Assembly: GCA_021299385.1 (NCBI GenBank)
Contig: JAJTGZ010000006.1
Span: 9,926-73,925 of the forward strand
Length of the DNA: 64,000 nucleotides
Direction: 5' to 3'
DNA from: Phycisphaeraceae bacterium
GTDB taxonomy: Bacteria; Planctomycetota; Phycisphaerae; Phycisphaerales; UBA1924
Shown: positions 1 through 64,000 of the stretch, piece by piece
How the letters are laid out: every line of letters starts with the position of its first letter
Numbering within the stretch: the stretch's first letter is position 1
Program-made: the position numbers and the translations under genes
The notes under the pieces: model-generated
What the model was told of the DNA's origin: nothing
The model's database searches: none
Seen by the model: the letters and a program-made list of their open reading frames with translations, nothing else

Positions 1-536
1 TCGTCTACGACCTGCGCAGCACCAAGGCCGTGCTCGAAGAGATCGTCAAGGCCGGGGGCAAGCCCGTCCGCTCACGCGTCGGGCACGTCTTCATGAAGGG
101 GGCGCTCGCCGAGCAGAAGGCCGTCTTCGGCGGGGAACTCTCCGGGCACTTCTACTTCTCCAAAAACTTCAACGCCGACTCGGGTGTCATCGCCATGTGC
201 ACCATCCTGACGGTGCTGGCCAACACCGGCAAAACGCTCGGCGAGCTCATCAAGCCGATCGCCCGCTACCTCCAGAGCGGGGAGATCAACTTCCAGATCG
301 AGGACAAAGACGCCGCGCTCGCCAAAATCAAAGAGGCCTACGCCAAGCGTGGCAACCTCGACGAGCTCGACGGCGTAACCATCGACTGCTTCGCCAAGGA
401 CGGGTGGTGGGCCAACATCCGCAAAAGCAACACCGAGCCGCTCCTCCGCCTGAACCTAGAGGCCAAAGACCGCAAAACCCTCGACACGATATACAACCAA
501 CTCAGCCCGATGCTCGGGCACAAGGTCGATCACTAA
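1..536 (+). CDS. phosphomannomutase/phosphoglucomutase, C-terminal part (5' end lies outside the window)
   Basis: The ORF is open from the window edge. 'GELSGHFYF...DSGVIA' and 'WANIRKSNTEPLLRLNLEA' are typical of the domain III/IV end of alpha-D-phosphohexomutases. Confidence 0.8.
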   Translation, partial: VYDLRSTKAVLEEIVKAGGKPVRSRVGHVFMKGALAEQKAVFGGELSGHFYFSKNFNADSGVIAMCTILTVLANTGKTLGELIKPIARYLQSGEINFQIEDKDAALAKIKEAYAKRGNLDELDGVTIDCFAKDGWWANIRKSNTEPLLRLNLEAKDRKTLDTIYNQLSPMLGHKVDH

Positions 537-618
537 GAGAGCACCAAGACTCTACTTATTGGTGGCACCGGCGTCGCGCCTGTGCGGATCACGCGGGCAC
601 GGGTGTATAGGATTCGCC

Positions 619-891
619 ATGGTTGTCAACATCGACGTACCGGCGTGGCTCACCGACGCGCTCGCGGCCTCCACCGGGCAGCCCATCGACGTCGCCGCAC
701 GCGAGGCCTTGCTCATCGAGGCCTACCGCCGGCGCCTGCTAAGCGTTGGCAAACTCGCCGAGATACTCGGCATCAACTCCACACCGGCCGACCGCTGGCT
801 GGCCGACCGGGGCGTGCCGTTGAACTACGACGTGCAGGACCTAGAGGCAGACCGCAAGACGATCGACCGGCTGAAACGGGGCGGTGCGTGA
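619..891 (+). CDS. UPF0175-family antitoxin-like protein
   Basis: Small ORF with an ATG at 619. 'REALLIEAYRRRLLSVGKLAEILGI' resembles the UPF0175 helix-turn-helix. It lies upstream of a DUF3368/PIN-like gene, which is a known pairing. Confidence 0.55.
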   Translation: MVVNIDVPAWLTDALAASTGQPIDVAAREALLIEAYRRRLLSVGKLAEILGINSTPADRWLADRGVPLNYDVQDLEADRKTIDRLKRGGA

Positions 892-1002
892 TCGCCGGGC
901 CGACCTGCCGGAAAAATAAAAAAATCGTGCTTGACTGCCCCTGGTGGTCGGGCTTAGACACCGCCATGCACCGGACCACGAGGCGCAAGATAGGTGGAAA
1001 CG

Positions 1003-1593
1003 ATGGGAAATGAGACCTTCCGCATCCTGCTTGACTCAGACCCGAACGATCAGCACGGTGGTGGTGCCGTTGCCGATACGTCCGTAATGAGCACGCTGTG
1101 CGAGATACAGCTCGCAGAGGCCGTGCTGGTTGCATACAGCCCCATAGTGATCCCCGCCGCGGTCTACGCGGAACTTCGGGCAGGCCCAAACTACCAGGTT
1201 TTTTCAGCACTCTGTCGGTCGAACACGATGAGTAACCGGGTTCACATTTTAGAGAGCGGCAGCACGTTGGCCATGACGTGCCCAGGCTCACGCCGGCGCA
1301 CCGACCCGATCAGCGCCACCGAGCAGGCGCAACTCCGCAGTCTTGGTGCCGGTGAAATAGCCGTCATTGAGCATGCCCGCGAGCTGGGTATCACCGCGCT
1401 GCTGGACGATGGTGCGGCAAGAAAGGTCGCCTCCCGCATGGACGTTGCCGTGCTGGGGACCATCGGCATTCTTGCCGAGGCCGCCAGGCAAGGCCTCGCG
1501 TCAGGCCCCGACGCGGCCGACCGGCTCGTTGCCGCCGGCTTCCGCGCGACGCCCGAGCTGCTCAACCAACTGCGAGTGATCCAGACCCCATGA
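1003..1593 (+). CDS. DUF3368 (PIN-like) putative toxin
   Basis: The C-terminal 'LGAGEIAVIEHARELGITALLDDGAARKVA...VLGTIGILAEAARQG' matches the DUF3368 signature (GEaeaI..A......lllDD..AR..A...G..v.GtlGiL). The start is uncertain (GTG 994 or ATG 1003). Confidence 0.6.
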   Translation: MGNETFRILLDSDPNDQHGGGAVADTSVMSTLCEIQLAEAVLVAYSPIVIPAAVYAELRAGPNYQVFSALCRSNTMSNRVHILESGSTLAMTCPGSRRRTDPISATEQAQLRSLGAGEIAVIEHARELGITALLDDGAARKVASRMDVAVLGTIGILAEAARQGLASGPDAADRLVAAGFRATPELLNQLRVIQTP

Positions 1594-3224
1594 CCATCGA
1601 CACCTTCCTGGAACACTGGAAGCTCGCCGAGCACCCGTTCCGGGGTGAAGAGGCACGACAGGATGCACTCCTGCTCCGCATGGTCGATGCCTCCGTCCGT
1701 GCCGCGGCACAGAACCCGCTGCGGCCCAGCCGCCTGCCCAGGCACCCAGACTACGACAAAATCGCCGGCGAGTTCAGCCGGCCGAGCACCTCCATCGTCT
1801 TCGGCGAAAAAGGCTCAGGCAAAACCGCCATCCGCATGCAGCTGGCCACCAGCGCCGCGGCGTACAACGCCGGCAACGCCGACAAACGCGTCCTGCTCGT
1901 CATACACGACGACCTCTCCGCACCACTTGCACGCCTGCACAACCGGCTACGCACCGTCAAGCGAGGCAAGGAAAGCCCCGCCGTTGACTCGCTCAAAAAA
2001 ATCCGACTCGCCGACCACGTTGACGCCCTGCTCATGCACGTCGTGCCCAACCTCGTCGATGCCCTGCTCGAGCACACCAGCACCGGAGCCACCACCGGCA
2101 CCAGCGAACGCATCGACCTGGGCGGCACCGAAGAAGGCCCACGCAAGGCCCTCCGCAGGCTCGACCGCAACCTCAAACGCGACCTGCTCGTCTTGCAAGT
2201 CCCCTACGACCGACCCGAGAACGGGCCGGAACGCACACGCGAACTCCGCAAGGCCCTCGGCGTACGCACCCCGCTGAGCGTTACCGTCGAGGACGTGCTC
2301 GCCTACGGCGGGTGGGTCGTCCCCGCGCTCGTCTTTGTCATGCTCGGCAAGCGCGGCGCGGCAATGCAGGACGCCGTCGCTGTTACCGCCTTCTTCATCG
2401 CCATGGGCCTCTGGCTCGTTGCCCTGCTCAAGCGCGCCGCGTCCGAACGCTTCGGCATCCGGGCCCGCGCACGCCGGCTTTACAGGCAACTGCGCACCAC
2501 GCCACGCTCGGAATGGTCGTTCATCAAGGCCATCCGCCAGCTGCCGCCGGGGTGGCGCGCCAGCACCTTGCTGCCGACGACCGACTCCGAAGAGGTGCGC
2601 CTGGCGATGCTCTCGCGCCTGGTGCGCGTGCTGCGGGCCTTTGGCTATGAGAGCGTGCTGGTCGTGATGGACCGCCTCGACGAGCCGCCGATCATCCAGG
2701 GGGACCCCGAGCGCATGAAGGCCGTCGTCTGGCCGCTGCTGAGCAACAGGTTCTTGCAGCAGGAGGCCATCGCCTTCAAGCTCCTGCTGCCGATGGACCT
2801 GCGCCACCAGTTGATGCGCGAGAGCGCGGCGTTCTTCCAGGATGCGCGCCTGGACAAGCAGTCGCTCATCGAGGCACTCTCATGGACGGGCGTTACGCTC
2901 TACGACCTGGCGACGCAACGCCTCTCGGCCTGCCGGCCACACGAGGCGGCGCCGATCACACTGTCGAGCCTCTTCGCACAGGACGTCTCACGCGAGCACC
3001 TGCTCGACTCGCTGGAGCAGATGCGCCAGCCCAGAGACGCGTTCAAGCTGCTCTATCAGTGCATCCAGGACCACTGCTCGCTGACAAACTTTGAGCAAGC
3101 CCAGCCCGCCGGGGAGGGTGTGCCTGGCGATGCGCTGCGCATCTCGCGCGCAACGCTCGACAACGCACGCAAGGCACAGGCCGAGCGCACGCGACAAGTA
3201 GCGATGGGCGTGCGGCCGGGTTGA
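1590..3224 (+). CDS. P-loop NTPase with two predicted membrane helices between Walker A and a Walker-B-like motif (KAP-like topology)
   Basis: Walker A 'GEKGSGKT' is at nt 1803-1826. Hydrophobic segments 'GGWVVPALVFVMLG' and 'AVAVTAFFIAMGLWLVALL' fall at about nt 2295-2445. 'VLVVMDRLDEPP' is at about nt 2655-2690. The ATGA start/stop overlaps the preceding gene. Confidence 0.6.
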   Translation: MTIDTFLEHWKLAEHPFRGEEARQDALLLRMVDASVRAAAQNPLRPSRLPRHPDYDKIAGEFSRPSTSIVFGEKGSGKTAIRMQLATSAAAYNAGNADKRVLLVIHDDLSAPLARLHNRLRTVKRGKESPAVDSLKKIRLADHVDALLMHVVPNLVDALLEHTSTGATTGTSERIDLGGTEEGPRKALRRLDRNLKRDLLVLQVPYDRPENGPERTRELRKALGVRTPLSVTVEDVLAYGGWVVPALVFVMLGKRGAAMQDAVAVTAFFIAMGLWLVALLKRAASERFGIRARARRLYRQLRTTPRSEWSFIKAIRQLPPGWRASTLLPTTDSEEVRLAMLSRLVRVLRAFGYESVLVVMDRLDEPPIIQGDPERMKAVVWPLLSNRFLQQEAIAFKLLLPMDLRHQLMRESAAFFQDARLDKQSLIEALSWTGVTLYDLATQRLSACRPHEAAPITLSSLFAQDVSREHLLDSLEQMRQPRDAFKLLYQCIQDHCSLTNFEQAQPAGEGVPGDALRISRATLDNARKAQAERTRQVAMGVRPG

Positions 3225-3420
3225 TGATGTGGGTGGGTGTTGACGATCCCCACCACTTTGCGCACACCCCTACGGCGACGTTTACACCCCCGCTGGGACG
3301 TGCATGTCGGGGAGGCTCCAGATGTATATCCGACCCCGCCGATCGGCTCCTGGGCGATCGTGGTGCATGTCCACCTTTGATCGCAACGGCGCGGAGATAC
3401 GAACGCTCTTTGGGGAGGGA

Positions 3421-5316
3421 TTACTTGACGGCCCCCGGCGGGCGTGCGGGCATTTCGAGGGCTTTGGTTGGCTCGGCGGCGGGGTCGAGTTTATCGACCA
3501 GGAAGAGGTATTGTTTTTGCCGAGGGTGGGGCGAAATGCCCGAGAGCACGTGCGGGTCAAAGAGATAGACCTGGTTGTAGTGAAAGATGGGGATCATCGG
3601 CGCCTGCTCCTCGATGACCATTTTCTCGGCTTGCGAGAGGATGTCGTAGCGTTTATCGGCGTCGAGTTCGGCGTCGGCAGCTTCGAGCAGGTCGTCGTAG
3701 GGCTTGTACGAGAACCCGCGGTCGTTGTTCCCGTCGCCGGTGCGGTTGAGGTCGAGGAACGTCAGCGGATCGCCGTAGTCGCCGAACCAGGCGGCCCGGC
3801 TGACCATGTAGTTTTTCTGCTTGAGGTCGTTGCGGAAGACCTTGATCTCGCGCTGGCGGAGCGAGACGCTGACGCCGAGGTTGCGTTCCCAGTCCGACGC
3901 CACGGCCTGGGCGATCACGTCGTGCCCCGCGTCGCGGTTGAAGAGGATGTCCACCGTCGGCATCCCCTTCCCACCCGGATACCCCGCCTCGGCCAGGAGT
4001 TTGCGCGCGCCCTCGGGGTCATAGGCAATCCCGGCGGGGGATGCATAGCCCGGCAGTGAGCCGGGGGGGATCAGGACGCTGGCGGTGCGCTCGTCCATCC
4101 GCCGGATGTTCTTGGCGATGTTGTCGCGGTCCATCGCCATGGCAAAGGCCCTGCGCACGCGGGCATCGACGAAGGGGTTGTCGCGCCCGTCGGGGAGCTT
4201 GGCCTGGCAGTTGAAGTTGTAAAAATACGTCCCGAAGGCGGGCACGGCGTGGATGTTCTGCCTGCTATCTCTGGGCATCCGGCGGTCAATAGCAAACTGG
4301 TCCAGGCCCTGGGCCACCAGCGCGTTGTACCGCTGCTGGTGCTCGCGGATGTACTGCCGTTTGGCCTCGAGCAGGTCCCCTCGATAGTCGGCGGTAACGT
4401 CGCTGACCCAATCAACGCTCCCGGCCTGATACGCCAGCACCGTCGCGTTGCGGTCCTCGACGCTGGGGATGTTGACGGTCTGCATGTGGATGCTGCCGGC
4501 ATCCCAGTAGTGCGGGTTCTTCTCTAACCGCACGTCGCGCTTGAAGCGCCACGCCGCGAGCGTGTACGGCCCGTTGCTGACCAGCCGGTCGGGGCGCGTC
4601 CAGTCGTAGCGCGTGTTGACGCGCGCGGTGATCGGGTCGATGACCTGGTGCGCATCGAGCAACTCGGGGTAGAGCGGGGCCATGACCTCAAAGGCGAGCA
4701 CATCGAGCATGTACGGCACCGGGCGCTCGGTGGTGAGCACCAGTGTTCGATCGTCGACGGCCTTGAGCGCGACAAGCTCGTCAAACTTGGCCAGCGTCTG
4801 TTCGTAGAGCCTCTGTGCCTCGGCGGGGCGTGGTTGGCCCTGGCCCTCGGCGGCGAAGCGGGCGAGGGCCTCGTCGCGCCAGGTGGTGAAGGCCTTGCCG
4901 CCGGCGATGAGGTGAAAGAGTTTGACGTAGTCCCCGGCGGTGTCGGGGAGCATCCCCCGGCGGAAGGCGTAGACGAAATCGCCGGCGACGACGGGCTGGC
5001 CGTTGCTCCAGCGGGCGTCTGGGCGGAGGTGGAAGGTCCAGGTGAGGCCGTCGGCGGAGGTTTCCCATCGCTCGGCAACGCCGGGGACTTTGGCATAGGT
5101 GTGGGTGAAGAGGTCGTTGCGTACGAGCGGCTCAAAGAGCATCGCGGCGACGCGGAGGTCCTGGGCCCAGCTCATGCGCGAGAGGTCGAGCGTGGTCAGG
5201 TCGCCACGGTTGATGAAGGAGAAGTCGGCACGGGTGGAGGCACGGCGGGATGCGATCAGGCCGAGCGTGGCGAGTGCGAGCAGTGCGATGCCGAGCGTGA
5301 TGAGGGGCCGACGCAT
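3421..5316 (-). CDS. ABC transporter substrate-binding protein, family 5 (peptide/nickel, OppA/DppA-like), secreted
   Basis: Signal peptide 'MRRPLITLGIALLALATLGLIA'. 'ERWETSADGLTWTFHLRPDARWSNGQPVVAGDFVYAF' is typical of SBP_bac_5. I placed the start at ATG 5316 because the longer ORF extension runs through a repeat element. Confidence 0.8.
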   Translation of the reverse strand: MRRPLITLGIALLALATLGLIASRRASTRADFSFINRGDLTTLDLSRMSWAQDLRVAAMLFEPLVRNDLFTHTYAKVPGVAERWETSADGLTWTFHLRPDARWSNGQPVVAGDFVYAFRRGMLPDTAGDYVKLFHLIAGGKAFTTWRDEALARFAAEGQGQPRPAEAQRLYEQTLAKFDELVALKAVDDRTLVLTTERPVPYMLDVLAFEVMAPLYPELLDAHQVIDPITARVNTRYDWTRPDRLVSNGPYTLAAWRFKRDVRLEKNPHYWDAGSIHMQTVNIPSVEDRNATVLAYQAGSVDWVSDVTADYRGDLLEAKRQYIREHQQRYNALVAQGLDQFAIDRRMPRDSRQNIHAVPAFGTYFYNFNCQAKLPDGRDNPFVDARVRRAFAMAMDRDNIAKNIRRMDERTASVLIPPGSLPGYASPAGIAYDPEGARKLLAEAGYPGGKGMPTVDILFNRDAGHDVIAQAVASDWERNLGVSVSLRQREIKVFRNDLKQKNYMVSRAAWFGDYGDPLTFLDLNRTGDGNNDRGFSYKPYDDLLEAADAELDADKRYDILSQAEKMVIEEQAPMIPIFHYNQVYLFDPHVLSGISPHPRQKQYLFLVDKLDPAAEPTKALEMPARPPGAVK

Positions 5317-5486
5317 GAGCAAGGGTAGTGCGGGGGTTTTGAGGCCAGGGAGAAGAGGTTCGCGGAGGGGGATGGGGGCGTGAAGTACGCAGACCCGATC
5401 AACTTCCGATTGCCGGTGGTGCCGCCAATACAGACAGCGCAAACTCATACGGATCAACACGGGATTCGTGCGTGCGAAGTGGCCAA

Positions 5487-5520
5487 CCCCACCCCTGCCC
5501 CTCCCCTCGGGGGAGGGGTT
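5487..5520 (-). repeat. 34-nt intergenic element AACCCCTCCCCCGAGGGGAGGGGCAGGGGTGGGG (copy 1, reverse orientation)
   Basis: Exact 34-mer shared with 27902-27935, 38238-38271 and 62520-62553. It contains the 9-bp stem hairpin CCCCTCCCC-CGA-GGGGAGGGG and four G4 runs. Confidence 0.9.
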
Positions 5521-5628
5521 CTGAATCAAAAACATTCGCGATCCGCGTCGTTTCTTCCTCTGCGTTGCTCTGCCAAGCTCCGCCCCCTCGGCGAACCTCT
5601 TTGCCTTGCGTGAGACTACCCTAAGGGC

Positions 5629-7077
5629 GTGGACCACCTTTCAGTATTTGACATGTTCAAGGTCGGCGTCGGGCCGAGTTCGTCGCACACGATGGGGCCG
5701 TGGCGTGCGACGGAGCGGTTCCTGGCGTTTTTGCGCGCTTGCGGGGTGTTTGAGCGGGTCAGGCGGGTGCGGGTGGATTTGTTTGGGTCGCTGTCAAAGA
5801 CCGGGCATGGGCACGGGACGGATGTAGCCGTGATCTTGGCGCTGACGGGGGACGACCCTGTTACGTGCGACACCGCCAGCATCGACGCGCGGACCGCGGC
5901 GGTGCGGGCGGGCAAGCAGATCACGCTGGGGGGGACGCGCAAGGGGTTTGCCTTTGACCCGGCACGGGAAATCATCTTCCGCAGCGAGACGCTCGCTTAT
6001 CACCCCAACGCGATGACGTGCACGGCGACGCTGGATGATGGGGTGGAGGTTGCGCAGACCTACTACTCCATCGGGGGGGGCTTTGTGGTGCAGGAGGGTG
6101 CGGAGGGCGCGGGGGATGCCAGGCCTGCACCGCCGTTTATCATCCATACGGGCGCGGACCTGCTGCGTGCGTGCGTGGCGACGGGCAAGAGCATCCCGGA
6201 GATTGTGCTGGCCAACGAGTGCGCGTGGCGGAGTGAGGCGGAGGTGCGTGCGGGGCTATTGCACATCTGGCAGACGATGACCGAGTGCATCTGGCGCGGC
6301 TGCCACACGTTTGGGACGCTGCCGGGCGGGCTGAACGTGCGCCGGCGAGCGGCAGAGATGAGCGGCCGGCTGCTGGGGGTTGCCTCCGGGTTTGCCGGGG
6401 ACCACACCGGTGGGGACATTGGGGCGTGGAAGGACGCGGTGCGGGCGGCGGGTCAGGACTTCACGAAGATCAACAAGTGGGTGAGCTGCTTTGCGCTGGC
6501 CGTCAACGAGGAGAACGCCTGCTTTGGGCGTGTGGTAACGGCACCGACGAACGGGGCGGCGGGCGTGATCCCGGCGGTGATGATGTACTACGACCGGTTC
6601 TGCGCGAGCACGCCGGGGGGGATTGTGGACTTCATGCTCGTGGCCGGGCAGGTCGGTGCGCTGTTCAAGCGGAACGCGACGATCAGCGCGGCGATGGGTG
6701 GGTGCCAGGCCGAGATCGGGGTGAGCAGCGCGATGGCGGCGGCGGGGCTGTCGCAGGCGACGCTGGGTGAGCTGGCGACGCCGGCGCGGGTGTTGATGGC
6801 CGCTGAGATCGCGATGGAGCACCACCTGGGGATGACGTGCGACCCGATCAACGGGCTGGTGCAGATCCCGTGCATCGAGCGGAACACGATGGGTGCGATC
6901 AAGGCGATCACGGCGACGAACATCGCATGCGAGAGCGACCCGGCGGGCGCGAAGGTGAGTTTCGATGACGTGGTGCGGACGATGTGGCAGACGTCGCTGG
7001 ACATGCAGAGCAAGTACAAAGAGACCGCCGAGGGTGGGCTGGCGGTGAATGTAACGGTGGGGTTGAGTGAGTGCTAG
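5629..7077 (+). CDS. sdaA: L-serine ammonia-lyase (L-serine dehydratase, single-chain Fe-S type)
   Basis: The N-terminus '[20 protein letters not shown]' is close to E. coli SdaA '[20 protein letters not shown]'. Full-length ORF, with start GTG 5629 or ATG 5653. Confidence 0.9.
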
Positions 7078-7116
7078 GGGTGCGGGGCGGGGGTTTTAAC
7101 CTGCGCACAAAGGCAG

Positions 7117-7218
7117 TTCACCACAGAGGCACGGAGGCACAGAGAATACAGGGGCGGGGGAAGAATCAAAGACCAAAGTCCCTGTCTTTCTCGGTGCCTC
7201 GGTGCCTCAGTGGTGGAA
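7117..7218. repeat. Imperfect inverted repeat of the TTCACCACAGAGGCAC(G/T)GAGGCACAGAGAA family
   Basis: The left arm is 7117-7146 and the right arm (complement-like, TTCTCGGTGCCTCGGTGCCTCAGTGGTGGAA) is about 7188-7218. The same family recurs at 15805-15920. Confidence 0.75.
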
Positions 7219-7324
7219 TCTATCTGCTGTGCATGCTGGAAGCCTGCCCTACTGAGAGCTGCCCCTGCCGATCTTCGCCAGAACGATCTGGGGGTGGGGT
7301 TCTGATGAGCGTGTGCGGGGGTTG

Positions 7325-7924
7325 TTACTTTGTTGATGGGAGTGGTGGGAGGGTGTCGGCTGGCGGGGCAGAGGGTGCGCTGATGCGCTCGGCGAAGAAG
7401 ATGACGGTGCCGTTGCGGTCGGGTGGGGCGGGTGAGCGCTGGCCACGCTGGATGGTGGTGGTGCCTGCGAGGGTGGCGGTGGGGAGTGGGTAGAGGTCGG
7501 TGAGGAGTTCGCGGACTCGGTTTTGTGGGATGAAGGAGACCTGGCCGTCGAGGGTGAGTTGGCCGTCGGCGCCGGGGGGGAGGACGACGGGGATCTCGAA
7601 GCGCTGGACCGACTCGCCGGGGACGACGAGTTTGGCATCGCGCTGAGCGGTGAAGGTGCCGACGGCGGCGCGGGAGGAGTAGTTGATGGCTTTGAGCGGG
7701 ATCTCCCGGTCGCTTGGGTTCTGCGCATCGACAACGACGTGCAGGACGGTGGCCTGGGGGTTTTCGGAATAGACATAGGCCTCGCGGACGGAGAGGACCG
7801 GGGACTGGCCGGCGCACCCGGCTAGGAGGGGTGCGAAGAGGGCGAGGGCCACGAAGCACGCAATAGGCCGACGCGCGGTGCGGGCGTGTGCGGGCGTGGT
7901 TGCGCTGGGTTGGGCGTGTGTCAT
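7325..7924 (-). CDS. lipoprotein with a LEA-2/WHy-like domain (tentative)
   Basis: Lipobox 'LLAGC'. The pattern 'VLHVVVDAQNPSDREIPLKAINYS' resembles the NPN-type strand pattern of LEA_2 domains. Start is ATG 7924 (a TTG at 7948 is possible). Confidence 0.5.
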   Translation of the reverse strand: MTHAQPSATTPAHARTARRPIACFVALALFAPLLAGCAGQSPVLSVREAYVYSENPQATVLHVVVDAQNPSDREIPLKAINYSSRAAVGTFTAQRDAKLVVPGESVQRFEIPVVLPPGADGQLTLDGQVSFIPQNRVRELLTDLYPLPTATLAGTTTIQRGQRSPAPPDRNGTVIFFAERISAPSAPPADTLPPLPSTK

Positions 7925-8169
7925 CGCCAGAGGATATCGGCCCGGCAACGAGGGTGCGGGTTGTTTACTTGCGTGCTAGGCGCTTGCTCGGTGCGGGTGG
8001 AGCGGAGACTGGCCCGAAGACTGGCCCGAAGACTTGGTTAGGGGCGGAAGCCATGGCTTGGGTACGTGGGCAGGGTGCGAAGGTGAGGTCTGTGCAAGCG
8101 TGCGGGGCTGTGCCTGTGAGAGGGACAAGGGCAGCAGCGTTGATTGTTTGCGGGACAGATACCTGTTTT

Positions 8170-8790
8170 TTAAGGGTTTCTGCGGTTCCACTCGGCCTTG
8201 ACGAGTGCGACGGCTTGGACGACGGTGGCCTGAAGGTCGCGGTTGACGAGGAAGGCGTTGTAGACGCCGCAGGAGTGGGCGATTTCCATCTCGCGTCGGG
8301 CCTGGCCGAAGCGGCGTTGGATGGTGGATTCGTCTTCGCGTTTGCGTTGTCGGAGGCGTGCCAGGAGGGTTTGCTCGTCGGGGGGGAGGATGAAGATGGA
8401 CATGGCCGAGGGATGGGCTTTGTGGATGTTGATGGCGCCTTGGACGTCGATTTCGAGGATGACCAGTCGTCCCTCGGCGAGGCGCTGATGGACCCAGGCT
8501 TTGGGGGTGCCGTAGCGTTTACCGAAGACGCCAGCGTGTTCGAGGAACTCGCCCTGGGCGATCATGGCGTCAAACTGTGCGTCGTTGATGAAGTGGTAGT
8601 CGAGTCCCTCGCGGTCGGCATCGGTTTTGGGTCTGGTGGTGGCCGAGACGGAGAAGATGGCTTGGGGGATGTGCTCTTCGAGTGCGCGGGTGATGGTGGT
8701 TTTGCCAACGCCGCTGGGGCCGGAGATGACCAGGAGCATGCCGAGGTGCCTGTGGTCGGGTGTGTGGTTGGGCGGTTGGCGTTGGGCCAT
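8170..8790 (-). CDS. gmk: guanylate kinase
   Basis: 'LLVISGPSGVGKTT', 'SATTRPKTDADREGLDYHF' and 'EHAGVFGKRYGT' are present. Start is ATG 8790. Confidence 0.9.
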   Translation of the reverse strand: MAQRQPPNHTPDHRHLGMLLVISGPSGVGKTTITRALEEHIPQAIFSVSATTRPKTDADREGLDYHFINDAQFDAMIAQGEFLEHAGVFGKRYGTPKAWVHQRLAEGRLVILEIDVQGAINIHKAHPSAMSIFILPPDEQTLLARLRQRKREDESTIQRRFGQARREMEIAHSCGVYNAFLVNRDLQATVVQAVALVKAEWNRRNP

Positions 8791-8861
8791 AGGGGCGAGG
8801 ATAACCGAGCCGATGGTCGGGGGCGCGGGATGACCCCTGGTGCCGGCCGCTAGTGTTGTTG

Positions 8862-9707
8862 ATGCCGACCAAACCTGCCGAGTTGCTCGATAGAGGCCTG
8901 CCACCGGCACCGGTGCGGATCGGGTGTGTGAAGTACCTGAACACGTTGCCGTTGGTGGAGGGTTTGGGTGCGAACGCGGGTCTGCGGCTGCGTGGTGCGG
9001 CGCCTGCGGAGCTCGGTGGGATGCTCGGGCGTGGTGAGATTGATGTGGGGCTGGTGTCGCTGGTTGATTACGCCAGGAGCGCGGTGCCGTTGGCGTTGAT
9101 GAGTTGCGGGGGCATCGGGTGCGATGGTGCGACGCTGACGGTTCGGGTGTTTTCGCGTGTGCCGGCTGGGGAGATCAGGGAGTTGCACGCGGACATCGAG
9201 AGCCACACGAGCGTGGTGCTGGCGCAGGTGGTGCTGGCGCGTGCGTTTGGCAACCGTGTGAAGGTGGTGGGGTTTGATGCGTGCGCGCACGGGGGCGAGT
9301 GGCCCGAGGCGGTGCTGCTGATCGGGGACAAGGTGGTCAGTGATGCGCCGCCGGGGGAGGTGTATGGCTATGAGTTGGATTTGGGTGAGCAGTGGAAGGC
9401 GTTGACGGGGCTGCCGTTTGTGTACGCGGCGTGGATGTGCCGGGGTGAGGATGCGGGTGCGGAGTGGGTGCGGGAGGTGGGGCGGTTGCTGGAGCGGCAG
9501 CGCCTGCGGAACACGATGCGGACGGGTTGGTTGATTGATAAGGCCGTGCAGGAGCACCGGTGGCCGAGGGAGTTGGCGGTGCGGTATGTGACGGAGTATC
9601 TGCGGTATGAGATCGGTGCGGGGCAGCGCGAGGGGATTGCGCGGTTCTTTGCTGAGGGGGTCGCGCTGGGGCTGCTGCCGGGGCGGGAGATGGTGTGGGT
9701 GGAGTAA
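8862..9707 (+). CDS. mqnA: chorismate dehydratase MqnA (futalosine menaquinone pathway)
   Basis: 'VRIGCVKYLNTLPLVEGL' and 'IDVGLVSLVDY' are typical of the MqnA/periplasmic-binding-like fold. Start is ATG 8862 or GTG 8853. Confidence 0.7.
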   Translation: MPTKPAELLDRGLPPAPVRIGCVKYLNTLPLVEGLGANAGLRLRGAAPAELGGMLGRGEIDVGLVSLVDYARSAVPLALMSCGGIGCDGATLTVRVFSRVPAGEIRELHADIESHTSVVLAQVVLARAFGNRVKVVGFDACAHGGEWPEAVLLIGDKVVSDAPPGEVYGYELDLGEQWKALTGLPFVYAAWMCRGEDAGAEWVREVGRLLERQRLRNTMRTGWLIDKAVQEHRWPRELAVRYVTEYLRYEIGAGQREGIARFFAEGVALGLLPGREMVWVE

Positions 9708-9734
9708 GAGCGCACGGCAGCGTTGGCACCATGG

Positions 9735-10019
9735 CTACTGGCCGTTTGGGGTGGGACTTGGTGGGCGGGGGACCTGGATTTCTTCGATGGTGATGCGCCT
9801 GGCGGTGAGGTGGTCGGGGTGGATATCGACCTCTTCGCGCACTTTGGTGCGTGCCTGGCCCTGGCCCATGGGGGTTTGGACGGGTTCGTTGTGCTCGGTG
9901 GAGGAGAGTTCGATGGTGCGTGGTTGGTTAGCCGGTGCGCGGACGTCGGTGCGCACGGCCTTGGCGACCTCGCCGAAGAAGGCACCGAGATTGCGCATCA
10001 GGCTTGCCTGGTGGCTCAT
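9735..10019 (-). CDS. hypothetical 94-aa protein
   Basis: The ATG at 10019 forms an ATGA overlap with the aat stop. The composition is non-repetitive ('MSHQASLMRNLGAFFGEVAKAV...'). I recognise no family. Confidence 0.4.
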   Translation of the reverse strand: MSHQASLMRNLGAFFGEVAKAVRTDVRAPANQPRTIELSSTEHNEPVQTPMGQGQARTKVREEVDIHPDHLTARRITIEEIQVPRPPSPTPNGQ

Positions 10020-10732
10020 GGGCGATGGTATTGCAGGAGTGTGGGGGCGGGGTGCGCTGGGGACCAGGTGGTTGGTTTGGCCGTGGCGGCGTTGAGGATG
10101 GGGAGGAAGTGCTCGTGGGGGATTTCGACGATGCCGAACTGCTGCATGTGGGGGTTGGCCAGTTGGGTGTCCAGGAGGGCAAAGCCGCGTGCGCGGAGGT
10201 GGTGCCAGAGGTGCAGGAGGCAGGCTTTGCTGGCGTTGGAGCCGCCGAGGTGTGGGAGGGAGAACATGCTCTCGCCGAAGAAGGCCGCGCCGAGGTGAAC
10301 GCCGTAGAGGCCACCGACGAGGGTGTGGGTTGATTCGGTGGGGAGGGAGGGGGTGTGGGTGGGGGCGTCGGCTTTGGGGAGCCAGGCTTCGACGCTGTGG
10401 GCGTGCCCGGCGTGGTAGAGGTGTGTGTAGGCGTCGATGATCCAGTCGTTGATCCAGGTGCCAGGCTCGGCACGGGGGGTGTCGGCGCAGTGGGTGATGA
10501 CGCGGCTGAAGCAGGCATCGGTGGTGATGACGAACCGGCCGGAGGTGAAGACTTGGCGGAGGGAGCGCGGGGCGCGGAAGGCGCCGTCGGCGAGCGGGAG
10601 GATCGAGCGGGCGGGGGCGGTGTAGAACTCGACGCGGCCGTGCCTGCTGCTGGCCATCGGGAAGGCGCCCTGGGCGTACGCGGCCAGGAGGATCGGGGTG
10701 GTTTTGTGGGGTTGTGGGCCTCGGCGGGGCAT
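10016..10732 (-). CDS. aat: leucyl/phenylalanyl-tRNA--protein transferase
   Basis: 'LLAAYAQGAFPM', 'TWINDWIIDAYTHLYHAGHAHSVE' and 'GGLYGVHLGAAFFGESMFS' are Aat hallmarks. Confidence 0.85.
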   Translation of the reverse strand: MPRRGPQPHKTTPILLAAYAQGAFPMASSRHGRVEFYTAPARSILPLADGAFRAPRSLRQVFTSGRFVITTDACFSRVITHCADTPRAEPGTWINDWIIDAYTHLYHAGHAHSVEAWLPKADAPTHTPSLPTESTHTLVGGLYGVHLGAAFFGESMFSLPHLGGSNASKACLLHLWHHLRARGFALLDTQLANPHMQQFGIVEIPHEHFLPILNAATAKPTTWSPAHPAPTLLQYHRP

Positions 10733-10804
10733 GACATTTCATAGGGGCGTTGCCGGCGCGGTGCGGACGCTAAACTTCGGCCCGACTAACCGGCCAAGTT
10801 ACTG

Positions 10805-10840
10805 ATTTGACCATTTGGCGATTTGACCATTTGACCATTT
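10805..10840 (+). repeat. Short tandem array of TTTGACCAT units upstream of icd
   Basis: TTTGACCAT occurs at 10805 and 10821, and TTGACCAT at 10830, immediately 5' of the AGGAG RBS and ATG 10860. Confidence 0.7.
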
Positions 10841-10859
10841 TGTATCAGGAGACCACACG

Positions 10860-12344
10860 ATGTCCAACCTCACGATTGCGCTGGCCAAGGGGGACGGGAT
10901 CGGCCCGGAGATCATGGACGCGACCATCGAGTTGTTCAAGCACGCGGGCGTGAGCAAGCACCTGGACTTTGTGCCCGTGGAGATGGGCAAGGCCGTGTTT
11001 GACAAGGGGAACAGCAAGGGGATGACCGACGAGGCGATCAAGGCCGTCGAGGAGTTGGGGCTGGTGTTTAAGGGTCCGATGGAGACGCCCAAGGGTGGCG
11101 GGGGCAAGAGCATCAACGTAACGCTGCGGAAGATGTTCAACGCGTACGCGAACCTGCGGACGTTCAAGACGCTGCCGGGGGTTCACACGGTGTATTCCAA
11201 GGCGGGGGTGAACATCGACCTGACGATCGTGCGTGAGAACATCGAGGACACCTACGGCGGCGTCGAGCACCGCCTCAGCAACGACATGATCCAGTGCAAG
11301 CGGCTCATCAGCGCGCCCGGCTCAGACGAGGTGCACCGCTTCGCCCTGCAAACGGCACGGAAACTGGGGATCAAAAAGGTCCACTGCGGGCACAAAGCCA
11401 ACATCATGAAGATGACCGACGGGCTGTTTTTGGAGCGGTTTAAGGCGATGGGGAAGGATTTTCCGGAGTTGGAACTCGGCGATGTGATTGTGGATGCGTT
11501 GTGCATGAACCTGGTGATCAAGCCGGGGCAGTATGCGATGGTGGTGCTGCCGAACTTGCAGGGGGACATTGTGTCGGACCTGTGCGCGGGGCTGGTTGGT
11601 GGGCTTGGGTTTGCGCCATCGGCGAACATCGGCAAGCACGTGTCGCTGTTTGAGGCCGTGCACGGGACGGCGCCGGATATCGCGGGCAAGGGGATCGCCA
11701 ACCCGACGGCGTTGATTTTGTCTGGGTTGATGATGCTGCGGCATGTGGGGATGCTCGGGCACGCGGGGGTGATCGAGAACGCGTTGCTGTGTGCGCTGGA
11801 GCAGGGCGTTCGGACGGGGGACTTTGGGGACCCGTCCAAGCCCGTGCTGAGCACGAAGCAGTTTATTGCCGGGGTGGTTGATCGCCTTGGGAGCAAGCCG
11901 GCGAGCGTGCCGGGGGTTGCTGAGAGCGGGCTGGGTGGGCCAACGTTTACGCGAGCGTCCAAGCCGGTGCATCAGGAGGTGATCCGTACGTTTACGAATG
12001 TGGTTACGCAGGTGGTGGGGTGTGATATATATATTGATACACCGATGAGCACGGGTACGGTGGCCGAGGAGATGCAGCGGATCTGTGCCGATACGCCGTT
12101 CCGGCTGACGATCATCAGCAACCGCGGGACGCAGGTGTGGCCGACGGGGACGATTTATACTGAGTGTGTGGACTATTACCGCACGCGGTTTGAGTTGCGT
12201 GAGGGGGTGTTGCCTGGGAGCTTTGGGCAGAGCCGGTGCGTGGCGTTGATGGACCGGGTGGCGGAGAAGTTTACGATCTGTTCGTACGAGCTGCTGCGGA
12301 CGTTCGATGGGATCAAGGGGTTTTCGCTGGCGCAGGGGCAGTGA
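10860..12344 (+). CDS. isocitrate/isopropylmalate dehydrogenase family enzyme, probably isocitrate dehydrogenase, with a C-terminal extension of about 130 aa
   Basis: 'ALAKGDGIGPEIM', 'SINVTLRKMFNAYANLR', 'IVRENIEDTYGG' and 'GDIVSDLCAGLVGGLG' are present. Confidence 0.75.
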   Translation: MSNLTIALAKGDGIGPEIMDATIELFKHAGVSKHLDFVPVEMGKAVFDKGNSKGMTDEAIKAVEELGLVFKGPMETPKGGGGKSINVTLRKMFNAYANLRTFKTLPGVHTVYSKAGVNIDLTIVRENIEDTYGGVEHRLSNDMIQCKRLISAPGSDEVHRFALQTARKLGIKKVHCGHKANIMKMTDGLFLERFKAMGKDFPELELGDVIVDALCMNLVIKPGQYAMVVLPNLQGDIVSDLCAGLVGGLGFAPSANIGKHVSLFEAVHGTAPDIAGKGIANPTALILSGLMMLRHVGMLGHAGVIENALLCALEQGVRTGDFGDPSKPVLSTKQFIAGVVDRLGSKPASVPGVAESGLGGPTFTRASKPVHQEVIRTFTNVVTQVVGCDIYIDTPMSTGTVAEEMQRICADTPFRLTIISNRGTQVWPTGTIYTECVDYYRTRFELREGVLPGSFGQSRCVALMDRVAEKFTICSYELLRTFDGIKGFSLAQGQ

Positions 12345-12366
12345 GGGGCTGCTTGCAAAAACCAAA

Positions 12367-12389
12367 GCCACGGGCTGGGAGCCCGTGGC
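12367..12389. terminator. GC-rich hairpin between convergent genes (putative bidirectional terminator)
   Basis: GCCACGGGCT-GGG-AGCCCGTGGC lies between the icd stop (12344) and the MCP stop (12411). There is no strong U-tract. Confidence 0.45.
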
Positions 12390-12410
12390 AGAGGGTTGTG
12401 GGATGGTTTC

Positions 12411-14330
12411 TTAGGGGTTCAGGCGTGCGAGGTCGGGTGAGGGGGGTTCAAAGTGGAGGCCGGCGTGGTCGGCGTTGTTGTGTTTGCTGATCCAGCGGAC
12501 GGTGGCGGGGAGTTTGAAGGGGCGTCCGAGTGCTGTGAACTCGAGGAGGGCGGGCTGTCCCATGGCGAGTTTGTGGCCTGAGTGAAGGGAGATCGATGCG
12601 CCGTCGGGGTTGATGTCCAGGATGGATCCGAGGCTGGAGGGGATGGGCTGTGCGAGGGCGATGCGTGGGTAGTCTGAGCGTCGGCGTTCGACCTGGAAGC
12701 GTGCGACGAGTTGTTTGAGTTGTCGGCTGCTTTGGGCCATGTCGGCGGTGGACTTGGCGGTGAGGGTGCTGGTGCTTTCGAGCTGCTCGGCGGCGGAGCT
12801 GACCTGGCGGACGCCGTCGCGGAGGTTTTCGCCCATACGTGCCTGGTCGGCGGCGTTGGTGGCGATCTCGGTGATGAGGTTGCCTGTGGTGCTGGCCTGC
12901 TCGACGATGCGTTTGAGGCTCTCGGTGGTGTTCTGTGCGGCGGTGATGCCGAGCTTGACCTCTTCGGTGCCTTTAACGATGCTCTCGACGGAGCCGGCGG
13001 TCATGGTCTGGATTTCGCCGATGGAGTCGCTGACTTGTTTGGTGGCGGCGGTGGTTCTTTCGGCGAGTTTTCGTACCTCGTCGGCGACGACGGCAAAGCC
13101 CCGGCCGTGCTCGCCGGCGCGTGCGGCTTCGATGGCGGCGTTGAGTGCCAGGAGGTTGGTCTGGTCGGCGATGTCGTTGATGACGGCGATGATCTGGCCG
13201 ATCTCTCGGCTGCGTTCGCCGAGTTTACCGACGCTGCGTGCGCCGTCGGAGACGGTCGTGTCGATGCGGCCCATGCCCTCGATGGTCTGTGCGACGTCCT
13301 TGTCGCCCTGGCCGGCCATCTCGCCCGTGCGTTTAGCGGCGTCGTTGGCCTTGCGTGAGCTCTCGGCGATCTGGCCCGCTGAGGTGCACATATCGTTGAC
13401 GCCGTCGAGCATCTTGCGGAGATTCTCGTTCTGGTGCTGTGTTGCGCGGAGGCCCTCGGCTGCGCTGCTGGAGATTTGGTCGGCGCTGGCGCCGAGGTCG
13501 GTGGCCATTTCTTCGATCTTCAGGACCATGCCGTTGACGCAGGCGAGGAAGTTGTTGAAGTTCTCGGCCAGCTGACCGATCTCGGAGCGGTCGCCCCCGA
13601 CGTGCAGTTTGGTGCGGAGGTCGCCGGTGCCGTCGGCGACGCTGTGCATGGCGGTGCTGAGCCTGCCGATGGGGCGGAGGATGCTGCGCATCATGACGTA
13701 AGCGAGGGGGATGATCGACAGGCCGATGACGATCGCCATGATGATCGACTGTGTAACGGCGGCGGCGACGGACCCGGAGGCCTGCGTGGTGATCTGTCCG
13801 CTGGTCTTGATCGCCAGTTCAGAGGCGACGCGCACGGCGGCGAGGTGGGTCTGGAAGAGCGGGTCGATGCGGTCGTGCATCAGGGCCTGGGCGGCCTTGG
13901 TGTCGCCTTTTTGCACGGCGGGGATGAGTTGCTGGCGGATGATGGTGATCAGTTCGCGGGCCGGGATGGCCGCGTCTGTGAAGATGGCGGTGCGGACCTC
14001 GGGGTCGAGTGGCTGGTTGGCCCAGTGCTTCTCGCGGGCCTCGAACTCGCCGGCGATGCGCTGGATGTCTTGGATGATGGTGGTTTGTTTTTGGGCGTCG
14101 GTCTCGGCGGCGAGGCGCCCCGCGGTGCTGAAGAGCTCGATGACGAACAGCGGGGGTGGGAGGATGTCGGCGATGAGTTCCTGCTGGCGCGAGAGGGTGT
14201 TGGCAAGGTCGCTGCCGATGCGCACCTTTTTGATGGTGTCAAAGAGCAGCGCGGCGTTGATCGCGCCGCCTATGACCGGGATGATGACCAACAGGAGCAG
14301 ACGCTGGCGGACGCTGAGTTTGGAGATCAT
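12411..14330 (-). CDS. methyl-accepting chemotaxis protein with a C-terminal PilZ-like domain
   Basis: It has an N-terminal TM helix and a HAMP region ('[21 protein letters not shown]'). The signalling hairpin is '[38 protein letters not shown]'. The C-terminus carries 'ERRRSDYPR...DINPDGASI' (RxxxR ... D/NxSxxG-like). Start is ATG 14330. Confidence 0.85.
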
Positions 14331-14607
14331 GTGCGGCCTCTCTATGGCGTGGTCGTGAACGCGGCGCGGCTGGGTGTGCACGTACGCACCCGGCTGCGGG
14401 CCGGGGGAGCATCGTCGAGCGTCGGTAGGGACTAGAGGTGCAGGCAGAAAATCACCCACAGGGGTGGTCGAGTGAGGTGTCGCGGTGAGGTGGCCGGGTG
14501 ATAGGGAGTGTGCGGCGTTGACTATACTTGTGCGCCGGCGCCACCCCCGCCGGTTTGTGGGATCAACCACCTAGCCAGGGGGGCTTGGCGATGCTGGAGA
14601 CAGATCA

Positions 14608-15771
14608 ATGGCGAGCGGCAACAGCAACGGGAAGTGGACAAAGAAGCAGTTGCTTTCGCGTCCGGTCAAGCACATCGACATCACGGCCTTTGACGGGCGG
14701 TTGATCATCGACGGGTATCGTGAGATGGCGTATTCGGCGCGGACGCTGGCCAAGGCGGCGGATATCTACAGCATGATGCTCAGGGACGCCGGGTGCGCGG
14801 TGATTGTTACGCTGGCCGGTTCGCTGGTCTCGGCGGGTCTTAAGCGTGCGCTCATCACGCTGGTTGAGAACAACATGGTCGATGCGATCGTGAGCACGGG
14901 GGCGAACATCGTCGACCAGGACTTCTTTGAGGGGCTGGGGTACAAGCACTACATCGCTCCGGGCAGCCCGGAGGCGCCGCCGGTGGACGACATGACACTG
15001 CGGGATTTGATGATCGACCGGATTTACGACACGTATATTGATGAGGACGACCTGCGTGCGTGCGACGCGGCGACGCACGAGATCTTCAACGACTTTGCAC
15101 CCGGGGCGTATTCGTCGCGTGAGTTTATCGAGGCGATGGGTGCGTACCTGGTCAAGCACCACGGGCGCAACGAGAGCATCGTCAAGTCGTGCTACCAGAA
15201 GCGCGTGCCGATCTTTGTGCCGGCGTTCAGCGACTGCTCGGCGGGGTTCGGGATCGTGCTGCAGCAGACCGAGGCGATCGAGCAGGGGCGTGGGCAGGTG
15301 GCCTTTGACAGCGGCAAGGACTTCCGCGAGCTCACGGACATCAAGCTGGCGTGCAAGGAGACGGGGCTGCTGATGCTCGGCGGGGGCGTGCCCAAGAACT
15401 TTGCGCAGGACATCGTGGTGGCGGCGGAGCTGCTCAGCGAGCGCAAGGGCGGGAAAGCGCGCGGGGACATCGGGATGCACAAGTATGCGATCCAGATGAC
15501 GGTGGCCGACTCGCGCGACGGTGCGCTGTCGGGCAGCACGCTGCGCGAGGCGTGCAGCTGGGGGAAGGTGGACGTGGTGCACGAGCAGATGGTCTTTGGC
15601 GAGCTGTCGGCACTGCTGCCGGTGCTGGCGAGCGATGCGTACCACCGCGGTGCGTGGAAGAAGCGCAAGGGGTTCAAGTTTGCGGACTTGTTTGGCAGGA
15701 CGCTCGGTGCGCCGGAATATGCCGGGGGTGGGCGGGTTGTCTCCAAGGGGAAGAAGTTGGTGGGCAGGTAA
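14608..15771 (+). CDS. deoxyhypusine synthase-like protein
   Basis: 'TLAGSLVSAGLK...MVDAIVSTGANIVDQDFFE' and 'MLGGGVPKNF' match the DHS family. Confidence 0.75.
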   Translation: MASGNSNGKWTKKQLLSRPVKHIDITAFDGRLIIDGYREMAYSARTLAKAADIYSMMLRDAGCAVIVTLAGSLVSAGLKRALITLVENNMVDAIVSTGANIVDQDFFEGLGYKHYIAPGSPEAPPVDDMTLRDLMIDRIYDTYIDEDDLRACDAATHEIFNDFAPGAYSSREFIEAMGAYLVKHHGRNESIVKSCYQKRVPIFVPAFSDCSAGFGIVLQQTEAIEQGRGQVAFDSGKDFRELTDIKLACKETGLLMLGGGVPKNFAQDIVVAAELLSERKGGKARGDIGMHKYAIQMTVADSRDGALSGSTLREACSWGKVDVVHEQMVFGELSALLPVLASDAYHRGAWKKRKGFKFADLFGRTLGAPEYAGGGRVVSKGKKLVGR

Positions 15772-15804
15772 GGGGTGGTGTGAGGCTTTTCAAGGCAGAG
15801 GCAT

Positions 15805-15920
15805 TTCACCACAGAGGCACTGAGGCACAGAGAACGGCTGATGCTTGAGGTTTGTCATTGCTGCACAACCCCTGCATCTCTCTTCTCTGTGTCTCTGTGA
15901 CTCTGTGACTCTGTGGTGAA
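15805..15920. repeat. Inverted repeat of the TTCACCACAGAGGCACTGAGGCACAGAGAA family
   Basis: The left arm is 15805-15834 and the right arm (TCTCTTCTCTGTGTCTCTGTGACTCTGTGACTCTGTGGTGAA) is about 15877-15920. It lies between convergent genes. Confidence 0.8.
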
Positions 15921-15973
15921 ACGCCTTTGTCTTTCCGGATCGTGCGGGTTGGGATGGTGCAGTGCGCGGGGGT

Positions 15974-16915
15974 TTAGCGTGGTTGGACTGGGGTGCCTGG
16001 GGTGAGGGGTCGGCTGCGGGTGAAGTCTTGGAAGGTCATGGGTTGGCCTGAGTCGGGCTGGAGTTGGAGGATTTCGAGGTTGCCGGGGGCGCAGGAGATG
16101 AGGGCGGGGTTGGTGGAGAGGAGTGTGCCGGGAGTTGGGTTGTTGCTGGGCTGTGTGTGCGTGGCGACGCGGAGGAGTTTGACGGGGTGTGGGCCGATCT
16201 GGCAGCGGACGCCGGGCCAGGGGGTGAGGGCGTGGATTTGTCGGCGGAGGTCCTCGGCGGGGCGTGCGAAGTTGAGCAGGGCGTCGGCCTTGCTGAGTTT
16301 GCGGGCCTTGGTTACGAGCGTTTCGTCCTGGGCGTGGGCGTTGAGCGTGCCGGCGGCGTGCTGGGCGAGGACGCCCAGGACGAGGGCGGGGCCGTCGTTG
16401 GCGAGCAGGTCGTGCAGTTCGCCGGCGGTGGTTGCGGGGTCGATGGGCCGGCGGGACTGGGCGAGGATCAGGCCCGCGTCCATACGCTGGGCGAGTGTGA
16501 TGACAGAGTTGCCCGTAACGTCGTCGCCGGCGAGGACCGCGGCGTTGATCGGCGCGGCGCCGCGCCAGCGCGGGAGCAGGCTGGCGTGCAGGTTGATGGC
16601 GAAGAGGCCGTCGAGGAGTTCGGGGCCGAGTTTTTGGCCGAAGGCGATGACGACGCAGGCGGAGGGGGCCAGTGCGCGGAGCTGGTTGCGTACGGGCGTG
16701 GCGTTGATGTCGTCGGGCTTGAAGACGGGCACGCTTGGCAGGTTTGCCCAGGCGTATTGGGCGACGGGTGTGGGTGTGAGTTTCATCCCTCGCCCGGCGG
16801 GTTTGTCGGGCTGGGTGGCGATGGCGAGGATGTTGTGCGTGCGGGCGAGGGCGGCGAGGGTGGGGACGCCGAAAGCGCCCGAGCCGAGGAAGATGATCGG
16901 CTGGGGGGCGTTCAC
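15974..16915 (-). CDS. fmt: methionyl-tRNA formyltransferase
   Basis: 'IIFLGSGAFGVPTL', 'QPDKPAGRGMKLTPTPV' and 'NLHASLLPRWRGAAPI' are present. Confidence 0.9.
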   Translation of the reverse strand: MNAPQPIIFLGSGAFGVPTLAALARTHNILAIATQPDKPAGRGMKLTPTPVAQYAWANLPSVPVFKPDDINATPVRNQLRALAPSACVVIAFGQKLGPELLDGLFAINLHASLLPRWRGAAPINAAVLAGDDVTGNSVITLAQRMDAGLILAQSRRPIDPATTAGELHDLLANDGPALVLGVLAQHAAGTLNAHAQDETLVTKARKLSKADALLNFARPAEDLRRQIHALTPWPGVRCQIGPHPVKLLRVATHTQPSNNPTPGTLLSTNPALISCAPGNLEILQLQPDSGQPMTFQDFTRSRPLTPGTPVQPR

Positions 16916-17481
16916 TGGCCGGCCTCGAGGGCCTTGACCTTGGTGCGGATTTTCAGGCGTGCGCCCTGGGTCATTCGGTCGAGGATGAGTGTGCCTTGGA
17001 GGTGGTCAAACTCGTGCTGGATGCAGCGTGCGAGCAGCCCGGCGGCGCGGAGGGTGAACGGTTGGCCTTGCAGGTCTGTCGCGGCGACGGTGATGATCTC
17101 GGGGCGGAGGACGTCGCCACGGATATCCGGGAGGCTCAGACACCCTTCTTCATAGGTGCACAGTGGGCCTTCGGGCTTGCTGAGTGTGGGGTTGATGAAG
17201 GTGATGGGGCCGCGCGTGGCCGAGGGCGGGTCGGCGTCGGGGGTGCGTGGGTCTTCGTCTTCGTCGCCTTCAAACGCGGGGATATCGAGGATGAACATGC
17301 GCCAGGGGAGTGCGACCTGGGGTGCGGCCAGGCCTATGCCGGGGGCTTGACGCATCAGTTCGAGCATGCGCATGGCGACGGCCCGGACTTCGTCGTTGAC
17401 CTCGGCGACGGGCTTAGCCGTCTGGCGGAGGACGGGGTGCGGGTAGTGGACGATTGTCAGATGCTCGATGGCAACGGGCAT
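16912..17481 (-). CDS. def: peptide deformylase
   Basis: 'GIGLAAPQV', 'EGCLSLP' and 'HEFDHL' are all present. Start is ATG 17481, and there is a 4-nt overlap with fmt. The annotated 597-aa ORF is an upstream artefact. Confidence 0.9.
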   Translation of the reverse strand: MPVAIEHLTIVHYPHPVLRQTAKPVAEVNDEVRAVAMRMLELMRQAPGIGLAAPQVALPWRMFILDIPAFEGDEDEDPRTPDADPPSATRGPITFINPTLSKPEGPLCTYEEGCLSLPDIRGDVLRPEIITVAATDLQGQPFTLRAAGLLARCIQHEFDHLQGTLILDRMTQGARLKIRTKVKALEAGQ

Positions 17482-17595
17482 GTGCGATGGTAGGAAAGTG
17501 GGTGGTCGCGGGGGCTTGGGCGGGGGGGTTGGGAGCGGTGGGTTGGGAGCGGGCCGGGGGGTGAGGCTGAGTCGGCATGAGTAAACTGGCCCCGC

Positions 17596-20500
17596 ATGAG
17601 CCAGACGCCTGATCAACCTGTTGCGGGTACGTTGCCGAGTGATGGGCCTGAGCACAGGTATACGGCTGTGCTTGCCGAGCGGATCGAGGGGCGTTGGCAG
17701 CGGTGGTGGGCCGAGCGGGGGACGTTTGTGCAGCCGAACCCGGGTGAGGTGGGGTTTGACGCCTCGCGCCCGAAGTTTTATTGCCTGGACATGTTCCCGT
17801 ACCCGAGCGGTGCGGGGCTGCACGTTGGGCACCCCGAGGGGTACACGGCGACGGACATTTTGTGCCGGTATAAGCGGGCCAAGGGGTTCAACGTGCTGCA
17901 CCCGATGGGGTGGGACGCGTTTGGGTTGCCGGCGGAGCAATACGCGATCCAGACGGGCGTGCACCCGGCGGTGACGACGAAGGGGGCGATCGAGAACTTT
18001 CGTAGGCAGTTGCAGCGGTTTGGGTTCTGCTATGACTGGAGCCGGGAGGTCGGGACGATTGATCCGGGGTATTACAAGTGGACGCAGTGGGTGTTTATCC
18101 AGTTGTACGAGGCGTGGTTCGACCACGAGCAGCAGAGGGCGCGGCCGATTGCGGAGTTGGTCGAGGAGTTTGCCAGCGGGAAGAGGGAGGTGGAATACAA
18201 CCCGAGGGGGGAGGGGGGGGAGAGTGGTGCCGGGCTGGGGGAGTGGGCGGGTTTGGACAAGCCAACGCAGAGGAAGGTGCTGGCGAGTTATCGCTTGGCG
18301 TACCAGAGCACGACGACGGTGAACTGGTGCCCGAAGCTCGGCACGGTGCTGGCCAACGACGAGGTGATCGACGGCCGGAGCGAGCGCGGCGGGCACCCGG
18401 TGCTGCGCAAGCCGATGCGGCAGTGGATGCTGCGGATTACGGATTACGCAGACCGGTTGCTGGGGCAGTTGGACTCGCTGGCGTGGCCGGAGAGTACGAA
18501 GACGATGCAGCGGGAGTGGATCGGGCGGAGTGAGGGTGCGGAGATTGAGTTTGGGTTGGGTGGGGACGGGGTTTTGGATTTGGGTACCCCCACGCTCCGC
18601 GTGGGGACTCCCGACCCCACGCGGAGCGTGGGGGTACCCGGCCCCACACGGAGTGTGGGGGTACCCATACACGAGGAGGCAGCCGAGGGCCGGGTGGGGA
18701 GACATCCAACGCTGTCAGGATCAGAGATTGACGGGATCGCGGCGCGGCCGGATGAGGCTTCGCACCCGACGGGGTTTGTGGCCTGCGACCCCTACCCGCC
18801 CGGCGGGGTGGGGTTGTCGGGTGATGCGGCGAGGTCGGAGCGGAACTTGCCGCATATTACGATGCCGGGCGCGACGTACTTTGTGTCGTGGCGGTGCCAG
18901 GATGGGTTGGTGCTCAGCGAGCGCGAGAGGGGGGTGGTGCTCGACTCGCTTGTGCACTTTGACGGCGAGCGTGGGAGGGTCTTCGCGGCGGTGGTGATGC
19001 CGGACCATGTGCACTGGATAGTCAGGCCCGGCGAGGGGTTTGAGCTGGGCAAGTTGGTCGAGAGCGTCAAGCACTTTGCCGCCCAGGAGATCAACAAGAT
19101 GCGCGGGAGCAAGGGGCGGCTGTGGGAGCCGGAGGCCCTTGACCACATCGTGCGTGATGAGAACTCGTTTGGGAAGTATGTTGCGTATGTGGTGAGGAAC
19201 CCGGTTGAGGGTGGGTTGGTTGATCGTGCGAGTGATTATGGTGCGCTGTTTGTGCATGCGGATGTGCGCAGCCGGGTGCCCCACGCGGAGCGTGGGGGTA
19301 CCCAAAGGCAGGGTGCCCAAAGGCAGGGTACCCGAAGGTGGGGTACCCAAGGCAGGGGGTTGACTGTTTTTACTACGCGGCCGGATACGTTGTTTGGGGC
19401 GACGTACATGGTTGTGGCCCCCGAGCATGAGCTGGTTGGGCGGGTGTTGGCCGCGCCTGGGCCGAGGACCGATGTCGGCAAGGTCTCGGCGTATGTCCAG
19501 GCCGCTCGGCACAAGAGCGATGTTGATCGGCAGGAGGCCAAGACCAAGACGGGGGTTGATCTGGGTATCGATGCGGTCAACCCGGCGACGGGGGGGGCGA
19601 TACCGGTGTGGGTGGCCGATTATGTGCTGATGGGGTATGGGACGGGGGCGATCATGGCCGTGCCTGGGCATGATGAGCGGGACAATGAGTTTGCGGCGGC
19701 GATGGGGTTGCCGGTGGTGGAGGTTGTGCGGCCACCTGCGGAGTTCAAGGGCAAGCCGGGGGTGTGCTTTAGCGGCTCGGGCACGGCGATCAACTCTTCG
19801 GGGCCTGAGGTCTCGATCGACGGGCTGCCGACGGCCGAGGCGAAGGGGAAGATCATCGCGTGGCTGGAGGGGAGCGGGCGTGGGGTGCGGAAGGTGAACT
19901 ATCGGCTGCGCGACTGGACCTTCAGCCGGCAGCGGTATTGGGGTGAGCCGATCCCGATTGTGTTTGATGAGCACGGGGACCACTACCCGGTGAGCGCATC
20001 GCACTTGCCGGTGGTACTGCCGGAGTTGGAGGATTATGCCCCGGCTGAGAGCGACGATGCGCAGCCGCTGCTCGCTAAGGCGAAGGCGTGGATGAATACA
20101 ACCGCAGGCGCAGCGGGGATTGAAGGGGTTGACCCCGCGCTGGACCACCCCAGCTCGCCGGTTACGCGCGAGGCCAACACCATGCCCGGCAGCGCAGGCT
20201 CGTCTTGGTATTTTCTGCGGTACTGCGACCCGAAGAACACCTCGGCGTTCATCGATCCGAAGATCGATGCGTATTGGATGGGCAATGGTGTTGACTTCTA
20301 CATCGGCGGCAGCGAGCACACGGTGGGGCACCTGCTCTATGCGCGGTTCTGGCAGAATGCGCTGTGCGACCTGGGGCACGTTACGTGCCGGGAGCCGTTT
20401 CGGAGGCTGTTCCATCAGGGGATGATCACGAGCTTTGCGTATCAGCGCGGCGACAAGAGCCTGGTGCCCGTTGATGAGGTGGACGAGGGGCCCGAGGGTG

Positions 20501-21246
20501 TCTTTGTTGAGCGTGCCACGGGCAAGGTGGTCGAGCAGATCGTTGCCAAGATGAGCAAGAGCCTCAAGAACGTCATCAACCCTGATGAGATCATCGCCGG
20601 GTATGGGGCGGACACGTTCCGGCTTTATGAGATGTACATGGGGCCGCTGGAGGCGAGCAAGCCTTGGAACACCAAGGACATCATCGGGCCGTTTCGGTTC
20701 TTGCAGCGGCTGTGGCGGAACGTGATCGATGAGCAGAGCGGGGCGGTGGTGCTGGCAGGCGAGGGGGCGCCGGCAGAGTTGACGCGGCTGGTGCACCGGA
20801 CGATCGCGGGTGTTACGCAGGACATCGAGAATATCTCGCTGCACACGGCGATTGCCAAACTGATCGAGCTGAACAACGCGGTCACCAAGGCCGCCGCGGC
20901 GGGGCCGGTGCCCAAGAGCATCATCGAGCCGATGCTGGTCTTGCTTGCGCCCTTTTGCCCGCACATCTGCGAGGAACTTTGGTCGCGCCTCGGGCACGAG
21001 AAGACCATCGCCGACGCGCCGTGGCCGACGCACGACCCGGCGATGCTGGTGGATGAGACGGTGGAGATTCCGGTGCAGGTGCAGGGGAAACTGCGTGGGA
21101 AGGTGCTGGTGCCGGCGGGGTCGGACGCCAAGACGATCGAGCAGATCGCACTTGCAGACGCCAAGGTGCAAGGGGCGCTAGAGGGCAAGCCGATCAAGCG
21201 GGTGATCGTGGTGCCGGGCAAGCTGGTGAATATTGTTACGGGGTGA
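17596..21246 (+). CDS. leuS: leucyl-tRNA synthetase carrying an in-frame insertion of about 269 aa (RAYT-like domain) before the CP1 editing domain
   Basis: 'PYPSGAGLHVGHPEGY' (HIGH motif), 'VNWCP', 'TTRPDTLFGATYMVVAPEH', 'VNYRLRDWTFSRQRYWGEPIP' and 'KMSKSLKN' are present. It is one uninterrupted ORF of 1216 codons. Confidence 0.9.
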   Translation: MSQTPDQPVAGTLPSDGPEHRYTAVLAERIEGRWQRWWAERGTFVQPNPGEVGFDASRPKFYCLDMFPYPSGAGLHVGHPEGYTATDILCRYKRAKGFNVLHPMGWDAFGLPAEQYAIQTGVHPAVTTKGAIENFRRQLQRFGFCYDWSREVGTIDPGYYKWTQWVFIQLYEAWFDHEQQRARPIAELVEEFASGKREVEYNPRGEGGESGAGLGEWAGLDKPTQRKVLASYRLAYQSTTTVNWCPKLGTVLANDEVIDGRSERGGHPVLRKPMRQWMLRITDYADRLLGQLDSLAWPESTKTMQREWIGRSEGAEIEFGLGGDGVLDLGTPTLRVGTPDPTRSVGVPGPTRSVGVPIHEEAAEGRVGRHPTLSGSEIDGIAARPDEASHPTGFVACDPYPPGGVGLSGDAARSERNLPHITMPGATYFVSWRCQDGLVLSERERGVVLDSLVHFDGERGRVFAAVVMPDHVHWIVRPGEGFELGKLVESVKHFAAQEINKMRGSKGRLWEPEALDHIVRDENSFGKYVAYVVRNPVEGGLVDRASDYGALFVHADVRSRVPHAERGGTQRQGAQRQGTRRWGTQGRGLTVFTTRPDTLFGATYMVVAPEHELVGRVLAAPGPRTDVGKVSAYVQAARHKSDVDRQEAKTKTGVDLGIDAVNPATGGAIPVWVADYVLMGYGTGAIMAVPGHDERDNEFAAAMGLPVVEVVRPPAEFKGKPGVCFSGSGTAINSSGPEVSIDGLPTAEAKGKIIAWLEGSGRGVRKVNYRLRDWTFSRQRYWGEPIPIVFDEHGDHYPVSASHLPVVLPELEDYAPAESDDAQPLLAKAKAWMNTTAGAAGIEGVDPALDHPSSPVTREANTMPGSAGSSWYFLRYCDPKNTSAFIDPKIDAYWMGNGVDFYIGGSEHTVGHLLYARFWQNALCDLGHVTCREPFRRLFHQGMITSFAYQRGDKSLVPVDEVDEGPEGVFVERATGKVVEQIVAKMSKSLKNVINPDEIIAGYGADTFRLYEMYMGPLEASKPWNTKDIIGPFRFLQRLWRNVIDEQSGAVVLAGEGAPAELTRLVHRTIAGVTQDIENISLHTAIAKLIELNNAVTKAAAAGPVPKSIIEPMLVLLAPFCPHICEELWSRLGHEKTIADAPWPTHDPAMLVDETVEIPVQVQGKLRGKVLVPAGSDAKTIEQIALADAKVQGALEGKPIKRVIVVPGKLVNIVTG
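18583..18665. repeat. Three 24-nt REP units (GGTACCCCCACGCTCCGCGTGGGG): forward 18583-18606, reverse 18615-18638, reverse variant 18642-18665
   Basis: Units 1 and 2 are perfect reverse complements. Unit 3 differs at two positions that are compensatory within the hairpin stem (CACGC/GCGTG changed to CACAC/GTGTG). Confidence 0.9.
19279..19302 (-). repeat. 24-nt REP unit (CCCCACGCGGAGCGTGGGGGTACC) at the right flank of the RAYT-like domain
   Basis: Exact reverse complement of the unit at 18583-18606. Confidence 0.9.
19296..19354 (+). repeat. About four tandem 15-nt units GGGTRCCCRAAGGYR
   Basis: GGGTACCCAAAGGCA / GGGTGCCCAAAGGCA / GGGTACCCGAAGGTG / GGGTACCCAAGGCA. Within LeuS this is translated as 'GTQRQGAQRQGTRRWGTQG'. 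Confidence 0.8.
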
Positions 21247-21288
21247 GGGCGTGGGGGTGATTGGTGATCAGTCCTACCCTTGCGGGCC

Positions 21289-22695
21289 ATGATTGACCTG
21301 AAACTGCTGCGAGAGAACCCTGCCCACTTCAAGGAAGGCGCACGCCTGAAGGGCGTGGCGGTGGACATCGAGCACCTGCTGGCGCTAGACGCGCGCCGGC
21401 GTGCGTTGCAAACGAGCCGGCAGGCGTTGGCGGCCGAGCAGGGGCAGCTGGAGAAGGTCGTCGGCCCGCAACTGGGCAAGCTCAGCGGGGAGCTGAAGAA
21501 GGCGGCCGATGAGGGCGCACGGAGGGAGATTGAGGGGCAGATTGCGAGTCTGCGGGGCCAACCTGCCGCGCTCAAGGCGCAGGTTCAGGCGCTCGACGAG
21601 CAGGAGCGTGCGATCGAGCCCGAGTTAACGGCGTTGCTGCTGACGGTGCCGCAACCGCCCGATGCGGATGTGCCCAGGGGCGAAGGCCCGTCGGACAACA
21701 TAGAGGCCAAGCGTTGGGCGCCGGCGGGGTGGGACTGGGGCAAGTCCTTTTCCGAGAACAAGGGGTTCCCGGCACAGAACCACATCGACCTGTGCGCGAG
21801 GCTCGGGCTGGCGGATTTTCCACGCGGGGTGAAGATGTCCGGCACGCGGTCGTACGTGCTGGCCGGGGACGGGATGCTGCTGCACCAGGCGATCCTGCGC
21901 TACGCGCTGGACTTCATGGTCCACCGCAACGGGTTCAAGCCGATGAGCGTGCCGGTGCTGGTGCGTGAGGAGTGCATGGTCGGGACGGGGTTTTTCCCGG
22001 CCGGTCGGGAGCAGGCGTATCAGATTGAAGAGTCCAAGCGTGGTGGTGGCAGTGGTAGCACCGGTGGTAGTGGGCACGACCTGTTTTTGACGGGCACGGG
22101 TGAGGTCGGCTTGATGGGGCTGCACGAGGGGGAGATTCTTGATGAGTCGGTCCTGCCGCTCAAGTATGTTACCGTGAGCACGTGTTTTCGGCGTGAGGCG
22201 GGTGCGGCGGGCAAGGACACGGCGGGTCTGTACCGCGTACACGTCTTTGACAAGGTCGAGCAGGTGATCATCGCCCGCGCCGACGAGGCCGAGAGCCGGG
22301 TGTGGCATAGGGAGATGATCGGCTACGTTGAGGCGCTGCTGCAGAGCCTTGGGCTGCCCTACCGGCTGTTGCAGTGCTGCACGGCTGACCTGGGCGTGAA
22401 GAACGCCGACATGATCGATATCGAGTGCTGGATGCCCGGCCGCGGCGAGTTTGGCGAGACACACTCGGCGTCGCGGTTGTACGACTACCAGTGCCGCCGG
22501 CTGAACATGCGCTACCGCCCGGGGGGCGAGGGTGGCAAGGGGCCCACCGCTATCTGCCACAGCCTGAACAACACCGTCGCGGCCAGCCCGAGGTTGATGA
22601 TCCCGATCCTGGAGATGTACCAGCAGGCGGACGGGACGGTGAAGGTGCCCGAGGTGCTGCGGGCGTATATGGGTGGGAAGGTGCAGATCGGGTGA
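21289..22695 (+). CDS. serS: seryl-tRNA synthetase
   Basis: It has an N-terminal coiled-coil arm ('MIDLKLLRENP'), 'CFRREAGAAGKDTAGLYRVHVFDKVE' (motif 2) and 'GETHSASRLYDYQCRRL'. Confidence 0.9.
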   Translation: MIDLKLLRENPAHFKEGARLKGVAVDIEHLLALDARRRALQTSRQALAAEQGQLEKVVGPQLGKLSGELKKAADEGARREIEGQIASLRGQPAALKAQVQALDEQERAIEPELTALLLTVPQPPDADVPRGEGPSDNIEAKRWAPAGWDWGKSFSENKGFPAQNHIDLCARLGLADFPRGVKMSGTRSYVLAGDGMLLHQAILRYALDFMVHRNGFKPMSVPVLVREECMVGTGFFPAGREQAYQIEESKRGGGSGSTGGSGHDLFLTGTGEVGLMGLHEGEILDESVLPLKYVTVSTCFRREAGAAGKDTAGLYRVHVFDKVEQVIIARADEAESRVWHREMIGYVEALLQSLGLPYRLLQCCTADLGVKNADMIDIECWMPGRGEFGETHSASRLYDYQCRRLNMRYRPGGEGGKGPTAICHSLNNTVAASPRLMIPILEMYQQADGTVKVPEVLRAYMGGKVQIG

Positions 22696-22735
22696 GGAGC
22701 GTCAGCGGCTGGGACGCACGGCTTAGCCGCACACC

Positions 22736-23482
22736 TCAGCGGCGCAGTTGGGTGATGATCCCGGCACGCTGGTCAGCTGGGGCACCAAAGAGTGCCGTCG
22801 CGGCGACGATGACGTTGCAACCGGCTTCTCGGGCCGAGGGGGCGGTGGTGGGGTTGAGGCCGCCGTCCATTTGCAGGTGTTGATGGGCGTTGAGTTTGGG
22901 CTTGATTGCGCGGCATTTGTCGAGCACTTCGGGGATGAAGGCCTGCCCGCTGAAGCCGGGATTGACGCTCATGACCAAGACGAGGTCGACAATGTCGAGG
23001 TGGGGCCAGAGCAGGTCGATCTTGGTCGGCGGGTTGATCGCGACGCCGACGGTCAGGCCGAGGTCGCGGGCCTGTTTGGCGAACTCGGCACCCGCGGCGG
23101 GGGAGAGCACCTCGCAGTGGTACGTTACATGGTTGGCCCCTGCCTTGGCAAAGGGCTGGATGAACCTGGCCGGGTCGGCGACCATGAGGTGCACGTCCAG
23201 GAGTGCGCCGGGGCAGGCGGCGCGGACGCCCTTACAGACATCGGGCCCCATTGTGAGGTTGGGGACAAAGTGCCCGTCCATGACGTCCAGGTGCAGCAGG
23301 TCGGCGCCCGCGGCGAGGATTTGCTGGCAGTCGCGGGCCAGGTGGCCGAAGTCCGCCGAGAGGATCGAGGGGGCGATAAGCGTGCGGGGTAGGTCGGCTC
23401 CCCGAGCCGACAGTCCTCCCTCGGCGTTGGTTGAGTCATTGAACCGCATGGACAGAGGGTAACCCCCCGGCGGCTTGTCCAC
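22736..23482 (-). CDS. rpe: ribulose-phosphate 3-epimerase
   Basis: 'IAPSILSADFGHLA', 'LHLDVMDGHFVPNLTMGP' and 'VMSVNPGFSGQAF' are present. The start is GTG 23482 or ATG 23449. Confidence 0.9.
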   Translation of the reverse strand: MDKPPGGYPLSMRFNDSTNAEGGLSARGADLPRTLIAPSILSADFGHLARDCQQILAAGADLLHLDVMDGHFVPNLTMGPDVCKGVRAACPGALLDVHLMVADPARFIQPFAKAGANHVTYHCEVLSPAAGAEFAKQARDLGLTVGVAINPPTKIDLLWPHLDIVDLVLVMSVNPGFSGQAFIPEVLDKCRAIKPKLNAHQHLQMDGGLNPTTAPSAREAGCNVIVAATALFGAPADQRAGIITQLRR

Positions 23483-23635
23483 GCATCAAGCAGGACCGGC
23501 TATGCTGGCATCCCTCAAAGAGGCCTGCGCGGCGTGTAGCCGTTGTTTTTGGCCGAGCTTTGAGGTTGGGGCAGGCTGGTGGTATGGACCCCAGCGTTGG
23601 CCCTTGGTATGACCTTGGCCCTTTGCGAGCCGCAC

Positions 23636-25243
23636 ATGCAGAGCCTCCTTGACCGCCTGGACCTTTCCCCCTCCCGCACGCACTCGAACCTGGCCCCTGC
23701 CAGGCTGGTAGAAATGGCCGTGGCAAGGGGTGAGGGGGTCCTGGCCAGCAACGGGGGGCTGGTCGCCAAGACCGGCGACCGCACCGGCCGCAGCCCCAAG
23801 GACAAGTACCTCGAGGACACCCCGGGCATCCACGACAAGATCGGGTGGGGTGGGTTCAACACCCCGATAAAGCCGGGGAACTTTGATAAGGTGGTGGGGA
23901 TCGCGATCGACCACCTCAACGCGCAGAAGGACGTGTTTGTGTTTGAGGGGTTTGTGGGAGCCGACCCGAAGCACCGGCTGGGCGCACGCGTGATTGCCGA
24001 GCAGGCGTGGCACAGCCTCTTTATCCGCACGCTTTTTATCCCCCAAGGCTCGCCCGCGGCGGGGACGGACGCGCAGGGCCGGCCGGCAAAGTGGAAGCAC
24101 GACTGGACGATCCTCAACGCCAGCAAACGGCGCTTGACGCCGGCGGAGCAGGCCGAGCTGGGGGTGAAAAGCCCGGTGATCATCGTGCAGAGCCTGGAGC
24201 GCAAGCTGGTGGTGATCGTCGGCAGCGAGTACGCCGGGGAGATGAAAAAGAGCCTGTTTTATGCGATGAACTACGACATGCCCGAGCAAGGGGTCTTCCC
24301 GATGCACTGCTCGTGCAACGTTGCCAAGGACGACCCGAAGAACGTGGCGCTCTTCTTTGGCCTCTCGGGCACGGGCAAGACGACGCTCTCGGCGGACCCT
24401 GCGCGTGCCCTTGTGGGCGACGATGAGCACGGGTGGAGCGACAGGGGTGCCTTCAACTTTGAGGGTGGGTGCTACGCCAAGTGCATCAAGCTCTCAAAGG
24501 AGGGTGAGCCTGAGATTTGGGATGCGATCCGGTTTGGGAGCGTGCTGGAGAACGTGGTGATCGACGGGCAGACGCGCGTGCCGGACTATGACAGTGATGC
24601 GCTGGCGGAGAACAGCCGGGCGACGTACCCGCTGGAGTTTATCGATGGCGCAGTGGTCCCGAGCCTGGCTGGGCACCCGAGGAACGTGGTTTTCCTGACG
24701 GCCGATGCGTACGGCGTGATGCCCCCGATCGCACGTTTGAGCCGGGAGCAGGCGATGTACTACTTCATCAACGGGTACACCAGCAAGTTGGCGGGGACGG
24801 AGTTGGGTGTCAAGGAGCCGCAGCCGAACTTCAGCGCGTGCTTTGGCGGGCCGTTTTTGCCCAGGCCGGCGATGGTCTATGCGCAGATGCTCGCCGACCG
24901 GGTCAAGAAGCACAACGCGGATGTTTGGCTGCTGAACACGGGGTGGACGGGCGGCCCGTATGGCGTGGGGGAGCGATTCAAGTTGGCGTACACGCGTGCG
25001 TTTGTACGGGCGATTTTGGATGGGTCGCTCAAGGGGGTCAAGTGCGAGCCGGACGCGGTCTTCGGGCTGCCGATCCCGGCCGAGGTGCCCGGCGTGCCGT
25101 GGCGGCTGCTCAAGCCGAGGAACGCGTGGGCAAGCGGGGTCGAGTATGACCGGCGTGCCAAGGACCTGGCGGCAAAGTTCCGCGACAACGACAAGAAGTT
25201 TGACATGCCCGAGAACGTCCGCTCGGCTGGGCCGAGGGGGTGA
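23636..25243 (+). CDS. pckA: phosphoenolpyruvate carboxykinase (ATP)
   Basis: 'TGRSPKDKY', 'FFGLSGTGKTTLSADP...LVGDDEHGW' and 'NTGWTGGPYGVG' are present. Start is ATG 23636. Confidence 0.9.
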   Translation: MQSLLDRLDLSPSRTHSNLAPARLVEMAVARGEGVLASNGGLVAKTGDRTGRSPKDKYLEDTPGIHDKIGWGGFNTPIKPGNFDKVVGIAIDHLNAQKDVFVFEGFVGADPKHRLGARVIAEQAWHSLFIRTLFIPQGSPAAGTDAQGRPAKWKHDWTILNASKRRLTPAEQAELGVKSPVIIVQSLERKLVVIVGSEYAGEMKKSLFYAMNYDMPEQGVFPMHCSCNVAKDDPKNVALFFGLSGTGKTTLSADPARALVGDDEHGWSDRGAFNFEGGCYAKCIKLSKEGEPEIWDAIRFGSVLENVVIDGQTRVPDYDSDALAENSRATYPLEFIDGAVVPSLAGHPRNVVFLTADAYGVMPPIARLSREQAMYYFINGYTSKLAGTELGVKEPQPNFSACFGGPFLPRPAMVYAQMLADRVKKHNADVWLLNTGWTGGPYGVGERFKLAYTRAFVRAILDGSLKGVKCEPDAVFGLPIPAEVPGVPWRLLKPRNAWASGVEYDRRAKDLAAKFRDNDKKFDMPENVRSAGPRG

Positions 25244-25259
25244 TTTTCGGAAAAATTCG

Positions 25260-25297
25260 CCCTACGACTTGACATATGTCAAGTCGTAGGGTATGTT
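25260..25297 (+). promoter_or_regulatory. Perfect 32-bp palindrome overlapping a sigma70-like promoter (putative autoregulatory operator of the TA module)
   Basis: CCCTACGACTTGACAT|ATGTCAAGTCGTAGGG spans 25260-25291. TTGACA is at 25269-25274, followed by a 17-nt spacer and TATGTT at 25292-25297. It lies about 90 nt upstream of ATG 25384. Confidence 0.55.
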
Positions 25298-25383
25298 ACT
25301 CCGATGGAGTACCTGTCGGCTGAATCTGTGTTGTTGATGTACCATCCGACGCAAGGAAGCTGTCATGGTTAGCCTAGCCCTGA

Positions 25384-25776
25384 ATGGCCAAACTTTATCC
25401 TGATAACAGCACGTATCAGGTGATTGCAAGGATTCTTAAGGAAGCCTGTGCTGGTCTACAGCCTGACCCGGTTCTGATGAAGCGTGTCGCGTTGGACAAG
25501 ATGGTGAAGTTCTGGGGCAATCTGACCTTTAAAGGCTTGCTGGCGATACTGAACGAGCACGTAGTGACTAGAAATCCGATCAGCCAGGTGAAAGAGACAC
25601 GCGAGGAGTACTGCAGGGAGCATGAGTTTCACTACGACTTTGTCGTCCCAGCACCGGCCGGGTCGAAATATCCGAAGATCTATGTCGAGGCGAGACTCGA
25701 CGACGGGGCTCGCGATCAGGACAGTTGGCGTTTGATAATCTTGAGCATTCATCCTCCTAACCGATCGAATCCCTGA
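25384..25776 (+). CDS. putative toxin (MqsR-like by context and C-terminal pattern)
   Basis: 130-aa ORF in a lower-GC islet, ending 1 nt before the start of the MqsA-like gene. 'YPKIYVEARL...WRLIILSIH' loosely recalls the MqsR C-terminal strands. The family assignment is tentative. Confidence 0.45.
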   Translation: MAKLYPDNSTYQVIARILKEACAGLQPDPVLMKRVALDKMVKFWGNLTFKGLLAILNEHVVTRNPISQVKETREEYCREHEFHYDFVVPAPAGSKYPKIYVEARLDDGARDQDSWRLIILSIHPPNRSNP

Positions 25777-25777
25777 T

Positions 25778-26302
25778 ATGACTAGTCAATCATTTAACCC
25801 GCGTTGCCCCTGCTGCAAGAGCGATTCTCTGGAAAAATCGACCGAGGCTGTAGATCGCGAGTATGCGTTTGAGGGCCGCAGTGTGGCCGTCTCGCTCCCA
25901 GCCGTGCCGGTGCTTCGGTGCCGGTCGTGCCAAGAGGTCTTGTTCGGGCTCGAGGCGGACGAAGCTCTGACGGCGGAGTTTCGGCGTTTGACAAACCTGC
26001 TGTCGCCGACGCAAATCCGCGCACTCCGCAAGGCACTCGGGTATACCCAGGAAGAGCTCGCGGGCATCATGCGTATCGCAGCCGAGTCGATCTCGCGTTG
26101 GGAACGTGGGCATGTGATCCAGTCGGGGGGGATGGACACCCTTCTGCGGGTGGTCCTGAACGTTTCAGAAGCTCGCCGTGTGCCTGCCCGGCTCAGCCCC
26201 CTTGAGCAGGCGTCATTGACCTACAAAAAAGATTCGACCGGGTGGGCGTCCAAACCGGATGTACTCACCAGCGGCAAACCAGGAATGGCTCGCGCTGCCT
26301 GA
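25778..26302 (+). CDS. MqsA-family antitoxin (N-terminal zinc ribbon plus XRE-type HTH) with a C-terminal extension of about 45 aa
   Basis: 'CPCCK...CRSCQEV' gives CxxC...CxxC. The HTH is 'LSPTQIRALRKALGYTQEELAGIMRIAAESISRWERG'. An extra tail 'RVPARLSPLEQASLTYKKDSTGWASKPDV...' follows. Confidence 0.7.
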   Translation: MTSQSFNPRCPCCKSDSLEKSTEAVDREYAFEGRSVAVSLPAVPVLRCRSCQEVLFGLEADEALTAEFRRLTNLLSPTQIRALRKALGYTQEELAGIMRIAAESISRWERGHVIQSGGMDTLLRVVLNVSEARRVPARLSPLEQASLTYKKDSTGWASKPDVLTSGKPGMARAA

Positions 26303-26309
26303 CGCGAGA

Positions 26310-26849
26310 ATGGAAATGGTAACAAGCAACAAACCCGAGGCCCCTGCTTCACCTGCCGCTGGCGATCCGAGCGTGGTGGCCATGCGTGTAGATGAGATTC
26401 GGTTTATCCGCCTGATCGGCAGCGCATTCGAGTTTCCTCGGCGCCACATGGCCGGGGGTGAGGTGGTCCCGCTGAACATACACGATCACGCCGCTACACA
26501 CCTTGATGGGCGCGATCTTGTTGTACAGATCAAGCTGACCCTACGATTATCAGCGGACGCCGATGCCACGCAGGAGTCTGAGGAATCAGGCGACTTGTTG
26601 CGTATTCGTGGCGAGTTTGAGCTTGCATATCGCTTGTCCGAGGGGGATGCACTATCCGAGGCTGACCTGATGGCATTTGCGCATGTCAATGGTATGATGA
26701 ACGCGGTGCCGTATTGGCGCGAGTTTGTGTCAAGCACACTTGTGCGTGCGGGGCTGCCTTCCTATGAAGTGCCCCCGTTCAACCCATTTAAAATAGCCTC
26801 GGCAATGCGTGCCAAGTCCAAGCCAGCTCAAGAGCCTGCTGCCGATTAG
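26310..26849 (+). CDS. SecB-like chaperone (toxin-antitoxin-associated type)
   Basis: 'LLRIRGEFELAYRLS...LMAFAHVNGMMNAVPYWREFVSSTLVRAGLPSYEVPPFNPFK' parallels SecB '...CPNILFPYARE.I...V.RG.FP.L.L.PVNF'. Start is ATG 26310. Confidence 0.6.
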   Translation: MEMVTSNKPEAPASPAAGDPSVVAMRVDEIRFIRLIGSAFEFPRRHMAGGEVVPLNIHDHAATHLDGRDLVVQIKLTLRLSADADATQESEESGDLLRIRGEFELAYRLSEGDALSEADLMAFAHVNGMMNAVPYWREFVSSTLVRAGLPSYEVPPFNPFKIASAMRAKSKPAQEPAAD

Positions 26850-26858
26850 GAGCCGTGT

Positions 26859-27518
26859 ATGCCCACCTGTGCCATCATCCTCTCGGGCTGCGGCCGGGGG
26901 GATGGGTCGGAGATTCATGAGTCAGTCTCGATCTTGCAGCACGTCTGCCGGCTGGGTGGCACGTACCGGTGCTTTGCGCCGGACAAGGCCCAGCAGGACG
27001 TGATCAACCACCTGACGGGAGAGGCCGAGGGTGGCAGCCGGAACTGTCTGGTAGAGTCGGCACGGATCGCGCGTGGGGAGATTTCGCCGATTGCTTCTTG
27101 CCGGGTTGAAGACTTTGACGCGTTGATGCTGCCGGGCGGGTTTGGTGCGGCCAAGAACTTGTGCACGTTTGCGCGCGATGGGGAGAAGATGGCCGTGGAC
27201 GCGGAGGTGGACCGTCTGGTGCGTGGGTTCCACCGCGCGGGCAAGCCGATCGGGCTGGCGTGCATCGCGCCGGTGATCGCGGCGCGGGTATTGACGGGGG
27301 TTGCCGTTACGCTCGGCGGCGAGGGGGATGCGCCGAACGCCGTGCGCGCGTGGGGGAGTGTGCACCGCGTGGTGGGGGTGCACGAGTGCGTGGTGGATGA
27401 GGGGTTCAAGGTCGCCACGGCCCCGGCATATATGTACGCAGAGGCAAACGCGTGGCAGGTGAGCGTCGGGATCGGGAAGATGGTCGAGCAGGTATTTAGG
27501 CTCTCGGCGCAGGGCTGA
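26859..27518 (+). CDS. elbB: isoprenoid biosynthesis glyoxalase ElbB (DJ-1/PfpI superfamily)
   Basis: 'AIILSGCGRGDGSEIHESV', 'FDALMLPGGFGAAKNL' and 'KPIGLACIAP' are present. Confidence 0.8.
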   Translation: MPTCAIILSGCGRGDGSEIHESVSILQHVCRLGGTYRCFAPDKAQQDVINHLTGEAEGGSRNCLVESARIARGEISPIASCRVEDFDALMLPGGFGAAKNLCTFARDGEKMAVDAEVDRLVRGFHRAGKPIGLACIAPVIAARVLTGVAVTLGGEGDAPNAVRAWGSVHRVVGVHECVVDEGFKVATAPAYMYAEANAWQVSVGIGKMVEQVFRLSAQG

Positions 27519-27867
27519 GGCCCGCACGGCCGCGGCGGCCCAGGTGCCACCCCAGCACCACACCCGCGACCCCGAGCGATGCTGCCCCGATCCCCTGGGT
27601 GAGCTCACGCTGGAAGTACGCACGCCGGGATTGGTCCGTCAGCCACGCCGCGACGTCCTCGGCACGGTTGGGGTTGGACCGAAAGGCCTGCGGCAGCCGT
27701 GGATCGACGCGAGCCTGGTCGATCGCGCCGGAGTTGACGAGGGCGGCATACTTGCCGGCAGCCTCACCGACGGCGGCACGGCCCTGGTTTCCAGCGTTGG
27801 CGAGCATCGCCGAGCCTGTGGCCAGGAGCAGGAGGCCGAGGATGATGAGCAGGCGTGGGACGGTCAT
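27496..27867 (-). CDS. hypothetical small membrane/secreted protein
   Basis: ATG 27867. It has an N-terminal hydrophobic segment 'LLIILGLLLLATGSAML' and a C-terminal hydrophobic segment. I recognise no family. Confidence 0.4.
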   Translation of the reverse strand: MTVPRLLIILGLLLLATGSAMLANAGNQGRAAVGEAAGKYAALVNSGAIDQARVDPRLPQAFRSNPNRAEDVAAWLTDQSRRAYFQRELTQGIGAASLGVAGVVLGWHLGRRGRAGLSPAPRA

Positions 27868-27901
27868 GTGGGTAGGGTAGAGGGAACCAAGGGCTAGCCA
27901 A

Positions 27902-27935
27902 CCCCACCCCTGCCCCTCCCCTCGGGGGAGGGGTT
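27902..27935 (-). repeat. 34-nt hairpin/G-run element (copy 2, reverse orientation)
   Basis: Exact 34-mer (see 5487-5520). Confidence 0.9.
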
Positions 27936-27946
27936 CGCGCAACGAT

Positions 27947-29302
27947 TTAACTGGGCTTCACAGCCGCGCGGCCGATGGAGTAGTACGTGAACCCGTGCTC
28001 GCGCATCTGCGAGGGGCGGTAGAGGTTTCGGCCGTCGAAGATCACGGGGGACTTCATGACTTTGGCGAGCTGGTGATAGTCGGGGCTTTTGAAGTCGTCC
28101 CAGTCGGTGCTGATGACCAGCGCGTCGGCGTCGCGGGCGCAGGCGTATTGGTCGTCGGTGATCTCCACCGCGCTGCCGAGTTCATGCCGGGCGTTCTCGG
28201 CGGCGACGGGGTCGTAGGCCCTGACCTTGGCGCCATAGCCCAGGGCCTTGCGCATGAGCGTGATGGCGGGTGCCTCGCGGATGTCGTCGGTCTTGGGCTT
28301 AAAGGCGATGCCCCAGAAGGCGATGGTCTTACCGGCCAGGCCCCCGGGTGCGGTCTTGGCGGAGAAGTGGCCCATGACTTTGTCGAAGAAGCGGTCGCGT
28401 TGGCGTTGGTTGGTCTCGTGCACGGCCTTGCTGACGAGGGTCGGTATGCCGGTCTTTTCACCCATCATGATGCAGGCGAGGGTGTCCTTGGGGAAGCACG
28501 AGCCGCCGTAGCCCAGGCCGGGGTAGAGGAACTGGTTGCCGATGCGTTTATCCGAGCACATCCCCTCGCGGACGCGGGCGATATCGGCGCCGTGGGCCTC
28601 GCAGAGGTTGGCCATCTCGTTGATAAAGGAGATTTTGGTCGCCAGGAAGTTGTTGCTGGCGTACTTGACCATCTCGCTAGAGAGAATGTCGATGACAAAG
28701 ATGGGGTGCCCGTTGCGGACGAAGGGGTCGTAGAGCTCGCGCATGCGGTCGCCGACGGCGTCGTGCTCGACGCCGCAGACGACGCGGTCGGGCTTGTTGA
28801 AGTCGTCGATGGCGGCGCCTTCTTTGAGGAACTCGGGGTTGTTGGCAACCTCAAACGGGATGGCGGGGCCGACCTTGGCGCGGATGCGGTCGCGGACCAT
28901 AAGCGTGGTGCCGACGGGGACGGTGCTCTTGACGACGATGACCTTGGGGCGTTGCTTGGGGCCGAGTTTGATCAGCGCGTCGGCGATGGCGTCGGCGGCG
29001 GAGTGGATGTACTTCAGGTCGGTGTGCCCGCGCTCATCGCTGGGGGTCCCGACGCAGATGAAGATCATGTCGGCGTGCTCGTGGGCCTCCCAGGCGTCGG
29101 TGGTAAAGAGCAGCCGTTTGGCGGCGATGTTGTGGGCCATCAGTTCGTCAAGCCCCGGCTCGTAGATCGGGCTGGTCCCTTGGCGGAGTTTGGCGACCTT
29201 GGCCGGGTCGATGTCCAGGCACGTAACCGTGTTGCCGGTGTTGGCTAGACAGACACCCGTAACGAGGCCGACGTAACCAGTACCGACCATGCTCAGACGC
29301 AT
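27947..29302 (-). CDS. ugd: UDP-glucose 6-dehydrogenase
   Basis: 'MVGTGYVGLVTGVCLA', 'GGSCFPKD' and 'AFKPKTDDIREAPA' are present. Start is ATG 29302. Confidence 0.9.
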   Translation of the reverse strand: MRLSMVGTGYVGLVTGVCLANTGNTVTCLDIDPAKVAKLRQGTSPIYEPGLDELMAHNIAAKRLLFTTDAWEAHEHADMIFICVGTPSDERGHTDLKYIHSAADAIADALIKLGPKQRPKVIVVKSTVPVGTTLMVRDRIRAKVGPAIPFEVANNPEFLKEGAAIDDFNKPDRVVCGVEHDAVGDRMRELYDPFVRNGHPIFVIDILSSEMVKYASNNFLATKISFINEMANLCEAHGADIARVREGMCSDKRIGNQFLYPGLGYGGSCFPKDTLACIMMGEKTGIPTLVSKAVHETNQRQRDRFFDKVMGHFSAKTAPGGLAGKTIAFWGIAFKPKTDDIREAPAITLMRKALGYGAKVRAYDPVAAENARHELGSAVEITDDQYACARDADALVISTDWDDFKSPDYHQLAKVMKSPVIFDGRNLYRPSQMREHGFTYYSIGRAAVKPS

Positions 29303-29391
29303 CAACTGCTCCTTGGCTCGCTTTTGGACGTGCCCGGCGGGGTATCGGCCCGCGTGGGGGAAAACTATAGAGCCTGGGCGAGGCCCCCGGT

Positions 29392-30105
29392 TCAGCGGGC
29401 GATCTGGCGGGCCAAAGCCCCCAGCCGGGCCAGGGCTTCGGGGAGTTTCCAGACCTGCCCGGCACGCCGGCCTGTGGTGTTGCTGATGACGCGGAGCTCG
29501 GCAAAGGCCAGGGCGTGGCGAACGGCGACCAAGGCGACCGCGGCCCCCTCCATACCCTCGGCTGTTGCGTTGGTGCGTTGGACGACCTGCCTGGCAGCCT
29601 CGTCGGTCCCTGAGCATGTCGAGAGCGTGGCGATCGGGGCAGGGGGGTGCGGGCACAGGCACGCGAGCGCACGCCCCCACGCCGGGGTTATGGGCAACCC
29701 GAGGGACCCATCGGGGAACGGCCCGAACCCAGCGGCGGCAAAGGTCTCAAACCCATTGGGGGTGAGCACGCCCTCGTCGGCAAAGATGCTTGTGCTGGCG
29801 AGGGCGACAGAGCCGAGCAGGTGCACACCGCCTGGGACCAGGGTTCCGGCGATGCCCAAACTGAGCACCCCGGCGTAGACGCCCGCTCGCGCTCCGAGGA
29901 CGCTCGCCACACCACCGGCGGCGGCGGCCTTGCCCACGCCGGTGATGACGAGGTCCACGCCGGGCGCGAGCGCGACAGCCTGCCACGGGGCAACCCCCCC
30001 ACTCTCAACGCCGAACCCGCCCAGCACGGCCTGGGCCTCGTTCATCGCGGCCACGGCGATGAGCAGTTTGCGATCGCCGACGAGTTCTTGCAAGAGGCCA
30101 CTCAT
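29392..30105 (-). CDS. mqnB: futalosine hydrolase-like nucleosidase (PNP/UDP_1 family)
   Basis: 'DLVITGVGKAAAAGGVA', 'LSLGIAG' and 'EGMEGAAVALVAVRHALAFAELRVISN' are present. mqnA lies in the same window. Confidence 0.65.
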   Translation of the reverse strand: MSGLLQELVGDRKLLIAVAAMNEAQAVLGGFGVESGGVAPWQAVALAPGVDLVITGVGKAAAAGGVASVLGARAGVYAGVLSLGIAGTLVPGGVHLLGSVALASTSIFADEGVLTPNGFETFAAAGFGPFPDGSLGLPITPAWGRALACLCPHPPAPIATLSTCSGTDEAARQVVQRTNATAEGMEGAAVALVAVRHALAFAELRVISNTTGRRAGQVWKLPEALARLGALARQIAR

Positions 30106-31034
30106 GCCGGGGCCGATTTCTGGGTTGTGTTACCGGCAGCACCGGCATCTAGTTTGATCAGGCCAGCATCGTCCAGTTCCACCAAGCTGCGGGGCTTGGT
30201 CGTCAGCGTCGCGCCCGCGTCTTTCAACTCCTTGGCAAGTTCCAAGCGGAGGGCTTCGATGCGCTCGGCCAGGTACTCCAGCCCGGCGTCGGGCTTCATC
30301 GCCGAGAGTGTGGCACGGGGGATCACCTGCCCGACCTTGACGCGGATCGGCATACCAACCCTGGGCGTCGATCGCCCGCGCGGGAAGGCGTCGAACGTTC
30401 CCTCGACTGCCACCGGCAGCACGTCGCACTCGGTGCGTGCAAAGACCAGCCAGGCGCCGCGCTTGAACGGGTGCATCGCACCGTCGGGCGAGCGTGAGCC
30501 TTCGGGGAAGATCAGGACGGCCGAGCCGCCGGTGAGGCGGTCGATCGCCGCGCGGATCGCGGCGGTGTCGGGCGCGCCCTGCTTGATCGGGACGCAGTTG
30601 ACCCCGCGGAAGATGAAACTGGCGATCGGGTTCTTGAACAGATCGGCCTTGGCGATATAGACCAGATGCCGGCAGCGTATCGCCAAGCCCACGGCGAAGG
30701 GGTCCAGGTTCGACAGGTGGTTGCTGACGACCAGCAACGACCCCTTGGGCGGGACGTTGGCCGAGCCGAGGGCTTTGTAGCGGAAGAACAGGCCGTAGAG
30801 GAGGCGCGCCAGCGCCCACCCTGCCTCGTAAAAGAGCAGGCCGAAGAGACCCCGGCCAGGATCGCGGTCGCGTAGCGGAGTCGGCACGGAGGAATGTAGG
30901 GAAGATGGGAGCGGGCCGGCGAGCGGGGCCGGGCGGGGGGAATGGGTGGTGTGGGTTGGTGGTGGCGTCTTTTGCGGGCCCGCTGCCGGGCGTGCCGATA
31001 CGGGCTGGACTATGGCGCGAATCTCCTCGACCAA
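30102..31034 (-). CDS. plsC: 1-acyl-sn-glycerol-3-phosphate acyltransferase
   Basis: 'VVSNHLSNLDP' (HX4D-type) and 'IFPEGSRSPDG' are present. The start is unresolved: the TTG at 31034 would overlap the ftsK 5' end, and there is no internal ATG near the N-terminus. Confidence 0.75.
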   Translation of the reverse strand: MVEEIRAIVQPVSARPAAGPQKTPPPTHTTHSPRPAPLAGPLPSSLHSSVPTPLRDRDPGRGLFGLLFYEAGWALARLLYGLFFRYKALGSANVPPKGSLLVVSNHLSNLDPFAVGLAIRCRHLVYIAKADLFKNPIASFIFRGVNCVPIKQGAPDTAAIRAAIDRLTGGSAVLIFPEGSRSPDGAMHPFKRGAWLVFARTECDVLPVAVEGTFDAFPRGRSTPRVGMPIRVKVGQVIPRATLSAMKPDAGLEYLAERIEALRLELAKELKDAGATLTTKPRSLVELDDAGLIKLDAGAAGNTTQKSAPA

Positions 31035-33741
31035 GTCCCTTGGCGACGGTCATGTCTTTGGCACCACGTTGACGCGGGATACCCGGACGGGTGTGGGGAC
31101 GTACCTGACGTGGTTTGTGCAGGTTGGGGCGTTGGTCTTTCTGGCCTGTGCGCTCTTCTCGTTTGACGCCGGGGACTGGCCGGGGGCGTCGGTCTACCCG
31201 CACAACGACCCGGCGCGCAACTGGTGCGGCGTCGCGGGTGCCGTGCCGGCTTACTTCCTGCTTTCGCTGCTCGGGGCGGGGGCATGGGTGCTTGTGATGC
31301 TGTGGGGGTTGTACCTCTTTGTAACGGGGTTTGTGGCCCGTGTGGGGCACCCGGTGGTGCGGGGGCTCGGTGGGGTGCTCATCGCCGCGGGCGTGGCGGG
31401 TGTGCAGGCGCTGCACTGGCCGCAGAGCGGGGCGATCGCGGGGCTGGGTGGGGGGAGCCTGGGGACGGTCGTGGCGGGAATCTTGCGCGACAACTTCAGC
31501 ACCCTCGGCAGCACGTTCATCTTGCTGCTGGTGGTGCTTGTTGGTGCGGTGGTGGCGCTAGACGTGTGGGTGATCATCGCGCCGGCGTGGGCAGCCCGGC
31601 AGGTGGTTCGGGCCGGGCCGCCGCTGGTGCGGGCAACGAGCGCGACGGCGGCGGGGACGGTCGGGGTTTCCAGGCGTTTGCAAGGGTTGGCCGGGGACAT
31701 CTTTGCGGGCCTTGGCAGGGCCAAGCCGGGGTACGACCAAACGCTCGATGCCCTCGGCGGGGAGGATGAGGACAAACCCGTCAGCGAGGTGGAGGCAAAG
31801 AAGAAGCGTGCCAAGAAGGAGAAGGCCGGGCCTGTGGAGGTCATCGACGAGAACGCAGGGGGGATTGGGGGGACGCAGGCGTTCGACCCGCAGGAGCACA
31901 CCGAGGTCGTGGCCGGGGCCGGGGCCGGGGCCGAGGTCGAGGTCGAGGATGACGCGGAAGATGAAGAATCAGAACCGACCAACGGCAAGAAGGGTTGGAC
32001 GCCCGAAGAGTTGCGTGCCAAGATCGCCCGGCTGCCGCTGCAGATGGCCGGCACCACCAGCAAGAGCGCGACGCAGGAAGACCTGCGCGACATCCAGAGC
32101 ATGGGAGACCTGGAGGGGTACAAGTTCCCGGGGCTGGACCAGCTCGAGGAGCCGGAGGCGAACTTCAGCCAGACGATGGAGGCGTACGTCCGTGAGCAGG
32201 CGGGCGCGCTCGAGCGTGCGCTGAAGGAATACCGGATCGACGGGGAGGTGGTCGGCATCCAGTCCGGGCCGGTGATTACGAACTATGAAATCCGCCTTGC
32301 GCCGGGGACGAAGGTCTCGGCGTTGACGGGGGTGGCCAGCGACCTGGCCCGGTCGCTCAAGGCCGTCAACGTGCGGATCGTCAGCAACACCGCCGGGCGC
32401 GACACGGTGGGCGTGGAGGTGCCCAACGCGCACAAGGAGAAGGTTCGCCTCAAGGAGCTCATGGGCAAGAGCGCGGTCTACTCGAGCATGACGCTGCCGA
32501 TGTTCCTGGGCAAGGACGCCAGCGGCGAGCCGTTGATCCAGGACCTGGCCAAGATGCCGCACATGCTCATCGCGGGCACCACCGGCTCGGGCAAGTCGGT
32601 CTGCATGAGCAGCATCCTGATGAGTTTCCTCTACACCAAGAAGCCCAACGAGCTGAAGCTGGTGCTTGTGGACCCCAAGATGGTCGAGCTCTCGCAGTTC
32701 AAGGACATCCCGCACCTGATGTGCCCTGTGGTTACAGAAATGGGCAAGGCGGCGGCGATCCTCGAGTGGGCCGTGCGCAAGATGGACGAACGGTACGAAC
32801 TGCTGGCCGAGGCGGGCGTCAACGCAATCGCGTCGTACAACGCCCTGTCGTGGGAGGAACTCCGCGAGCGCTTCAACCCGGCAGACGAGGCCGAGGCGGC
32901 ACGCATCCCCAAGAAACTGCCGTACATGGTCTTTGTCATTGACGAACTGGCCGACCTGATGATGACGAACAAGGAGGTAGAAACCTCGATCATCCGCCTG
33001 GCACAAAAAGCCCGCGCGGTCGGGATGCACCTGATCCTGGCGACGCAGCGGCCGCAGGCGAACGTTGTTACGGGGCTGATCAAGTCGAACATGCCCAGCC
33101 GGATTGCCTTCAAGGTCTCCAGCGGGATGGACTCGCGGATCGTGATGGACCAGAAGGGCGCCGAGCTGCTGCTGGGGCAGGGGGACATGCTTTTCCTGTC
33201 GCCACGGTCGAGCGAGCTGACGCGTGCGCAGGGGACGCTGGTGGACGACAAGGAGATCAGGCGGGTCGTCAAGTTCCTGCGCGAGATCGCCCAGCCGAGT
33301 TACGAGCGTTCGCTGATGCAGATCAAGACAGGGGCCGCGGCAGGGACCGTCGCCGACGACACCGACGAGGCACCGGCGGACCCGAACGCGGTCAACAACG
33401 GGTACGCCGTGGCCCAGCAGGACGACCTCTTTGAGAAGGCCGTGGACGTGGTGATGGAGACCAAGGTCGGCAGCGTCTCGATGCTGCAGCGTCGCCTGGC
33501 GATCGGGTACACGCGCTCGGCACGCCTGATCGAACTGATGGGGCACGTGGGCATCCTGGGCGCACACAAGGGGACGCAGGCGCGCGAGGTCGTCATGGGC
33601 GAAGAAGAATGGCAGGCGATGAAGGCCCAGATGGCCGCCGACCGCGAGGCGGGCACGAGCACGAGCGTCCCCTTCGAGGCGAACGTCGCGGGCGAGGGGG
33701 CCAAGGTGCCGGTGGACGATGATGAAGCAAGGCTCGGGTGA
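31012..33741 (+). CDS. ftsK: DNA translocase FtsK
   Basis: It has N-terminal TM helices and an acidic linker. 'LIAGTTGSGKSVCMSSI', 'VFVIDELADLMM' and the gamma domain 'VSMLQRRLAIGYTRSARLIELM' are present. Start is ATG 31012. Confidence 0.9.
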   Translation: MARISSTKSLGDGHVFGTTLTRDTRTGVGTYLTWFVQVGALVFLACALFSFDAGDWPGASVYPHNDPARNWCGVAGAVPAYFLLSLLGAGAWVLVMLWGLYLFVTGFVARVGHPVVRGLGGVLIAAGVAGVQALHWPQSGAIAGLGGGSLGTVVAGILRDNFSTLGSTFILLLVVLVGAVVALDVWVIIAPAWAARQVVRAGPPLVRATSATAAGTVGVSRRLQGLAGDIFAGLGRAKPGYDQTLDALGGEDEDKPVSEVEAKKKRAKKEKAGPVEVIDENAGGIGGTQAFDPQEHTEVVAGAGAGAEVEVEDDAEDEESEPTNGKKGWTPEELRAKIARLPLQMAGTTSKSATQEDLRDIQSMGDLEGYKFPGLDQLEEPEANFSQTMEAYVREQAGALERALKEYRIDGEVVGIQSGPVITNYEIRLAPGTKVSALTGVASDLARSLKAVNVRIVSNTAGRDTVGVEVPNAHKEKVRLKELMGKSAVYSSMTLPMFLGKDASGEPLIQDLAKMPHMLIAGTTGSGKSVCMSSILMSFLYTKKPNELKLVLVDPKMVELSQFKDIPHLMCPVVTEMGKAAAILEWAVRKMDERYELLAEAGVNAIASYNALSWEELRERFNPADEAEAARIPKKLPYMVFVIDELADLMMTNKEVETSIIRLAQKARAVGMHLILATQRPQANVVTGLIKSNMPSRIAFKVSSGMDSRIVMDQKGAELLLGQGDMLFLSPRSSELTRAQGTLVDDKEIRRVVKFLREIAQPSYERSLMQIKTGAAAGTVADDTDEAPADPNAVNNGYAVAQQDDLFEKAVDVVMETKVGSVSMLQRRLAIGYTRSARLIELMGHVGILGAHKGTQAREVVMGEEEWQAMKAQMAADREAGTSTSVPFEANVAGEGAKVPVDDDEARLG

Positions 33742-34568
33742 AAGCCAAAGGCCAGCCCACCCCGATCGGCATCGACCTGCACCACGCCGACTGGCTGGAC
33801 GCGGTGGCCACGCTCGCGCCGGCGTCGATCGACCTGCTCTACGCCGACTTACCCTTCGCCACAGGCAGCACCAAGCGCACGCCCCCTAACGCCAAGCGTG
33901 CCGGGCGCACCGTCAACGCCAGTTACGCCGACACCTTCGCCGGCAGCGATGGGTTCATCGGCTGGCTGCGTCCGCGCCTGCTGGCCACCCTCCCGGCACT
34001 GCGCCCCACCGCCTGCATCCTCCTGCACCTGGACTGGCGCACTTGCCACCACGCACGCCTGCTGCTCGACGACCTGCTCGGCCCGGCGTGCTTTGTCAAC
34101 CACCTCATCTGGTCCTATGGCCTCGGCGGCAGCTCCCCCCGCCGCTTCGCCCGCAAGCATGACGACATCCTCTTCTACGCCCGCACCCCGGGCAAGCACT
34201 ACTTTGACCCCCCACGCGTGCCAACCACCAGCAACCTCCTGCGTGGCAAGAGCAAGAAAATGACCGATGTGCTGGCCATCGCATCGATCAACAACATGGC
34301 CCGCGAACGGACCGGCTACCCGACACAAAAACCACTCGCGCTCCTCGACGTGCTCGTGCGTGCCTGCTCGCCGACGGGGGGGACCGTGCTGGACCCTTGC
34401 TGCGGCAGCGGGACGACGCTGGTCGCCGCCACGCTCGCGGGGCGGAAGGGCATCGGCATCGACCGGAGTGCTCAAGCGATTGCCGTGGCCCGCAAGCGGA
34501 TCAGGGAGGCCCGCCCCGCCAGCACCACCGGGGTGCCCAAGCGTGGCAAGCAACCGGGCCGGGCCTAA
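33738..34568 (+). CDS. DNA methyltransferase, N4/N6 type (beta-class motif order)
   Basis: Motif IV-like 'IDLLYADLPFA' precedes motif I 'VLDPCCGSGTTLVAA'. There is a 4-nt overlap with the ftsK stop, and no nuclease gene is adjacent. Confidence 0.75.
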   Translation: MKAKGQPTPIGIDLHHADWLDAVATLAPASIDLLYADLPFATGSTKRTPPNAKRAGRTVNASYADTFAGSDGFIGWLRPRLLATLPALRPTACILLHLDWRTCHHARLLLDDLLGPACFVNHLIWSYGLGGSSPRRFARKHDDILFYARTPGKHYFDPPRVPTTSNLLRGKSKKMTDVLAIASINNMARERTGYPTQKPLALLDVLVRACSPTGGTVLDPCCGSGTTLVAATLAGRKGIGIDRSAQAIAVARKRIREARPASTTGVPKRGKQPGRA

Positions 34569-34632
34569 TATCCGTTGCCGGGTGTACGTCCTGCGTTTGC
34601 AGAGCCCAAGCCGCTTTTTTACGGAGTTTTCC

Positions 34633-34968
34633 ATGGCCAGCGCCAATGTTCACGAGTTTACCGAGAGCAACTTTTCCGCCGAGGTCCTCAACAGCGACAA
34701 GCCCGTGCTGGTGGATTTCTGGGCCGAGTGGTGCATGCCCTGCCGGATGCTCACGCCCACGATCGAGAAGATCGCCGAGTCGTTTGTCGGCAAGGCGAAG
34801 GTCGGCAAAGTGAACACCGACGACAGCCGGGAAATCTCCGTTAAATACGGGATCAACGCCATCCCCACCGTGATCCTGTTCAACAAGGGCCAGGTGGTGC
34901 AGAAGTTCACGGGCCTGCAGCAAGAGGCCGTGTACGCCGGGGCACTCACGTCGCTGACGGGCAAGTGA
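34633..34968 (+). CDS. trxA: thioredoxin
   Basis: 'VLVDFWAEWCMPCRMLTP', 'KVNTDD' and 'GINAIPTVILF' are present. The active site reads CMPC rather than CGPC. Confidence 0.85.
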   Translation: MASANVHEFTESNFSAEVLNSDKPVLVDFWAEWCMPCRMLTPTIEKIAESFVGKAKVGKVNTDDSREISVKYGINAIPTVILFNKGQVVQKFTGLQQEAVYAGALTSLTGK

Positions 34969-34981
34969 TCGGCCAGGTCGC

Positions 34982-36280
34982 GTGGCACGCCCCCGGCGTG
35001 TATCGTCTGCAACCGTGCCGACCTACCTGCACATTTCCACGCGTCTGATCCTCGGCGGCTCGCAAGAGAACACGGTCCTGTCGTGCATGGGGCAGGCGAG
35101 GCTCGGGCACGCCGTGCATCTGGCCTTTGGGCCGATCTATGGGCCTGAAGGGTCGCTGCTGGCGCAGGTCCAGGCGTTCAACGCCCACTGCGCCGCGGGG
35201 GATGAACGGACGACCACCGGCTTGCCGTGCGCGCCGATCGGCCTGCACGAGGTCCCCAACCTCTGCCGGCAGGTCAGCCCGCTGCGCGATGCACGGGCGC
35301 TGGGTGAACTAGAAACGCTCATCCGCCGGCTCGACCCCGCCGTCGTCCACACCCACTCTTCCAAGGCGGGCATCCTGGGCCGGTGGGCCGCCTGGCGCAT
35401 CGCCCAGGGCCAGGGCAAGCCCACCATCGTCCACACCATCCACGGCCCACCCTTCATGCCGATCCAAGGGTCGGCCGTGCAGCGCCTCAAGACGCGCGGC
35501 GTCAACTACGCCTACACACTGGCCGAGCGCTTCGCGGCCAGACGCTGCCACGCCATCGCCTCCGTCGCGCAGGCGATGACCGATGAGTTCCTCGCCCGCA
35601 ACATCGGCAGGCCCGGGCAATACGCCACGGTCTATTCAGGGATGGACGTGGAGGCTTATCTCCCACCGGCCGACTACGCGCAGCGTCGCGCCTCGCTCCG
35701 CCAAGCCCTTGGCCTTGGTGCCGGGGACTTCGTCATCGGCACCGTCGCCCGCCTAGCCGAGCACAAGGGGCACGACGACCTGCTGGACGCCTTAGCCACG
35801 CACCTCAAGGCCCACCCGAAGTGGAAACTCCTCTGGGTCGGCGACGGTTGGTGGCGGCCTCGCCTCGAACACCGCCTCGAAGCCCTCGGCCTGCACAACC
35901 AGGTGGTCCTCACCGGCCTGCTCCCCAGCGAGCGCGTCGCCGAGCACCTGTGGACTATGGACGTGCTCGCCCACCCAAGCACACGCGAGGGCCTCCCCCG
36001 CACGGTTACACAGGCCCTGCTCGCGGGCGTCTGCCCCGTCGCCTACGACATCAACGGCACACGCGAGGTCTGCATCCCGAACCAGACCGGTCGCCTCATC
36101 ACCCCAGGCGACACAGCCGGGCTTGGCCGGGCGATACTCGACCTCTACAACGACCCGCAGGCCCGCCAGGCTCTTGCGCACGCGGGGCAAGCACTCTGCC
36201 GGGAGCGATTCGGTGCTGCACAGATGGTCGATGCGCTAGAGGCCTTCTACGCCAAGGCCAAACCCCTCCCCCGGCATTGA
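34982..36280 (+). CDS. glycosyltransferase, GT4 (GT-B fold) family
   Basis: 'VHTHSSKAGILGR', 'HPSTREGLPRTVTQALLAGVCPVAYDINGTREV' (EX7E-like region). The start is uncertain (GTG 34982 or 35015). Confidence 0.75.
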   Translation: MARPRRVSSATVPTYLHISTRLILGGSQENTVLSCMGQARLGHAVHLAFGPIYGPEGSLLAQVQAFNAHCAAGDERTTTGLPCAPIGLHEVPNLCRQVSPLRDARALGELETLIRRLDPAVVHTHSSKAGILGRWAAWRIAQGQGKPTIVHTIHGPPFMPIQGSAVQRLKTRGVNYAYTLAERFAARRCHAIASVAQAMTDEFLARNIGRPGQYATVYSGMDVEAYLPPADYAQRRASLRQALGLGAGDFVIGTVARLAEHKGHDDLLDALATHLKAHPKWKLLWVGDGWWRPRLEHRLEALGLHNQVVLTGLLPSERVAEHLWTMDVLAHPSTREGLPRTVTQALLAGVCPVAYDINGTREVCIPNQTGRLITPGDTAGLGRAILDLYNDPQARQALAHAGQALCRERFGAAQMVDALEAFYAKAKPLPRH

Positions 36281-36287
36281 TCCCCGC

Positions 36288-37373
36288 TCACTTGAGCCGC
36301 CCCCGCACCAACTCCGCCCGGAACTCCCGCCGTTGCTGCTGGTCCATCGGTCGGTCGGCGAGTTTCTGCAAGTGCCCTTGCTGGACCTGCACCAGCAGCT
36401 GCGTAACCGCGTGTGGCTCTAGCCCCGGCGCTTCGCCGCCGAGCACGCCCAAGAGCGTCCCCAGGCGTACCAGCGAGAGGTTGCCCATCGCCTCCTGGGG
36501 CGTCAGCAGCCGCGCGTGCCGCAGCAGCCCCAGCGCCCGGCAGATCGTGTCCTCCAAAAACCGCGCCCGCCGCGACAGCAGCGCCTGCCGAGCCGCACGC
36601 TCATACTCGGCCACCTTCGGGATGATCTCCGAGGCCAACTCCCGCAAGATCACCTGCTCGGCACGCCCGAGCGTCCGCTGGTTGCTCAGTTGGAAGAAGT
36701 CCCCCGTCGCCTCCGAACCCTCACCATAAAAACCTCGCACGGACATGCCCATATCCGCCGCCGCACGCTTGACCTTGTCGATCTCACCTGTCAGCCGGAG
36801 CGCCGGCAGGTGCAGCATCACGCTCATGCGCACCCCGGTGCCCACGTTCGTCGGGCACGCCGTCAGGTAGCCAAACCTCGGGGAGAAGGCCATGTCCAGC
36901 CCACCTTCGAGCTGGTCGTCGATGTCGCTGGCCCCCTGCCACGCCTCGTGCAGTGCCAGGCCCGGGCGCAGCACCTGCACGCGCAGGTGGTCTTCCTCGT
37001 TGACCATGATCGTCATCTGCTCATCGGGCAGCCCCACGGCCAGGCCTCGCGGCAGGTCACCCTTGGCCAGCTCCTTGCTCATCAGGTGCCGCTCGACAAG
37101 CAGCAGCCGGTCCAGCGTGGACAACTCTTGCACGTCTACCCAGAGCAGCCCCTGCGCCAGCGGTGTGCTGGCCAGCCGGGCCCGCACTGCCGCGATCACC
37201 TCCTGCCGCTGCCCGGGCGTCGCCCGCGAGAGGAACGGATACCCGCACAGGTTGCGCGCCAATCGCACACGCGACGAGACGACCACGTCCGCATCGGCAC
37301 CACCCGCAAGCCAGCACGCACCCCGCCGAGCCGAGCAAGCCGACCACGGCATCTGGTCCTCGGGCACGTTCAC
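36288..37373 (-). CDS. mcsB: protein arginine kinase McsB
   Basis: 'SSRVRLARNLCGYPF', 'NEEDHLRVQ' and 'LTACPTNVGTGVRMSVMLHLPAL' are ATP:guanido phosphotransferase motifs. Confidence 0.85.
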   Translation of the reverse strand: MNVPEDQMPWSACSARRGACWLAGGADADVVVSSRVRLARNLCGYPFLSRATPGQRQEVIAAVRARLASTPLAQGLLWVDVQELSTLDRLLLVERHLMSKELAKGDLPRGLAVGLPDEQMTIMVNEEDHLRVQVLRPGLALHEAWQGASDIDDQLEGGLDMAFSPRFGYLTACPTNVGTGVRMSVMLHLPALRLTGEIDKVKRAAADMGMSVRGFYGEGSEATGDFFQLSNQRTLGRAEQVILRELASEIIPKVAEYERAARQALLSRRARFLEDTICRALGLLRHARLLTPQEAMGNLSLVRLGTLLGVLGGEAPGLEPHAVTQLLVQVQQGHLQKLADRPMDQQQRREFRAELVRGRLK

Positions 37374-37948
37374 AGCGCAGGCCCCCCACCCACGCGCCGG
37401 ACCAGCCGGGCGATCTCATCGCGCAGCGACGCCGCACGCTCATACTGCTCATCGCTCAACGCACGCTCAAGCTCCTCACGCAAGCCGCGCACACGCGCGA
37501 CGATCTCCGCCGCACCAGTTCCAACGCCCACCCCCGCCTCCACTACCGGCCCCCCCTCCTGCCCAAGGCCCGCTGACTCCCCCAGCGCCCGCTTGGGCAC
37601 CTTGCCCACATGCTGGCACGCACCCTCCTGTACCCGCTGGATCAAGGGCAACAGGTGCCCTTCCAGCGCGACGTAGCACGCCGCACACCCCAACCGCTCG
37701 GCCTGGCGAAAACCCGCAAACGTCATCCCGCACGCCGGGCAGACGCTGCTCTGCGGAGCCTCACCCCCCCGCGCCACCTGCGGGCCGGCAGGGTGCTCAA
37801 CCGACTTGGCCTGCCCTGGCATCGGGCCGATCTGCAGCACCCCCTTGGCCTGGGCGCACTGCTCGCACAGGTGCCGTTCGCTCCGCTTGCCGTGCTGGAT
37901 CGAGACCTCGTGGACCGTCGCCTCGCGTTCGCAACAGTCGCACTTCAT
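37370..37948 (-). CDS. mcsA: McsA-like protein (zinc-finger plus UVR domain activator of McsB)
   Basis: 'MKCDCCERE...CEQC', 'CPACG...CAACY' and a C-terminal UVR-like 'LERALSDEQYERAASLRDEI' are present. There is a 4-nt overlap with mcsB. Confidence 0.75.
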   Translation of the reverse strand: MKCDCCEREATVHEVSIQHGKRSERHLCEQCAQAKGVLQIGPMPGQAKSVEHPAGPQVARGGEAPQSSVCPACGMTFAGFRQAERLGCAACYVALEGHLLPLIQRVQEGACQHVGKVPKRALGESAGLGQEGGPVVEAGVGVGTGAAEIVARVRGLREELERALSDEQYERAASLRDEIARLVRRVGGGPAL

Positions 37949-38054
37949 GGGCAAGGATAGAACGGGCGCCGGGAGGTTTGATATACTCCTCGCCCCCGGG
38001 CGTGTGGCCCGCTGGCGTGGTTGCCGCGTCCAGATATCTACCAGGAGTTTCAAC

Positions 38055-38210
38055 GTGAAGAACGCACGCAAGATCGTCCGCACCGTGGCCGTGGTTTCCA
38101 TCATCGGCGCAGGGCTGGCCCTGGCCGCCTGCGAGACTACCAAAGGCGTCGGCAAAGACATCCAGTACGGCGCCCAGAAGACCCAGGACGCCCTCGACGG
38201 CAAGAAGTAA
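38055..38210 (+). CDS. entericidin A/B-family small lipoprotein
   Basis: 51 aa, 'VKNARKIVRTVAVVSIIGAGLALAACETTKGVGKDIQYGAQKTQDALDGKK'. The lipobox LAAC is followed by 'TTKGVGKDI', as in EcnA/B. GTG start. Confidence 0.65.
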   Translation: MKNARKIVRTVAVVSIIGAGLALAACETTKGVGKDIQYGAQKTQDALDGKK

Positions 38211-38237
38211 TCCCAACCGCGGATAGTTCTTGTGCCG

Positions 38238-38271
38238 AACCCCTCCCCCGAGGGGAGGGGCAGGGGTGGGG
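38238..38271 (+). repeat. 34-nt hairpin/G-run element (copy 3, forward)
   Basis: Exact 34-mer (see 5487-5520). Confidence 0.9.
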
Positions 38272-38353
38272 CTAACCACTTCGGACGCCCAACATCCGGC
38301 GGTAAACCATTGAATCACATCCCCCTCCAGCGCAGAAGCACCCAGGCCAGCGC

Positions 38354-39811
38354 ATGACCAAAATTTTCATCGTCGCCCGGCGAGAGTTCCGCACCACCGT
38401 CCTGAGCAAGGCCTTCCTGCTCGGGCTGCTCTTGCCCCCGGTGTTGATGGTCTTGGGCATCGGCATCTCGGTCTTCTTCGGCACCGACCGCGCCCCGGCC
38501 GTCAAGGGGAGCGTCGCCATCATCGACCGCAGCGCAGCCAGCACGCCGACCTCCCCCACGGCCCCCACCGCCGAGGGCCTGGTCATCGCTGGCATCCGCA
38601 CGCGGATGACCCCCGAGGCGATCTCCACCGCCGCCGCACGCGCCGCCGGCGAGTCTATCAAAAAAGCAGCCAACGACGCCGCTGAAGCCGCCAGCAAGCC
38701 CCCCGGGGCAGACGGCGGGCAGGCCCAACTCCAAGCCGTCAAAGAGGTCATGGGCGCGGCGTCCAAAGCCCCCGACCTCACCCTCGAAACCCTCCCCCCG
38801 ACCGCCGACGCCGAGGCCGAAAAGGACAAACTCCGCGACTGGACCGTCGATGGTGGCGGCCGGCTCTATCTGGCCATCATCGACCGGGCCGTCATCGACC
38901 CCGCCGCGACCGCAGGCCAAGTGGGTGCCGGCGAAACCTACCAGGTCTTTACCGCACCCAAGCTCGACCCGCGTGTTTCCGCCCTGGTCAATGAGCAGGT
39001 CCGCGCCGCCGTCATCGAGGCACGCCTGATCCAGGCCGGGCTTGACCCCGCACGCGTCGAACAACTGACCAACCTCCCACGCGCACGCACAACCGAAGTA
39101 ACCAAAGACGGCCAGCGCGCCAGCACCGGCGGCTTGCAGTTCCTCATCCCCCTCGCGTTCTTCATGCTCATCTGGATCTCCGCCTTCAGCGGCGCAGGGC
39201 AACTGCTCAACAACACCATCGAAGAAAAATCCAACCGCATCATGGAGGTCCTCCTCTCGGCCGTCTCACCCTTCGAGCTCATGGCCGGCAAAATCATCGG
39301 CCAGCTCGGCGCGGGCCTGGTCATCATCGCCGTCTACGCCGGCGTCGGCCTCGTCGCCCTCGTGGGCCTCACCCTGGGGGACCTGGTCCAGCCGATGCAG
39401 CTCGTATGGCTCTGTGTTTTCTACGTCCTGGCCTACCTCTTCATCGCCTCGGTCTTTGCCGCTATCGGCTCGGCCGTGTCGGATATCCAAGAGGCCAACA
39501 GCCTTATGACCCCCGCGATGCTCCTGATCATGATCCCGATGTTCACCGTCTTTCCCATCATCCAGAACCCCACGGGGATGCTCGCACAGGTCCTCAGTTA
39601 CATCCCACCCTTCTCACCGTTTGCCATGATCGCCCGCGTCGGCAGCAACCAGCCACCCGCCCAGTGGCAGATCGCCCTCTCGGCACTCGTCTCGGCCGCC
39701 GGCGCGCTCGGGGCCATCTGGGTCGCCGCCAAAATCTTCCGCATCGGTGTGCTCCTCTACGGCAAGCCGCCGACCTTCGGCACGCTGCTGCGGTGGGTGC
39801 GGATGGCGTAG
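38354..39811 (+). CDS. ABC-2 type transporter permease (YhaP/NatB-like), with no adjacent ATPase gene
   Basis: 'IFIVARREFRTTVLSKAF' with one N-terminal TM helix, a large extracytoplasmic loop, then 'KSNRIMEVLLSAVSPFELMAGKIIG' plus 5 TM helices. Confidence 0.65.
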   Translation: MTKIFIVARREFRTTVLSKAFLLGLLLPPVLMVLGIGISVFFGTDRAPAVKGSVAIIDRSAASTPTSPTAPTAEGLVIAGIRTRMTPEAISTAAARAAGESIKKAANDAAEAASKPPGADGGQAQLQAVKEVMGAASKAPDLTLETLPPTADAEAEKDKLRDWTVDGGGRLYLAIIDRAVIDPAATAGQVGAGETYQVFTAPKLDPRVSALVNEQVRAAVIEARLIQAGLDPARVEQLTNLPRARTTEVTKDGQRASTGGLQFLIPLAFFMLIWISAFSGAGQLLNNTIEEKSNRIMEVLLSAVSPFELMAGKIIGQLGAGLVIIAVYAGVGLVALVGLTLGDLVQPMQLVWLCVFYVLAYLFIASVFAAIGSAVSDIQEANSLMTPAMLLIMIPMFTVFPIIQNPTGMLAQVLSYIPPFSPFAMIARVGSNQPPAQWQIALSALVSAAGALGAIWVAAKIFRIGVLLYGKPPTFGTLLRWVRMA

Positions 39812-39986
39812 TGGGGCGTGGTGGGGCGTGGTGAAGTGGCGGAGTGGCACCGGGTCAGAGAGACATAGTTACAAAGTTGCAAAGTTGCAAAGTGACAAAG
39901 CAGCAAGATCATCTGTGCCACTTTCCCACTCTTTCACTTTGCCACTTTGCCACTTTGCCACTTCGTCACTCTGCCACTCCGCCACT
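39812..39986. repeat. Imperfect inverted repeat of about 175 bp built from short tandem units (GTGGGGCGTG, CAAAGTTG / GCCACTTT)
   Basis: Left: GTGGGGCGTGGTGGGGCGTGGTGAAGTGGCGGAGTGGC...GTTACAAAGTTGCAAAGTTGCAAAGTGACAAAG. Right: CTTTCACTTTGCCACTTTGCCACTTTGCCACTTCGTCACTCTGCCACTCCGCCACT. It fills the convergent spacer between the permease and feoB. Confidence 0.75.
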
Positions 39987-39989
39987 CCC

Positions 39990-42011
39990 CTACTTCCCCC
40001 CCACCAACCAAAGCACCACCATCGCCCCCCCATACGCCAGCAGGCTCATCCACGCAAACTGCAGCACCGCCCACCGCACGCCACCCGCCTCGCGTGCCGT
40101 CACCACCAGCGTCGGCAAACACTGCATCGCCAGCACATAGAACACCAGCATCGACCAGCACGTACCCCGGCTGAAAACCAGCGTCCTCCCATCCGCCCGC
40201 ACCGCCCCCGCCAGCTCATCGCGCACACGCCCCTGCTCGCCCGCGTCATCCCCACCCTCAGCCCCCGCGATCACCACCGACATCGTCCCCACAAAGACCT
40301 CCCGCGCCGCGAAACTCGCCAGGATCCCGATCGTCAACTGCCAGTCCGCCCCGATCGGCGCAAAGACAGGCTCGGCGGCCCTCCCGATCCGGCCCAAAAA
40401 ACTCTCCGACTTGGCATGCCGGGCGTCGATCCGATCCGCCCTGGCCACCAGCACGCCCGCATCCTCCCCCGCAACAACCGCCGCCTGCGCCCGCAGCGCC
40501 TGGGCCTCCGCCGTCGGCCCGGCATGCGGGAACGCCCCCAGCCACCAGAGCACCACCGAGACCGCCAAAATCGCCGTCCCCGCCTTCTTGATGAACATCA
40601 GCGACCGGTCATACGCCGTGATCAATGCCCCCCGCACGCTCGGCAGTTTATAACTCGGCAGCTCCAACGCCATCGGCCTCGCAGCCCCACGCAGGATCGT
40701 CCGCCGGGCCAACAGCGCACTGAGCACCCCCGCAGCAATCCCCAGCGCATAGCACCCCACAAACAGCAACCCACCCACCAGCGCCGGGTGGCTGACGGCA
40801 CCGGACTTACTCAACCCCGCGACGATCAGCCCGATCAGCAGCACGTACACCGGCAACCGGGCCGAGCACGTCATAAACGGCGCAACTAAAATCGTCGCCA
40901 GCCGCTCCCGACGATCCGGGATCGTCCGCGTCGCCAGCACTCCCGGTATCGCGCACGCGTGGCTGCTCAACAACGGCACGAAACTATGCCCCGGCAACCC
41001 AAACGGCCGCAGCAACCGATCGGCCACAAACGCCGCTCGCGCCAGGTACCCCGTGTCCTCCAGCAAACTAATCAAAAAAAACAGCAGCGCGATCTGTGGC
41101 AAAAACACCACCGTCGCGCCCACCCCGGCCAGCACCCCGTCCGTCAGCAGATCGCGCACAGCCCCCGCAGGGAGCACCTCCCGAAGCCCCCCGTTGGCAA
41201 ACGCAAAGATCCCCTCGATCCAACCCATCGGGAAACTAGCCAGCCAAAAAATCCCCGCAAACATCAACCCCATCACCACCGCGAACGCGAGCAAACCCAG
41301 CACCGGGTGCGTCAGCACCATGTCGGCACGGTCGGTGTTCCGCGCCAGCCGCTCGTCCCCCGCGCCCCCGCTGGCCGCGAACGCATAGACCTCCTCGGCC
41401 CACGCACGCAGCCCCACCTCATCGCCAGGCGGCGTCTGCGTCGGCACAACCCCCGCACGCGCCACCTCCAGCAATCGCCCCTTGAGCTCCTCCACCCCCT
41501 CACCCGTCCGCGCACTGATAAGCACCACCGGGCAACCCAGACGCGCGCTCAACTTTGCCGCGTCCACATGCAGACCCTGCCGGCGGGCAAGGTCGATCAT
41601 GTTCACACCCACAACCGTCGGTAGCCTCCGTCGCAGCCCCTCCCCGGCCAGCATCAGGTTCCGACCAAGGTTCGTCGCGTCCAGCACCACCAACATCCCA
41701 TCGGGCACTGGCACCCCCCGCGCCTCGCCGCCCAGCACATCCCGGCAAACCCGCGCCTCGGGCTGCTCCAGCTCCAACGAATACGCACCGGGCAGATCAA
41801 TCAACTCCAGCCGTGCTTCACCAACCGACGCCCGCCCCGTACGCGCCTCCAGCGTCGTGCCCGCAAAGTTGCTCGTCTTGTGCCGAAGGCCTGTCAGACG
41901 GTTAAAGAGCGTCGTCTTGCCCGTATTCGGGTTCCCGACCAACGCAATACTGGGGACATCACCATCGGCAACCCCGCCAGCCCTCTGCGATTCTGTCCCT
42001 GGCTCAGTCAT
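39990..42011 (-). CDS. feoB: ferrous iron transporter FeoB
   Basis: G-domain 'IALVGNPNTGKTTLFNRLTG' and 'DLPGAYSL', followed by a polytopic membrane domain. Start is ATG 42011. Confidence 0.9.
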   Translation of the reverse strand: MTEPGTESQRAGGVADGDVPSIALVGNPNTGKTTLFNRLTGLRHKTSNFAGTTLEARTGRASVGEARLELIDLPGAYSLELEQPEARVCRDVLGGEARGVPVPDGMLVVLDATNLGRNLMLAGEGLRRRLPTVVGVNMIDLARRQGLHVDAAKLSARLGCPVVLISARTGEGVEELKGRLLEVARAGVVPTQTPPGDEVGLRAWAEEVYAFAASGGAGDERLARNTDRADMVLTHPVLGLLAFAVVMGLMFAGIFWLASFPMGWIEGIFAFANGGLREVLPAGAVRDLLTDGVLAGVGATVVFLPQIALLFFLISLLEDTGYLARAAFVADRLLRPFGLPGHSFVPLLSSHACAIPGVLATRTIPDRRERLATILVAPFMTCSARLPVYVLLIGLIVAGLSKSGAVSHPALVGGLLFVGCYALGIAAGVLSALLARRTILRGAARPMALELPSYKLPSVRGALITAYDRSLMFIKKAGTAILAVSVVLWWLGAFPHAGPTAEAQALRAQAAVVAGEDAGVLVARADRIDARHAKSESFLGRIGRAAEPVFAPIGADWQLTIGILASFAAREVFVGTMSVVIAGAEGGDDAGEQGRVRDELAGAVRADGRTLVFSRGTCWSMLVFYVLAMQCLPTLVVTAREAGGVRWAVLQFAWMSLLAYGGAMVVLWLVGGK

Positions 42012-42025
42012 ATTCGCACCCGGCC

Positions 42026-42385
42026 CTAGCACGCCGGCCCATCCCCCGCCCCACCCCGCGGCTGGACATACACCCCACGCGCCAACCGACGTGCCAGCCC
42101 AATCCGGCTGCCCCCGCACGCGCACGCCGAGGCGCCCGTGTGCAGCACCGCCACGATGCACGGCTCCCCAGCCCGGCACACACGCACCGTCGCCCCGGGC
42201 ACCAACCCCATCGCCCGCAACATGGCCCCATCCTGCTCCCCCACGGCCGTCTCCAGCACCACCCCCGCCCCCCCGGCCAGCACATCACACAACGCCACCC
42301 GCCCAGCACCAACCCCCAGCGCACGCGACAACCCCTCACCCCCCCCATCGCCGACAACTTCACGCCCAGGTCGATCCATCGCCAT
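42026..42385 (-). CDS. feoA: FeoA-domain protein
   Basis: 'LRAMGLVPGATVRVCRAGEPCIVAV....IGLARRLARGVYV' fits the FeoA SH3-like domain. It lies directly upstream of feoB. Confidence 0.65.
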   Translation of the reverse strand: MAMDRPGREVVGDGGGEGLSRALGVGAGRVALCDVLAGGAGVVLETAVGEQDGAMLRAMGLVPGATVRVCRAGEPCIVAVLHTGASACACGGSRIGLARRLARGVYVQPRGGAGDGPAC

Positions 42386-42513
42386 CAGTATAGCACCCCC
42401 GAAGGCAGTTGAGAATCAGTCGCAAATAGGATGGGCCGAGGTTCCAAGACTAAGGGCCGAGGGCAGACTGCCCTCGGCCCTAAAACCCAACCCCTAACCA
42501 CTAACCCCTTCCC

Positions 42514-44229
42514 CTAGCACCCCGCAAAGAAGCGGTTGAGGAAGACGATGATGTCGTCGGCGGTGAACTGCCCATCCGGCGACGTGCTCTGGCCCGGGCC
42601 GGCCACGAACCAGTTCAGGAACACGATGATGTCGTCGGCGGTGAGGGCGTTGTCGCTGCCGAGGGATTGGCCTGGCCCGGCGATGTCGCTGGGGCCGCAG
42701 GCGGCGGTGCCGCCAAACTTAACCGCGATGAAGTCTATGTTCCGCGAGGTCGTCGACGACCGCCCCGCCAGCACCAGCCCGCCGTCGGGCATCAGCACCA
42801 TGCCTGCGTTGACACGGTCGTCCGAGTTGCTCGACAGGGCCGCGTTGTAGATTATCGGCGTGCCGACGACGCCCGTCGCCGAGGCCACCGGCAGCGCGAG
42901 CATGTCGAAATCGGGGCCCAGCCCCGTCCCCTTCGTCCATCCGCTCACGACCAGTTCGCCCGTTGGCCGCAGCAGGATCCCACGAAAGTTGGTCACAAAC
43001 TCCGTCGAATTGGCCGGCCCGTTCCACACCGTCGCCCACGCTGCGGGCCCGCCGGCGCTGGGGAACTTGACGATGAACAGGTCATTGGGTGAGGTGCTAG
43101 AGGCGGCCTGGATCCCCGCGGTGTACACGTTCCCCGAGGCGTCCATCACGACCCCCGCTAAGGGCGACTGCAGGTTGCCGGCATCGTCGTTCCACGTCGC
43201 GGTCCAGAGGTGGGTGCCCGAGGCGTCGAACTTCCCCGCCATCGCGTCCCTGGCGCCCACGATGCCGACCATTGCGCTGACGGCCACCTCCCCGCTGGTC
43301 GGGCTGACGAACAGCCCCGTCACCCCGGCGCTGACGGGCCCGGGCGCGAACGCCTCGGTCGCGATGGCCGTTGACGCATCGTTGATCACCGTCAGCAGCA
43401 CCGAGGCTCCGGAGCCCGTCGGCGGCGTGCTCGCGACGTAGACCCGCCCGCCGGTTCCCCGGCGCACCAGATGGGGCACTGTGGCATCCGAGTCGCCGGA
43501 CGCGTTGACCGTCAGGTCCGACACCGTTGCGCCGTTGGCCGGGTCGACCACCAGCACGCCGTTGCGCTGCCCCGCGGTCCTCTGGGCCAGGTATGCCGCG
43601 TACACCCTGCCCGAGTCGCCGATCGCCAGCGACGCAGGGGACATCGACACGATCCCCGTCGGGAAGTACGTCGTGCTCCACACCACGGTGCCCGAAGGCG
43701 ATATCTTCATTATCCCCAAGCCAAACGCCGGTATGGTGGTCGTGTCGGTCGTGTCGTACCGGTATGTCGTCTGGGCCAGCACGTACAGGCTCCCGTCCGC
43801 CCCGAGCGCAGCATCCACGGCTATGTCAATGCCCGTCTGCGTCTGCGGCGTCAGGTTGTCGTCGCCCTGTGTCGGGAAGTCGTACGTCAGCGACCAGAGC
43901 ACCTCGCCCTGGGGCGAGAGCCTCACCACCGCCACGTCGTCGTGGGACAGGAACCTAGCCGGGATCGGCGGCAGGGGCGGGGGCAGGGGCGTGTTCGCGT
44001 TCGAGACCGACCCCCCGAGGACGTACACCCCCCCCGACCCGTCCGCCAAGGCCGTGTAGGGAATGTCCCTCGGCGGGGACTTCAGGCCCGTACGGGCCCC
44101 GTCCCACGTCCGGACCCACGCCGGGGCCTGGGCCCACGAGGTGGCGGACAAACACAAAACGCCCGCACAGGCGGCGAGCTGGAGGCCGGGGACGGGACGG
44201 ACGCGGTCGTTGCGGGGAATCCGGGTCAT
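42514..44229 (-). CDS. secreted repeat protein with two C-terminal dockerin-like repeats ending in ...FFAGC (GC-type dockerin-anchored protein)
   Basis: Signal peptide 'LQLAACAGVLCLSATSWAQA'. The C-terminus is 'GPGQSLGSDNALTADDIIVFLNWFVAGPGQSTSPDGQFTADDIIVFLNRFFAGC'. Start is ATG 44229. Confidence 0.7.
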   Translation of the reverse strand: MTRIPRNDRVRPVPGLQLAACAGVLCLSATSWAQAPAWVRTWDGARTGLKSPPRDIPYTALADGSGGVYVLGGSVSNANTPLPPPLPPIPARFLSHDDVAVVRLSPQGEVLWSLTYDFPTQGDDNLTPQTQTGIDIAVDAALGADGSLYVLAQTTYRYDTTDTTTIPAFGLGIMKISPSGTVVWSTTYFPTGIVSMSPASLAIGDSGRVYAAYLAQRTAGQRNGVLVVDPANGATVSDLTVNASGDSDATVPHLVRRGTGGRVYVASTPPTGSGASVLLTVINDASTAIATEAFAPGPVSAGVTGLFVSPTSGEVAVSAMVGIVGARDAMAGKFDASGTHLWTATWNDDAGNLQSPLAGVVMDASGNVYTAGIQAASSTSPNDLFIVKFPSAGGPAAWATVWNGPANSTEFVTNFRGILLRPTGELVVSGWTKGTGLGPDFDMLALPVASATGVVGTPIIYNAALSSNSDDRVNAGMVLMPDGGLVLAGRSSTTSRNIDFIAVKFGGTAACGPSDIAGPGQSLGSDNALTADDIIVFLNWFVAGPGQSTSPDGQFTADDIIVFLNRFFAGC

Positions 44230-44459
44230 GGAAGGCTCCTGTCTGGGCCGCCCTGGGGGGGCGGCGGGGATGCGGAAGTAACCCGCGGGCACAGGACGCG
44301 GCGACGCCGCCGCAGGCCAGAACCCGCTCGCAGATTCTTCCACAATACACTCTACGGCGATTTGTACAAATTGATTCAACGCGGGGACGGAATAGTATTT
44401 TTTTTTCGATTTATCGCCCCTTAGACCCCCGACCGGCCAGGCCTGGCCAGGAGCCCGAC

Positions 44460-45752
44460 ATGCCCCGCACCCGAAGGCCCGCACCCGCCAGCAAACCGCC
44501 CACCCCCGGCCCCGCCGCCGCCAGCGGCTTCGAGTCCGCCGCCGGCGACGTTGCCGCCGAGTTGCGGTCTGCCATCGGCAAGGTGCTTGACGGCGTCCCC
44601 GGCGCCCCGCGTCGCCCGCTGGACCTCTCCCAGATTCTGTCGATCGACATGAACCTGGCGTGGAAGCTCTGCAACCTCGTCGCTGCGGCCGATCCGTTCG
44701 CCGGGCTGCAGAAGCTCCCGGGCGAATCAGGGATGCGGATCTTCCTCAAGGCCGCCGGGAGGGCCGGCGTCGAGCCTGCCGCCCTGGCCCGCGTCGTGGA
44801 TGCCTTGAAGGCCTACGAGCACCTCACGGCCGAGCACGCCGGCAGCCGCGTTGCGCTCGACTCGCTCCTGGGCCACCTGGCCCGCACCGGGGGCGCCAGG
44901 GCCGGCCTCACCGCCCGCCGGAATGCTTTTCGCGCCGTCTCTTCGCTCGTGGGCGTCCAAGCCGAGGCCCAGGTCGTTACCTACCTCTTCTTCCCCACGT
45001 CCGACGCCGGGCCCGAGCCCGACCCGGCCCGCACCGCCGTCGCCATCATCCGCGGCTACGTGGGCCTCCGCCGCCTCCGCACCGACGTCTCCTGGGTCAC
45101 AGGCCGCGGGCGGCGCACCGACAACGACGGCGAGCGCCCCGCCATGCACATCGCCCGCCCCATCGATCCCGAGGCCGCCAAGCATCACGGCGGGGTCCCC
45201 CTCCTGGCCGGCTTCAACACTGCTGGCACCCGGGCCCACGCCCGCGTCGCACGCACGCTCCTGCCCGACGGCACCGCCGTCGACCGCGTCCAAGGGGGCC
45301 CGGTCGGGCGACAGGGCGCGATGACGTTCTTCATGGGCGAGACCCTCGCCCCAGCTCTGCCCAAGGGCCGCGACGACCGCAACGCCCACCTGCGCCTGGT
45401 TGCCAACTCGCACACCCCCTGCGAGAGCCTCGTGCTCGACATGCTCTTCCACCGCCAACTCCCACCCCTGGGCCCATTGGAGCTCTCCCTCAGTACCGAG
45501 CTTGGGGGCCTCATCCTGGCCAACGCCGACCCGCGCGACCGCGTCAGCCTGACGCTCTGTGAATCCATCGAACCCCGCGGCGCGGGCCTGGCGGGCCTCC
45601 GCCTGGAAGAGTCCCCCGCCTACCTCGAAGCCCTCGAGAGCGTCTGCACCCGCCTGGGCATCGACCCCGCCCAGCTCCAGGCGCACCGCGTCCGGGTCAA
45701 GCACCCGCCCGTGCCCTGCTCAACGCTCGTCCAGCGCCGCATCCTCTGGTGA
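44460..45752 (+). CDS. hypothetical protein (430 aa), no recognisable domain
   Basis: ATG 44460 is preceded by GGAG. The ORF is divergent from 42514-44229. The coding call rests on ORF length and non-repetitive composition only. Confidence 0.45.
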   Translation: MPRTRRPAPASKPPTPGPAAASGFESAAGDVAAELRSAIGKVLDGVPGAPRRPLDLSQILSIDMNLAWKLCNLVAAADPFAGLQKLPGESGMRIFLKAAGRAGVEPAALARVVDALKAYEHLTAEHAGSRVALDSLLGHLARTGGARAGLTARRNAFRAVSSLVGVQAEAQVVTYLFFPTSDAGPEPDPARTAVAIIRGYVGLRRLRTDVSWVTGRGRRTDNDGERPAMHIARPIDPEAAKHHGGVPLLAGFNTAGTRAHARVARTLLPDGTAVDRVQGGPVGRQGAMTFFMGETLAPALPKGRDDRNAHLRLVANSHTPCESLVLDMLFHRQLPPLGPLELSLSTELGGLILANADPRDRVSLTLCESIEPRGAGLAGLRLEESPAYLEALESVCTRLGIDPAQLQAHRVRVKHPPVPCSTLVQRRILW

Positions 45753-45780
45753 GCCTCGCACATGCCCACCTTGCCAAGGA

Positions 45781-47355
45781 TCAGCACCCCGCAAAGAAGC
45801 GGTTGAGGAAGACGATGATGTCGTCGGCCGTCAACTGACCATCCGATCCGGGCGACTGCCCAGGCCCGGCCACATCCGATGGCCCGCACGTGGGGCGGAC
45901 GAACGAGAGTTCGACGGTCCTCGTTCCCACCACGTCGCAGTCGCTGTCGACCCGGCAGGAGTAGAAGCCCAGGGTGTTCAACTGCACCTCCCGCAGCACC
46001 AACACCGGGCTCTGGGCCGTGGGGTTTACAAGGGTGCTAATCGGCATGCCGTAATACTGCCACTGGTAGCGGTACCCGCCCCCGCCACCTTCGACGGCGA
46101 CGGTGAACGCCGCGGTCCCAGAGGGGGTCGTCGCTACGGGCGCGGGCTGGACCAGCACGACCAGCGGGGTTGGGCCGGGGTTGTAGCGGGCGATGTTGGT
46201 CGCAGGATTCCCCCCGGCCGAAGTAAAGTACCCGCTCAAGAGCACGTCCCCGCCGGGCAACAGACCCATATAAAACACGTCGGCGTTTGTCCCGCTGCCC
46301 AGCGATGACCATGTGTTTGACCCCGGGTTGTACCGAGCGACGAAGTTGGCCGGCACGCCCCCGGCGGCCGTGAAGTACCCAGCCGCGATCACGTCCCCGT
46401 CCAGCAGGACCACTACGGAGGAGACAAAGTTGTTCAGCCCGGCACCCAGCGCTGACCACGTGTTGGTCGCGGGGTTCAAGCGGGCGATCCCCCTGACCGC
46501 CACCGTGCCCGCGTTCTGGAAGGACCCGCCAACAACCACGTCCCCGCCGGGCAGCACGCCCAGCGTAACGACGGCGTTGTCCACGCCGCTGCCCACACCC
46601 GTCCAGGTGTTGGTGCTCGGGCGGTAGCGGGCAACCTTGCTGACGGCAACGCCGCCGGCAAACGAAAAGTCCCCACCGACGATCACGTCCCCGCCGGGGA
46701 GCACCGCCATGCAATACACGTCGTTGTCCATCCCGCTGCCCATGGCCGACCACGTGTTGGTCGAGGGGTTGTAGCGGGCGATGTAGTTCCGCCCACCGGA
46801 GCCCCCGGCGTTGTTGAACTGCCCGCCGACGATCACGTCCCCACCCGGCAGCACCGCCATCGCAAAGACGAACGAGTTGACACCGGCGCCCAGGGCCGAC
46901 CAGTTCCCCGTCGAAGGGTTGTACCGGGCGATGTTGTTCGCGGGCACGCCCCCGGCGGTCGTGAACACCCCTCCGACGATCACGTCGCCGCCGGGCAACC
47001 GAGCCAGGGCATAGACGGAGCCATTGGTGCCGCTGCCAACCGCAGACCACGCCCCCGTCGCCGGGTTATAGCGGGCGATTGAGTTGGCGGTAATGCCGCC
47101 TGCGGAGCTGAAGATCCCGCCGACGAGCACGTCCCCGCCGGGGAGCGGCTGCGTGCACGTGAAGAAGTTGTTCAGCCCGGGCGTCCCGACGCTGGGCACC
47201 CACCCTGGCAAACACTGCGCCGTAGCCGGACTCGGGGCCACAAAAGCGCCGAGCAAGGCAAGCACAAACGCCACACGCTCGAGACTGCCTCGCAGCATCG
47301 CAAGGGCTTGGGTAACCATGGGGGTAGAAGGCAAGATACTAGTAGAGCCGTTCAT
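45781..47355 (-). CDS. secreted beta-propeller-like repeat protein with an Ig-like domain and a GC-type dockerin anchor
   Basis: It contains about 8 repeats of roughly 48 aa, 'ARYNPxTxxWSAxGSGxNxxVxAxAVLPGGDVIVGGxFxxAGG'. An Ig-like domain follows ('YRYQWQYYGMPI...GFYSCRV'). The C-terminus is 'GPGQSPGSDGQLTADDIIVFLNRFFAGC'. Confidence 0.75.
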   Translation of the reverse strand: MNGSTSILPSTPMVTQALAMLRGSLERVAFVLALLGAFVAPSPATAQCLPGWVPSVGTPGLNNFFTCTQPLPGGDVLVGGIFSSAGGITANSIARYNPATGAWSAVGSGTNGSVYALARLPGGDVIVGGVFTTAGGVPANNIARYNPSTGNWSALGAGVNSFVFAMAVLPGGDVIVGGQFNNAGGSGGRNYIARYNPSTNTWSAMGSGMDNDVYCMAVLPGGDVIVGGDFSFAGGVAVSKVARYRPSTNTWTGVGSGVDNAVVTLGVLPGGDVVVGGSFQNAGTVAVRGIARLNPATNTWSALGAGLNNFVSSVVVLLDGDVIAAGYFTAAGGVPANFVARYNPGSNTWSSLGSGTNADVFYMGLLPGGDVLLSGYFTSAGGNPATNIARYNPGPTPLVVLVQPAPVATTPSGTAAFTVAVEGGGGGYRYQWQYYGMPISTLVNPTAQSPVLVLREVQLNTLGFYSCRVDSDCDVVGTRTVELSFVRPTCGPSDVAGPGQSPGSDGQLTADDIIVFLNRFFAGC

Positions 47356-47413
47356 CTGCTATCTCCTGAAAATACGTCTACAACAACTAAGGCAAACGCC
47401 TAAAAACTAACAC

Positions 47414-50400
47414 CTAAAACATGACACCTCCCTCAGCACCCCGCAAAGAAGCGGTTGAGGAAGACGATGATGTCGTCGGCGGTGAACTGCCCATCCGGCG
47501 ACGTGCTCTGGCCCGGGCCGGCCACGCCGTCAGCGTGTTGTCGCTGCCGATGGACTGCCCAGGACCGGCGATGTCGCTCAAGCCGCACCCGCAGGTGCGG
47601 GCTGTGAGCGTTGTGGCGTTGCTCACAACGAGGTGGCAGTCGTCGAGTACGACGCACCGCTTCTCCCAGTGGCTCCCGGCGGTCCCTGAGCCGCTCGCGT
47701 CGGTGATTGATAGAACACTGGTAGAGGCACCTTGGGCGGTGAAACGGCTTGATGAGCCATACTGATCGAGGTTGAGGCCGTCGTTGACGGTGTTCCACTC
47801 ATTGGCGGGGTCGGTTCGCCACTGCCATTGGTACGAGACGCTACCTTGGGCCGTCAGGCCGATGGTGAAAGTCGCCGAGCGTGTCGGGCAGGTGGTTGTC
47901 TGCGGCGTGGGCTGGGCCGTGATGACCGGCGGAGGGGCGCCGAGGGTTCGGTAGCGGGCGATCAGCTCCGCCGGCACTCCCCCGGCGAGGTTGAAGCTCC
48001 CGCTGGCGAGCACATCACCACCCGGCAGGGCCGCCACCGCGTGGACAGAGGGCGTGAAGTCGGGGTAGGTCGAATCGAGGCCCAACCCGAGCGCCGACCA
48101 ACTGTCGCTGGCCGGGTTGTAGCGGGCGATGGAGTTCGCCGTGATGCCCCCGATGGTGGTGAAGTTTCCGCCGGCGATCAGGTCCCCGCCGGGCAAGACC
48201 GCCAGGCTCGCGACTTCAATCTCCGCTCCTTGCAGGCCTGAACCGAGGGGCGACCAAGTGTTGCTGACGGCGTTGTAGCGGAGGATGCGTTCCATCGTCG
48301 GGTCGTTGATTCCGGGGTATGAACCGGCGATCACATCCCCCCCGGGCAAGACGGCCACGGAGTTCACCTGGTAGAACACCCCGAAGCCAATATCCGACCA
48401 GGTGTTGGCAACCGGGTTGTAACGGGCAATGTTGTTCACAAACACACCCCCGGCTGTGCCGAAAATGCCGCCGACGATCACGTCCCCCCCCGGCGCAAGA
48501 GCCAGGCAGATGCCGATGAAACTCAACCCCGACCCGAGGGCCGACCAGGTGTCCGTCGCCGGGTTGTAGCGTGCGATGTAGTTGGCCTGCACACCCCCGG
48601 CGGTGGTGAAGTCGCCGGTTGCGATCACGTCTCCACCCGGGATGACCAGCAGGTCGAGTGGGCGGGCATTCAAGCCCGATCCGAGGGCCGACCAGGTGTT
48701 GGTCCCCGGGCTGTAGCGGACGATGTTGTTCGCCGGGACTCCCCCGGCGGCGGTGAAGGTTCCGCCGACGATCACGTCCCCGCCGGGCAGGACCGCCACG
48801 GCGTTGATGCTGCTGCTGTTGGAGAACCCATCGGAGCCGAGCTGCGAGAGCGTGTTGGTCGTCGGGTTGTAACGCGCCAGGCGGTTGGTCAGCCAGTCGG
48901 TGCTGGTGGTAAAAAACCCACCAAGGACCAGGTCCCCGTCGGGCAGGACCGCCGAGTCGTTGGCGACGCCCGTGATGGTTATTGGTGGTTCCATCGGCAC
49001 CCACCCCGGCCCGCACCCGCAGTTGAAGAGTTGCGCGGGGGTGCTGGTTAAAGTTACACACCCGTTGCTGACGACGCAGTCATAGGTGCCCTCGTCGTTG
49101 AAACTGACGAACTCGATCGTCAGCGTCGGGGTGCTGGCGGTGGGGTTGCTTAGTTCACTGACCGGGATGCCGTCTTTGCGCCACTGGTAGGTAACCGGGG
49201 CATTCCCAGTGCTCACGGTGGTAACCGAGAACGTGGCGGGGGTGTTTGGTTCGCACGCCTCGAAGTCTGCCGGGCCGGCGGTGATGCTGACGGTCGGGCC
49301 TGTGAAGGAGTAGCGTGCGACACGGGGGGAGTAGAGGTTCCCAGCAAGGCTAAACCCCCCGCCCAGGAGCACGTCCCCGCCAGGGAGGAATGCGAGGGAG
49401 GAGACGTAATAGTTCGTTCCTGAGCCAAGAGTTGACCAGGTGCTGGTCGCCGGGTTGTAGAGGGCGATGTAGTTTGCCGGCGCGCCCCCGGCGGTGGTGA
49501 AGAACCCACCCACGAGCACGTCCCCGGTGGGGAGCGTCGCGAGGGAGGAGACGTACGCGAAGCCCTCCCCCGTTACGCCCGAGCCGAGCGCAGACCAGGT
49601 GCTGGTGGCCCGGCTAAAGCGTGCGATCTTGCTGACCGGTACGCCCCCGGCCGATGAGAAGTACCCACCCGCGATCAGATCGCCGCTTGGCAGGAGCGTC
49701 AGGGCAAGGACGGAGCCGTTGGTACCGAACTCAAACCCAGGCTCATTGCCGAGTGCCAGGCTTGACCATTGCCCGGAGTCAAGGTTGTACCGTGCGACGC
49801 GCAGGGTGTACAAGTTATTGGCAAAGGAGAAGCTGCCCCCGACGAAGAGGTCATTGGTCGCCGGGTCAAAGGCGAAGGAATGCACTCCCGAATCGACACC
49901 CGATCCGAGTGCCGACCAGGTGTCGCTGGCCGGGTCCCAGATCGCAACGTTGTTCGCCGGCACGCCCCCGGCTGTGGTGAAGGACCCACCCACGGCCACC
50001 CTCCCGCCCGGGAGGACGGTCAGGGCGTCGACCGAGGCGAATGTCGCCCCCGAGACCCCCGAGCCGATCGCCGACCAGGTGTTGCTGGCCGGGTTGTAGC
50101 GGGCGAGGTTGTTCGCCGGCACGCCGCCGATGGAGTTGAAAAACCCGCCGGCGATGACGTCCCCGCCGGGCAGCACGGCCAGGGCGATGACTCTCCTGTA
50201 GGTGCTGGTGGACCCCGTATCGATCCTTGACCACTGGCTGGTTGACTGGGAGTAGCGGAAGGTGGTGGTTGTATCAGACTGGCCTTGGTCGTTGACATAG
50301 AATACGTCCCCGCCCACGATAATGTCCCCGTTCGGGAGCGCGGCCACGGCATCGACACCACCGGAATAGAGAGGGGAGAGAGTCTCGACCCACCCCGGCC

Positions 50401-50587
50401 CGCACTGCCCGCGGGCTGGCGCTGGGTTAGCCAGCAGCAGCATGACCACCAGGGCCAGCACCACGCCGCTGGCACGGCGCAGGGGCGATGTGGGGCGTGT
50501 TGACCAGGCCACTAGGCCCGGGATGCGTTGGAGTAAGGGGGAGCAACGGGTGGACGCATGGCAAGCCGGGACGGTGGTGGTGCGCAT
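47414..50587 (-). CDS. large secreted paralog (propeller-Ig-propeller-Ig) whose C-terminal dockerin anchor is out of frame (frameshift or possible pseudogene at the 3' end)
   Basis: It has the same 48-aa repeat and two Ig-like modules ('VTYQWRKDG...GTYDCVV', 'VSYQWQWRT'). After '...GPGQSIGSDNTLTA' the frame yields 'WPARARARRR...', while the +1 frame (ORF 47433-47798) reads 'VAGPGQSTSPDGQFTADDIIVFLNRFFAGC'. Confidence 0.7.
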   Translation of the reverse strand: MRTTTVPACHASTRCSPLLQRIPGLVAWSTRPTSPLRRASGVVLALVVMLLLANPAPARGQCGPGWVETLSPLYSGGVDAVAALPNGDIIVGGDVFYVNDQGQSDTTTTFRYSQSTSQWSRIDTGSTSTYRRVIALAVLPGGDVIAGGFFNSIGGVPANNLARYNPASNTWSAIGSGVSGATFASVDALTVLPGGRVAVGGSFTTAGGVPANNVAIWDPASDTWSALGSGVDSGVHSFAFDPATNDLFVGGSFSFANNLYTLRVARYNLDSGQWSSLALGNEPGFEFGTNGSVLALTLLPSGDLIAGGYFSSAGGVPVSKIARFSRATSTWSALGSGVTGEGFAYVSSLATLPTGDVLVGGFFTTAGGAPANYIALYNPATSTWSTLGSGTNYYVSSLAFLPGGDVLLGGGFSLAGNLYSPRVARYSFTGPTVSITAGPADFEACEPNTPATFSVTTVSTGNAPVTYQWRKDGIPVSELSNPTASTPTLTIEFVSFNDEGTYDCVVSNGCVTLTSTPAQLFNCGCGPGWVPMEPPITITGVANDSAVLPDGDLVLGGFFTTSTDWLTNRLARYNPTTNTLSQLGSDGFSNSSSINAVAVLPGGDVIVGGTFTAAGGVPANNIVRYSPGTNTWSALGSGLNARPLDLLVIPGGDVIATGDFTTAGGVQANYIARYNPATDTWSALGSGLSFIGICLALAPGGDVIVGGIFGTAGGVFVNNIARYNPVANTWSDIGFGVFYQVNSVAVLPGGDVIAGSYPGINDPTMERILRYNAVSNTWSPLGSGLQGAEIEVASLAVLPGGDLIAGGNFTTIGGITANSIARYNPASDSWSALGLGLDSTYPDFTPSVHAVAALPGGDVLASGSFNLAGGVPAELIARYRTLGAPPPVITAQPTPQTTTCPTRSATFTIGLTAQGSVSYQWQWRTDPANEWNTVNDGLNLDQYGSSSRFTAQGASTSVLSITDASGSGTAGSHWEKRCVVLDDCHLVVSNATTLTARTCGCGLSDIAGPGQSIGSDNTLTAWPARARARRRMGSSPPTTSSSSSTASLRGAEGGVMF

Positions 50588-50792
50588 GTCTGGATTCCCT
50601 AAGACGGCCATTGGGCCAAAGAAGAAGGATAAAGACCACCCCATCGGGGGTATGGTCAGCTTCAGGGATGGGTAATCTAACCGATGGGGCGGGGGATTGC
50701 AACTGATCGACGGTAGATTGCGCGAAAAATAACCTAGAGACCGGGCCGGTGCCCTCAAAAATCGGGCCTGGTCTTATAACTAAGCATTGTTA

Positions 50793-52370
50793 CTAAGCAC
50801 TAACAACGCGTCCCTCGCTGGCGAGGGCGGCTTCGCGGATCGCCTCGTGCATGGTTGGGTGGGCGTGGAAGGTGCAGATGACCTCTTCGGTGGTGGCTTC
50901 GAGTCGGCGGGCGAGGGTCATCTCGGCGATGAGTTCGGTGGCCTGGTCGCCCATGATGTGCGCGCCGAGGATTTCGCCACGCGGGAGGCCGCGGATGATT
51001 TTGACGAACCCATCGGTGTGTGCCGCGGCGATCGCCTTGCCCGAGGCGGAGAAGGGGAAGGTGCCGACGGCATAGTCCTTGTCCTTGACCTTGCCCTGCT
51101 CGATGAGGCGTTGCTCGGTGAAGCCGACGCTGGCGACCTGGGGGAGGCAGTAGGTGCAGCCTGGGACGACGGCGTAGTCGATGGGGATTGGTTCGTGGTT
51201 GAGTTTGCCGGCTTTGTGTGCGATGCGTTCGACGCAGATGGTGCCCTCTTCGCTGGCGACGTGGGCGAGCCAGGGTGGGCCGATGACGTCGCCGACGGCA
51301 TAGACGCCGGGGAGGTTGGTGATGTAGTCGATCGGTTCGTCTTTGGTGCCCGATGTGCCTGGGCCTGCGGGCTTGAAGTCGGTAACGATGTGCCCGCGGT
51401 CGGTTTTGAGGCCCAGGGAGGGGTCGCAGAGGCCATCGGTGCGCCCGACGACGCCGATGGCGAGCAGGACGCGGTCGGCTTCGAGGGTCTGTGCTTTGGA
51501 GGCGTCGGGCTTGCCGTCGGCGAGGGGGGCGACGGTAACTTTGACGCCGGTGGGGGTTTTGTCGATGGCGGTGGTGGTGTGGCCGGTGAGGAGTTTGAGG
51601 CCGTGCTTGGTGTAGAGCTTGCCCATGGCGGCGGAGATGTCTTTGTCCTCGATGGGCAGGACGCGGTCGAGCATCTCGACGACGGTGACTTGCGTGCCCA
51701 TGGTGTGGTAGAAGTAGGCGAACTCCATGCCGATGGCGCCGGCGCCGACGACGATGAGTTTCTTGGGTTTTTCTTTGTTGAACATGGCCTCGCGAGCGCC
51801 CCAGATGCGGTCGCCGTCAAAGCGGGCGAAGGGGAGGTCTCGAGCGACGCTGCCGGTGGCGACGACGGCATAGTCGGCGGTGATGGTCTGAGTGGTTTTG
51901 CCGGGGGTTGCGGGTGCGCTGGTGAGCTCTTCCTTGACGGCACACTCTTGGATGTCGATGGTGACTTTGGCTTTGGTGGGGCCGAAGCGTTCGGCCTTGG
52001 TGATCTTGGCGTTGCCTGTCAGGACGGTGATCTTGTTCTTGCGCATCAGGAACTCGATGCCCTTGTTGAGCTTTGCGGCGACCTCGCGTGAGCGTGTGAT
52101 GACGCGGTCCCAGTCGAGCTCGACGGAGCCGGTGATCTTGAGGCCCCAGAATTTTTGATCGTCGAGTTTGGACATTTTTTCGACGAGCTCGGCGTTTGCG
52201 AGGAGGGCCTTGCTTGGGATGCACCCCCAGTTGAGGCAGACGCCGCCGAGCTTGGCGCGCTCGACGATGGCGGTCTTGAAGCCGAGCTGAGCGGCACGGA
52301 TAGCCGCGACGTACCCGCCGGGGCCGCCGCCGATGACGACGAGATCAAAGTGGTTGGTCGAATCAGCCAC
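50793..52370 (-). CDS. lpdA: dihydrolipoyl dehydrogenase
   Basis: 'DLVVIGGGPGGYVAAIRAAQLG', 'GGVCLNWGCIPSKALL' and 'HAHPTMHEA' are present. Confidence 0.9.
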   Translation of the reverse strand: MADSTNHFDLVVIGGGPGGYVAAIRAAQLGFKTAIVERAKLGGVCLNWGCIPSKALLANAELVEKMSKLDDQKFWGLKITGSVELDWDRVITRSREVAAKLNKGIEFLMRKNKITVLTGNAKITKAERFGPTKAKVTIDIQECAVKEELTSAPATPGKTTQTITADYAVVATGSVARDLPFARFDGDRIWGAREAMFNKEKPKKLIVVGAGAIGMEFAYFYHTMGTQVTVVEMLDRVLPIEDKDISAAMGKLYTKHGLKLLTGHTTTAIDKTPTGVKVTVAPLADGKPDASKAQTLEADRVLLAIGVVGRTDGLCDPSLGLKTDRGHIVTDFKPAGPGTSGTKDEPIDYITNLPGVYAVGDVIGPPWLAHVASEEGTICVERIAHKAGKLNHEPIPIDYAVVPGCTYCLPQVASVGFTEQRLIEQGKVKDKDYAVGTFPFSASGKAIAAAHTDGFVKIIRGLPRGEILGAHIMGDQATELIAEMTLARRLEATTEEVICTFHAHPTMHEAIREAALASEGRVVSA

Positions 52371-52476
52371 GTTTAGTTCCTTTCAGAAGCCGAACTGAGT
52401 GGTATGGGTGGGTGTGGTGTCGGTCGGGTTCGAGTATAGGTCTGCCGGTGTTGGAGGCCCTCTATCCTCACGAGCC

Positions 52477-53853
52477 ATGCTGACGCTGACTTATCCGATT
52501 GCGCGGACGACGTTCACCGAGTGCGTGCGTCAGCCGATTTATTTTTTGATCCTGGTAATCGCCGCGGGTTCGACGGTGCTGACGACGGCGGTGTCGGGGT
52601 TTACGATGGGATACACCGAGAGTGGTGAGGTCTCTGGGGACGACAAGTTGCTGCTGGAGCTTGGGCTGGCGAGCGTGCTGGCGTTGTCGGTGCTGCTGGC
52701 GGGGTTCATCGCGACGGCGGCGGTCTCGCGTGAGATCGAGAACAAGACGGTGCTGACGATCGTGAGCAAGCCGGTGCCCAGGACGGTGCTGATCGTGGGC
52801 AAGTGGATGGGCGTAACAGGGGCGATGCTGCTGGCGACGGGGACGATGCTGCTGTTTTTGCTGCTGGGGATTCGGCACGGGGTGCTGACGGCGGTGTCGG
52901 ACCCGATCGACCAGCCGGCGATCATCCTTGGGTTGAGCGCGTTTGTGCTGTCGCTGGCATTTGGGGTGTGGGGGTCGTTTTTTTATGGGTGGTCGTTCCC
53001 GCAGACGGCGTCGTTGGCGATGCTGCCGTTGACGGCCGTGGCGTACGTGCTGGTGCTGACGCAAAAGAAGGCGTGGGGGTGGCAACCGATCGATGCGACG
53101 CTCAAGCCGCAGGTGATGCTTGCCTGTTTGGGGTTGCTGCTGAGCGTGCCGGTGCTGACGAGTATTGCGGTGGCGGTGTCGACGCGTCTTGGGCAGGTGA
53201 TGACGATTGTTGTGTGCTTTGGGGTGTTTGTGCTTGGTCTGCTGTCGGCGAACCTGCTGGGCAGCCGGGCGCTGCGGAACGAGCCGATCGGGCAGGTGCT
53301 GATCGCCGAGCCTGAGCGGCAGCGTATGAGCAGCATGGAGAAGCCCGGGGATATCTGGTTCATCACGGCCGAGACGGGGCTGACGGTAACGCCCAAGCCT
53401 GGGGACCCGTTCTTCTTTGCCGCCTCGCCCAACGGGGTTGACCGCCCGGTGCACTTCCGGCCGTTTGTGAACCCGGATCCTGGGAGTGGGGGTGTGGGGC
53501 TGGCCAAGCGTGAGGCGATGATCACGCTGGGGGTGGCGCCGGCGCTGGTGATCACAGCGGTGGAGGGGCGGAAGTTGACGGTGATGACGATTGGTGGGGA
53601 TGATCTGCGTGTGCAGCGGCCGCCGCAGCGTGGGGACTATATCTTTTTGACCCCGACGAGCGTGAACTACGCGGCGTTGGGTGCGTGGGGGCTGGTGCCG
53701 AATGTGCAGTTCTTTTGGCTGCTCGACGCGGTGGCGCAGAACAACCCGGTGCCGATGTCGCACTTTGGGCTGCTGGTGCTGTACGCGGTCTGCCAGGTGA
53801 GCGTGTTTTTGAGCCTGGCGGTGCTGCTGTTTGAGAAACGGGACGTGGGGTGA
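52477..53853 (+). CDS. ABC-2 family permease-like membrane protein with a C-terminal extension
   Basis: 'ARTTFTECVRQPIYFLILVI', 'AAVSREIENKTVLTIVSKPVPRTVLIVGKW' (the EiE.gT...PvsR pattern) and multiple TM helices are present. Start is ATG 52477. Confidence 0.55.
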   Translation: MLTLTYPIARTTFTECVRQPIYFLILVIAAGSTVLTTAVSGFTMGYTESGEVSGDDKLLLELGLASVLALSVLLAGFIATAAVSREIENKTVLTIVSKPVPRTVLIVGKWMGVTGAMLLATGTMLLFLLLGIRHGVLTAVSDPIDQPAIILGLSAFVLSLAFGVWGSFFYGWSFPQTASLAMLPLTAVAYVLVLTQKKAWGWQPIDATLKPQVMLACLGLLLSVPVLTSIAVAVSTRLGQVMTIVVCFGVFVLGLLSANLLGSRALRNEPIGQVLIAEPERQRMSSMEKPGDIWFITAETGLTVTPKPGDPFFFAASPNGVDRPVHFRPFVNPDPGSGGVGLAKREAMITLGVAPALVITAVEGRKLTVMTIGGDDLRVQRPPQRGDYIFLTPTSVNYAALGAWGLVPNVQFFWLLDAVAQNNPVPMSHFGLLVLYAVCQVSVFLSLAVLLFEKRDVG

Positions 53854-53902
53854 GGGACTTGGGCCTAGGACCGGCCCGGTGCCCCCGACGGCGGTATCAT
53901 CC

Positions 53903-53932
53903 CCCCCGCGCTTTGCGGTCGTCGCGCGGGGG
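53903..53932 (+). terminator. Putative rho-independent terminator
   Basis: The stem CCCCCGCGC (53903-53911) pairs with GCGCGGGGG (53924-53932), followed by the T-rich 'GGTTTGGTTTATGCTTTGTTTGGTTTTTCGTTT'. Confidence 0.5.
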
Positions 53933-54002
53933 CGGTTTGGTTTATGCTTTGTTTGGTTTTTCGTTTGGGGTTGTGTTCGCACATTGAAAGGCTCGCTTCA
54001 AC

Positions 54003-54299
54003 ATGCAGATCAACGTCATCGGCAAGCACATGGAAGTAACCGAGGCCATCCGCGCATACGCCCAGAAGAAGGCGAGCAAGTTGCCGATGCACTTTGACCG
54101 TGTGCAGTCGATCACGCTTCGTCTGGAGCAGGACCCGCAGAAGACCAGTTTCCATGCCGAGGTGGTGTGCGATGTCGAGAAGCACGAGGACTTCATCGGG
54201 CATTGTCATCATGCGGACCTGTACCACGCGATCGACGAGGCGGTGGCCAAGGTCGATCGGCAGGTCGTGGCGTTCAAGGAAAAGCTCAAGGGTGGTTGA
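54003..54299 (+). CDS. hpf: ribosome hibernation-promoting factor (short HPF/RaiA type)
   Basis: 'MQINVIGKHMEVTEAIRAYAQKKASKL...DLYHAIDEAVAKVDRQV'. Confidence 0.85.
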   Translation: MQINVIGKHMEVTEAIRAYAQKKASKLPMHFDRVQSITLRLEQDPQKTSFHAEVVCDVEKHEDFIGHCHHADLYHAIDEAVAKVDRQVVAFKEKLKGG

Positions 54300-54354
54300 T
54301 TGCCGCCCGTGCCCGTGTTGTTGAAGTTCTGCCGCACCCTTTGCACCTGCCTCT

Positions 54355-54825
54355 ATGAAGCTGACTGACCTGATCGCCCCGAACGCCATTGTCGCCCAGC
54401 TGACCAGCCGGGAGCGGGACGGCGTGATTGCCGAGCTTGTCGATGCGCTCGTGCAGGCGGGGGGCGTGGAAGAGGGGACGCGCGATGAACTGATCAAGAT
54501 GCTCTTAGAGCGTGAGAAGCGGAGCACGACGGGCTTTGGTGCGGGGATCGCCGTGCCGCATGCGAAGCACCCGAAGGTAACGCGTGTGAGCGCGGCGATC
54601 GGGCTCTCGGCATCGGGGCTCGACTTTTCGAGCATCGACATGCAGCCGGTTTATACCGTGGTGCTGCTGCTGAGCCCGCACGAAAAGCCCGATGAGCACC
54701 TGCACGCGATGGAAGTGATCTTCAAGGTGCTTAGCCAGGATTCCTTCCGCCGGCTGCTGCGCCAGGCCAGCACGGCCGAAGAGGTGCAATCGCTGCTGGA
54801 CGGCGTCGACGCACAGCACGTCTGA
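54355..54825 (+). CDS. ptsN: PTS IIA-Ntr-like regulatory protein
   Basis: 'ERGVIAELV'-type N-terminus and 'REKRSTTGFGAGIAVPHAK' (phosphorylatable His) are present. It lies downstream of hpf, as in rpoN-region operons. Confidence 0.8.
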   Translation: MKLTDLIAPNAIVAQLTSRERDGVIAELVDALVQAGGVEEGTRDELIKMLLEREKRSTTGFGAGIAVPHAKHPKVTRVSAAIGLSASGLDFSSIDMQPVYTVVLLLSPHEKPDEHLHAMEVIFKVLSQDSFRRLLRQASTAEEVQSLLDGVDAQHV

Positions 54826-54990
54826 GAGGGGCACCCCGGCACACCGATCAGTAAGGTGAGCCTCGGGTGCGCGGGGTGGCGACGCTCACGCCGCCCATTG
54901 CACCGCTGACCGTTGTACCTGCCGCCCTTGTTTGCTGCCCTTGTTCCTCCGACCCTTGTGCTGATCCTTGTTCAACCCGCCTTGCCCAGT

Positions 54991-55263
54991 ATGCCCAGCG
55001 CCCGAGTCCAGACCGTGATCAAGAACAAGCTCGGGCTGCACGCCCGGCCGGCGATGGTCTTTGTCGACGCGGCCAGCGCGTTCCAGGCGAGCGTGGCGGT
55101 GGAGGGGAACGGGCAGAGCGTCGACGGCAAGAGCATCATGATGATGATGCTGCTGGCGGCGACGCAGGGAACGCCCATCGAGATCATCTGCGACGGCCCG
55201 GACGCGGATGCCGCGTGCGAGGCGTTGAAGAAGTTGGTGGATAATGGGTTTGATGAACAGTGA
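54991..55263 (+). CDS. HPr/NPr phosphocarrier protein
   Basis: 'IKNKLGLHARPA' (active-site His) and 'GKSIMMMMLLAATQG' are present. Start is ATG 54991. Confidence 0.8.
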   Translation: MPSARVQTVIKNKLGLHARPAMVFVDAASAFQASVAVEGNGQSVDGKSIMMMMLLAATQGTPIEIICDGPDADAACEALKKLVDNGFDEQ

Positions 55264-55277
55264 GGGGGGCAGGCATT

Positions 55278-55387
55278 GGGATAGGCAATGGGCAATGGGC
55301 AATAGGCAATGGGCGCGAAAGAGTCTGACGCCAACGCTCGGCTAGCCGCGCCTATTGCCGATTGCCGATTGCCCATTCCCTATTGCC
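55278..55387. repeat. Inverted repeat made of GGCAAT(G/A) tandem units
   Basis: The left arm GGGATAGGCAATGGGCAATGGGCAATAGGCAATGGGC (55278-55314) pairs with the right arm GCCTATTGCCGATTGCCGATTGCCCATTCCCTATTGCC (55350-55387). It lies in a convergent spacer. Confidence 0.8.
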
Positions 55388-56447
55388 TACCCCCCACTGC
55401 TTTTCTCGCTGCCAGCACCGCCGCGTGCAGGTCGGCAGGGGCCCCGAGGATGCCCTGGGTTTGGCCGAGCGTGATGCGGGACCAATCCAGGGGCTGGCCG
55501 AGCGCGTCGGTTACCAGGCACCCGGCGCGTTCGAGTAGGAGGCACCCGGCGGCGTGGTCCCAGGCCTTCTCACTGTTTCGGCGTGGGGGTCGGTCGTAGA
55601 CATCGGCTTGGCCACGCGCGACGAGGGCGTACTTGGCCTGGCTGTCCATCGCCAGCGGGAGCGGCCGGCTGCCGAGGGTGTGGGCCATCTCGTCGGCCAG
55701 GGAGGTGAAGTTGCGGACGCGCCCCTCGCTGGCCTCGACAGAGAAGGTGATGATGGGGTGCGCACGCGGCAGGCCGGGGCGGGGCGGGATCGGGCGCAGG
55801 GGTGCCTGGCAAATCTCCCCAGCGTGCGTGAGCAGCGGGCCGTGCAGGACCGGCCCGTTGGCGGTGCACGCGATGACCATGCCGATCGGGTCGATGCGTA
55901 CGGCGTGCTCGTCGGCAGCCGTGCTTGGCTCGTGCGAAATGTCAAAGGCCAGGTTCGGGCAGGCCAACGCCGCGACGACCGGGCGCCCACGCTCGATCAG
56001 CGCCAGGCAAACGGCAAAGTGGCGTTGTGCCATGAACCCTTTAGTGCCGTCGACCGGGTCGATCACCCAGGCGCGTTCGGGGAGCAGGTCGGTGGTGCAC
56101 GCGCGATGGCCGAGCATGGCAAGAACCTGCTCGGGCGTGGCGTCGGTCCACGCGCTGGCCGATTGCAGGGCGAGTGCGACCTGCGCCAGGAGTGCGGGGG
56201 CTTGGCCGAGGGTGTGGGCCTGTTCCTCGCCGGCGATGGGCGCGTCGGCCTCGTGCTCGATGAGCGTGCGGACGATGAGGGCTTGGGCGGCGTAGTCGGC
56301 GACGGTAACCGGTGAGCCGTCGGCCTTGCTGACGCCCTCGTGCGCGAGGGAGTGCTGCAGCCGTTTGCACATCTGCCCCGCCAGGCGTACGCCCTCGATC
56401 GCGGCATGCAACGAAACCTCGGCTGTTGGTGCGGGGCTTGTCGGCAC
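55380..56447 (-). CDS. 3'(2'),5'-bisphosphate nucleotidase / inositol monophosphatase family protein
   Basis: 'KADGSPVTVADYAAQ', 'WVIDPVDGTKGF' and 'WDHAAGCLLLERAG' are present. The start is uncertain: GTG 56447 is proposed, and the longer ORF overlaps fcl. Confidence 0.75.
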   Translation of the reverse strand: MPTSPAPTAEVSLHAAIEGVRLAGQMCKRLQHSLAHEGVSKADGSPVTVADYAAQALIVRTLIEHEADAPIAGEEQAHTLGQAPALLAQVALALQSASAWTDATPEQVLAMLGHRACTTDLLPERAWVIDPVDGTKGFMAQRHFAVCLALIERGRPVVAALACPNLAFDISHEPSTAADEHAVRIDPIGMVIACTANGPVLHGPLLTHAGEICQAPLRPIPPRPGLPRAHPIITFSVEASEGRVRNFTSLADEMAHTLGSRPLPLAMDSQAKYALVARGQADVYDRPPRRNSEKAWDHAAGCLLLERAGCLVTDALGQPLDWSRITLGQTQGILGAPADLHAAVLAARKAVGGRQ

Positions 56448-56550
56448 GGGTACGACGATAGCAGGCTCGCGGGCGGGGCCGCGACGACAAGAAATCCCGA
56501 CCGACCTACCCTCTTCGCTTTGATACGCCCTCGGCGGCGCGGGAGCAACT

Positions 56551-57519
56551 ATGGACCTTGCGGGCAAGAAGATCGTCGTAACCGGTGGTGCCGGGTTTTT
56601 GGGCAGGTCGGTGCTCGGCGCGCTGCGGGCGCGTGGCGTGCAGGAACGCGACCTCTTTGTCCCCAGACGCAGAGACTTTGACCTCACGAGCGAGGTTGGT
56701 GTAGCCCGGCTGTACGCACAGGCCTTTGCAGGGGCGAAGGTTGATGTCGTCATCCACCTGGCCGCGGAGGTTGGGGGGATCGGGGCGAACCTGCTCAACC
56801 CGGGGCGGTACTTCTTTGCCAACATGGCCATGGCGTTGCACCTCATCGAGCAGGCGCGTGCCGACGGCTTGGTCGAGCGTGGGGGGAAGTTTGTGCAGGT
56901 TGGGACGATCTGTGCGTACCCCAAGTTCACGCCGGTGCCGTTTGTTGAAGATGATCTTTGGAACGGGTACCCCGAGGAGACCAACGCGCCCTACGGCGTT
57001 GCGAAGAAGGCCGCGTGGCAGATGCTCGATGCGTACAAACTGCAGTATCAGATGCGCAGCGCCTATCTGCTGCCGGTGAACCTGTATGGCCCGCACGACA
57101 ACTTTGACCTGGGCAGTTCGCACGTCATCCCCGCGTTGATCCGCAAGTGCGTCGAGGCGCAGCAGCGTGGTGATAAGGAGATCGTCTGCTGGGGAACGGG
57201 CAGTGCGTCGCGCGAGTTTTTGTTCTCCGACGACGCCGCGGAGGGGATCGTGCGTGCGGCTGAGGTGATGGACGACCCGACGCCGATCAACCTGGGGGCG
57301 AGCTTCGAGATCAAGATCAAGGACCTCGTCGAGCTCATCGTCAAACTGACGGGGTTCAAGGGGGCGGTGGTGTGGGACGCGAGCAAGCCCGACGGGCAGC
57401 CGAGGCGGTGCCTGAGCACAGAGAAGGCCCAGAAACTGCTTGGCTGGAAGGCGCAGGTGGGGTTTGAGGATGGGCTGAAGAGGACGATCGAGTGGTATCG
57501 GGCGAACTGCAAAGGCTGA
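56551..57519 (+). CDS. fcl: GDP-L-fucose synthase (SDR epimerase/reductase)
   Basis: '[12 protein letters not shown]', '[14 protein letters not shown]', 'PYGVAKKA' and '[12 protein letters not shown]' are present. Confidence 0.8.
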
Positions 57520-57540
57520 GCGCGGGCTGGAAGCCCGCGC
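57520..57540. terminator. GC-rich hairpin between convergent fcl and dnaE
   Basis: GCGCGGGCT-GGA-AGCCCGCGC shares the core GGGCTGGNAGCCC with the hairpin at 12367. Confidence 0.45.
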
Positions 57541-57588
57541 CACCGGAATCAGAAACCCGCTCGGCCCGGAGGTCCGAGGTACCCGGGA

Positions 57589-60500
57589 TCAATCACTCCC
57601 CGCCGCGACGCGTTTGCGTTCCCACGGCTTGGGTTCGCGTTTGACCATCTCGGGCTTCTTGGCCTCAAACTCCACGGCACCTGGGCCAAGCTCCCTGCCC
57701 GCCCAGGCCAAAAACTCGGCCGTCGGGGTGATGCGCGTGCGGGGCAGGTCCAGCGTGATCTCCGCACCGGCCGTGCGCACGAGCAGCTCGGCGGGCTTTG
57801 GCTCGCCGCCCGGGCGGGCCTGGGCGAGGTGGGCGACAAGGCCGTCGAGCTTTGCCTGCGCGCTGCCGTTGTGCCGGCGCTCGTCGATGACCACACGCAC
57901 GCGAGCGGCCAATAGCTCTGCCGCGGCCTCGATCGGGACGATCTGCTCGGCGATCAGCTGCGACTCACCCCGGCTCATGTCCACCTTGCCGACGATGAAG
58001 ACGATTTTGTCCACCCGTGCCGTCTCGGAATACTTGGCAAAGCAGTCGCTGAAGCAGACGCACTCGACGGTGCCATCTTTGTCCTCGATCGTCAGCACGC
58101 CCATCTTCTGGCCCGCGCTCTTGCCACTCTTGACCACCAGCACACGCACGCCCGCGATGAGCGCGCCGATGGCCACACGCTGGTCCTGCGGGTGCATCTT
58201 CTCGCGCAGCCGGCGTGAGGTGGTGTTGCCCAGGCCCTGCACCAGCGTGGCGTGCTCGTCGAGGGGGTGGCTGCTGACATAAAAGCCCAGCGTCTCCTTC
58301 TCGTGCTGGAGTGTCTCGGTCTCCGTCCACGGCGTGGCACGCGCCAGGGGCGTGCTGGCGGCCTTGACGGCGGGCGCCTGGACCGGGCCGCCGCCCATGC
58401 CACCGCCCATCTCACCGCCCATGCCAAAGAGCCCACCCTGGCCCGACGCGCGGTCGCGTGCGGCACTCAGGCCCGAGGCGACAGCACCCTCGACGGTGGC
58501 GAGCATCGCCGAGCGTGCGGCACGCCCGTGCAGGCAGTCAAACGACCCGCTCTTGATGAGCGCCTCGATGGTCGCCTTGTTGACGTTCCCCGCCGCGCTG
58601 CCGCCGCCGCCACCGACGGGGACGCGCTCGCAAAAGTCGTGCAGAGAGGTGAAGGGCCGAGGGGTGAGGGCCGAGGGGTGAGGGGATGCACCGCCGGTGC
58701 GTTCGCGCAGGATGCTCTCGATCGCCTTGTCCCCGACGCCCTTGATCGCGCCGAGGCCAAAGCGGATGTGCCCGTTGCCGGCCTTGCGCGCCTCACCGTC
58801 GGCAAAGACAACCGCAAAGTCCGCCTGAGACAAGTTGATATCCGGCGGCTTGACCTCGACGCCCACCTTGAGCGTCTTGCCCGTCGCCGGGTCGATCACA
58901 CGCGTGTTCTTGCAGTCTTCAAGGTACGGCACCCAGTCGCTCACCTGGCTTGCTGCGCTCTCAAAGGTCAGGAACGCGGCCATGTACTGCTGCGGAAAGT
59001 AGGTCTTCAAGTACGCCGTCTGATACGCGACGATCGCATACCCCGTGCTGTGGCTCTTGTTAAAGCCATACCCCGCAAACTTGAGGATGAGTTCGAACAG
59101 ATCCTCGGCCCCCTGCTTGCTCAGGCCCTGCGACTGCGCCCCGGCAACAAACTTGGGGCGTTCCTTCTCGATCTTGTCATGCTTTTTCTTGCTGATGTTT
59201 TTGATGAGCGTGTAGGCGTCGCGGAGTTTGATCCCGCCCAGGCCGTGCACGATCTGCATGACCTGCTCTTGGTAGACCATGACGCCGTAGGTCTCGCTGG
59301 TGTACTGATCGACAACGGCGTGCACGTGCGGGACCTCGACCTCGCCGTGCTTGCGTTTGTTGTAATCGGGGATCAGGTCCATCGGCCCTGGGCGGAAGAG
59401 GGCGTTGGCGGCGATGAGGTCTTCGAGGCGGTCGGGCTTCATCTCGACGAGCAGTCGGCGCATGCCGGGGGACTCAAACTGGAAGACGCCGGTGGTGTCG
59501 CCGCGGCGGAAGATTTCGAGCACGGCCTGATCGGTCGGCTCCAGGCGGTCCAGGTCCAGCGGGTGCGGGCCACCATCGCCTTGCGTGCGCCCTACGGCCT
59601 CCCAAACCTGCTCCTCAGCAAGACCCTCATTGATCAATTTCTTGCAGCGTTCCACAACGCTCAGCGTGCGCAGGCCTAAAAAATCCATCTTCAGCAGACC
59701 CATCTGCTCGCACGTCGGGCCGTCCCACTGCGTAACCGTTTCCTGGGTCCCGCTGGGGCGGTAGAGGGGGACTATCTCATCGAGCGGTCGCGTGGCGACG
59801 ATGACGCCCGCGGCGTGCACGCTCGCGTGCCGGGCTTGGCCCTCGATGGCCCGCGCATTGTCGATGATCCTCTGGACCATCGGGTCGCGGTCGTAGATCG
59901 CACGCAAATCCGGCTCCTGCTCCAGGGCCTTGTCCAGCGTGATGCCAACCTGCTCGGGCACAAGCTTGGCGATCTTGTCAACCTCCGCCAGCGGCATCTC
60001 CATCACGCGCCCAACGTCGCGGATCGCCGCCTTGGCCTTGAGCGTCCCGAAGGTGATGATCTGTGCAACGTGCCCGTACTTGTCGGCAACATACTTGATG
60101 ACCTCCGCACGCCCGTTCTGGCACAGGTCGATATCGATATCGGGAAACTCCGATCGGTCGGGGTCGGTGAAGCGTTCAAACAGCAGCCCGTACTGCACCG
60201 GGCAGGCGTTGGAGAGGCCGAGCACATAGCCGACCATCGTGCCCACGCCCGAGCCACGGGCGTTGGCCGGGATGCCACGCGTGCGACCCCAGTTGACGAA
60301 GTCCCAGACGATGAGGAAGTACGCGGCGATCCCCTTGTCGCAGAGGATTTTCAGTTCGCGCTCCAGGCGTGCGCGTTGGGTACCACCACGCTCCGCGTGG
60401 TGGCTCTCCTGCTCCCCCACGCGGAGCGTGGGGGTACCCGTCGTACCCGAACCCGACGGCCCATACCGCCACACATACCCACCCTCGGCCAGCAATCGCA

Positions 60501-61650
60501 GCGCGTCGTCGCACTCGCTCTTGGCCTGGGCCAGCAGTGTTTGTTTTTCCTGCTCACTGGCGCCATCGGGCAGCACGAACGGCACAACCTCGATCCCCTG
60601 GCAGTACGCCGAGTACCACCTGCTCAGGTCGCCGCCGAACGCGGGGTCGTCGTGGCGCGGCAGTTCACCCTTGCTACGCCTGATCCGCACCATCGGCGCG
60701 TTGTTGGCCCCGATGGGCAGCACCACGTTGCACCGCTCGGCGATCTTCTGCGTGTTCGCCAAGGCCTCCGCGCCCGGTTTGCCATAGGGCTTGAAGATCG
60801 CCGACATCTCTGCCGGGGACTTGACGTAGAGGTTGCCGTCGTACCGCATCCGGTCGGGGTCGTTCTTCGCCTTCCCCGTCGAGATGCAGATCAATGTGTC
60901 GTGCGCGTCGTGGTCCTGGGCGCGCAAGAAATGGCTGTCGTTGTCGCAGACCACCGGCAGCCCGAGCTCATCGGCCAGCGCGATCAGGTGTTTGTTGATG
61001 CTTATCTGCTCGCGCACATGGTGCTGCAGCTCAATGAACATCCTTGGCCCGGTCCCCACGTCGGCAAAGACGCCCGCGTGCCACGTTGCGCTCTCGACGG
61101 CCCGGTCCCAATACGTCTTGTCCCCCGTCCGCTCAAACTCGAGCAGGTGTTCGCCGATCTCGCTGCCCAGGTGCCCGTTGATGGCGATCAACCCGCTGCT
61201 GTGCTGGGCCAAGAGTTTGCGGTCGATGCGGGGCTTGAAGTAGAAGCCTGTCAAGTAGGCCTGCGTGCACAGCTTGAGCAGGTTCTGCCAGCCGGTGTTG
61301 TTCTCGGCCAGCAGCACCAGGTGGTACCCGCCGTCGCCCACGCCGGTGTAGGTCCTGTCTGTGCGGTCGCCCGGCGCGACGTATGCCTCGACGCCAAGGA
61401 TCGGCTTGATCCCGCGCTCCTTGGCGGCCAGATAAAACGCCACCGCGCCGAACATGTTCCCGTGGTCGGTGCACGCCACGGCCCGCATCCCCAACTCGGC
61501 GACGCGGTCCATCAGTTTGTCGATCCGGTTGCCGCCGTCGAGGAGGGAATACTCCGTGTGCAGGTGCAGGTGCGTGAACGCACCGGCCGCGGGGTCGGTA
61601 TTTGAGGCCGAGGGAGACTTCGGGGTCGGGATAGGTTCTTGTGCAGACAT
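57589..61650 (-). CDS. dnaE: DNA polymerase III alpha subunit
   Basis: PHP 'FTHLHLHTEYSLLDG', 'GIAAYFLIVWDFVNW', 'HAAGVIV' and 'FNKSHSTGYA' are present. Start is ATG 61650. It contains a 60-nt REP doublet in frame. Confidence 0.9.
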   Translation of the reverse strand: MSAQEPIPTPKSPSASNTDPAAGAFTHLHLHTEYSLLDGGNRIDKLMDRVAELGMRAVACTDHGNMFGAVAFYLAAKERGIKPILGVEAYVAPGDRTDRTYTGVGDGGYHLVLLAENNTGWQNLLKLCTQAYLTGFYFKPRIDRKLLAQHSSGLIAINGHLGSEIGEHLLEFERTGDKTYWDRAVESATWHAGVFADVGTGPRMFIELQHHVREQISINKHLIALADELGLPVVCDNDSHFLRAQDHDAHDTLICISTGKAKNDPDRMRYDGNLYVKSPAEMSAIFKPYGKPGAEALANTQKIAERCNVVLPIGANNAPMVRIRRSKGELPRHDDPAFGGDLSRWYSAYCQGIEVVPFVLPDGASEQEKQTLLAQAKSECDDALRLLAEGGYVWRYGPSGSGTTGTPTLRVGEQESHHAERGGTQRARLERELKILCDKGIAAYFLIVWDFVNWGRTRGIPANARGSGVGTMVGYVLGLSNACPVQYGLLFERFTDPDRSEFPDIDIDLCQNGRAEVIKYVADKYGHVAQIITFGTLKAKAAIRDVGRVMEMPLAEVDKIAKLVPEQVGITLDKALEQEPDLRAIYDRDPMVQRIIDNARAIEGQARHASVHAAGVIVATRPLDEIVPLYRPSGTQETVTQWDGPTCEQMGLLKMDFLGLRTLSVVERCKKLINEGLAEEQVWEAVGRTQGDGGPHPLDLDRLEPTDQAVLEIFRRGDTTGVFQFESPGMRRLLVEMKPDRLEDLIAANALFRPGPMDLIPDYNKRKHGEVEVPHVHAVVDQYTSETYGVMVYQEQVMQIVHGLGGIKLRDAYTLIKNISKKKHDKIEKERPKFVAGAQSQGLSKQGAEDLFELILKFAGYGFNKSHSTGYAIVAYQTAYLKTYFPQQYMAAFLTFESAASQVSDWVPYLEDCKNTRVIDPATGKTLKVGVEVKPPDINLSQADFAVVFADGEARKAGNGHIRFGLGAIKGVGDKAIESILRERTGGASPHPSALTPRPFTSLHDFCERVPVGGGGGSAAGNVNKATIEALIKSGSFDCLHGRAARSAMLATVEGAVASGLSAARDRASGQGGLFGMGGEMGGGMGGGPVQAPAVKAASTPLARATPWTETETLQHEKETLGFYVSSHPLDEHATLVQGLGNTTSRRLREKMHPQDQRVAIGALIAGVRVLVVKSGKSAGQKMGVLTIEDKDGTVECVCFSDCFAKYSETARVDKIVFIVGKVDMSRGESQLIAEQIVPIEAAAELLAARVRVVIDERRHNGSAQAKLDGLVAHLAQARPGGEPKPAELLVRTAGAEITLDLPRTRITPTAEFLAWAGRELGPGAVEFEAKKPEMVKREPKPWERKRVAAGSD
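60379..60438. repeat. Inverted doublet (REPIN-like) of the 24-nt REP unit inside the dnaE coding sequence
   Basis: GGTACCACCACGCTCCGCGTGGTG (60379-60402), a 12-nt spacer, then CCCCACGCGGAGCGTGGGGGTACC (60415-60438). The total is 60 nt, or 20 codons, translated 'GTPTLRVGEQESHHAERGGT'. Confidence 0.85.
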
Positions 61651-61780
61651 AGAGCGACTCCGGCAAGCAACTGAGGCCACAATCGTACCGACCCCTTCTG
61701 GCCCGAGATCGGCGAGCACGGCACGCTGTCTACTGTTGTCAGTCGTCGTGAGTTCCCGCCCGCGCGGGCATCGGCAAGGG

Positions 61781-62497
61781 ATGTATGCAGACATGGCAAA
61801 GCGCGTGCAAGGACGAGTCCAGGCCAACAGCCACACACACCCCGTCGGCACGCCCAAAAAAATCGTCGTCGGCATCTCCGGCGCGTCAGGCGCTCAGTAC
61901 GCCACGCGCGTTATCGAAGAACTCCTCAAACGCGGGCACCATGTCCATCTGGTCGTAACCGAATACGGCCGGCAACTCCTGCACGACGAACTCGGCATCA
62001 CCAAACTCACCCTCGACCAACTCGTGCCGAGCCTCGCCAGCCAAGCCAAGCAGATCGAGAATATCCGCCTCTATGTCCACCCGCACAAAGACGTCGGCGC
62101 GGTGATCGCCAGCGGGTCGTTTTTGCACGACGGGATGGTCGTCGTCCCCTGCTCGAGCACCGCGCTGGGCTATATCGCCACCGGCTCGGGGAGCAACCTC
62201 CTCGGCCGCGCCGCGATGGTTACGCTCAAAGAACGCCGACGCCTCATCCTCGTCCACCGCGAAAGCCCGCTGAGCCTCATCGACATCAAAAACATGGAGC
62301 AGGTAACACTGGCCGGGGGGATCATCGCCCCGGCCAACCCGGGGTTCTACTTGCTGCCCAAGTCCATCGACGAGGTCATCGACTTCACCGTCGGCAAAGT
62401 TCTGGACCTGCTTGAGATCGAGCACGACCTCAAAACGCGCTGGGCCAGCCGGCGAAGTGAGATCCGCCGGGGGAGGGCGGGGAGTAGCGACGAGTGA
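61781..62497 (+). CDS. ubiX: flavin prenyltransferase UbiX family
   Basis: 'KIVVGISGASGAQYA', 'MVVVPCSSTALGYIATG' and 'ILVHRESPLSLIDIKNM' are present. The start is ATG 61781 or 61793. Confidence 0.85.
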   Translation: MYADMAKRVQGRVQANSHTHPVGTPKKIVVGISGASGAQYATRVIEELLKRGHHVHLVVTEYGRQLLHDELGITKLTLDQLVPSLASQAKQIENIRLYVHPHKDVGAVIASGSFLHDGMVVVPCSSTALGYIATGSGSNLLGRAAMVTLKERRRLILVHRESPLSLIDIKNMEQVTLAGGIIAPANPGFYLLPKSIDEVIDFTVGKVLDLLEIEHDLKTRWASRRSEIRRGRAGSSDE

Positions 62498-62519
62498 ACA
62501 GCGACAATTGATGGAAACG

Positions 62520-62553
62520 AACCCCTCCCCCGAGGGGAGGGGCAGGGGTGGGG
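62520..62553 (+). repeat. 34-nt hairpin/G-run element (copy 4, forward)
   Basis: Exact 34-mer (see 5487-5520). Confidence 0.9.
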
Positions 62554-63253
62554 TTGATCCAACCCGAGACTACAGCATGTCCTGCAGACCCCCACCCAAC
62601 GCACGGTACAGGCGCTTCCGCGCGTGCCGTGCTCTCTCTCCTCAAGTTCCGCCGACCTGCTTTCGCAGGGCCGGGGCTGCTTCCACGCGTGCATGTGTGC
62701 AACGCGTGGCCTCTCTGCTCAGACCCGCTTGGTTGTCGTTCGCATCAACGTTCCCAAACCTCTACCAGAGAAGCACCTTGGCGTTGACCCCTTTCGGGGA
62801 CGGGCAATCTGAGTCGATCTTGGGCCTCACGCCAGACGCACATAGCACCGGCAGAGGCAGAAGATCGAGACAGACAAACCAGACAGTCGCCGTGAAGCAA
62901 CCAACAACCCGACAGAAGAGGGCAAAACAACGAAAAAAACCAGGCCACTCGGGCAGCAAGGTTCTTCCCAAACCAACGTGAACTTGTCAAATCTCCCGGC
63001 TTGGCACAAAACTCTGCTCCACTCGACGACCGACCAAGCCTCTCTCCTCCGGAAAAAATCAGGGGGGGAAGGAGTTGTCGCGTCGTGATGTTCCTGCTCT
63101 CCTCCGGCGGAACTTGGCCGGTCGCCGAGTGCAGCAGAGTCCTTGTGCCCTCTCTCTTTGCTATCTCTTCTCTTCTGTTTTCTACTGTTCTCTTCTCTAC
63201 TCTGTGATACACACATCAATCCGCGTGCCAGGCCAAGGCACCGAATCCTTCCC

Positions 63254-63703
63254 TCACGCCAGCCTACGAGCACCACGCACCACAGGTTCTACTTCAGCAC
63301 CAACGCCCACGGCAAGCCCGGCCGAGCCGGCCGATTTAAGCAGCTGCTCGGCCACCTGCTCGATCATCTCCATCTCGCTGGATGCGTGCATGTACGCGCA
63401 CACACCCGCCTGCCGGGCCAAGGACTCACGCACGGGCGTGGGCCACGCGTCCATCCCCACGCACCGCACCGGGTTCCAGTGCTTGCTGAGCCTGTGGATC
63501 AACCCCAGGGCGTGCTCGCACGGGCAATCCATCTCAACGAGCAGCACACGCACGCCAGACGTGAGCGCATCGCGTACGAACCGGGGATCAAGTTGGTCCA
63601 GCACAGGCCACCCATGGCGGATAGCCGCACGCGCAGCACCCACGCACAAGCGTGGACCTGCCCGCGCAACCGCCACCGGCGTGCGCACTACGGCACAAAC
63701 CAT
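63254..63703 (-). CDS. hypothetical protein, possibly a degenerate receiver-like domain
   Basis: 149-aa ORF. 'VRVLLVEMDCP...ALGLIHRL' vaguely resembles a REC fold. The support is weak. Confidence 0.3.
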   Translation of the reverse strand: MVCAVVRTPVAVARAGPRLCVGAARAAIRHGWPVLDQLDPRFVRDALTSGVRVLLVEMDCPCEHALGLIHRLSKHWNPVRCVGMDAWPTPVRESLARQAGVCAYMHASSEMEMIEQVAEQLLKSAGSAGLAVGVGAEVEPVVRGARRLA

Positions 63704-64000
63704 TTCACTTCTCTCTCTCCTCCAGCAGGGCGCTGGAAATCTCTCTGATTACACAGGAGCGAAGGGCGTGCCAACCCTGGTTCCGAGAATATCAATACCC
63801 ACAAACTCGTAAGAAATTCTTCACGCTCACGCTGTACCACTATGACAGGCTGTACCAAAGCGGCTGTCGCACAACGGCACTACAGCACAACGGCAGAGCC
63901 GCGCAGCGGGCACACCAGCGCGACGACTACTTCAGACCCCTCTCCTAGCGAGAGCGTCGAAGTGATGAGCGATCAGCCCTGAGAGCACAAAGGTGTGCGA

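Follow-up and report, generated by a model that had tools for sequence, protein, structure and literature searches.

A RAYT transposase and its REP hairpins lie in-frame within the leucyl-tRNA synthetase gene of a Phycisphaeraceae bacterium

Few repeat systems of bacteria are as abundant, or as poorly understood, as RAYTs and REPs, and the way in which REPs move has yet to be settled. In these systems (RAYT or TnpAREP, with REPs, BIMEs or REPINs; the "REPtron"), the gene for a transposase with the HUH Y1 fold, such as E. coli YafM (PDB 4ER8), has inverted copies of a cognate hairpin on both sides, and each copy carries a tetranucleotide foot at its 5' end. Further copies of this hairpin are scattered through the genome, singly and as inverted pairs. 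The enzyme is monomeric (PMC3479197, PMC3333891), and classical RAYTs have been described as genes that are present in single copy and do not move (PMC5581495). Transposases of the IS200/IS605 family, such as those of IS608 and ISDra2, are also Y1 HUH enzymes that are associated with subterminal hairpins. Elements of this family move as single-stranded DNA and insert seamlessly at a short specific target, with no target duplication of the classical kind (PMC3333891, PMC5027513). Palindromic repeats also occur in-frame within coding sequences, as intragenic REPs (Di Nocera 2013, PMC3733652; Quentin 2018, PMC6006769) or as the RPEs of Rickettsia, and their host genes include tRNA synthetases, DnaE and repair genes (PMC3733652, citing the RPEs; PMC6006769). 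These repeats are short and non-autonomous. Finally, inteins and homing-endonuclease genes are selfish elements that sit in-frame at conserved sites of essential housekeeping genes, and IStrons, which combine a group I intron with an IS200/IS605-type insertion sequence, render insertion into a gene harmless to the host (PMC4227781).

Here we describe a RAYT cassette within leuS, in a 64-kb stretch of DNA from a Phycisphaeraceae bacterium (the window). It has the fold, the catalytic motifs, the inverted and footed hairpins and the dispersed hairpin copies of a RAYT/REP system. Unlike a classical RAYT, it is not free-standing: it lacks start and stop codons of its own, and the reading frame of the host gene runs through it. 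Its hairpins have the foot GTAC (within the palindrome GGGTACCC) instead of GTAG, and their stems are perfectly paired; the E. coli enzyme, by contrast, requires a mismatch. And in contrast to in-frame REPs and RPEs, the insert includes the transposase gene itself.

As originally predicted, leuS is a single open reading frame of 1,216 codons, with no stop between codons 1 and 1216 (Table 1). Its product is identical to GenBank MCE2924172.1, which is annotated as "MAG: leucine--tRNA ligase [Phycisphaeraceae bacterium]". The predicted insert is also there: WIGRSEGAEIEF and LTVFTTRPDT are separated by 269 codons (320-588, nt 18553-19359). The leucyl-tRNA synthetase of T. thermophilus (1H3N) has about 3 residues at this position, and insert-free alleles from sister strains have 5-7, so the site is a turn of 3-7 residues directly ahead of the CP1 editing domain. 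The insert is present at this site in just 8 of the 120 nearest LeuS proteins.

Table 1. Features of the leuS cassette, its host gene and dnaE, with positions in the window
Feature	Position	Strand	Comment
leuS, host gene	17596..21246	+	1216 codons; HIGH (HVGH) and KMSKS motifs intact
Segment gained relative to the empty allele E0	18563..19358	+	796 nt, versus 13 nt (ATACCAAGCAAAC) in E0 (L149)
Left outer segment GGGACGGGGTTTTGGATTT	18563..18581	+	Peptide GDGVLDL; common to the RAYT-B and one-tag (F) alleles; not in E0
Left palindromic tag GGGTACCC	18582..18589	+	REP foot with GTAC in place of GTAG; marks the left edge of the presence/absence unit
REP_A copy 1	18583..18606	+	Tag plus 8-bp stem CCCCACGC, loop TCC; encodes GTPTLRVG
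Segment missing from the one-tag allele F (L152/L153)	18590..19348	+	759 nt (253 codons)
REP_A copy 2, inverted	18615..18638	-	Copy of the 24-mer
REP_A copy 3, inverted	18642..18665	-	Two compensatory stem changes; 27 nt (9 codons) from copy 2
Pre-RAYT motif GFVACDPYPPG	18772..18804	+	Common to embedded RAYTs in LeuS, MiaA and ValS; low-confidence model
RAYT (HUH Y1) core, LeuS residues 416-560	18841..19275	+	NF047646; 4ER8 by sequence and fold
HUH motif (His-Val-His)	19006..19014	+	Invariant in 59/59 embedded relatives
Catalytic Tyr of the Y-x-x-x-N-P helix (YVVRNP)	19186..19188	+	Invariant in 59/59 embedded relatives
Right REP_A copy, inverted, perfect match	19279..19302	-	Encodes PHAERGGT; tag GGGTACCC at 19296-19303
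Four degenerate 15-nt units (GGGTACCCAAAGGCA)	19296..19357	+	Extra solo tags at 19326-19333 and 19341-19348
dnaE	57589..61875	-	Holds an in-frame REP_A pair
REP_A inverted pair (REPIN-like), in-frame in dnaE	60379..60438	-	Peptide GTPTLRVGEQESHHAERGGTQ; read in the frame that the outer REPs use in leuS

The insert could be an artefact of assembly or annotation: the contig might be chimeric, or the gene a frameshifted pseudogene. A related short contig (L148, from P0011) has an expanded REP array that leads into unrelated DNA; it is probably an assembly chimera at the repeat, and we do not accept it as an allele of leuS. Also, a previous survey of RAYTs set long proteins aside as "gene fusions or annotation errors" (Quentin et al. 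2018, PMC6006769). However, an independent JGI assembly (L151) has the same allele as the window and is 99.87% identical over 15.6 kb, and 11 cluster members have this allele as well. A second occupied allele (allele B, below) is present in at least 8 metagenome-assembled genomes, and the same architecture is found in dozens of independent genomes. The reading frame is uninterrupted and the host parts are 57-70% identical to orthologues. We consider the artefact, which would have undone the original prediction, to be effectively refuted.

The insert matches the NCBIfam equivalog for REP-associated tyrosine transposases (NF047646, REP_Tyr_transpos; E = 4e-23, 81.9 bits, cutoff 80). Pfam's Y1_Tnp scores marginally under its cutoff (22.6 bits versus 23). 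By sequence, the insert also matches TnpArep from the PDB (4ER8, E = 2.6e-6), and this comparison aligns both the HUH motif and the tyrosine motif (with YIYINP of 4ER8). These are the HVH and the tyrosine that the original prediction had picked out. Just before the core is a motif, GFVxxDPYPPG, that is specific to the clade of embedded RAYTs.

Structure prediction agrees with these results. The AlphaFold model of the isolated RAYT core has a pLDDT of 88, and its top match with Foldseek is 4ER8_A, from the complex of the E. coli RAYT with its REP (E = 8.7e-8, TM 0.63), followed by the TnpA proteins of IS200, ISDra2 and IS608. In the model of the full-length synthetase (pLDDT 83, pTM 0.70), the LeuRS core remains confident, and the RAYT forms a separate domain (pLDDT 91-96) between two disordered linkers that are encoded by the REPs. 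Values below 50 are confined to these linkers. (An alignment that combined LeuS with free RAYTs misaligned the RAYTs, so we left it out of the structure prediction and used an alternative alignment.) Judging by homology and by these models, the insert is a RAYT, and with its surroundings it forms a complete REP-RAYT-REP cassette: an HUH/Y1 tyrosine transposase gene between cognate tagged hairpins. The HMM, the predicted fold, the flanking hairpins and the location in the turn before CP1 all support the original claim of a REP/RAYT unit in-frame in a surface linker of LeuS.

The insert might be removed before the mature enzyme forms, either at the RNA level (by processing at the flanking inverted repeat, or as an intron) or by intein-like protein splicing. 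Its in-frame position in conserved housekeeping genes does resemble the distribution of inteins, and its perfect terminal inverted repeats could pair to close a long stem in the RNA. But in an E-value scan of nt 18300-19600 against Rfam, we found no intron or ribozyme, just sub-threshold matches to generic hairpins. Similarly, the only Pfam match in the insert was Y1_Tnp and there was none in the linkers, so neither shows a domain of the Hint, intein or homing-endonuclease kind. The junction residues are Gly, Thr and Gln, unlike the Cys/Ser ... His-Asn-Cys/Ser/Thr pattern of inteins. Furthermore, an RNA element would not need an open frame or a length that is a multiple of three, and all of the alleles and repeat-number variants have both. 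We find removal very hard to credit. In contrast to inteins, the insert has no splicing machinery and presumably stays in the mature protein, and in contrast to IStrons, which rely on RNA self-splicing, it seems to be neutralized by remaining in-frame in a permissive loop.

The hairpins that bracket the RAYT domain are copies of a 24-mer, GGTACCCCCACGCTCCGCGTGGGG, which we call REP_A. As originally predicted, there are three copies on the left and a perfect copy on the right. In the window as a whole, the 24-mer is found at 18583 (+), 18615 (-), 18642 (-, 2 changes), 19279 (-), 60379 (+, 2 changes) and 60415 (-), where zero matches would be expected by chance. The outermost copies form a perfect 28-nt inverted repeat (18579-18606 and 19279-19306), and TTGGGTACCC occurs in the window only at the ends of the cassette. 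The number of 15-nt units on the right varies between alleles A, A' and B.

Both substitutions in the 18642 copy preserve the perfect 8-bp stem, so they are compensatory, as had been claimed. This pattern is general. Pairing in the 8-bp stem reaches 97.6% across 42 related loci, with double changes at all 8 pairs. There are 120 compensatory cells, as compared to 32 in shuffles, and none of 500 shuffles reach 120. The TCC loop and the tag (GTAC, GTAG or GTGG) are conserved across related loci: the foot is GTAC in the window's cassette and GTAG or GTGG in its relatives.

REP_A is also found outside of leuS. The inverted pair in dnaE and the REP arrays in leuS fit the intragenic REP or RPE type, in that they are short palindromes that lie in-frame and leave the reading frame intact. 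The exact 24-mer is present in 65 metagenome contigs, and a crude test based on GC3 and open reading frames suggests that most of these copies are intergenic. (One of these contigs, L083, at first looked like a second dnaE with a REP, but the gene is a different one.) None of the REP-bearing contigs (L083-L147) contain a RAYT or overlap the window, so we could not show other residences for RAYT-A. The genome VYKU01 has many copies of REP_A but an empty leuS. This assembly may be incomplete; otherwise, RAYT-A does not have to reside in leuS.

Near-identical strains, whose flanking sequences are 93-99% identical to the window's at the nucleotide level, have four states at this codon of leuS: ancestral-empty (E0), one-tag (F), RAYT-A and RAYT-B. 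The flanks of E0 (L149) are 98.8% and 98.2% identical to the window, which has a net gain over E0 of 783 nt, or 261 codons. Allele F, from two independent sources (L152 and L153), consists of the outer segments and a single GGGTACCC, while occupied alleles have GGGTACCC at both ends; what F lacks is the REP array, the RAYT, the right REP and the extra tag units. Both E0 and F are present in several assemblies. Allele A is represented by L151 and a variant, A', by L154. Allele B (L150) has a RAYT that is just 59% identical to RAYT-A, and its REP has a different stem. The overlap between the B and F alignments is precisely the 8-nt tag, with 98.6% identity in the right flank. Occupied alleles are longer than F by 759, 732 or 705 nt, each divisible by 3, and all of the length differences among the four states are multiples of three. 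The difference between E0 and F is more than the simple insertion of a tag, so we did not reconstruct the first step of the invasion.

Classical RAYTs do not show this kind of presence, absence and replacement, and the natural alleles support the original suggestion that the unit might still be mobile. One tag versus two fits either insertion or excision at a tag site, or else an 8-bp duplication or recombination; a presence/absence difference that is bounded by 8-bp repeats could be due to slippage, recombination between tags or allele exchange. That the RAYT catalyzes these changes, and whether insertion or excision is their direction, are inferences. (GC skew changes sign within the window and gives no basis for an argument from strand or replication direction.)

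Might the cassette be an inert passenger, that is, a tolerated relic with an inactive RAYT? The alleles would then reflect slippage or recombination between the 8-bp tags along with exchange of leuS between strains. Recombination tracts do adjoin the element, and the presence/absence unit has direct GGGTACCC repeats at its bounds. We saw no second copy of the cassette, either in the window or in the 65 REP-bearing contigs, so replicative transposition of the cassette is not demonstrated. Selection on the RAYT within allele A cannot be assessed either: the window and L154 have only 2 differences in the RAYT core, which leaves dN/dS powerless, and RAYT-A and RAYT-B are too divergent for a meaningful dS.

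On the other hand, the catalytic residues (HVH, Tyr, Trp, Asp and Arg) are 100% conserved across 59 embedded copies that are merely 35-60% identical overall, and compensatory changes maintain the hairpin stems at both ends of the cassette in about 50 loci. In a background that is 93-96% identical, this tag site holds another RAYT/REP pair. More than 12 unrelated genes have been hit, with two sites each in LeuS and MetH, and a relic would be expected to decay into REP-only scars such as P0261's. We think that an inert passenger is unlikely, but it is the alternative that we would dismiss last.

The leuS insertion is not a unique accident: the in-frame arrangement recurs in many hosts. Among the 80 closest genomic relatives, 58 lie within identified host genes in stop-free frames of at least 380 amino acids. 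The hosts include LeuS (two sites), ValS, ThrS, AlaS, MiaA, RecG, PriA, MetH, PurH, Ham1 and DNA methylases. In a search of 1.84 billion proteins, 58 of the best 150 cluster representatives have an internal RAYT in a protein of at least 300 amino acids, and these belong to 41 Pfam families. Our counts of embedding rest on this exhaustive search of representatives and on the genome scan. (A profile search of 5.8 billion proteins gave mainly short, free-standing RayTs from short contigs and told us nothing about embedding.) Overall, a dozen or more housekeeping genes are affected, in Planctomycetota, Verrucomicrobiota and other phyla. On plasmids, the cassette is essentially absent: our plasmid search gave one weak match, from Pseudomonas. 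We rejected a single ancient insertion with purely vertical descent, because at this site the divergence of the RAYT is only moderately correlated with that of LeuS (r = 0.47) and because one pair is clearly discordant: L002 and L015 have LeuS proteins that are 85% identical, but their RAYTs are only 49% identical and their REPs are different.

The original prediction had raised a domesticated nuclease module on LeuS as an alternative. More broadly, the HUH domain might give its hosts a new function, such as tethering to single-stranded DNA or replication forks, or regulation, and might be kept for that function instead of for REP mobility. Long retention with intact catalytic residues and the clade-specific motif would fit, and RAYTs generally behave like housekeeping genes (PMC5581495). 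However, the hosts are functionally unrelated (tRNA synthetases, helicases, MetH, PurH, Ham1, methylases and Hsp70) and the sites differ, which disfavors a module specific to LeuS. Sister strains do well without the insert, and few of the nearest LeuS proteins have it. Also, the hairpin ends of the cassettes are conserved at the DNA level across different reading frames, which is unexpected for a module that acts purely as protein. We give domestication little credence.

Instead, we think it probable that this is a mobile REP-RAYT cassette whose sole expression is as a domain within essential host proteins. Under this proposal, the cassette would be transcribed and translated solely within leuS, to give a LeuRS that carries an autonomous RAYT domain on two flexible linkers. 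A monomeric enzyme, as reported for TnpAREP of E. coli (PMC3479197), is compatible with working as an inserted domain. The RAYT domain would bind and cut single-stranded REP_A hairpins at the GTAC tag, and this cutting would maintain and spread the genome's REP_A family, with some copies landing in-frame, as in dnaE. The same reaction may allow the whole cassette into or out of the GGGTACCC tag site. In an essential gene, the only survivors would be in-frame, stop-free, multiple-of-three versions in permissive loops. As imprecise deletion from an essential gene is lethal, we propose that the site is a protected and constitutively expressed niche. The population would cycle the site through its four states, and homologous recombination between strains probably helps to spread the alleles.

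Translation of the fusion and nuclease activity, including cleavage of REPs, are inferred. Direct evidence is lacking both for production of the 1,216-residue protein and for activity of its RAYT domain. Also, RAYTs are generally held to be immobile, vertically inherited genes (PMC5581495), which counts against mobility of the cassette.

As compared to IS200/IS605 elements, the cassette is similarly compact (cassettes are 500-750 nt from hairpin to hairpin). But it belongs to the RAYT clade by HMM and by fold, its ends are inverted copies of one hairpin, it has no tnpB, and multiple identical copies per genome are not shown (there is one in the window). Another parallel is with inteins and homing-endonuclease genes, which also have populations with empty, occupied and replaced alleles at the same codon, and whose alleles probably spread, like those of the cassette, by recombination along with their flanks. 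A broader reading is that these cassettes represent an unrecognized class of mobile element: HUH/Y1 transposons without expression signals of their own, in-frame in essential proteins, in which the fusion is the active enzyme and which enter and leave permissive loops at a palindromic tag (here GGGTACCC), in an intein-like cycle of invasion, displacement by competing RAYT/REP pairs and excision but without splicing. We take this possibility seriously but hold it only tentatively.

The original prediction knew of no precedent. In-frame REPs without a transposase do have one (PMC3733652), so that claim stands just for the embedded RAYT: we found no description of RAYTs within host genes in the literature that we searched, but our coverage was incomplete and this is only absence of evidence. 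While REPs within reading frames were already known, a RAYT that is itself nested in-frame in an essential gene is a new lifestyle for a transposase. It offers a route to persistence in compact genomes, by borrowing the promoter, the ribosome-binding site and the selective protection of an essential gene, in parallel with inteins but without protein splicing. Oversized synthetases, helicases, MetH, PurH and other proteins in Planctomycetota and Verrucomicrobiota hold unannotated nuclease domains, whose activity is inferred. The insertion sites are also of interest for protein engineering, as they point to loops in LeuRS, ValRS, DnaE and other enzymes where inserts of about 250 residues are apparently tolerated. 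And sister strains that differ only by the cassette, in four states, are a natural experiment on RAYT-dependent excision, insertion and the spread of REPs.

The leuS gene of the window is a single uninterrupted ORF that encodes 1216 amino acids, with class I synthetase, editing, and anticodon-binding domains from Pfam. (The product is identical to GenBank MCE2924172.1, which is annotated as an intact leucine--tRNA ligase from a Phycisphaeraceae MAG.) As originally predicted from the DNA, the ORF contains an insert of 269 codons, which is enclosed by WIGRSEGAEIEF (ending at F319) and LTVFTTRPDT (starting at L589). At this point, immediately before the CP1 editing domain, LeuRS from T. thermophilus (1H3N) has about 3 residues, and LeuS relatives without the insert have 5-7 residues. 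It is very improbable that the insert is removed by splicing of the RNA or the protein: no feature supports this (we found no intron or ribozyme in the region of the insert, and no Hint or intein domain within it), and the strict reading-frame discipline that we observed would be unnecessary.

The insert is a RAYT, a REP-associated HUH/Y1 tyrosine transposase. This identity, which had been proposed by eye, was borne out by NCBIfam's curated equivalog model REP_Tyr_transpos (81.9 bits, cutoff 80, E = 4e-23), and the score for Pfam's Y1_Tnp was marginally under the cutoff (22.6 bits, cutoff 23). The insert also matches the sequence of the E. coli RAYT (4ER8), and the HUH and Y-x-x-x-N-P segments align. 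The HVH and tyrosine codons lie where the original prediction placed them, as do all four copies of REP_A (the 24-mer hairpin repeat of this cassette), and the copy at 18642 does carry a compensatory pair of substitutions. An AlphaFold model of the RAYT module, from an alignment of 107 sequences, was confident (pLDDT 88, pTM 0.81). Its best match in the PDB was 4ER8_A, which is a complex of RAYT with REP (E = 8.7e-8, TM 0.63), followed by the IS200, ISDra2, and IS608 transposases. In a model of the full-length protein (P0241, 1192 amino acids; pLDDT 83, pTM 0.70), the RAYT domain had pLDDT of 91-96, and the synthetase core and CP1 were still confident. The only segments below 50 were residues 300-344 and 537-561, which are the REP-encoded stretches that flank the RAYT.

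Coordinates of features in the window and in two related loci
Feature	Sequence	Coordinates	Strand
leuS ORF	window	17596..21246	+
Insert in leuS	window	18553-19359
28-nt inverted repeat, left arm	window	18579-18606
28-nt inverted repeat, right arm	window	19279-19306
HVH codons	window	19006-19014
Catalytic Tyr codon	window	19186-19188
Raised divergence from L149	window	19359-19660
Raised dS relative to L154	window	right of 19359
rpe	window	22736..23482	-
GTAG-footed hairpin	window	23385-23411
1.6-kb segment downstream of pckA	window	25240-26846
REP_B-like hairpin	window	57560-57583	-
dnaE	window	57589..61875	-
REP_A pair in dnaE	window	60379-60438
Hairpin repeat with tcg loop, 4 copies	window	5498-5518, 27913-27933, 38240-38260, 62522-62542
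Positive GC skew	window	4000-32000
Negative GC skew	window	32000-48000
metH ORF with two RAYT inserts	L050	2452-7440
Segment with six inverted REP_A copies	L148	1660-1860

The RAYT is flanked by a perfect 28-nt inverted repeat, and each arm has the tag GGGTACCC and then an 8-bp stem with a TCC loop. (The REP_A 24-mer matches the window 6 times, versus 0 expected by chance.) All 12 of the related embedded loci that were first examined, in which the RAYT is in-frame within a host ORF, have the same layout. In a scan of 81 loci, we found it for about 50 of the 58 embedded loci and for most of the free-standing ones, where the RAYT is its own gene: a foot of GTAC, GTAG, GTGG, or GGAG lies directly 5' of a stem of 7-9 bp, the loop is TCC or TCT, and the hairpins are 500-750 nt apart. 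We also checked for covariation in 42 left-end hairpins, aligned without gaps. In this alignment, 97.6% of cells are paired, 8 of 8 pairs have changes on both sides, and 120 cells are compensatory; shuffling gives 32, and none of 500 shuffles reached the observed value. If the register is slid, pairing falls to 32-42%. Part of the pairing percentage is built in, since each hairpin was picked as the best stem of its arm, but this does not apply to the consistent register of the stems with respect to foot and loop. The reading frame of the hairpins varies by locus (GTPTLRVG in the window, VGRLSEPT in L012 and L015), so the constraint acts on the nucleic acid and not on the peptide. Overall, the hairpin ends look functional.

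We searched with an "emptied" LeuS and retrieved the corresponding DNA, which yielded five alleles of one leuS site, all of them in strains with 93-99% nucleotide identity in the flanking genes.

Alleles at the leuS site
Allele	Source	Structure	Comparison to the window	Excess over F (nt)
E0	L149, VYKU01000154.1	GGGTTGGGTG-ATACCAAGCAAAC-GTTGACC (GLG-DTKQT-LTVF)	flanks 98.8% and 98.2% identical
F	L152 (ENA) and L153 (Logan), independent sources	...GGGACGGGGTTTTGGATTT-GGGTACCC-GAGGCAAAGGC-TTGACC; outer segments and one tag
A	window; L151	tag, 3 REP_A, RAYT-A, REP_A, tag, then 3 extra 15-nt units	L151 99.87% identical over 15.6 kb	759
A'	L154	like A, with a shorter right tail		732
B	L150; 8 cluster members from NCBI MAGs	outer segments and tag as in F and A; REP stem differs (CCCGGACC...)		705

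The sources of the alleles correspond to the assemblies GCA_009467625.1 (E0), GCA_046339895.1 (B), and GCA_044340135.1 (A'), to ENA scaffold ERZ28616710 (F), and, for A, to the MAG that encodes MCE2924172.1. We infer that E0 is the ancestral state because its TKxT turn is also present in an empty LeuS that is 73% identical. The excess lengths over F are all multiples of three, and variants in repeat number at this site differ by whole codons: copies of REP_A are spaced by 27 nt, and one unit of REP_B (the hairpin with a different stem that is paired with RAYT-B) has 42 nt, which equals the 14-amino-acid difference between the LeuS proteins P0513 and P0242. RAYT-B is just 59% identical to RAYT-A. 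Where B is aligned with F, the overlap between the alignments is exactly the 8 nt of the tag (with 98.6% identity in the right flank), so the unit that is present or absent is everything between two copies of the tag. Allele F could be the excision product or else an unoccupied target. Another LeuS, P0261, has a REP-only remnant at this site (...GAPTLRVGSAGSGTQ...). The independent assemblies practically exclude that the insert is an artefact.

A related contig, L148 (JGI Ga0453144_0114716), is 98% identical to the window but has six inverted copies of REP_A instead of two, with 27-nt spacing, and then runs into unrelated DNA. Probably, the assembly is chimeric at the repeat, and a real expansion of the array is possible.

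Over about 300 nt on the right side of the junction, the window and L149 differ by 6-11%, compared to 0-3% elsewhere. Similarly, dS between the window and L154 is 0.01 to the left of the element and within it, and 0.13 to the right. This jump in divergence beside the element implies that homologous exchange between strains also moves leuS alleles, and the sequence comparisons suggest that recombination breakpoints lie at the right end of the cassette. The cassette might be an inert relic that is moved by recombination only, but we consider this unlikely. All 59 embedded copies retain the HVH, the tyrosine, and the conserved Trp, Asp, and Arg without change, just as free-standing copies do; both hairpins are maintained by compensatory changes; and a different pair of RAYT and REP occupies the same tag.

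Embedded RAYTs recur in other host genes. With a RAYT-module profile, we searched GTDB genomes, one for each species, and found at least 572 relatives; 58 of the best 80 of these lie in stop-free frames of at least 380 amino acids. Hosts were identified with Pfam and by clustering with BLAST. LeuS accounts for 7 loci at the same site as in the window and for 3 loci at another site, around residue 899. The other hosts are ValS, ThrS, AlaS, MiaA, RecG, PriA, PurH, Ham1/RdgB, DUF1156 proteins, an aminotransferase, and MetH, of which one has two RAYT inserts. (This 1663-amino-acid MetH is from L050, a Chthoniobacterales MAG, and each of its in-frame inserts is in an inter-domain linker.) Most of the organisms with embedded RAYTs are Phycisphaerae or other Planctomycetota, along with Chthoniobacterales and other Verrucomicrobiota; a few belong to other phyla. 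With phmmer, we exhaustively searched 1.84 billion cluster representatives and obtained 7581 matches (2177 at E up to 1e-10); for 58 of the best 150 of the 7581, the RAYT is internal in a protein of at least 300 amino acids. We scanned 45 of these internal-RAYT representatives, each with at least 400 amino acids, and found 41 Pfam families, including class I aminoacyl-tRNA synthetases (10), Ham1 (7), PurH (5), AlaS (3), helicases, DNA methylases, MiaA, Hsp70, and ThiE. Given this diversity of hosts and sites, and the existence of sister strains without the insert, it is quite doubtful that the RAYT is a domesticated module that is specific to its host.

In a rough neighbor-joining tree, RAYT modules group partly by host gene, which implies old insertions and vertical inheritance, and are partly mixed, which implies movement between genes. 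At the LeuS site, the divergence of the RAYT is only moderately correlated with that of the host (r = 0.47). L002 and L015 have LeuS that are 85% identical, RAYTs that are just 49% identical, and different REPs; this discordance is turnover, of the same kind as between alleles A and B.

The exact REP_A 24-mer is also found in 65 metagenome contigs, mostly at positions that look intergenic. In the window, dnaE, which encodes DNA polymerase III alpha, contains an in-frame inverted pair of REP_A (peptide GTPTLRVGEQESHHAERGGTQ). The pair is read in the frame that the outer REPs use in the leuS cassette, and so resembles a derivative without the transposase. In a comparison by eye with the E. coli DnaE, the pair is presumably in an inter-domain linker. 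On the coding strand, 9 nt upstream of the pair, there is a solo GGGTAC. Exact copies of REP_B are found in metagenome contigs that bear REP_A, including VYKU01, so that the two coexist in the same contigs and assemblies, and the window has a REP_B-like hairpin, GGTACCTCGGACCTCCGGGCCGAG, with two compensatory changes, just 3' of the dnaE stop codon. Thus, both REP families are present in one genome, although the only RAYT seen in the window is RAYT-A. The VYKU01 contigs, including L149 (GCA_009467625.1), have many exact copies of REP_A and some of REP_B, yet leuS is the empty E0 allele; the RAYTs must be located elsewhere, lost, or missing from the assembly.

The window has other repeats as well. 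One is a hairpin with a GTAG foot, GTAGGTCGGCTC-ccc-GAGCCGAC, either at the 5' end of rpe or upstream of it. It shares its stem with the REPs beside the RAYTs that are embedded in LeuS in L008, L012, and L015, and may represent a third REP family. Another hairpin repeat, CCCCTCCCC-tcg-GGGGAGGGG, has four copies with a common flank, CACCCCTG. The 1.6-kb segment downstream of pckA is missing from L149 and L150, two sister strains, and is probably a toxin-antitoxin indel; L151 is annotated with three small genes there, one of which has MqsA_antitoxin and HTH_3 domains. Over 4-32 kb, GC skew is strongly positive (0.12-0.32) irrespective of how the genes around leuS are oriented, and it is negative over 32-48 kb.

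The components of this system were already known: RAYTs with flanking REPs (PMC2817692, PMC3333891, PMC3479197), REPs and Rickettsia RPEs that lie in-frame within genes, including those for synthetases and DnaE (PMC3733652), and REPs within tnpAREP itself (PMC6006769). In Bertels et al. 2017, and in later work by Bertels and Rainey, RAYTs are treated as free-standing single-copy genes. We could not find a description of the transposase itself nested in-frame within host genes, although our coverage of the literature was incomplete.

TnpAREP from E. coli is a monomer that binds REP with its 5' GTAG foot and acts on single-stranded DNA only; its cleavage sites include one inside the foot's complement (PMC3333891, PMC3479197). 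For the embedded RAYTs, we established the anatomy, the homology and fold, the covariation of the hairpins, the tag-bounded series of alleles, the recurrence across hosts, and the conservation of the catalytic residues. Based on knowledge of the family, we infer that read-through is the only means by which the cassette is expressed, with the product forming an internal domain of LeuRS. If the fused enzyme is active, which is an inference, this domain might process the REP_A hairpins at the GTAC tag. Cutting and rejoining at the tags could then excise the entire cassette or insert it where there is a solo tag, so that changes between F and A or B could go in either direction. Because the gene is essential, selection would keep versions that are in-frame, stop-free, and multiples of three, in permissive loops, and would block imprecise loss. 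As for inteins, such a filter in essential genes would account for the bias towards housekeeping genes.

Follow-up and report, generated by a model that had tools for sequence, protein, structure and literature searches.

The dnaE gene in the stretch of DNA analysed here (64 kb, hereafter the window) carries in frame an inverted doublet of two REP units, and the same window holds a REP-associated tyrosine transposase (RAYT) embedded in leuS and bordered by REPs of the same family. We consider the doublet to be, with good probability, a REPIN that was mobilised by a RAYT and tolerated by its host gene. The coordinates of the features involved are given in Table 1.

Table 1. Features of the dnaE doublet and of the RAYT-bearing leuS gene, in positions of the window.
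Feature	Position	Strand	Description
leuS	17596-21246	+	One unbroken ORF, 1216 aa; deposited as single protein MCE2924172.1; contains the RAYT insertion
Three REP units 5' of RAYT	18583-18606, 18615-18638, 18642-18665		Read GTPTLRVG, PTRSVGVP, PTRSVGVP
REP-RAYT-REP insertion in leuS	18590-19348	+	759 nt, in-frame; GGGTACCC at both ends; blastn against the empty site of L181
RAYT catalytic core	18853-19239	+	HUH motif MPDHVHW, tyrosine motif YVVRNPVEGG; LeuRS residues 420-548
REP unit 3' of RAYT	19279-19302		Reads PHAERGGT
Imperfect tandem array, 3' junction of leuS insertion	19296-19360	+	Four ~15-nt copies, GGTACCC-AAAGGCAG
dnaE	57589-61650	-	Encodes the replicative alpha subunit of DNA polymerase III (1353 aa); exact sequence match to deposited protein MCE2924205.1
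REP unit 1 of doublet	60379-60402	+	GGTACCACCACGCTCCGCGTGGTG; head-first on plus strand
Doublet spacer	60403-60414		12 nt, GCTCTCCTGCTC; EQES on minus strand
REP unit 2 of doublet	60415-60438	-	CCCCACGCGGAGCGTGGGGGTACC; head-first on minus strand

The doublet (60379-60438) has the anatomy that an earlier note on this DNA had described, with two inverted 24-nt units 12 nt apart and in-frame; their orientation is heads-out. Unit 1, laid out as GGTACC-ACCACGC-TCC-GCGTGGT-G with the A:T stem allele at positions 7/23, is translated from the dnaE mRNA (minus strand) as HHAERGGT, and unit 2 equals the family consensus GGTACCCCCACGCTCCGCGTGGGG with zero differences and reads GTPTLRVG on the mRNA. The minus-strand ORF around the doublet runs ...WRYGPSGSGTT-GTPTLRVGEQESHHAERGGT-QRARLERELKILCDKGIAAYFLIVWDF, and the REP unit holds zero stop codons across all six frames. 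By repeat search, the inverted arms extend to 26 nt and are 92% complementary. The resulting hairpin is far more stable than those of shuffled sequences, both as DNA (-32.6 kcal/mol, z = -7.1) and on the mRNA strand (-56.5 kcal/mol, z = -6.8); the single Rfam match was a chance miRNA-like hairpin (20 bits vs gathering score 90). Across the 64-kb window, six copies of the 24-mer were recovered at ≤3 mismatches, four in leuS and two in dnaE, compared to none in dinucleotide shuffles, and a shorter core pattern found no extra true REP copies in the window. All six units thus lie within two genes, as the earlier note had it, although the four in leuS flank the family's own RAYT and do not count as independent insertions. 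As a separate observation, an mRNA hairpin of -56 kcal/mol in dnaE could have effects of its own.

The host protein is a replicative polymerase, with the Pfam domains PHP, DNA_pol3_alpha, finger, HHH_6 and OB, a score of 1107.7 bits against NCBIfam NF004226 (cutoff 1002), and 467 bits against the model of the error-prone DnaE2, below its cutoff of 939. The REP-encoded residues are 405-424 of MCE2924205.1, or 480-499 of the longest ORF (start 61875). As proposed earlier, the 20 added codons lie in a variable linker, whose length ranges from 30 to 57 aa among 80 metagenomic DnaE relatives. In the AlphaFold model of DnaE (mean pLDDT 91.2), the sole internal stretch with pLDDT <50 covers residues 382-401 and overlaps the REP peptide (386-405 in that model), which is predicted to form a disordered, floppy loop within the linker.

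Most DnaE orthologues read WRYG-xDGITDEI-RARLEREL at the linker and lack the 20 REP-encoded residues, and this REP occurred in none of the 80 metagenomic orthologues. On the sister scaffold L180/L181, whose neighbourhood is ~94-96% identical to the window, dnaE shares 96.2% nucleotide identity with the window's gene and the doublet is absent; neither the dnaE doublet, nor the leuS RAYT, nor any REP-like sequence was found in the sister DNA examined. The view that the 20 residues were added is therefore upheld by the 80 relatives and the sister allele alike. That the addition was an exact 60-nt in-frame insertion survives only in part, since the doublet is indeed 60 nt long and in-frame, but the sister comparison shows a replacement in which ACG, the 60 nt and CAA take the place of 27 other bases (+63/-27 nt; a net gain of 36 nt). 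Within the cluster of DnaE sequences at ≥90% identity, seven full-length alleles carry the doublet and three do not, the doublet-bearing allele recurs in several independent assemblies, and one natural allele differs by R>G within the REP loop. The doublet is thus polymorphic for presence and absence between genomes ~96% identical. Because the sister dnaE and the 80 metagenomic orthologues are without it, its entry into dnaE appears to be recent, and gain here is preferred to loss in the sister on a weak outgroup argument.

Palindromic doublets also occur in the same DnaE linker of two other lineages. In L099, a decayed doublet of the window's REP family lies in the same frame, and the palindromic doublet of L115 is built on another stem allele (fold z = -4.5). 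One ancient insertion common to the window and L099 was rejected, as the DnaE tree built from flanking columns assigns them to separate clades, and lineages devoid of REPs fall in between. The separate clades, the different offsets of the doublet after WRYG (7 residues in the window, 3 in L099) and the ~96% identical sister without a doublet lead us to read the two as parallel events.

Scanning 26 Phycisphaerales MAGs for the family, we recovered at least 98 stretches that hold 161 units at ≤4 mismatches. The unit comprises a GGGTACC head followed by CCCACGC-TCC-GCGTGGG with a 9-bp stem, and position 0 of the head is G in 158 of the 161. The stem pairs 7/23, 10/20 and 12/18 vary almost solely as Watson-Crick swaps (7/23: C:G 124, A:T 19, G:C 12; 12/18: G:C 128, A:T 18, T:A 12), and broken stem pairs are nearly absent among the 161 units, though the search pattern permitted them. 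The change of CCCC to CACC and GGGG to GGTG in unit 1 of dnaE does keep the hairpin, with a perfect 9-bp stem, but its reading as a local compensatory mutation was rejected, given that only one other allele in the family outnumbers it (16/161 units). With a head and palindrome, dispersed copies, inverted doublets forming hairpins, a compensatory stem and a RAYT that has same-family REPs on both sides, the repeats are a real REP/REPIN family, from whose usual extragenic location the dnaE copy departs. Doublets pair two different stem alleles in 17 of 24 cases; since their spacers are unrelated in sequence, they are not straightforward duplicates of a single master REPIN, and may rather be assembled from single units.

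The codon likelihood of the flanks was used to classify 110 clusters from the 26 genomes, 26 of which lie strictly in-frame inside coding sequence (at least 24%), and in another 19 the best frame agrees between the two flanks, with just one flank scoring as coding. This census is crude and under-calls in-frame copies with low-complexity or foreign flanks, as happens at the flanks of the RAYT in leuS and for the second of the ValRS doublets of L001. Heads-out doublets are in-frame in genes in 11 of 21 cases, and the majority of detected copies are in-frame in several genomes, by a tally that merges the window with JAIEOW01, distinct contigs, as one genome. A Pfam family match was obtained for 18 of the 20 host ORFs tested; aminoacyl-tRNA synthetases are frequent among the in-frame hosts, and REP-encoded peptides of the dnaE type recur in about 20 unrelated enzymes. 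The family is therefore not overwhelmingly intergenic, a distribution that the earlier note had weighed against its own reading, and is scattered over many unrelated genes plus intergenic sites.

We identify the leuS insert as a RAYT on the basis of its HUH motif, its catalytic tyrosine and its match to NCBIfam NF047646 (82 bits for the insert alone, cutoff 80; 78.5 for the whole LeuRS). It aligns to TnpArep of PDB 4ER8 across both motifs (E = 3e-6), and reaches 22.6 bits against Pfam Y1_Tnp (cutoff 23). Its homologues in protein databases are stand-alone proteins of 149-212 aa, and it is not the stand-alone gene of about 150-210 aa expected of a RAYT. One of its REP units (18642-18665) carries the compensatory allele ACAC/GTGT, and the copy number of the 15-nt array at the leuS junction differs among alleles ≥90% identical. 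The sister leuS, whose product has 939 aa, is a clean empty site with no RAYT. The window, L096 and L072 each have a RAYT in-frame inside LeuRS, and the Phycisphaerales genomes with this arrangement, at least three, are distantly related. Our literature search found no paper linking RAYTs to LeuRS. The embedded RAYT is more novel than the dnaE doublet.

The in-frame copies use the three reading frames very unevenly (30/6/2, chi-square P = 1e-8). We rejected the phase of native GGTAC as the cause, because its distribution in coding sequence is 4/3/23, with 23 of 30 native GGTAC in xGG-TAC, whereas the REPs use the opposite phase. The frame bias likely reflects selection on the encoded peptide. 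Aligned with each other, the empty sites of leuS (GGGTACCC-GAGGC) and dnaE (GGGTAACC AAGGC) agree at 16 of 21 positions, and both have a head-like GGGTAMCC motif. This comparison covers two sites, and the junction in dnaE is shifted by a few bases and comes with the 27-nt difference. We sought a third filled/empty pair in ValRS, a methylase and KdpC of JAIEOW01, and none was obtained. Between the two options put forward earlier, selection for tolerated in-frame insertions and a targeting preference, the frame use favors a selection filter, while the target preference amounts to a two-site hint.

Our proposed scenario is that the doublet is a REPIN, a non-autonomous passenger of an HUH/Y1 RAYT whose source would be the in-frame insertion in leuS, 40 kb away. 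The RAYT would catalyse the move through single-stranded hairpin DNA, and the landing site would be the disordered, length-variable linker from the PHP domain to the palm helix preceding GIAAYFLIVWDF. There, the encoded loop, rich in Gly/Thr/Pro/Arg/Glu, would be tolerated by the polymerase, with an effect on DnaE that we assume to be neutral. The doublet would persist because the frame is kept, the unit is stop-free in six frames and the encoded loop is tolerated.

Host co-option seems unlikely, whether through an effect of the mRNA hairpin on how dnaE is translated, how its product folds co-translationally or how the message decays, or through a function of the 20-residue loop in the polymerase. 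The great stability of the mRNA hairpin, the palindromic doublets in the same linker of L099 and L115, and the strongly non-random frame use would suit such a role, but the ~96%-identical sister and the nearest outgroups are without the doublet, the loop is disordered in prediction, the same peptides appear in about 20 unrelated enzymes, and a natural allele already shows R>G in the loop itself. We assign an equally low probability to an origin without transposition, either by recombination or gene conversion with a REP copy elsewhere in the genome, or by synthesis that slipped or was primed by a hairpin at a GGGTAC-like motif already present. Both units are exact family alleles with heads and stems intact, the family is scattered over many unrelated genes and intergenic sites, and the doublet and the RAYT are present together and absent together in the filled/empty genome pair, all of which argue against such an origin; pointing the other way are the presence of GGGTAACC at the homologous left junction of the empty dnaE allele and of GGGTACCC at the empty leuS site, the replacement rather than clean insertion in dnaE, the doublet spacers, which all differ, and the variable copy number of the 15-nt array at the leuS junction.

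An assembly or binning artefact deserves mention given that the source is a MAG and that REPs are able to mislead assemblers into repeat-induced chimeras. Such an origin is highly improbable here, as the ORF is unbroken with the DnaE domains in order on either side, and the junctions are identical in seven full-length protein records from NCBI, ENA and JGI assemblies. A RAYT-mobilised, tolerated REPIN remains our preferred reading.

A behavioral parallel is provided by Rickettsia palindromic elements (RPE), which sit in-frame in numerous housekeeping genes that withstand the insertion, typically in surface loops. RPE-1 is longer than the present units (about 100-150 bp) and AT-rich, and we know of no transposase associated with it; the likeness is in behavior only, i.e., in-frame and tolerated. 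IS200/IS605 elements insert beside a short specific motif with no target duplication. The leuS RAYT resembles those elements (IS608, ISDra2; PMC6006769) in its transposase fold and motifs and in the recognition of hairpin ends, but no autonomous IS structure is seen here, and the evidence for a target motif comes from two sites, one offset by a few bases. With the REPIN-RAYT systems of Pseudomonas and Enterobacteria (Bertels and Rainey 2011, PMC3116915; PDB 4ER8), the present family shares inverted REPs with a short spacer and long hairpin, a cognate HUH/Y1 transposase with REPs of its own family on either side, and stem-preserving variation. In contrast to those classical REPINs, which are extragenic and have a stand-alone, single-copy RAYT, the copy described here is coding and the RAYT sits inside LeuRS, and the doublets mostly combine two different stem alleles (17/24) across unrelated spacers.

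The earlier statement that REPs are by definition usually extragenic overlooks the work of Di Nocera, De Gregorio and Rocco (2013; BMC Genomics 14:522; PMC3733652), who described single REPs and dimers in-frame in known genes. Those REPs belong to GTAG/CGTC-tagged superfamilies with hosts including DnaE2, Rickettsia conorii DnaE, repair genes and tRNA synthetases, and the top intragenic count was in Opitutus terrae, of the PVC superphylum like the window's host. The head here is GTAC (GGGTACC) rather than GTAG, and the hosts are Phycisphaerales, of which the searched passages make no mention (no 'mikurensis'). Relative to those same passages, the filled/empty alleles, the reading-frame bias, the intragenic RAYT and the in-frame majority in several genomes go beyond what was reported.

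REP dimers lying in-frame in genes for replication and for synthetases were already described in 2013 and resemble Rickettsia palindromic elements, which makes the dnaE copy another case of a known oddity, the tolerance of palindromic repeats in essential genes. For both the REPIN (dnaE) and the RAYT (leuS), a filled and an empty allele about 95-96% identical exist in nature, so that RAYT target choice, cut points and join points can be tested directly. To our knowledge, RAYT-driven transposition of a REPIN has had no direct demonstration. The frame bias and the excess of synthetase hosts illustrate the filtering by selection of mobile DNA inserted into proteins, as well as the gain of new surface loops by proteins, and the translation of a transposase within LeuRS poses the question of its expression and control. 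More tentatively, and with considerable doubt, the REPIN-RAYT system might live largely inside coding sequence, with active RAYT made only as an internal domain of LeuRS and REPINs inserted at GGGTACC-like motifs and kept preferentially in one frame in synthetases and housekeeping enzymes. If so, the transposase and its passengers, lodged as they are in essential genes, would be difficult for the host to shed.

Two inverted REP units lie within dnaE exactly where the earlier note had placed them, with the spacing that it gave (see table). The inverted arms of the doublet reach 26 nt with 92% complementarity, and each unit alone forms a perfect 9-bp hairpin, so that the variant unit has indeed kept its stem. 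When folded as DNA, the 79-nt doublet region yielded -32.6 kcal/mol; its mRNA strand yielded -56.5 kcal/mol (z ~ -7 each). A search of the doublet against Rfam returned no family match. Direct reading showed zero stop codons across the six frames of a REP unit. Allowing up to three mismatches, the window holds six copies of the 24-mer, and these are confined, as previously claimed, to leuS (four) and dnaE (two). At the same threshold, 100 shuffles gave no match, and a shorter core pattern found no further real copies in the window. One unoccupied GGGTACCC head motif occurs at 56965-56972, inside a GDP-L-fucose synthase gene; the window's seven other GGGTACCC 8-mers are all part of REPs or of a tandem array in leuS (chance expectation 0.8).

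Features of the two REP-bearing genes (window coordinates)
Feature	Position	Strand	Description
leuS	17596-21246		1216 aa, single ORF, deposited as one protein, MCE2924172.1
3' junction of leuS insertion	19296-19360		four imperfect ~15-nt tandem copies, GGTACCC-AAAGGCAG
Longest dnaE ORF	57589-61875	minus	Pfam PHP, DNA_pol3_alpha, finger, HHH_6 and OB in full Pol III alpha order
REP unit 1	60379-60402		GGTACCACCACGCTCCGCGTGGTG
Spacer between dnaE REP units			12 nt
REP unit 2	60415-60438		CCCCACGCGGAGCGTGGGGGTACC

The dnaE product scored 1107.7 bits with the NCBIfam equivalog model of the replicative enzyme, above its cutoff of 1002, and failed the model for error-prone DnaE2 (467 bits against 939). 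The deposited protein (MCE2924205.1, 1353 aa, record 'MAG: Phycisphaeraceae bacterium') starts at 61650; 75 codons (61651-61875) separate this start from that of the longest ORF, and the protein collection has the shorter form only. The doublet is translated as GTPTLRVG-EQES-HHAERGGT, and GIAAYFLIVWDF begins 17 residues later. Sequence comparison with Thermus Pol III alpha places this peptide in an unaligned stretch that runs, in Thermus numbering, from residue 290, shortly after the PHP domain, to residue 389, in a palm helix. In an AlphaFold model of DnaE residues 95-760, built with 60 homologues as input (mean pLDDT 91.2, pTM 0.89), pLDDT fell below 50 internally only at 382-401, between two long helices. 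This segment overlaps the REP peptide (386-405), whose location is predicted to be disordered. DnaE shows further length differences from its orthologues that are unrelated to REPs, and a Gly/Met-rich low-complexity stretch, GGLFGMGGEMGGGMGGGP, lies in the HHH-OB interval.

Most of the best database homologues of DnaE read WRYG, about eight residues, then RARLEREL in alignment. The WRYG-to-ISA segment was 30 to 57 aa long across 80 metagenomic relatives, in keeping with the proposed variable linker before GIAAYFLIVWDF, and none of them carried the dnaE REP (best match, 8-13 mismatches of 24). The decisive comparison was made within the protein cluster of DnaE itself (at least 90% identity), where seven full-length members, the window's included, have the doublet and three have WRYGPLGPGNQGGAIQSDPRRARLEREL in its place; the proposed 20-residue insertion is thus absent from the 80 relatives and from three alleles of its own cluster. 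One empty allele lies on L180, an ENA scaffold of 154,854 nt from a sister genome, whose dnaE is 96.2% identical to that of the window. There, 27 unrelated bases stand in place of the window's ACG, 60-nt doublet and CAA, so that the window shows a net gain of 36 nt. The doublet is therefore 60 nt long, as the earlier note held, but the event was not the clean 60-nt insertion that it described. On its right flank, the empty allele (…SDPRRARL) is similar to the nearest outgroup, L100 (…TDRRARL), a weak hint that the state in the window is derived. Judged from these allele comparisons, the dnaE doublet is a recent insertion. The encoded peptide is not strictly conserved, since natural alleles (P0238 and P0244; one of the seven full-length carriers) have glycine in place of arginine (R>G, GTPTLGVG) where the loop and stem of the first unit meet.

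The same linker has been occupied in other genomes. The related locus L099 has a decayed doublet of the same REP family in the same DnaE loop (GGCACCGCCACGCTCCGCGTGGCG, 18 nt, CCCCACGCGGAGCGCGGGGGCGCC), and L115, 86% identical to L099, has a palindromic doublet at ~1560-1630 with the stem CGGCTC-TCC-GAGCCG (fold z = -4.5). The linker has no doublet in L122 (88% identical to L099) or in the window's nearest relatives, L100 and L134. With doublets in the window, L099 and L115, the dnaE linker is therefore a permissive site used repeatedly. The CGGCTC-TCC-GAGCCG stem represents a second class of the same design, with a GGGTACC or GTAG head, and is also found in L069 (4425-4450) and L002 (4135-4160).

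In leuS, family REPs flank a REP-associated tyrosine transposase (RAYT) on both sides. The extra segment of LeuRS lies between RSEGAEIEF and LTVFTTRPDT, at the start of the CP1 editing domain, and was identified as a RAYT by NCBIfam NF047646 (82 bits, cutoff 80) and by alignment with E. coli TnpA-REP (PDB 4ER8, E = 3e-6) over the HUH and tyrosine motifs; the score for Pfam Y1_Tnp was slightly under threshold. Two related loci, L096 and L072, also have an in-frame RAYT in leuS, with LeuRS parts 64% and 57% identical and RAYT parts 53% and 45% identical to those of the window, respectively, while the RAYT site of L042 leuS is empty. The sister leuS (L181/L182) encodes 939 aa without RAYT; relative to it, the window has 759 additional bases (18590-19348) with GGGTACCC at either end, and the empty site reads GGATTT-GGGTACCC-GAGGCAAAGGC-TTGAC. 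Identity over the 20 kb around this site is 94-96%, and no REP-like sequence was found in 42 kb of sister DNA. Doublet and RAYT are thus present together in the window and absent together from its near-identical sister. The junction tandem copies are translated as GTQRQ/GAQRQ/GTRRW/GTQGR; P0143 and P0148, LeuRS alleles with at least 90% identity, are 9 aa shorter in this array, and the empty site has about one copy of the 15-nt repeat. A RAYT-free leuS, L051 (CAZTQN01), carries a single in-frame REP at a different site (2440-2463), directly before VDLYIGGSEH (SPTRSVGVP). RAYT homologues in the database are stand-alone proteins of 149-212 aa, and our literature search found no paper linking RAYT with LeuRS. 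A large survey of Y1 transposases (PMC6006769) dropped 'unexpectedly long proteins', regarding them as fusions or errors of annotation, which may explain why a RAYT inside LeuRS went unnoticed.

A pattern scan using one genome per species and seeded on near-consensus units matched at least 98 stretches, all, among the matches listed, in Phycisphaerales, Phycisphaeraceae or Planctomycetota MAGs. The consensus over 161 units is (Y)GGGTACC-CCCACGC-TCC-GCGTGGG-G, and the dnaE variant, with 16 copies, ranks second among the alleles. Variation among these units is nearly all compensatory (pair 7/23: C:G 124, A:T 19, G:C 12; pair 12/18: G:C 128, A:T 18, T:A 12; pair 10/20: A:T 152, T:A 5), and broken stem combinations are nearly absent though the search pattern permitted them. 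Like the dnaE doublet, 17 of 24 heads-out doublets join two different stem alleles, and their spacers (8-85 nt) share no sequence kinship.

We classified 117 clusters, 110 of them away from a locus edge, with a crude codon log-likelihood score trained on window genes (best frame of 300 nt per flank). In 26 of the 110, both flanks scored as coding in one shared frame and the ORF ran through the repeat without a stop, so the genic versus intergenic census shows a family that is not overwhelmingly intergenic. A further 19, among them the copies in leuS and another ValRS doublet, had one best frame common to both flanks, of which only one scored as coding; 17 lay between opposite-strand genes, 41 had coding sequence on one side at most, and seven showed a frame change or stop. 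The in-frame share was 11/21 for heads-out doublets and 15/76 for singles. Among genomes this share varied from low (CAZTQN01, JBDZUZ01) to high (the window, DASZWV01, JAUXUZ01, JAIEOW01). Of 20 host ORFs, 18 were confirmed by Pfam, mostly with the domain match running across the repeat: class I tRNA synthetases (two ValRS-type, CysRS, GlnRS/GluRS-type), SucC, SucD, CarA, Sua5, ribonucleotide reductase, carboxyltransferase, PrpD, aminotransferase and Eco57I-type methylases. Further hosts are LeuRS (L051) and another CysRS (L071), identified through alignment or visual inspection, and KdpC (L086), identified visually. Synthetases account for ~6 of 24 independent events (binomial p ~1e-6, with events counted by hand and synthetases assumed to make up ~1.5% of coding length). 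Two genes each have two separate in-frame insertions, an Eco57I-type methylase (L036, 1398-1466 and 1863-1931) and a ValRS-type synthetase (L001, 1426-1449 and 2818-2874).

Within in-frame clusters, the head was read as GGT-ACC in 30 units, yielding GTPTLRVG or PHAERGGT, as GTA-CC in six and as TAC-C in two, and never in the two tryptophan-encoding frames (chi-square p = 1e-8 by unit, 3e-7 by cluster). Motif availability was ruled out as the cause, because native GGTAC in window coding sequence prefers the opposite phase (xGG-TAC, 23/30). The bias probably reflects filtering at the level of the encoded peptide or of codon content.

As in IS200/IS605 relatives, the RAYT would have moved REP units via single-stranded hairpin DNA. 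The empty sites of leuS (TTGGATTTGGGTACCCGAGGC) and dnaE (TTGGGTCCGGGTAACCAAGGC) are identical at 16 of 21 positions, and a head-like target motif may lie behind this match between two sites only. Such insertions have a classic precedent in the Rickettsia palindromic elements. Di Nocera et al. 2013 (PMC3733652) describe REPs inside genes, many of them replication and repair genes, with DnaE2, DnaE of R. conorii and tRNA synthetases among the hosts; Opitutus terrae has the highest count, and more than half are dimers or groups encoding 20-30 aa. The dnaE doublet, which is probably neutral for DnaE, is therefore of an already known type; compared with the REPs of that study, it represents a new lineage with a GTAC head.
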